Below are positions 1 through 64,000 of a DNA stretch of 64,000 nt, piece after piece (within the stretch, counting starts at the first letter, position 1; the number at the start of each line of letters is the position of its first letter). The translations under genes and the position numbers were made by a program. Under the pieces are notes generated by a model. It saw nothing but the letters and a program-made list of their open reading frames with translations, did not search any database and was not told the DNA's origin. This stretch comes from Eledone cirrhosa (Eukaryota): NCBI GenBank assembly GCA_964016885.1, contig OZ024742.1, positions 255,998,001 through 256,062,000 of the forward strand. The letters run 5' to 3'.

Positions 1-26014: not shown

Positions 26015-28410
26015 TTAGCTGTATACTTTCTGAAATGTTTTATGGAATTTATGCAAGCAGATAGAAAACAAGTCAGTGCGTCTATTTATTATAGAATCTA
26101 GATTAGAGATAATGGTAAATTTTTCATTTAGGCAGAGATTGCAGATTTTAGATAGAGAACTGTTCAAGTATGAGGACGCGGAAGAAACCTTCTTCCAAAA
26201 GATGGTATATTTAATGTTTTTGTCTTTCAAGGACCATATGAGTTCTGAGAGAGCCGTGTTGGTTCTTTTAAGTTTGTATTTAAAAGATGAATGATGATTA
26301 TAGAGACGAGCTTTAAAAGAGGTGGAACTGGAGCCAAAATAGGTTAAGGAATTGGTGTCAGTTATAACTTTGCATTCATAAATTAAGTTTTTATCAAGAC
26401 AATGGTTGTTGAGAGGACATATATTTTTAATAGGGCAATTGCAATTGCAATTAGAGAGATTGTTAATGAGTGACCTAGTGTTATCTATAGAAGGAATTGG
26501 ATTGGAGAAGTTGTTTGCGATAGGAATAATAGTTTCTTGATTTAGAGTTGGATTATGAACATTTAGCGAAGTTGTTTGACGTTGTATTTGGGTTTGCAGA
26601 AATTAGCCTAGGGTTTACAATGACGTCGGGAGTACTATTACTATTATTATGAAATTCAGTGTTGGAAGGAAGAGATTTAGTATTTAGTATTTTATTGTTG
26701 TGTTTAGAGATAATGTTGGAAATATTGGAGGATGTAGAATAAGAAAATGTTATGGTGGGTTTGTTAAATATTTTACTATAGATATGTGAGGGAGGGAAGC
26801 ATTTATTTAAGGCACTAAAGAATAATTTAGGAATATTGTTATTAATAGAGATGGAGAAAGGAGCATTATACCAGATTATGTTTTTGTATCTAGGTCTTTT
26901 ATTAAAATTATTGGAATGATCATGAATAATTATTCTACTGTAAGTTCTTCTAGAATTTGTTTCTTTACTATATTTGATTTTATCAGGATAGCCGGCTTTA
27001 GAAAGTGCGTTATTATAGTAATTGGCGTTAGCATCAAAGATGTTTTTATTAGAAGATAGGTTAGATATTCTTTTTCCAATATTACTAACTATAGCATTCT
27101 TGATATTAGTAGGATGGTTAGATTTAAATTTAACATAATTTAGGTTCTCATTGTTTTTATGGTAAGGGTAATATAGGCCAGTGTCAAGATTAAGAGATAC
27201 ATCCAATAAATTAGCTAGTTTGATACTGATATCAAATTCAATTTTTAGGTTATGTTGGTTAAAGAGATTACGTATATTGTTCTTAATAATATTAAGGTTA
27301 ACTATATTGCAATTTAAGATAGTAAAGAGTCCATCGTCACGATAAATTCCACCGCGAAGTTGAGGAATTTTCCGACTCAAAGAGTTCAAAATAAAGATAC
27401 CAATTAAATCAGTCAATTGGGATGAATCGGATGCTCCCATTGTGATGTCGAAGTTGTTAGAGGTATCGGCTCTGGTCCAATATTCGTTGTTGAACTCTAG
27501 GATGGTTTTACGTGCGGTGAGAATGATGTGAAGTTCATCTGTGGTGATGTCAGAATATTTAAGTGCGAAAGATAGAGCATTATTGAGAAGTAAAGGCGAA
27601 ATGGAGGAATAGTAGCTGGCAATATCAAATTGAATAAATTTCAGTTTGTTTTTATTATTCAATTTGTTGAACCAGCTAATCACTTCAGAAGTACCAAACC
27701 ATAAATTTAGGTTCAAAGAAGAGCAATTAGAACGAACCTGTGGGATAATTCTATCCAAGATGGATTTACTAACAACCCCCAGATCAGATTTAGAGGGGGC
27801 GATTAATCTAACAGGTAGTTCAGTGCGAAAATTGTTTTTGTGATCCTTGATATTTATCCTCGGAGTTCTTGGGAGGAATGGTTCGGTCTTTTTTTCAATG
27901 CCAAGTTTTGACATAATCTCAGAGGCTTCAAGGTTTATGTATTCTAAATTTTCATGGTTGGTTTTACGATATTTTTTCCTAAGTTCCTTTAGGATAAGGT
28001 TTTTATAATTATCCTTGGAAATACCATATAAGTTATTGGTTTTGTCAGAGTGGACTAAAACATTTTTTGAGGAATTTAGGTTAGAAATTGTGTTCTTGAG
28101 ATTTACAAGGTGCTCTTGTCCTTTGAAAGGGTATCTCTTGAATTTAAGATTTTTTTATTATTTTAGTTAACTCTTCCTCGAATTGCACTAGATTTTTGTT
28201 GGAAGGAGGATTTCTTCTAGAATTAAATAGATGTACGAGGAAGTTATGTTCTTTGGTATAGAGGTTCCCTTTTAGGCTCTGGTCATAGAAATAGGCTGTC
28301 CATCTAAGTCTTCTTACGAAGGAGTCAGTTTTTTCAATTAGAAGTTTGGTGAATTCAGATTTACCAGGTATAGGAATGTCTTTAGTTGAATTGGTTATGT
28401 TGTAACTGAA
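26015..28410 (-). pseudogene. PLE polyprotein (RT + GIY-YIG), frameshifted
   Basis: N-terminus STKDIPIP...FVRRLRW, RT motifs A/B'/C, EN with CNCP..CPL, LIYEC..YFGS..FK.R..H, CNLCLNEK, C.H. Confidence 0.88.
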
Positions 28411-28664
28411 ATATCTTTCTCAGTTATAAAAACTATCTCTCTCTCTCTATCACCCATCTCTCCTCCTATCTCATCCTTCCTCATTATACTCCTCCCTCTC
28501 CACCTTCACTCTCATCTCCTCCTCTTTTTTTCATCCTTTCCAACCCCACTCTAAATAAAATATTTTTCCCAATATCACACATCAATCTAAAACTACTTCT
28601 CATATGTTGATTTAAAACTGAACTATCCACAAGTGTTTTTTGGCCTTCATATCATGTCCTCCTG

Positions 28665-28731
28665 TTTTATCTGATGAAAACACAAATATTATTGCATGAT
28701 GATATTTGTTTTTGAAATGCGCATAATAAAA
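28665..28731 (+). ncRNA. Type-I hammerhead in the inverted pseudo-LTR (AUA site)
   Basis: TTTTAT-CTGATGA-AAACACAAATATTATTGCATGATGATATTTGTTTTT-GAAA-TGCGCA-TA-ATAAAA, with palindromic ATGCGCAT. Confidence 0.8.
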
Positions 28732-28913
28732 TACATGGAACTCCTTTAACCATCTTTTGTTCTTATGTATTATGTATACTCCAGTCCTACAAACTGTAGA
28801 GTGCTTCTTATCCGATATCTGCATTGCTTTATTGTACTACAATAAAACTCACCTCCTACATTATATATATATATATATATATACATATATAAATATACAC
28901 ACATATCGATATG

Positions 28914-29003
<90 letters not shown>

Positions 29004-29019
29004 CATATATACATACATA

Positions 29020-29109
29020 CATACATGATGGCTGCCCCCTCGTTATCGAGTATGGCCATTGCACGAGAAAAAGAAAAAATATATATATATATACGTATAT
29101 ATTAATAAC

Positions 29110-29141
<32 letters not shown>

Positions 29142-32100
29142 CAATAATAATAACGACAACAACAACAATAATAATATACATATATATATACACACACACG
29201 CACGCACATAAACATATATATACACACACACGATAACAACTAACAGCGCTTTGATCGAATGTGGCCTTTTAGCCCAGCCAATTATCTAAAATGTCTTGCA
29301 CAGAGTCGGCAACCAAAACATTCACTGGGAATAGCCGGCTGTGGTTGGAGTTCATGTACTTTTGCATGTCGTTTGAGCCCTCCTACTGATTTACATTCTC
29401 TACCACATGATTGGCAAGCATGATGAGTAGCATCTCCAACATCAGCCTGGTAGTCAACCACTGGTCTTACTTTAAAACTACAAAGATGACTTTCGAGTCC
29501 AGCTTTGCTTAGGTAGAGTCTAGCGCATAAGCTGCATGTCAGCACCATTGGTGGACCCTCGCCGTCTGGAAGTGCAACAGCCATGCCCTTCCTCACATCG
29601 CGCTTTACTTTCTCGTATGCGATTCGAGATGCCTCAATGGCATCTTTTCCCTCATATACACTCTTTCTCCATTCATTACGATCAGCAGCAATATTTTCCC
29701 ATGTAAGAGCAGAGATGTTAGCGTCTTTCAAAGAGGCTTTCAAGGAATCCTCATACCTCATTTTTGGTTTATGTGGCGGTCGTTTTCCTTTAAATAACTC
29801 TTCATAAAGAGTTGTTTTGGTATTCTAGAATCCTTCATCCGGGCAAGGTGACCACTCCAACGGAGTCGTTGCTTAAGCAAAAGAGCTTCTATACTGTCAC
29901 ACATAGAGCTTTCCAAAATCTTGACATCGCTGATGTGTTCCCTCCAGTGAACGCCATGGATCTGTCTGAGACATATCTGAAGGAAACGCTCCAATTGCTT
30001 AAGGTGGTGTCGATATGTGACCCAGGTCTCGCAGGCATAAAGAGGAGAAGAGAGCACACATGCCTTGTACACCTTTACCTTTGTCTTCTTGCATATGTCT
30101 CGCCGACCCCAGAGTCACCTTTCTAGCTTTCCGAAAGCATTACTTGCTTTCCTAATCCTAAGTGAGATTTCACTATCGAGGTTGCTGTATTGATTGACAG
30201 TGCTTCCCAGGTAGACAAATTGATCAACCACACCAAGTCGCTTACCATACACATAGATATTTGGTTCACTTTACAAGGGGCAGGTTGGTACATGACGGCA
30301 GTTTTCTTGCAACTGACAGTCAATCCTACGGCAGTGCAAACGTCAGAACATGCATTCAAAATGTGCTGCATATCACTCTCTGTGTGAGCTAGAAGATCGC
30401 AATCATCTGAATAGAGGTCTCTTAAGATTGATGTAAATACTTTTCTCTTTGCAGCAAAGCGCCTGATGTTACATATGCTGCCTTAGGTTCGATATCGGGT
30501 GTAAACACCATGCTAGCAATTCCTGAATGCAATACAGAAAACCATTGCAAAGTATATGGAAAACAGGGTCGGTGCTGGAATATCCCCCTGTTTCACTGCA
30601 TTTTTTACTGAGATAGGCTCCGACATGTTACCTCCGACATTAACCCAAGCCTTCCTGTCATCATGGAAAGACCTAACTAAAGCAAGGAACTTATCAGGGC
30701 AACCAAGTTTTTGGAGAACCTTCCATAATGCATTTCTGTTAACAATATCGAAAGCTTTTGTCAGATCGACAAAAACCTGATACAGCTCCAAACCTTGTTC
30801 CATGAACTTCTCCTGGAGCTGTCTAGCTGAGAAGATCATATCAGTAGTGCCACGTCCAGCACAAAAACCAGATTGACTTTCTGGAAGAACACAATCTGCA
30901 ATGTGTGTCAGCAGACGGTCCAGAAGCACCCTACATAAAACTTTCCCTACGACAGAAAGCAATGATATAGCTCTGTAGTTCCCACACTCATTCCTGTTAT
31001 TCTTTCCCTTGAACAAGACCACCATTACTGCATCTCTCCAGTCCTCAGGTACGGATTTATTCCCCCATGTCCTGCCACAGAAAGAGTGAAGATGTTGCAG
31101 GAGTCTCTCACCACCATATTGTAGGAGCTCTGCATGTATACCATCCATACCTGGAGACCTTCCACTGTTCAGCTTCGAGATAGCCACTGCAACCTCTAAA
31201 AGCGTCGGAGGTTCTGCGAGAGGTACTTCACAGGACTTTCAGGAATGAGATTGAGGAAATCTTCATTGACGATAGAGGGCTGATTCAAAAGATCATCAAA
31301 GTGCTCTCGCCACCTTCGTAGAATTCCTTGTGAGTCACGAAGAAGTCCTTTGCCATCTTTGCTGCGAAGCGGTGTTACCAGAGAAGAAGACGGTCACATA
31401 AACTTCACGCAAGAGACTGTACAACATCTTTGTGTTATTGGAATCTGACGCAGTTTGTATTTCATCAGCCTTCTCACTCCACCACTGATCCTTCATTTGA
31501 GAAAGACTCCGCCTAACACGTGATTTTTCAACCTTGAGTTCCTCATGCAACGTATTCCTCTCCTGTGGTTTTGGCGTGAAGTAGCATGACAGAGAACAGC
31601 ACGTATCAGACAACAAGTCTTCCATATGTTCATAATTCTCATTAAACCAGTCTTGATGTTTTCTTTGCACCAATCCCAGAACACGCCTGCCTACATTATA
31701 AACCGACCTTTTAAGGGTCGGCCAATCCTCACCAAGATCTGCAACCTGCATCTCTTCTTGCAATGTCCTCTTCACATTTTTATCCTTAAGACGAGCAACA
31801 CCAGGAGCCCGGATTTTACGTTTAGTGATTAGTTTCATTTTTGCGCGTACCAGGCGGTGGTCTGTCCAGCACTCAGCTCCACGAAGAGCATGAACACACT
31901 GCGCATCCTGACTGTCACGCATCCTGACTAGGACGTAGTCCAAAGGATGCCATTCCTTAGATGCAGGATGCATCCCTGTGGTCTTGAATGTGTTCTTTTG
32001 TTAGAACATGGTGTTGGTAACACACAGATCCAGGTCCTCACACATCTGCAGCAGGAGCATACCATTGTTGTTACACTTTCCTACCCCATGCCTTCCGATT

Positions 32101-32700
32101 ACATTCCATGTGTTAAAATCCCTACCCACACTACCATTAAAGTCACCAAGCACGATGACTTTGACTGCCTGAGGGATATTTCTTAAAACACCTTTCAAGG
32201 CATGGTAAAAGGAGACTTTTTCTTCATCGACAGAATTCATAGTTGGAGCATACAGACTCACCAGGTTCGCATATCTTCCTTTGTCCAGCGGAATTCTCAT
32301 GGACATAAGACGCTCACTAATCCTTACTGGGAATTCATCTAATTTATTCAAAAGAACAGTCTTAACAGCAAATGCTACCCCAGCCTCTCTTCTGATTCCT
32401 TCATCTCTTCCTTTCCAGAAGAATGTATATTCTCCACAAAATTCTGTAAGATGACCATCTCCAGCTAGCCTCGTCTCAGATAAAGCCACGATGTCAAGAT
32501 CGTAACGTCGAAGCTCCTTTGCAACATGAGCGGTCCTTCGTTCAGGACGCTCCAAGGAATCTCTGTCAAGCAGCGTCCGTGCGTTCCAGCAGCCAAGACT
32601 AAATGCCTTGTTTGGATCTATTACAATGGCACGATGACGAGACAGCCCAGGCTGTGATAACCTGGGACCCTACAATTATTGCCAATTATCTTTTTTGTTC
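29020..32700 (-). mobile_element. RTE-clade (BovB-like) LINE, near full length, frameshifted
   Basis: APE RPERRTAHVAKELRRYDLDIVALSETRL, GDFN, TNT.F, WTDHRLV; RT PGMDGI, NYRAISLLS, LPESQSGF, FVDLTKAFD, VKQGD..APTLF; RLRWSGHLARM..RIPKQL; C-terminal C2H2-like fingers. Probable 3' end near 29025 with (ATGT)n. Confidence 0.92.
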
Positions 32701-32790
32701 CAGAACCTATATTGCCAATTATCTCTTTTATATTGTTCTGGAACATCATTGAATTGGGGAAAAAAAATAAAAAGTAATAATAATAGAAAC

Positions 32791-35700
32791 AATAATAATA
32801 ATAATAATAATGATTTAATTTATTAACCACAAGGGCCGACATGTAGGGGACAATAAAAAGACAGAGACAGTGGGGTTTACAATAAGGTCGAGTAAAAGTG
32901 CACAATGGCAAGACTAATTTAACAGTGAAGATATAAAAATATAAAATAAACTATGCATAAAGACAACAAAATAAATTCCCTGAAAGGGGTGGACGACTCT
33001 AGGTGAATCGGGTACCCAACCAATCCTGAACCATCCTGCGCTTCTAGAGCACCCCTCTCCTCAAGTTAGCTAGCCTATAGGCGCATGGTCAGAGAAGGCC
33101 CATTCACACGAGCCATTCTCGCAACATTCATCCACCTTTTAGCAAATGTACTGGGGAGCACCACTTCTCTCTCCACTCTAACCTTCCTTTCCAGGTGAAA
33201 CTTGAAGAAGTTGACGAGGGATTGGCCGAAGAGAAAAGTGTCTCTCTTCAGTACTTTTAACCTGGTCCACAATATAACCTCTTTCGCAACTGCCACCAGA
33301 CAGAGGAAAATGTCCTGCTCATCCTGACCTAAGGAAGGCGGTGGATCGATCTTCACTATGGTCTCGGCCGATAGGTGGATTCGTTCCACACGCGACAGTA
33401 GCTGTTCGACATAACTCCATAAGTCAGTAATGCACGGACATTGGACAAGTGCGTGCAGAACGGTTTCGTCGTTCTGTGCGCATCTTGGGCAGGTCAGTCT
33501 GACAGCACTTCCGTGCTTGTAGAGTTTATCCCGAATCGGCAGTTTTTCCCCGGTAGCACTGCCAAGCGAGGGATTTCTGGAAATTGTCCATTGTCGCCGG
33601 CTCGAAAGTCCTCCGGAACAGACTGGTCAGTTCGACTTCGTCGAGGCCCAAAGCTTCTACGAGTGCGTCATCGCACTTGCCCACCACTAATCCTCTATAG
33701 AACTCGAGAGTGGAAGTTGCACTGATCGCATTGCCCGCTTGGTAGAGGGCAGTGAGTGCCTGGCAACATTCCAGTTGCCAGTCACCCAGTCTCGGTCTCT
33801 TCTTGACCCAGTACTGCAGCTCAGTCAAAGAAATGAGCTGCGGAAAGGCCCGTCTGATAAACTGCGGTCACACCTATTCTGCGTTGAGGCAGAATATCTG
33901 GAGATGTCGCAGCCTCAACGCATGTCTGTGCATCACTAGCCACGGCATGCCCAGCCCTCCGCGTAGAGGGTGCTGGCAGCAGTTGGACCGCCTCACCAAT
34001 GGAACTTGTCCCATCCACAAGAATTTGAAGATGAGCCGTTCCAACTTGACGAGGCGCGGACGGGGGCAAGGCACGACCGTCAGGCGGTAATAGATGACGG
34101 ACGCGATGTACGCATTCGCCACCTCCGCGCGACCTTTCAGTGATAGCTTCATCCCAGCCCATTTTTGGGTGAGACTGGCTACTCTGCTCGTTACCTCGTC
34201 CCAATTCTTTTCCACCTGGAGGTCTGGTCCGAACCAAACCCCTAGCAACTTTACCGGTCAGTCGGTCCAGCGCCACACGACGCTGTTGGACGGCATGGGC
34301 TTGCCTTTCCAGGTTCCGAGCTGCAAGCCCACCGACTTGTCCGGGTTAAGCTTGGCTCCTGTCAACCTTTCATTATCTTTCAATAAGGTGCCGACCACCT
34401 CGATTTCTGAGGTGTTCGACACCATCAAGGTGATGCCGCCCGCATAAGCCGACACCGCCCTTCTACGCCCCGGTTCGAGCGGGTTGCCCTGCAACAGCTC
34501 CAGCTTGCGCAGTAAAGCCTCGAGAGTCAATACGTACAGAAGGGAAGAGAGAGAGCACCCTTGACGGACCGATCGGAAGAGCAGAAATGGTTCCAAGAGG
34601 TGGCCATTAACCTTCACCATCGAGCGTATGCCGCTGTGCATTGCAGCGATCCACCTTCTGTAGACAGGGCCGAAGCCAGCTGCTTTGAGGACAGAATCCA
34701 GATATCGATGGTCGAACCTATCGAATGTTTTCGATTGATCTAAATTGATCAGTGCCCCACCGAAGCCAGGTTTACACCCTACGCTCTCTATGATGTATCG
34801 CATGAGGTGGAGATTGTCGTGTATGGACCTGGTTGGGATTGCGCAAGTTTGCGCCTCCCCAACCAAATCCTCGACGACAAGCGCCAATCTCTTTGCTAAT
34901 ACCATGGCCAAAATCTTAAACTTTGTGTTGGGCAGAGTTATGGGCCTGAAGTTGTCTAATGTATCCCCCTTGTTCTCGTCTTTCCTCATCAGCGTCACCA
35001 CTCCCCTACTCACAGAACTGGTAATACTCCCATTCTGCTGCCAGTTGCAGTAGAGTGCTTCGAGGCGATCGGAGAACAAGTCTGGCATATTTACGTAAAG
35101 CTCGTAGGGCAGGCCATCCAAACCGGGTGATTTGCGCCTCAGGCAGCCGACAAGGGCGTCCTGAATTTCGGCTGAAGTAATCGGCCTTTCGCAGCGCTCA
35201 GCGTCGACCGTCGAGATGCGCGGCAAGCCATCAAGGTAGGGACTGAAATCCGCTACTCTCTCTGACTCGCCACTCTCCCCGAACAACCGAGAAAAGTGCT
35301 GGCGAAAGGCCTCACACATCCGCTTGGAATCGCTTATCTCGTTTTCGTCTCGGCTCGCCAAAGACCGAATTGTGGTTTTATTACCACATGCCCTTCCGAC
35401 ACTCGGGCCCATCGAACAGCTCTGACAATGCAATCTTCGTGTTTCGCATTGAAGAAATGGTCTAATGCCATTCTTTCCGCTGGCACGTCAGTTGCAATGC
35501 CACTACAAATAGCCTCGTCTAACTCATCTACCAGCTCTCCCTCCTTTCTATTTTTCTCTAACGCTAGTTCTTTGCCGAACTCTATCGAATTTACTCTAAT
35601 CTCTCTTTTGATAGCCCCCCCCCACCATCTGTTATTGATGATCCCCCCTGTCAACTTTTGCTTAACTAAATTGTTGACTCGGTCCCTGTAAGCCTTACGT

Positions 35701-37221
35701 GCCGGAACTGACATGTTCAGCTTCCAGTAACCCGGTCCTAACCTACGCGTTTTATCTAGGTCGACCATACAGATCACAAATTTGTGATCTGAATAGGCGA
35801 CCGTTTTAAAAAGTGGGCAGCCTACACTATTTCTATCTATTTTCCTAATGAAGATCCTGTCTATATTACGATCTAGATGACCCCATTCGGTTGGTCCATG
35901 TGTATACTGGCACATTGGGGAAATCTAGTCGATACTTGTCAGACAGTTGGAACTGGCTGAGTAGGTGCTTGAGGCTTTTGCACTCCCCGCTCCTATCGGC
36001 TACTCCCATACAATCCAAGCGTGCGTCTAAGATGCCTTCCAGTCCCCCGCTAACAGTAAAGGACGAGACGTACCCAGAAAGGTCTTCAGGTGCCTAAAGA
36101 AGTCCGGTCGTCCGGCCACTGTAGGGGCGTAGACAGCCAGCAGTCTAAAGGCACCACCTTCGCTACTGCTCACATCCAAGACCACCAACTTACCGTCCGG
36201 GTTCCGGAAGATCGACCTTACCTCGAGATCCATTTCTTTGCTAAACAGCACTGCCACCCACCATCATTCCCGGCCTGCTAACAGATGCAAAGATCTGATA
36301 GTCGTCGAAAATGGGGGCTAGTGCGCGCGTGTCGGAAATTCTGGTCTCACTGACGGCAATCACATCCATTTCCAGCGACTTGAGGTCGTTGAGCAGGCGA
36401 CCCTGCTTCCAGGGTGATCCCAGACCGCAAACATTTAAACATCCTACTCTTAATATGGCCATGTTGGTAAGCTAAGAGAGAGAGGGAAAGTTTACTTACC
36501 TCCCGGGGTCTTGTAAAGGTTGGGAACCCTTTTAAAAGTCTCGATGTGGGTTTCACATTCGGGTTCCCACGTCTTGAGGAAAACTCTCTCTTCAAATTTC
36601 TTTGAAGGAATTGAGTGACATTCGGACCAGAAGCAAATCTTCTGGCACGCAAAATGTGCTCATTTAAAAAATCTCCCCCTCTGTTTGAATGTCCTCGCTT
36701 CGTGCTAAGAGTGCCATCAGTTTATCGTTGGCCCTTCTGACAAGCACGAAGTTTTTAACATTTTGTCGGTGTGGTTTTATTTGTTTTCGTTTTGGTGACT
36801 GTGGTGGTGATGGTTTTGGTGGTGTTGTTTCGGGTATGTCTGTGTTTGTTGTAAGTGTGGTGTCTGCAATTTCAGCTATTTGTGTGTTTATTTGTACTTG
36901 TGTTTGTTTAGGTTGTTTGCGTTTCGGGGATTGTGGGGGTGGTGTCGATGTTGCTGTTGGTCCTGATGTTATTGGGGAAGTGTTTGCGTTAGTGGTGTCT
37001 GTATTTTCTGTTGCGTATGTTTTTGTGTTTTGTTGGGCCTTTTTTTTTTTGGTGAGGTTTCTCTGTTATTTGCACTTTTTGGATTTCCTTCATCTTCGCT
37101 GCTGGAAGACAAAGGGTTTGTGGATATGAGTGTCTCTCTGTCTGTGTGTGCGTTTATTGCTTTGTCTATGTGTATACTTTTTGGGGGGAGGTGTAGGGGG
37201 AGTGGGAGAGCATTCTTCGTT
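32791..37221 (-). mobile_element. Tx1-lineage LINE copy D (partial ORF1, complete but frameshifted ORF2, 3' UTR, (ATT)n tail)
   Basis: MAILRVGCLNVCGL (36462), GPGYWKLN, KSPGLDGLPYELY, SVRQGCSLS, SAYAGG (catalytic DD lost). Tail at 32791-32811. The 5' truncation abuts an AAT-rich tract. Confidence 0.93.
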
Positions 37222-37329
37222 TTAATAATAATACACTATTAATAATTATTTATAATTTAATAATAATAATTATTTATTATTTAATAATAATAATAATAGT
37301 AATAATAATAATACACTATTAATAATTAT

Positions 37330-39310
37330 CTACATTTAACCACTTTCAAATGGCATTCAAAGAGGCAGCAGCCGACACCATCTCTTTAAAACCAAGGTTA
37401 AAAAACGAAAACCCTGGGAAACAGAGAGGATACGCCAAAAGCGCAAAGAGTTGCGAAAAGCTGCAGAATTGAAAGACACTCAACGATCTCCAGAAAACTT
37501 TAGTAACTTCAATGCTGCTTGTACAGCACTGAAAAGTGAGTATGAAATTGAGCAAGCCGAATACATACAGAAAAAGATCAATCATATCTCGAGTACTGTC
37601 ATCAATAAGAAGTATGCTGAAGCCTGGAAAACTGTCAATGAAATTAGTGGCAGAAAAAGTAGATTCAGAGCCAAACTGATAGCCTCCACCCAACATGAAC
37701 GTTTAAAACTGTGGCAACAACATTTTCAGAGCCTACTTGGCAAAGCACCAAAGATCATCGAAGAAGAAATAATACTCGTTTTTACAGAGGAACACCAAAT
37801 ACAGAAAGGTCCTTTCACTATGGAGGAACTACAGAAAGCAGTGAAAAGTATTGGTAACGGAAAAGCGTGTGGACTCGACGAGATCCCAGCTGAAGTGTGG
37901 AAGATACCTGAATTTCACCCAATCCTACTAGAGTTGTGTAATGGTGTCTATAATCAAGACCCCATAGACAAATGAACTGAGGGATGTATACTTCCTTTTC
38001 CCAAAAAGGGCAATTTTGGAATGGCTAAAAACTATCGTGGCATAACACTAATGGCAATTGCCGCAAAGATATACACTCTCATGCTGTTTGACAGAATAAG
38101 ACGTGTCATTGACACCTTACTGAGAAAAAGCCAAAATGGCTTCCGCACCAACAGATCAACGTCAGGGCAAATACTTAATATTTGGCGTATCTTGGAAGGC
38201 GTAAAAGCCAAAAACCTCCCAGCAACTCGCCTGATTATTGATTTTTCAAAAGCATTCGATTCCATCCATCGTGGGATGAGAGAAATACTTCTACCCTACG
38301 GCTTGCCAAAGAATGCTATCATGATGTTATATAAAAACACCCGCGCAATAGTGCGCTCACCTGATGGAGATACCAAATTATTTGACATCATTGCAGGAGT
38401 ACTCCAAGGGGATACTCTTGCACCATATATTTTTATCATCTGCCTCGACTATGTATTGAGAAAAGCCCTGGACGAAAACTTAGAGCTTGGTTTAACTCTC
38501 ACAAAGCGAAAGTGTAGACGCCATGCAGCTCAGAAAATCAGCGATGCTGACTATGCGGATGATTTAGCGGTCCTCGCTGACTACTTTAAGGATGCAACAT
38601 CACTACTTCACAGCATCGAATCAGTTGCAAAGGAAATCGGACGCTATGTCAACGCAGGCAAAACAGAATATATTTGCCTGAACCAAGACTCCTCAGTTGG
38701 TATGCGAAGTCTAAACGGCGATATTATCAAGCAAGTTGACGACTTCAAATACCTGAGTAGCTATATCGCCTCCACAGAACATGATGTTAACATGAGACTG
38801 GGAAAAGCCTGGGGAGCATTGAATGCAATGGAAAAAATATGGAAATCAAACCTGCCCACCAAACTGAAAAGGAATTTCTTCAGAGCTGCTGTGGAATCTG
38901 TGCTTGTTTATGGCTCTATCACTTGGACGCTAACGTCGAAACTGGGGAAAAAGCTAGACGGGGCATACATACGTATGCTCCGTGCTGCTTTAAACGCGTC
39001 TTGGAGGGAACACCCAACAAATAAGGATCTCTATGGCAATATACCACCTATCAGCAGGTCAATACGTAGACAGAGACTCAGATTTGCTGGCCACTGTTGG
39101 CGCAGCAAGGAAGAAATAGCAGGTGATGTGTTGTTATGGAGTCCATCTCATGGAGCAAGAAACGCTGGTCGTCCCAAGAAGACATACGTCAAGCTACTTG
39201 AGGACGATACTGGATGCGTTGCGGAAGAACTGGCAAAAGCTATGAGAGACAGAGATGGATGGAGGAAACGTGTCATAGAAAGCCGAGAAAGCTCGACCTG
39301 ATGATGATGA
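37330..39310 (+). mobile_element. RTE-clade LINE, 5'-truncated, (TGA)n tail, possible 9-bp TSD AATAATTAT
   Basis: ORFs 37451-37975 and 38021-39301: KACGLDEIPAE, NYRGITL, DFSKAFDSI, GVLQGDTLAP, DYADD, RLRFAGHCWR, GRPK.TY. Ends GACC-TGATGATGATGA. Confidence 0.9.
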
Positions 39311-39709
39311 ATAATTATTAATTAATGCAATCGTGCAATGCCTGTGCGTGACGAATATTTTTAAAGTGAGGAAAGACTGTGCACTGAGCGACAGTAGCTA
39401 TAACCCGAAAAGAAGAAAAGATCAACTTCATCGGTAACTACTGAGCCGCAGGTTTTATGTCGGAGTTAACCCAGTTTCCTGAGATGCCTTCTCCTAGAAG
39501 AATGCCCTGACAAGAGATAGGGGTTCTTCACTCCCAGTGCGCGATCGGGCATCCAGCCCGATTACTTCTATGTCCCCGCGCAAAAAAAAAAAAAAAAACT
39601 CACTTATTGACACTTATACGTACGACGTACACACACGCGCACACCCATACATATGCGCGCACACACCAACACTCATACATACAAACAAACACGCACACGC
39701 TACTCACTT

Positions 39710-39787
<78 letters not shown>

Positions 39788-39894
39788 CCGTCATTATTGA
39801 TACATGATTACAAGATTATGTCAACCGTTGACTTTCAAGAGTCCGTATAGTTGAAGCCGTTCGTATTACAGTTCAGTATTATTATAATTGCTTT

Positions 39895-40030
39895 ACAGGA
39901 TCGAGCTATGGCTCTCCACGCTCTGAGCTCAAATCCCACCGAGGTCTACCTTGCCTTTCATCCTCACGGAGTCAACAAAAGAGAGCACCAGCAATGGGTT
40001 GGGCCAGTCGCTGGATCCGTGCTAAAAACA
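39895..40030 (+). mobile_element. tRNA-derived SINE fragment
   Basis: GAGCTCAAATCCCACCGAGGTCTACCTTGCCTTTCATCCTCACGGAGTCAACAAAA matches the family core. Confidence 0.65.
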
Positions 40031-40308
40031 GAAAAATTATTATTATTAAACTTGTTGTTTTCTTAAGGCCCGGTCGCTGGTGGTGGCAGGGGTCGCAGTT
40101 GATGTTGTTGTTGTGTTGTGTGCGTGTGTATGTGTGTTTTGTTATTTTGATTTTTTCTTTTTCTTTTATCGTTTGATGCCACTGTTGTTGTAAACCTTCA
40201 TTTCAATTCATTCTGAAGCTGTTGTTGCTGTAAACATTAGTGCCGGTGTTGTTGTAGATGTTGGGTTTGAAATCTGGTCGTTTGACTGAGTGATGTATAT
40301 ACACACAT

Positions 40309-40347
<39 letters not shown>

Positions 40348-40842
40348 CACACACACAAATTCAACACAGAGTAGAGAGTTTGACAAAAGGTCGGTGAATT
40401 TAGTCTAGATATGGTAATGACATGTGTAAATGTAAATGTGATGGTGGGGAGAGAGTGTAGACGTTATTGTGGTGGTGGAGGGCAGTGAGATGTATCTAGT
40501 TCATTTGTCAGTTTTCTTCTCTTTCCAAAATTTGAATTTTAGCCATGTTATATTGAGATGTAAGTAAATGTAAAATGTAAAATATAAGTAAGGATTGCTC
40601 TGGTAAAATATACGAAAATATTTGTGTAACTTCCACCAACTTCTGTCGTGACATTCCCGAGTCCAGTGACAAAAAGAATTGTTGTATTTTGAAGTTTCAG
40701 AATACAAAAATTAATTAAAAACTTACCCCACGAAAATACATACATACATACATATATACATACATACATATATATATACATACATATATACATACATATA
40801 TACATAAATATATATATACATATATACATATATACATACATA

Positions 40843-42450
40843 TGCCTCTCCTGGTCTTGATGGTGTTACGTACCTGCTTCTTAAACATGGTGGGTACTTC
40901 ATTCTGCACCAGTTATCACGCTTCTTCCAATTCTGTCTGAACAACGGTGCTACTCCAGAACAGTGGAAAACTGCCAGTGTCATTCCTCTGTTCAAAAAGG
41001 GTGACCGCACATCACATGTGAACTATCGTCCAGTCAGTCTTACTAGTTGCATCGCCAAACTGATGGAATCCTGTGCCAGAGAAACACTTTGGAATTTCTG
41101 GAGCTCTCACAGTCTTATCCGGCCCTCGCAATTTGGATTTATCCCCAACTCCAGCTGCTGTGATCAACTTATAGAGTTTCTTGAGGACATCACCCGGATC
41201 ACTGATGGCGGCTCATGGGTGGATGTTGTTTACCTTGACTTTGCGAAAGCCTTCAATTCTGTGCCACACAAAAGGGTTATGGCAAAACTCTCTGCAATGG
41301 GTGTGAAGGATGGTCTTTTTAACTGGTTGATGTCCTTAATTCTCAGTCAAAGAGAGGTAGTCCCGGTTCTGGGACAGCATTCCTCACGATATGAGATGTC
41401 ATCTGGTGTACCGCAGGGATCTGTTCTTGGCCCCCTTTTGTTTGTGGCATATATTAATGACATAGATGCCAACTTAAAGAATGCCACGGTACTAAAGTAC
41501 GCAGATGACATCAAGCTGTACCTTGAGATAAAAAGGATAGATCCTGAACACTATAGATCTTGCTTGCAGTCTGACCTGGACACAATGCAACAATGGATCT
41601 CAGACTGCCAACTCAAGCTAGCTGTGGACAAGTGCACCACCATGCATTTTGGGAGTAAAAACCCAGCGTCCACATACTCCCTCCACAGCACTAATATCAA
41701 GAAGTCTTCTTGTGACTGTGACCTAGGCATTACAGTCAGCAGCGATTTGCGTTGGACGAAGCACGTCTCTAACATTCTCAAGAGAGCCGAGGGTGTCTTA
41801 GCATCACTCAGCAAGACCTTTGTCAGCCGCTCTCCAGATATCTATTTAAGGCTGTACATCGCTATGGTGCGGCCACACTTAGAATTTGCATCACCAGTCT
41901 GGAATCCCTATCTTGCTCAGAACATTGACCGCCTGGAAACTGTTCAGAGACGTGCAACCAAGCGAATACCCTCCATCAGGCATCTACCATACTCTGAGCG
42001 CCTTGCTTCCCTGGGCATGGATACATTGAAGCTCCAACGCCTGGCAACTGACTTGATAAACACCCACAAAATTGTTAACCATCTTGCCAACAACTCTGAG
42101 TACCTTTTTTATTTCCATGTATCTAACACACGTGGACATGCCACCAAAGTCAGAAAACAGCACTGTTCCCATGATTTTCGGAAACATTTTTTCACGCTCA
42201 GAGTTGCTGAAGCATGGAACAAACTTCCTGCATTAGTTGTTAGCTGTCGAAACACTGCATCCTTTAAGGCCTCCATGCTTCCCGAGATCCGCCAACACTA
42301 CAGCTAATGTTCCCCCTCCATACACATACACACATGTATACCATGACTCATACACTATTCACTTCCGACATTTGTGTATTATTCCATGTACTATACATAC
42401 ACCTTTGACGAGTTGTAGTGCACCTGAGCACTTTACACAATAATTTCATT
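40843..42450 (+). mobile_element. CR1-group LINE, 5'-truncated, RT reading frame open, inserted in (TA/CA)n
   Basis: SPGLDG...WKTASVIPLFKKG, then ORF 41018-42307 NYRPVSLTS, YLDFAKAF, SGVPQGSVLGPLLF, KYADD, VRPHLEFASPVWNP, TRGH, FFT.RV..WNKLP. Confidence 0.92.
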
Positions 42451-42488
42451 AATATATATATATACATACATATATATATATATATACA

Positions 42489-42578
<90 letters not shown>

Positions 42579-42601
42579 CATACATATATATATATATATA
42601 C

Positions 42602-42638
<37 letters not shown>

Positions 42639-42676
42639 CATACATACATATATATATATATACATACATACATACA

Positions 42677-42756
<80 letters not shown>

Positions 42757-42856
42757 TATATACATACATGCATATATACATATATATATACATACATACA
42801 TGCATATATATATACACATACATACATATATACATATATATATATATACACATATA

Positions 42857-42926
<70 letters not shown>

Positions 42927-43050
42927 TATATACATATATATATACATACATGCATACATATATATATATACACATATATACATATATATATATATATACA
43001 TACATACCTACATATATACATATATATATATACACACATATATATATAGA

Positions 43051-43122
<72 letters not shown>

Positions 43123-43164
43123 CACATATATACATACATACATACATATATATACACACATATA

Positions 43165-43196
<32 letters not shown>

Positions 43197-43206
43197 GACA
43201 CATATA

Positions 43207-43258
<52 letters not shown>

Positions 43259-43293
43259 TATATACATATATACACATATATACATATAGATAT

Positions 43294-43354
<61 letters not shown>

Positions 43355-43411
43355 CACATATATACATATATATATATATACACATATATACATATATATA
43401 CACATATATAC

Positions 43412-43446
<35 letters not shown>

Positions 43447-43454
43447 TACATGTC

Positions 43455-46240
43455 CATAATTCTTTCTCAACAGAGGCTATGAACATAGTTACTAATGGAT
43501 ACTGCGAAGCAGTCACTGTATTCAGTCAAACCAACAACCTAATAGTAGTTGGGCTCTATAGGCCACCCCAAACGCCTCTACCATGCTTCAAGGAATGCCT
43601 CAACAGCCTAAAGTGTTTCATCCAAGAGTGTCACCCTGACAACATCTTAATGATGGGGGACTTCAACCTCCCCGGAGTTGACTGGTCCACAAACAGCCTG
43701 CCACCAGGTTCTTCTGCCTCAACCTCTGACAGGGAAGCAGTGGAATCGCTTCTTGCCTCCTTGGATGATTTCTTCCTGTCCCAACTGGTGCTCGAACCAA
43801 CGAGGTGCCACAAAAACGTCCTAGACTTAATTTTCAGCAATCACACTGACAATATCCACAATATTGCAGTGGAGAAAACTCTACTCTCTGATCATGACAT
43901 GGTTCTCTGTGATCTGAGATTCCACCGTCCAATATACAAACCCAATGTCATCTCTCCTGTCCGTCCGTTTGACGCTATGGATTTCCACAATGCAAACTGG
44001 GAAGCGATCAGTCATGATCTTGCACATGTCGACTGGTCCTTCACGCACACTCATACACCCACTAACATCAAAAAGTCCTGGCAGACATTTGTGGACACTG
44101 TTACAAACATATGTGCAAAAGACACCCCATTAAGAACTAGAAATAAATCTAAGAGCAGAATCCCTAAAAATAGAAAACGCTCATCAGGAAAATTAAGAGA
44201 ACTAACAAAAAAATCAACAAGCTGAAATATTGTCAGCAGCAACACATAAATTAGACTGCCATTTCATCACTAGAGATTAAAAAACATAACATCCAAAACA
44301 ATATGATGTCTATCATCAACAATCAGAGAAGAGCTGAAGAGGCCTTGTCCATTGAGAAGATCAAACTCAATCCCAAAGTGTTCTTTTCATTTGCAAAAAA
44401 ACACAAAATCACTGGCTCTACTGTTGGCCCTCTAATTGATGAAAATGGCACTCTTCAAGACAATGCTAAAACCATGGGTGAGATACTGCAGAAACAATAC
44501 TGCTCTGTTTTCAGTAATCTGGGCTGTATGGGCGATGTTACTCCCCATTACACCTTATCGGACATAACGTTTGGCGCCCCTGATGTCTTAGCGGCAATAA
44601 AGGAAATCAAGCATAATTCAGCAGTAGGTCCCGATAGGTTCCCTGCTTTTGTCTTGAAGGCCTGTCAATACCAACTTGCATCTCCTCTTGCCAATCTGTG
44701 GCGGAACTCACTGGATGCTGGATATGTGCCAGAAAACCTTCTATCCCAGTCTGTTGTCCCAGTTTTCATAAAAGGAAACAAATCCCTTGCCGTGAATTAC
44801 CGTCCAATCTCACTCACCTCTCATATCATTAAATTATTTGAGAGAGTGGTGAGATCGCGAATGACTCACTTCCTTGCGAGTAACAATATGTTGAACTCCA
44901 ACCAGCATGGATTCCGTAATGGAAGGGATTGTCTGACGCAACTACTGCATCACTTTGATAACATTTTGAGAGCCTTGGGAGAGGGTTCCAACACTGATGT
45001 TATCTACCTTGATTTCAGCAAGGCCTTTGACAGGGTTGATCACAATATTCTACTGAGAAAGCTGTCCAATATTGGTGTCACTGGAAAGCTGCTGCAGTGG
45101 ATCAAGAGCGTCCTGTCAAACAGAACCCAACATGTTTTAGTTGAAGGAGTCAAATCCAGCCCAGGCAAAGTCAGTAGTGGAGTCCCACAAGGCACTGTGT
45201 TGGGCCCACTTCTCTTCATCATCTATATTAATGACATCACTGACATCATCAAACACAGCAACATTAGAATTTTCGCTGAAGATTCCAAGCTCCAAAAGGT
45301 CATCAATGGCGTGGATGACCGGATAAGCCTTCAGTCAGACCTACTGGCTGTTACCCAATGGGCGGAAAAGAACAACATGTTACTGAACGAAGACAAATTC
45401 GAACTGATCCACTTTGGAAAAGAGGATGCTCTGAAACTCCCGTACTCCCTTCCCTCCGGTGAAACTCTCGTGGCATCTAACAACATCAGAGACTTGGGAG
45501 TAACCGTGGACAGCAACATAACCTGGGCCACGCATATAAGCCCCAAAGTTGACATGGCTCGCAGAATGTGTTTCTGGATCCTCAGAACCTTCCAGTCGAG
45601 AGATTCGCACACCATTATCCTTCTCTTCTCCACATTTGCCCGACCACACCTTGAATACTGTTGTCCACAGTGGCCTCCCCACACGAAACAAAGTATCATG
45701 AAACTTGAAGCTCCCCAAAGGGCAATCACGAAAAAGATAGATGGCTTGTCAGACCTTGACTACTGGGGTCGACTAGAAAAGCTGAAACTTTACTCACTCC
45801 AATGTCGCCGTGAGCGTTATATTATCTGCATGATGGGGAAAATGTTTCATCAGCACTGCCCAAATGATGTTGGCATCACCTTCAAAATACACCCAAGGCT
45901 TGGGCCCCGTGATATCTGTCCCAAACAAAAATCTAAATCGCAAACATAACAACAATACGGCACAATTATTTCACCTCAATTGGCCCTGCTCTCTTTAACA
46001 TCACACCAGGACACGTCAAAACAGAAACTGACCACACAAAATTCAAGAAGTCTTTGAACAAATTCCTCCAAGTAATCCCGGACAAACCAACCACACCCGG
46101 ATATGTCTCCGCAAACAGTAATTCTCTTCTCGAATGGGCCATGGTGCCCAAATTCTGAGTTGAAAGACTTCACCAAGTGGTGCTATTAAGTTATACATGG
46201 CCTGGGCCAATACTGGCCAAAACATTTCAAAGTTATTCAA
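43455..46240 (+). mobile_element. Second CR1-group LINE (APE + RT, frameshifted; catalytic motif FAED), inserted in (TA)n
   Basis: ORF 43479-44225 LYRPP, GDFNLP, PTR, LDLIF, SDH; ORF 44303-45949 NYRPISLTS, YLDFSKAFD, GVPQGTVLGP, FAEDSK, RPHLEYCC. Confidence 0.92.
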
Positions 46241-46526
46241 AGTTATATACATATATATATACACATATATACATATATATATACACATATATATATATAC
46301 ACATATATACATATATATATATATACACATATATACATATATATGTATATATATATATATATATATACATTTATATATATACACATATATACATATATAT
46401 ATATATACAAACATATATACATATCTATATATATATACACATATATACATATATATCTATATATATATACACACATATACATATATATCTATATATATAT
46501 ATATATACACACATATATACATATAA

Positions 46527-46557
<31 letters not shown>

Positions 46558-46916
46558 AATATATACACACACATATATACATATATATATATATATACAT
46601 ATATACACACACATATATACATATATATATATATATACATATATACACACTCATATATACATATATATATACACACATATATACACGCACATATGTATAT
46701 ATATATATATACACGCATATATACATATATATATACACACACATATATACATATATATATACATATATATACATGTATATACATATATATATACATATAT
46801 ACATATATATATACATATATATATATATATACATATATATATACATATATATATATACACATATATTCATATATATATATATACACAAATATACATATGT
46901 ATACACTCACATATAT

Positions 46917-47047
<131 letters not shown>

Positions 47048-47081
47048 CATTATATATATATATATAAATATATATATATAG

Positions 47082-47872
47082 AGGGTTCAGAATTCTATTT
47101 CAAAGAAGGACAACGTTTTATAGTAAAACACAATTTCACATGCGCATCAGAAAATCTAATATATGCATTAACTTGCTCAGGTTGTCGAGAACAATACATA
47201 GGCCAGACTAAAAACACCCTCCGCCAACGCATGACTGTCCATAGATCCCAAATTAAAATACGGGAATACAGAAAAATACCACTGAGTGAACACATTGATA
47301 CTTGTGCCGCCCAAAATCATCCCTACATTAGAATCTTTCCCATCTGCAAATTTAAACATAATGCCAGCCACACCCAGCGCATCAGCAAGGAATCTCACTT
47401 TATTAACAAATACGGACCCCGTCTAAACACTTCTTCCTAAGACGAACCCACAACATACACACGTCAACATACATACCTACATTAGCATACATCCTACATA
47501 TATTTCTATCCACATATAAACACAATGACATACGTAAACACACATGTTCTATGGTGCAACACAAATACACACAAATTTGCATACCTTTTGATGTTTATAG
47601 ATATAAATCCGCCGACACACACACATACATATACGCACACATGCATTGCACACTGATGGGCACATACATATTTGTACACAAGTATTCCCATAGGGCAGGG
47701 CCTAATGGATTCCCCTTGCAGTACGTACAATTTGGACACTCACACACACTCACACTTCTCCGTATAAGACAAGAGCAGAACAAATATCTTTCAACATGTT
47801 AAAATATCCCCCACACACGTTCACACACATTCGTACTGACCGAATTTATTCCCTCTACCACGAACCACTCTG

Positions 47873-47928
<56 letters not shown>

Positions 47929-48310
47929 TTGTCTTAAAAGACTTATTTTTCAGTCATTACTCAATCAACCGAGACAAACCTACATTTGGCGCAAAATCAA
48001 TTTTTCACATTCACATGACCTCTACTGGCCAATCAAAATTGTTTTGACCACAAGAATTTTTTCATACATCTGGAGCCACTTTTTTTTACATAAAACAGGT
48101 AGAATTTCCAAAACTAATCAGATTAGAGCAAACATCACGAGCGTTCTATCTCAGAATTATTTTTGAAAAGCATTAGAAATGCGTAACCGGTAAAAAGTTA
48201 AAACTAAAACTGAATACTAACCAATACTTATTACTAATTTATACTTATTCCTAATTAAACTATTTTTCACTGGGAAATATTTGTCACCATTTTCTTTTCC
48301 TTTTACTAAT
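47082..48310 (+). mobile_element. 5'-truncated PLE: GIY-YIG C-terminus plus 3' region
   Basis: 47082-47440 translates ...[41 protein letters not shown]...SEHIDTC...[17 protein letters not shown]. 48100-48310 is homologous to 61670-61870. Confidence 0.8.
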
Positions 48311-48369
48311 ATATCACAACTCATGATTTGCACCTCTATTTTTTAAAATATATATATACACATATATAT

Positions 48370-48448
<79 letters not shown>

Positions 48449-48543
48449 GATAGATATATATATATATATGTATATATATATACACACATATATATATATA
48501 CGCACACAAACATATATATATATACATACATATATATATATAT

Positions 48544-48580
<37 letters not shown>

Positions 48581-48790
48581 TATGTATATATATATATATA
48601 CATATATGTATATATATATATATACATATATGTATATATATATATATACATATATGTATATATATATATATATATATACATATATGTATATATATATATA
48701 TATATATACATATATGTATATATATATATATATACATATATGTATATATATATATATATACATATATGTATATATATATATATATATACA

Positions 48791-48880
<90 letters not shown>

Positions 48881-49113
48881 CACATATATATATATATACA
48901 CATATATACATACATATATATATATACACATATATACATACATATATATATATACACATATATACATACATATATATATACACATACATACATACATATA
49001 TATATACACATATATATATACACATATATACATACATATATATATACACATATATACATACATATATATATATACACATATATACATACATATATATACA
49101 CATATATACATAC

Positions 49114-49174
<61 letters not shown>

Positions 49175-49328
49175 CACACGGGTGTGTATGATTGTGTATA
49201 GAAGATTATATTAATAAAAGGAATTCCAACTTTCCCTGATTTACTCGTTTTATTTATGATCCTCCAAAATTTATAATGGTTTTAGAATGGAAAAGTATGG
49301 TAGAATCTTACATTTTAAGTGTTAATTG

Positions 49329-49363
49329 AACAAGTACTTTCATGCTGTCGCAATCTTCAGGTT
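49329..49363 (-). ncRNA. Minimal type-I hammerhead ribozyme (solo terminus)
   Basis: Minus strand AAC-CTGAAGA-TTGC-GACA-GCAT-GAAA-GTAC-TT-GTT, with palindromic AAGTACTT. Confidence 0.72.
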
Positions 49364-49425
49364 TATATTCTGTAGTGACAGTCATGTTTGCAATTATCAA
49401 CACTTGAAAATTGCAAACTTGACTG

Positions 49426-49512
<87 letters not shown>

Positions 49513-49530
49513 TAGATATATAGATATATA

Positions 49531-49646
49531 TAAGTTGAAAAAAAATGAAAACGAAATTTCATTTCTCACTCTTAGTATGGTACTTACTTAAATGTAAGTA
49601 TGTATGTATACGTGCATACATATATGTATACAGACGTACAGTAGCA

Positions 49647-49723
<77 letters not shown>

Positions 49724-50159
49724 GCATACAGATACAAATACATATATGCACGCATCAGTTTAGCCGACGTTTAATATAACGTCGCTTTGTTCGTTTGTTT
49801 GTCAACAAACCGTACAGCCTGAATTTATGCCATACGGTGTTAAGGCAAGCACGTCACGTTTTTGTTCAACACTGACACAGGAACGATGTATTAGTTTCAA
49901 GCTTGTTAGCTATCATCAGCACCGTTTACCTATCTGCCAGATAGTTGAACGTTCGAAAGTATATACTTTCCTTATGAAAATTAACGGCTGAGCAGCCTAA
50001 TTTGCATATTGAGTGAGTTAAATCGGTCAGGCATACCGAAAACGATAAGTTGAAAAAAAATGAAAACGAAATTTCATTTCTCACACTTAGTATGGCACTT
50101 ACTTAAATGTAAGTATGTATGTATAGGTACATACATATATGTATACAGACGTACAGTAG

Positions 50160-50222
<63 letters not shown>

Positions 50223-50660
50223 GCATACAGGTACACATACATATATGCACGCATCAGTTTAGCCGACGTTTATTATAACGTCGCTTTTTTCGTTTGTTTG
50301 TCAACAAACCGTACAGCCCGAATTTATGCCATACGGTGTTAAGGCAACCACGTCACCTTTTTGTTCAACACTGACACAGGAACGATGTACTAGTTTCAAG
50401 CTTGTTAGCTATCATCAGCACCGTTTACCCATCTGCCAGATAGTTGAACGTTCGAAAATATATACTTTCCTCATGAAAATTAACGGCTGAGCAGCCTAAT
50501 TTGCATATTGAGTGAGTTAAATCGGTCAGGCATACCGAAAACGATAATTTGAAAAAAAATGAAAACGAAATTTCATTTCTCACTCTTAGTATGGCACTTA
50601 CTTAAATGTAAGTATGTATGTATACGTACATACATATATGTATACAGACGTACAGTAGCA

Positions 50661-50735
<75 letters not shown>

Positions 50736-51099
50736 GCATACAGGTACACATACATATATGCACGCATCAGTTTAGCCGACGTTTATTATAACGTCGCTTT
50801 GTTCGTTTGTTTGTCAACAAACCGAACAGCCTGAATTTATGGCATACGGTGTTAAGGCAACCACGTCACCTTTTGTTCAACACTGACACAGGATCGATGT
50901 ACTAGTTTCAAGCTTGTTAGCTATCATCAGCACCGTTTACCCATCTGCCAGATAGTTCAACGTTCGAAAGTATATACTTTCCTTATGAAAATTAACGGCT
51001 CAGCAGCCTAATTTGCATATTGAGTCAGTTAAATCGGTCAGGCATACCGAAAACGATAAGTTGAAAAATATGTGCATATATGTATGCGTACTTGTATGC

Positions 51100-51172
<73 letters not shown>

Positions 51173-51624
51173 TGCTACTGTACGTCTGTATACATATATG
51201 TATGTACGTATACATACTTACATTTAAGTAAGTGCCATACTAAGAGTGAGAAATGAAATTTCGTATTCATTTTTTTTCAACTTATCGTTTTCGGTATGCC
51301 TGACCGATTTAACTCACTCAATATGCAAATTAGGCTGCTCAGCCGTTAATTTTCATAATGAAAGTATATACTTTCGAACGTTCAACTATCTGGCAGATGT
51401 GTAAACGGTGCTGATGATAGCTAACAAGCTTGAAACTAGTACATCGTTCCTGTGTCAGTGTTGAACAAAAAGGTGACGTGGTTGCCTTAACACCGTATGG
51501 CATAAATTCAGGTTGTTCGGTTTGTTGACAAACAATCGAACAAAGCGACGTTATAATAAACGTCGGCTAAACTGATGCGTGCATATATGTATGCGTACCT
51601 GTATGCATATGTGTACCTGTATGC

Positions 51625-51675
<51 letters not shown>

Positions 51676-51727
51676 TGCTACTGTACGTCTGTATACATAT
51701 ATGTATGTACGTATACATACATACTTA

Positions 51728-51730
<3 letters not shown>
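49531..51730. mobile_element. Tandem + inverted array of the ~500-bp non-coding hammerhead unit (3 head-to-tail units on minus, then ~1.3 units inverted)
   Basis: Unit boundaries at 49531, 50046, 50545 and 51057 (periods 515/499/512). Inversion at ~51068. HHRs at 49883-49925(-), 50382-50424(-), 50894-50936(-) and 51405-51447(+). Confidence 0.9.
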
Positions 51731-51777
<47 letters not shown>

Positions 51778-51936
51778 AATAAGTATGTTTTGAAACAGTG
51801 AGCAGGTTTGAAATTAGCTTTCACCGTATTTTTGACTAAAGGAATTTTAGCCTGATATACATATATATATATATGTATATATACACATATATACATATAT
51901 ATATATATGCACATATATACATATATATATATATAT

Positions 51937-51983
<47 letters not shown>

Positions 51984-52004
51984 TACATATATATATATAT
52001 GCAC

Positions 52005-52079
<75 letters not shown>

Positions 52080-52253
52080 TATACATATATATATATATAC
52101 ACATATATACATATATATATATATATACACATATATACATATATATATATATAGTAATAATAATAAATTTGAAGACTAAATTCCAAAGAGGGCTCGATAA
52201 GGATAAATATATATCAAATTCTTTGCTTAACCTTTAATCTGTTATTTTAATAA

Positions 52254-52326
<73 letters not shown>

Positions 52327-52334
52327 TAATATAT

Positions 52335-54300
52335 AAGATCAAAAGATGGTTAAAAGAGTTCCATGTATTTTATATTATGCGTATTACAAAAACAAATATC
52401 ATCATGCGATAACATTTGCGTTTTCGTCAGAAAAAATAGGGAGACATGATATGAAGGTTAAAAAACACTTGTGATTAGTGCAGTTTTAAATCAACATATG
52501 AAAAGTAGTTTTAGATTGATGTGTGATATTGGGAAATACATTGAGGGGGGGGGGGGAGGTTGAAAAAGAGGAAGAGATGAGATTAAAAAGTGGAGGGGGA
52601 GGAGTATAATGAGGAAGGATGAGATAGGAGTAGAGATGGGTGATAGAGAGAGAGAGATAGCTTTTATAACTGAGAAAAATATATTGTTTTACATAGAGAG
52701 GTTAAAAAACCGGTGGAAGATAATATATAAATTAAAAGAATTTGAAAATTAATGAAGAGAAAAATTTTAGAATAATGTTAAATTAAGCTTTGTATATTGA
52801 AGGGTTTAATAATATGTGCGATGAAAAGAAATTGTTAATATGTATTAAGAATAATATTTAAGGGTTTAATAATATGTGCGATGGAAAGAAATTGTTGATA
52901 TGTATTATTAAAATATATAAAAATATAGCAATAGTAATGTAATTAAGGATATATTGTGAAAAGAAGTAGAAGAGTGGATGAATAAGTGTAATATGTATAA
53001 GTTAGATGAGAATGAAAGGGAGAAAAAACTAATGAATTTAGGATGAATAATCTAACGTCAAAAAAATGTTTATGTTTACGAAAGATTTTTCAAGGTGACA
53101 TTATAAAGTAAGGATATATTGTGCTAAGTAATAATGAGAATTGAGAAGTATCTAGGAAGAAAAGGTACGGATTAGAGGTTAGAAATTAAAATAAAAATAA
53201 AAAAAAGAAAAGAAAAAAGGAAAAAAGAAAGAAAGGGAATTGATGAAGAGGAGTGATATAGAATGAGTAACTAGTATTATATAATGTATAATAAATAACA
53301 TTGAAATAAGGTAGAAATATGTGTATATTTTTAAAGAACTATATATGTATATATATATATATGTGTGCCTTTGAGAAAAGGATTTTAAATTGATAAAGTA
53401 TTAGATATTAGCTGTATACTGTATGGAATGTTCTGTGGAATTTATGCAAGCAGAAAGAAAATAAGTCAGTGCGTGTATTTATTATAGAATCTAAATTAGA
53501 CATAATGGTAAATTTTTCACATAAACAGTGATTGTATGTCTTGGATAGAGAAACATTCAAGTATGGAGAAGCAGAACAAACCTTCTTCCAAGAGATGTTA
53601 TAGTTAATATTTTTGTCTTTCAAGGACCATGAGTTCTGAGAGTGTCATGTTGGTTCTTTTAAGTTGGTATTTAAAAGACGAATGATGATTGTAAAGACGA
53701 GCTTTAAAGGAGGTGGAAGTGGAGCCAAAATAGGTAAAGGAATTGGTGTAAGTTATAACTTTACATTCGTAGATTAAGTTTTTTTCAAGACAATGGTTGT
53801 TGAGAGGACATTTATTTTTAACAGGGCAATTACAATTGCGATTAGAGAAATTAACAGAGTTATTAAACAAGTGACCTAGTGTTATCTATAGAAGGAATTG
53901 GAATGGAGAAGTTATTTACGATAGGAATAATAGTTTCTTGATTTAGAATGGGATTAAGAACATTTAACGAAGTTGCGTTTGACGTTGTATTTGTGTTTGC
54001 AGAAATTAGCCTAGAGTTAACAATGACGTTGGGAGTACTATTACTATTATTATGATATTCAGTGTTGGAAGGAAGAAATTTAGTATTTAGTATTTTATTA
54101 TTGTGTTTAGAGATAATGTTGGAGATGTTGGAGTAGGTCGAATAGGACAATTTTATAGTGTATTTGATAAATATTTTACTGTAGATATGTGAGGGAGGGA
54201 AGCATTTATTTAAGGCAGTAAAGAATAATTTAGGAATATTATTATTAATAGAGATAGAGAAAGGAGCATTATACCTGATTATGTTTTTGTATCTAGCTCT
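52335..54300 (-). mobile_element. Second, diverged and 5'-truncated copy of the PLE at 24900-28770
   Basis: ORFs 53863-54303, 53604-53870 and 53408-53623 align with 26015-26900. The 3' pseudo-LTR is homologous to 24900-25300, and its HHR (~52370-52435) has GAAA->GTAA. Confidence 0.9.
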
Positions 54301-54424
54301 CACCTCTTACATATATATACACATATATACATATATATATATACATATATACATATATATATACACATATATACATATATACAAATACATATATATATAC
54401 ACATAAACACATATATGTATATAT

Positions 54425-54467
<43 letters not shown>

Positions 54468-54536
54468 TACATCTATATATATATACATATATACACATAT
54501 ATATACATACACATATATACATATATATATAGAGAG

Positions 54537-55360
54537 AGAATTAGTACATCTACCAACATATGTGTACTTATGTACACTCATGCTAGCAAATATATAAGTT
54601 ATCTCTTAGTATCTTTGTGGTTCTATGCAGGTGAATGCAGAACAATTATATGAAAGACGTAAAATAAGAAAATTTTAAAAATTAAAAATTAACTTACTTA
54701 CTAAAATTTTCACTCCAACTAATTAGTTTCTGTAATGGGATAAATATAGTTACATAATATATATAACTATAGAGAATTCATTACGTCATCAGGGAGTCTA
54801 TTCTCAGCTAAGTTCCCAGGCAATGGTCGGACGCTAGGAACCCATATAAAAATAATAATTCAGTAGATGGAAAGAAGCTAGCGTGGACTAACTTCCGGAG
54901 CATTGAAAAATGTTCACTGTCTCTGGTCAGTGGCAGATTCTAAAGAATCAATCACGTGACACCGAGGTTAATCAGATAGGAGCAGCGGGGTGGTATTATG
55001 ACAAGAGCCTACTACTACCATGAAACAGCAGTAAATTTTGGCCAGTTTTGCTCAACAAATAATTTGTAGATAAATATAGAGAATTTAATACATCTAACAA
55101 TATGGGTTCCTAGTGTCCGCGCATTGCCTGGGAACTTAGCTGAGAATAGACTCCCTGATGACGTAATGAATTCTCTATAGTTATATATATTATGTAACTA
55201 TATTTATCCCATTACAGAAACTAATTAGTTGGAGTGAAAATGTTAGTAAGTTAATTTTTAATTTTTAAAATTTTCTTATTTTACGACTTTCATATAATTG
55301 TTCTGCATTCACCTGCATAGAACCACATAGGAACTAAGACAACTTATATATTTGCTAGCA
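54537..55360. mobile_element. PLE-type terminus with an inverted duplicate (arms ~54580-54847 / ~55100-55360), each arm with a hammerhead
   Basis: The arms are reverse complements. HHRs at 54712-54797(-) and 55150-55235(+). Homologous to 58280-58748. Confidence 0.85.
55150..55235 (+). ncRNA. Type-I hammerhead with extended, branched helix II
   Basis: ACTCC-CTGATGA-C-GTAATG-[loop with ATAGTTA..TAACTAT hairpin]-CATTAC-A-GAAA-CTAATTAG-TT-GGAGT. Confidence 0.8.
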
Positions 55361-55369
55361 TAGACATAC

Positions 55370-55642
55370 AATGTAACGGGAGGAAACAATAGCACCACTG
55401 ACGAAGTTGGAGATCTGCAACGAAAGAACTTTGATAAACTATATATATGTGTTTGTGTCTATATTGTATCTGTATTATTTTTGACCTGTGGTCAGTCAAT
55501 GGTAACATTGAGGACCTAATAAATTAGATTACCGATATAAAAGACACAGAAGCGAAAAGCGAAAACCAACCAAACAGTGAGTGTGTTCTGTTATTGATTC
55601 TGGCAATATTACACAAATATGACCCTCCCCAATTATAACAAT
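55370..55642 (+). mobile_element. Solo PLE-like 3' terminus with a hammerhead (55393-55436)
   Basis: CTGACGA-A-GTTG-GAGATCTG-CAAC-GAAA-GAAC-TT. Ends TGACCCTCCCAATTATAACAAT then (TA)n. Homologous to 20335-20615. Confidence 0.7.

Positions 55643-57022
<1,380 letters not shown>

Positions 57023-64000: not shown

Follow-up and report, generated by a model that had tools for sequence, protein, structure and literature searches.

How animal retrozymes move is an open question, PLEs having been named as just a strong candidate (main text of PMC7229834), and it is posed again by an array of hammerhead-bearing repeats in a 64-kb stretch of Eledone cirrhosa DNA (henceforth referred to as the window), in which no host gene was evident. 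The array (49530..51730) consists of three head-to-tail units and a head-to-head inverted arm, and the whole is a two-armed insertion in a (TA)n tract. In the tandem part (49530-51068) TRF reported a period of 499 with 3.0 copies and 94% matches, unit starts at 49530, 50045, 50544 and 51056 give lengths of 515, 499 and 512 bp, and the inverted arm (51069-51730) measures 662 bp or ~1.3 units, which confirms the arrangement described in an earlier note on this DNA. The hammerhead core is read from the minus strand in each tandem unit (at 49919, 50418 and 50930) but from the plus strand in the inverted arm (at 51411), and the two arms accordingly lie head-to-head with their 5' ends at the junction. 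Arm 1 (49530..51068, minus strand), made up of the three tandem units plus 13 nt, ends at the long (L) 3' end, ..CAACTTAT followed by ATAT, and arm 2 (51069..51730, plus strand, 1.3 units) ends at the short (S) 3' end, ..CTTACA followed by CATATA. The ~60 nt that separate the S and L ends form a 'tail' (49530..49590, minus strand) found at only this end of the insertion. The target is a (TA)n/(GA)n microsatellite on the left (49428..49529) and (TA)n on the right (51731..51781), and further (TA)n runs lie inside the array (50665..50728; also 49651-49716, 50166-50217, 51105-51168 and 51634-51671). The longest ATG ORF of a doubled unit has 72 aa, in keeping with the earlier claim that no ORF is present, no tRNA was found in the unit and its GC content is 0.30; judged by these ORF, GC and tRNA searches the unit is, as retrozymes are, non-coding, free of LTR-type ends and below 50% GC. 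Each window unit differs at 5-7 nt of 346 (~1.7%) from an array consensus that is identical to a unit elsewhere, and the window copy is thus slightly aged. A few variants are common to one unit per arm, often the one nearest the inversion centre (L090, L091 and window 50544-51600), possibly through gene conversion between the inverted arms. An independent one-armed insertion of the same family with an L end (19120..19728, plus strand; predicted cut after 19382) is ~7% diverged from the array and sits in the (TA)n flanking a two-armed PLE_A element (14700-19080).

The type I hammerhead motif is intact in the inverted arm (51405..51447, plus strand; predicted cut after 51441) and in unit 2 (50382..50424, minus strand; after 50388). 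In unit 3 (50894..50936, minus strand; after 50900) the outer helix I pair is mismatched (CATCGA), and in unit 1 (49883..49925, minus strand; after 49889) CTAA replaces CTAG, so that the helix III palindrome is lost and the self-duplex energy is +1.8 versus -6.8 kcal/mol for the intact palindrome. The core is therefore present in all four units and helix III intact in three of them, and the motif that the earlier note had quoted for every unit is exact in two of the four. With helices I, II and III of 6-7, 4 and 2 bp, the window hammerhead resembles, by the definitions in PMC4209133, the canonical type I form of invertebrates more closely than the 'minimal' form of PLEs, and the earlier label 'minimal' was dropped. 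In an Rfam search all core positions align to HH9 (RF02275), here with helix III cut to 2 bp and a 2-nt loop, yet the score of a window unit (18.8 bits, E=0.031) lies below the gathering score of 52, as does that of a sister family introduced below (37.7 bits, E=2e-8); the scan was run on a narrow stretch, (TA)n-driven miRNA matches having dominated a scan of 11 kb. In all window units a U.U mismatch occupies the base of helix II, where a G-C pair is usual. This replacement of the highly conserved G10.1-C11.1 pair counts against the predicted cleavage, and the same U.U is found in the axolotl HHR_Amex2, which does cleave, efficiently as a dimer (PMC7229834). Activation as a dimer via a palindromic helix III has been described, the hammerheads of metazoan PLEs being weakly active in vitro (PMC4209133), and only one of nine predicted Xenopus retrozyme dimers was cleaved (10.64898/2026.07.22.740005).

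In an alignment of eight sequences both partners vary in six of the 14 base pairs of helices I-II, and the catalytic core is invariant except at N7; the hammerhead helices pair at 89% versus 22-43% for slid controls, this covariation having been read from a structure drawn by hand and representing just 2-3 lineages. How well the hammerhead is conserved column by column across loci was set aside, because most loci had been chosen by an exact core match. The circular fold predicted for the unit is 66-68% paired, with z-scores of -10.4 to -11.4 against 40 shuffles and the same branched architecture in both the window and sister families; the self-complementary (UA)n run lengthens the tip of one long predicted hairpin and boosts the z-scores of the window family.

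The exact 31-nt core occurs 10,718 times in the 3.0-Gb genome and a degenerate, near-exact core 25,666 times, the controls (reversed for the exact core) giving 0 in each case, so that the motif is not there by chance. The copy-number search proposed in the earlier note accordingly revealed a dispersed high-copy family (henceforth family 1), of which the window array is one insertion. An older subfamily has units of ~422-430 bp, and a sister family, spotted in a flank, has units of 466-468 bp that can be aligned over the whole unit at ~63% identity and carry the canonical G-C pair at the base of helix II; the hammerhead helices are kept between the two families by compensatory changes despite ~37% divergence. 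Sister cores number ~7,900 in two variants (2,603 and 5,317 matches), the second pattern being loose, with 98 of 100 matches listed representing one variant. Among contigs of four sequencing runs, those of one contained family 1 at great depth, another had two such contigs and the other two had none, a result uninformative about expression. The internal (TA)n is short in the older subfamily and absent from the sister family, and the idea that it is a captured target was rejected on these grounds.

With a period of 499 and 10,718-25,666 cores, family 1 resembles known retrozymes in size and number, its unit lying slightly above the 150-450 bp of PMC7229834 and inside the 51-972 bp of 10.64898/2026.07.22.740005. 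Like the non-LTR retrozymes of coral, mussel and axolotl (PMC7229834), it is built of non-coding units in tandem, each with a single type I hammerhead, and has a short palindromic helix III, low GC, a strongly self-paired predicted circle and thousands of copies in a genome that also holds PLEs. It differs from the retrozymes described there in its unit of 422-515 bp versus ~170-400 nt, in its expanding internal (TA)n and strict (TA)n targeting and in its head-to-head two-armed insertions with a one-sided tail; furthermore, circles have been observed in those animals, whereas those proposed here are predicted from sequence. On these features and on the insertion anatomy described below, we are confident that family 1 is a non-autonomous element of the non-LTR-retrozyme type, and the earlier suggestion of a retrozyme-like or non-autonomous PLE system was supported. 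The element is less novel than first claimed, since the class has already been described (PMC7229834) and an origin from PLEs argued (10.64898/2026.07.22.740005), and what is added is mechanistic.

We mapped 81 family-1 loci, a non-random sample made up of the best matches plus consecutive ones from the first ~80 Mb of contig C1. Their 3' ends (in the sense of the ribozyme) fell at two sites, S (..CTTACA) and L (..CAACTTA), which are separated by ~60 nt, and all but three of 130 such ends (127) continued into (TA)n versus 19% of random window positions; target-site duplications are unreadable within (TA)n. The 5' ends were dispersed over the unit, one of 112 lying within 8 nt of the cleavage site. 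At 53 head-to-head junctions an L end was combined with an S end in 42 cases, with another L in none and S with S in none, one end being unclassifiable in the remaining 11. This excess of L+S (42/42 classifiable junctions) has p=2e-13 against a 50:50 expectation, with one S call (A014) doubtful. The window array likewise ends at L in its long arm and at S in its short arm. Similar results were obtained for the sister family (40 loci), where 23 of 26 two-armed copies were L+S, none were LL or SS and three were unclassifiable, and where S and L lie at positions homologous to those of family 1; the older subfamily displayed the same pattern when judged by eye. A Hydra-type PLE of the window, PLE_B, has S and L ends of its own, and all ten of its head-to-head pairs were L+S (20 loci, read by hand), bringing the one-long-one-short rule to 75 of 75 classifiable two-armed insertions in three element families. 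The S arm was the longer in 15 of 42 family-1 insertions. Since either arm may be longer, in both families, neither is simply a fold-back copy of the other, and we rejected the idea that the second arm arose by fold-back. One sister copy (L143:1197-1800) lies not in (TA)n but in the (CAT)n tract of a different repeat, which suggests that insertion requires an AT/TA step and not pure (TA)n.

The two fixed 3' ends, used one of each in two-armed insertions, are the most informative feature of the family. A tail at one end and an inverted 5' copy are hallmarks of PLEs (10.1101/2021.04.23.441226; PMC3846280), and in the available text of PMC11167929 the tail is the interval between two internal RT start sites, while the protein, modelled as a dimer, nicks and extends both target strands. 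The insertion anatomy here (fixed ends, one-sided tail, inverted arm) therefore points strongly to a PLE acting in trans, as the earlier note had proposed, and we consider mobilisation by a PLE very probable. It fits two reverse transcriptases that share one RNA, probably circular, and each start at a different internal site, and a simultaneous twin start at L and S is, in our view, somewhat better than an even chance. The likeness to EN+ PLEs (Poseidon PAc, PMC11167929; Hydra and Naiad clades, 10.1101/2021.04.23.441226) extends to partial tandems, 5' truncation, the inverted 5' arm, the one-end tail, two internal RT start sites and a hammerhead upstream of them, and (TA)n targets are common to Hydra-clade PLEs and family 1. 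In contrast to these elements, an RT/EN ORF is absent and the whole element is one repeat unit, the tail measures ~60-70 nt rather than 30-40, and both arms may comprise 10 or more units.

Sequence variation bears on the template from which the arms were copied. The median distance between units was 0.9% within an arm, 1.2% across arms and 3.9% between loci, and in 9 of 30 arrays with two arms the one arm and the other were fixed for the same rare variant, versus 0.3% of random pairs. With two indel-prone blocks masked and one mixed locus left out, 25 arrays contained 175 singleton variants versus 16 shared by a subset of units, nine of the latter crossing arms, probably by conversion. Just 85 of 143 units had their nearest neighbour within their own locus, because young arrays are near-identical between loci. 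One sister insertion consists of 20 units with 0 variants in arms of 3.2 and 6.1 kb, another of 12+12 pieces with identical arm consensuses, and the consensuses of sister arrays differ mutually by 2-24 nt. Among the longest arrays (18-40 units), three of the sister family displayed periodic shared variants, which indicate later local duplication. The low distances within insertions, the shared rare variants and the star-like variation together imply that both arms were copied from one haplotype, repeatedly across the cut site. A circle is the simplest explanation of such single-haplotype multimeric arms, and we think a circular template likely; a linear cleaved monomer was rejected as template, since the cut site, which the arms traverse repeatedly, shows no accumulation of 5' ends. 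Unequal crossover has been suggested to amplify retrozyme arrays locally (10.64898/2026.07.22.740005), and the present data indicate that short arrays have several units from the moment of insertion.

The window contains at least three PLE families whose ends run into (TA)n. PLE_B (24858..28860, minus strand; a second copy of the family at 52310-54300, minus strand) is a candidate helper family separate from the retrozyme, and its motifs (DKT, CxCx5C and a GIY-YIG core from which the second Cys is absent) make it Hydra-type, clade labels having been taken from the motifs given in Craig 2021. This family has its own hammerhead (ATGCGCAT helix III), a ~95-nt tail and many open ~820-aa frames among 63,606 first-look candidates genome-wide, a figure that includes related families; several more diverged Hydra-type families (35-60% aa identity) lie in flanks. 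PLE_A is two-armed and head-to-head (14700-19080), with a degenerate hammerhead near 18810-18860, and PLE_C is a 5'-truncated copy with a GIY-YIG fragment (47081-48345, plus strand), whose family has many near-identical 784-aa open frames and two 3' ends ~38 nt apart; inspection of the 3' region of PLE_C revealed no hammerhead. From their linkers we read PLE_A and PLE_C as 'Neptune-like'; Pfam left five PLE fragments unrecognised. Two PLE families with many open ~780-820-aa frames are thus present in the same genome as the retrozyme.

We found no homology of the unit to the 3' regions of four PLE families, and an apparent similarity of both retrozyme families to the 3' region of PLE_C (z 6.2 and 4.8) proved to be a (TA)n artefact, a second copy giving ordinary scores. 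The unit is joined directly and in sense to Hydra-type ORFs at three loci (L012, L082 and L028) and in the opposite order at one (L085). Among 35 free 5' ends there were also direct joins to a (CAT)n-tailed repeat, a palindromic repeat and other DNA, as target deletion beside older (TA)n residents would give, and the Hydra-type chimeras, which at first suggested template switching and hence the helper, were no longer taken as decisive because unrelated repeats are joined directly too. The end motifs of the unit are nearer to the ends of the Hydra-type family (CTTA, C[CT]TACA) than to the A-rich ends of PLE_A, a likeness that is only suggestive, and we lean, at about even odds, towards a Hydra-type PLE as helper.

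Overall, we regard family 1 as a high-copy non-coding hammerhead repeat that is probably copied into (TA)n by a PLE enzyme in trans from a predicted ~0.5-kb RNA circle. In the cycle that we propose, read-through transcription of an array would yield multimers in which adjacent hammerheads pair via the ACUAGU palindrome and cut after GUA, the monomers being ligated into circles as in the coral, mussel and axolotl retrozymes. A dimer of the PLE RT-endonuclease would bind the highly paired RNA and nick both strands of a (TA)n tract; the (TA)n target is observed here and the chemistry would be that of the anole PLE in vitro. Each nicked strand would then prime cDNA at one fixed internal site, one at L and one at S, ~60 nt apart, of which the fixed ends and the one-of-each rule are observed and simultaneous priming is our reading. 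Each RT would pass the hammerhead site for a variable number of rounds before the two cDNAs are joined head-to-head, a step based on the variable 5' ends, multimeric arms and single haplotype observed and on a presumed circular template. One-armed copies would be those in which just one cDNA survives, and long arrays would grow afterwards by local duplication too. In such 'twin rolling-circle' retrotransposition the subunits of the PLE dimer, with one nicked strand each, would start together on one ribozyme-made circle, a scheme for and against which we see the evidence as balanced. If true, it would explain together why PLEs leave a tail, why the arms are inverted head-to-head and how retrozyme arrays arise, and the one-long-one-short rule would be obligatory in vivo, despite the finding with the anole PLE in vitro that the start site is no different between strands (PMC11167929). 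PLE RT copying of circles into tandem cDNA has been proposed before, circles having been demonstrated in coral, mussel and axolotl (PMC7229834).

A twin-start PLE insertion could also do without a circle, if the template were an uncleaved linear multimer transcribed from a young homogeneous array and the hammerhead were slow, protein-dependent or incidental. Unprocessed RNA was indeed the dominant substrate of the anole PLE, and hammerhead mutants inserted normally (PMC11167929); homogeneous sister arrays of 20-40 units could act as donors, and the absence of 5' ends at the cut site fits a linear template equally well. We nevertheless consider this explanation unlikely, since family-1 arrays are star-like (175 versus 16), whereas transcripts of aged arrays would pass on unit-specific variants, and since variants shared across arms are off matching unit positions. 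Without a circle, moreover, daughters would never be longer than their donor, the hammerhead helices have been kept by compensatory change across the divergence of the two families, and other animal retrozymes accumulate as circles (PMC7229834).

Far less probable is an origin in cis, in which an autonomous PLE that has so far escaped detection would have the units as its pseudo-LTR and would amplify them as short products truncated at the 5' end. Such an origin would agree with the insertion anatomy, which is that of PLEs, with the three direct sense joins to Hydra-type ORFs, and with the observation that 24 of 57 Xenopus retrozyme families match Repbase elements at their termini, nearly all of them PLEs (10.64898/2026.07.22.740005). 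However, 5'-ward every unit runs into another unit and not into an ORF, up to 31+ units, and the three ORF joins interrupt the ORF, each at a different point of both ORF and unit. The terminal repeats and hammerheads of PLE_A and PLE_B are different ones, and the four PLE 3' regions are without homology to the unit. Hammerheads that share the palindrome but have a longer helix II were also sought, with 126 matches but no ORF-linked family in the 30 loci opened, and no consistent junction of the unit as pLTR with an RT + GIY-YIG ORF was found in 81 + 40 + 28 loci. Hence the finding that the earlier note had named as removing the novelty, a unit present only as the pLTR of a PLE, did not emerge: no copy examined was the pLTR of an ORF. 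We likewise hold it very improbable that the array is a DNA-level repeat (Helentron/DINE-like, fold-back or a satellite arisen by unequal crossover) that merely holds a hammerhead-like motif. The array does have hairpins and an internal microsatellite, as DINE/HINE elements typically do, and the longest sister arrays show the periodic shared variants typical of local duplication. Yet both termini are fixed in Helentron/DINE-like and MITE/fold-back elements, whereas here only the 3' ends are, the 5' ends and inversion junctions differing between loci and varying across the whole unit, which largely refutes a DNA-level origin. The one-L-one-S rule, moreover, is common to an autonomous PLE, the hammerhead pairs covary and the short arrays are star-like.

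Copying by a PLE from a circle, as preferred here, rests on a different kind of evidence from that used previously. Li, Clavereau & Pollet 2026 argued from co-occurrence and pLTR homology that non-LTR retrozymes derive from PLE pLTRs, with evidence on the life cycle limited in the available text (10.64898/2026.07.22.740005); here no pLTR homologue was found among four PLE 3' regions and the evidence is the insertion signature, so that retrozymes are tied to PLE enzymes by insertion anatomy instead of co-occurrence. The words 'inverted', 'tail' and 'microsatellite' are absent from the main text of PMC7229834 and 'tail' from that of 10.64898/2026.07.22.740005, inverted arms in retrozymes are described in neither, and our literature search, with Repbase/Dfam and most subscription papers outside it, found no account of the family or of retrozyme tails or inverted arms. 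Two young families with >30,000 cores combine the PLE tail signature, a PLE target and single-template multimeric arms, and this unusually clean genomic record makes the insertion mechanism of retrozymes and PLEs directly testable. The system offers a small defined RNA, two predicted RT start sites and candidate helpers with open frames in the same genome, and its reconstitution could probe whether a PLE mobilises it in trans, whether circles serve as templates and what the PLE tail means. For bench tests the sister family is better suited than family 1. Very young two-armed sister arrays of 20-40 units lie at C1:5738094-5752747 (L296-L297), C1:30831610-30840869 (L298-L299) and C1:56387338-56398022 (L300-L301).

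Elsewhere in the window, 1-11300 and 29280-45950 contain decayed LINE fragments, which from their motifs we take to be L1/Tx1-like, RTE-like and CR1/L2-like. Two small self-inverted repeats (11991-12382 and 54540-55640) with hammerhead-like cores (12189 plus strand, 12182 minus strand and 55398 plus strand) are probably pLTR-only two-armed remnants of other PLE families.
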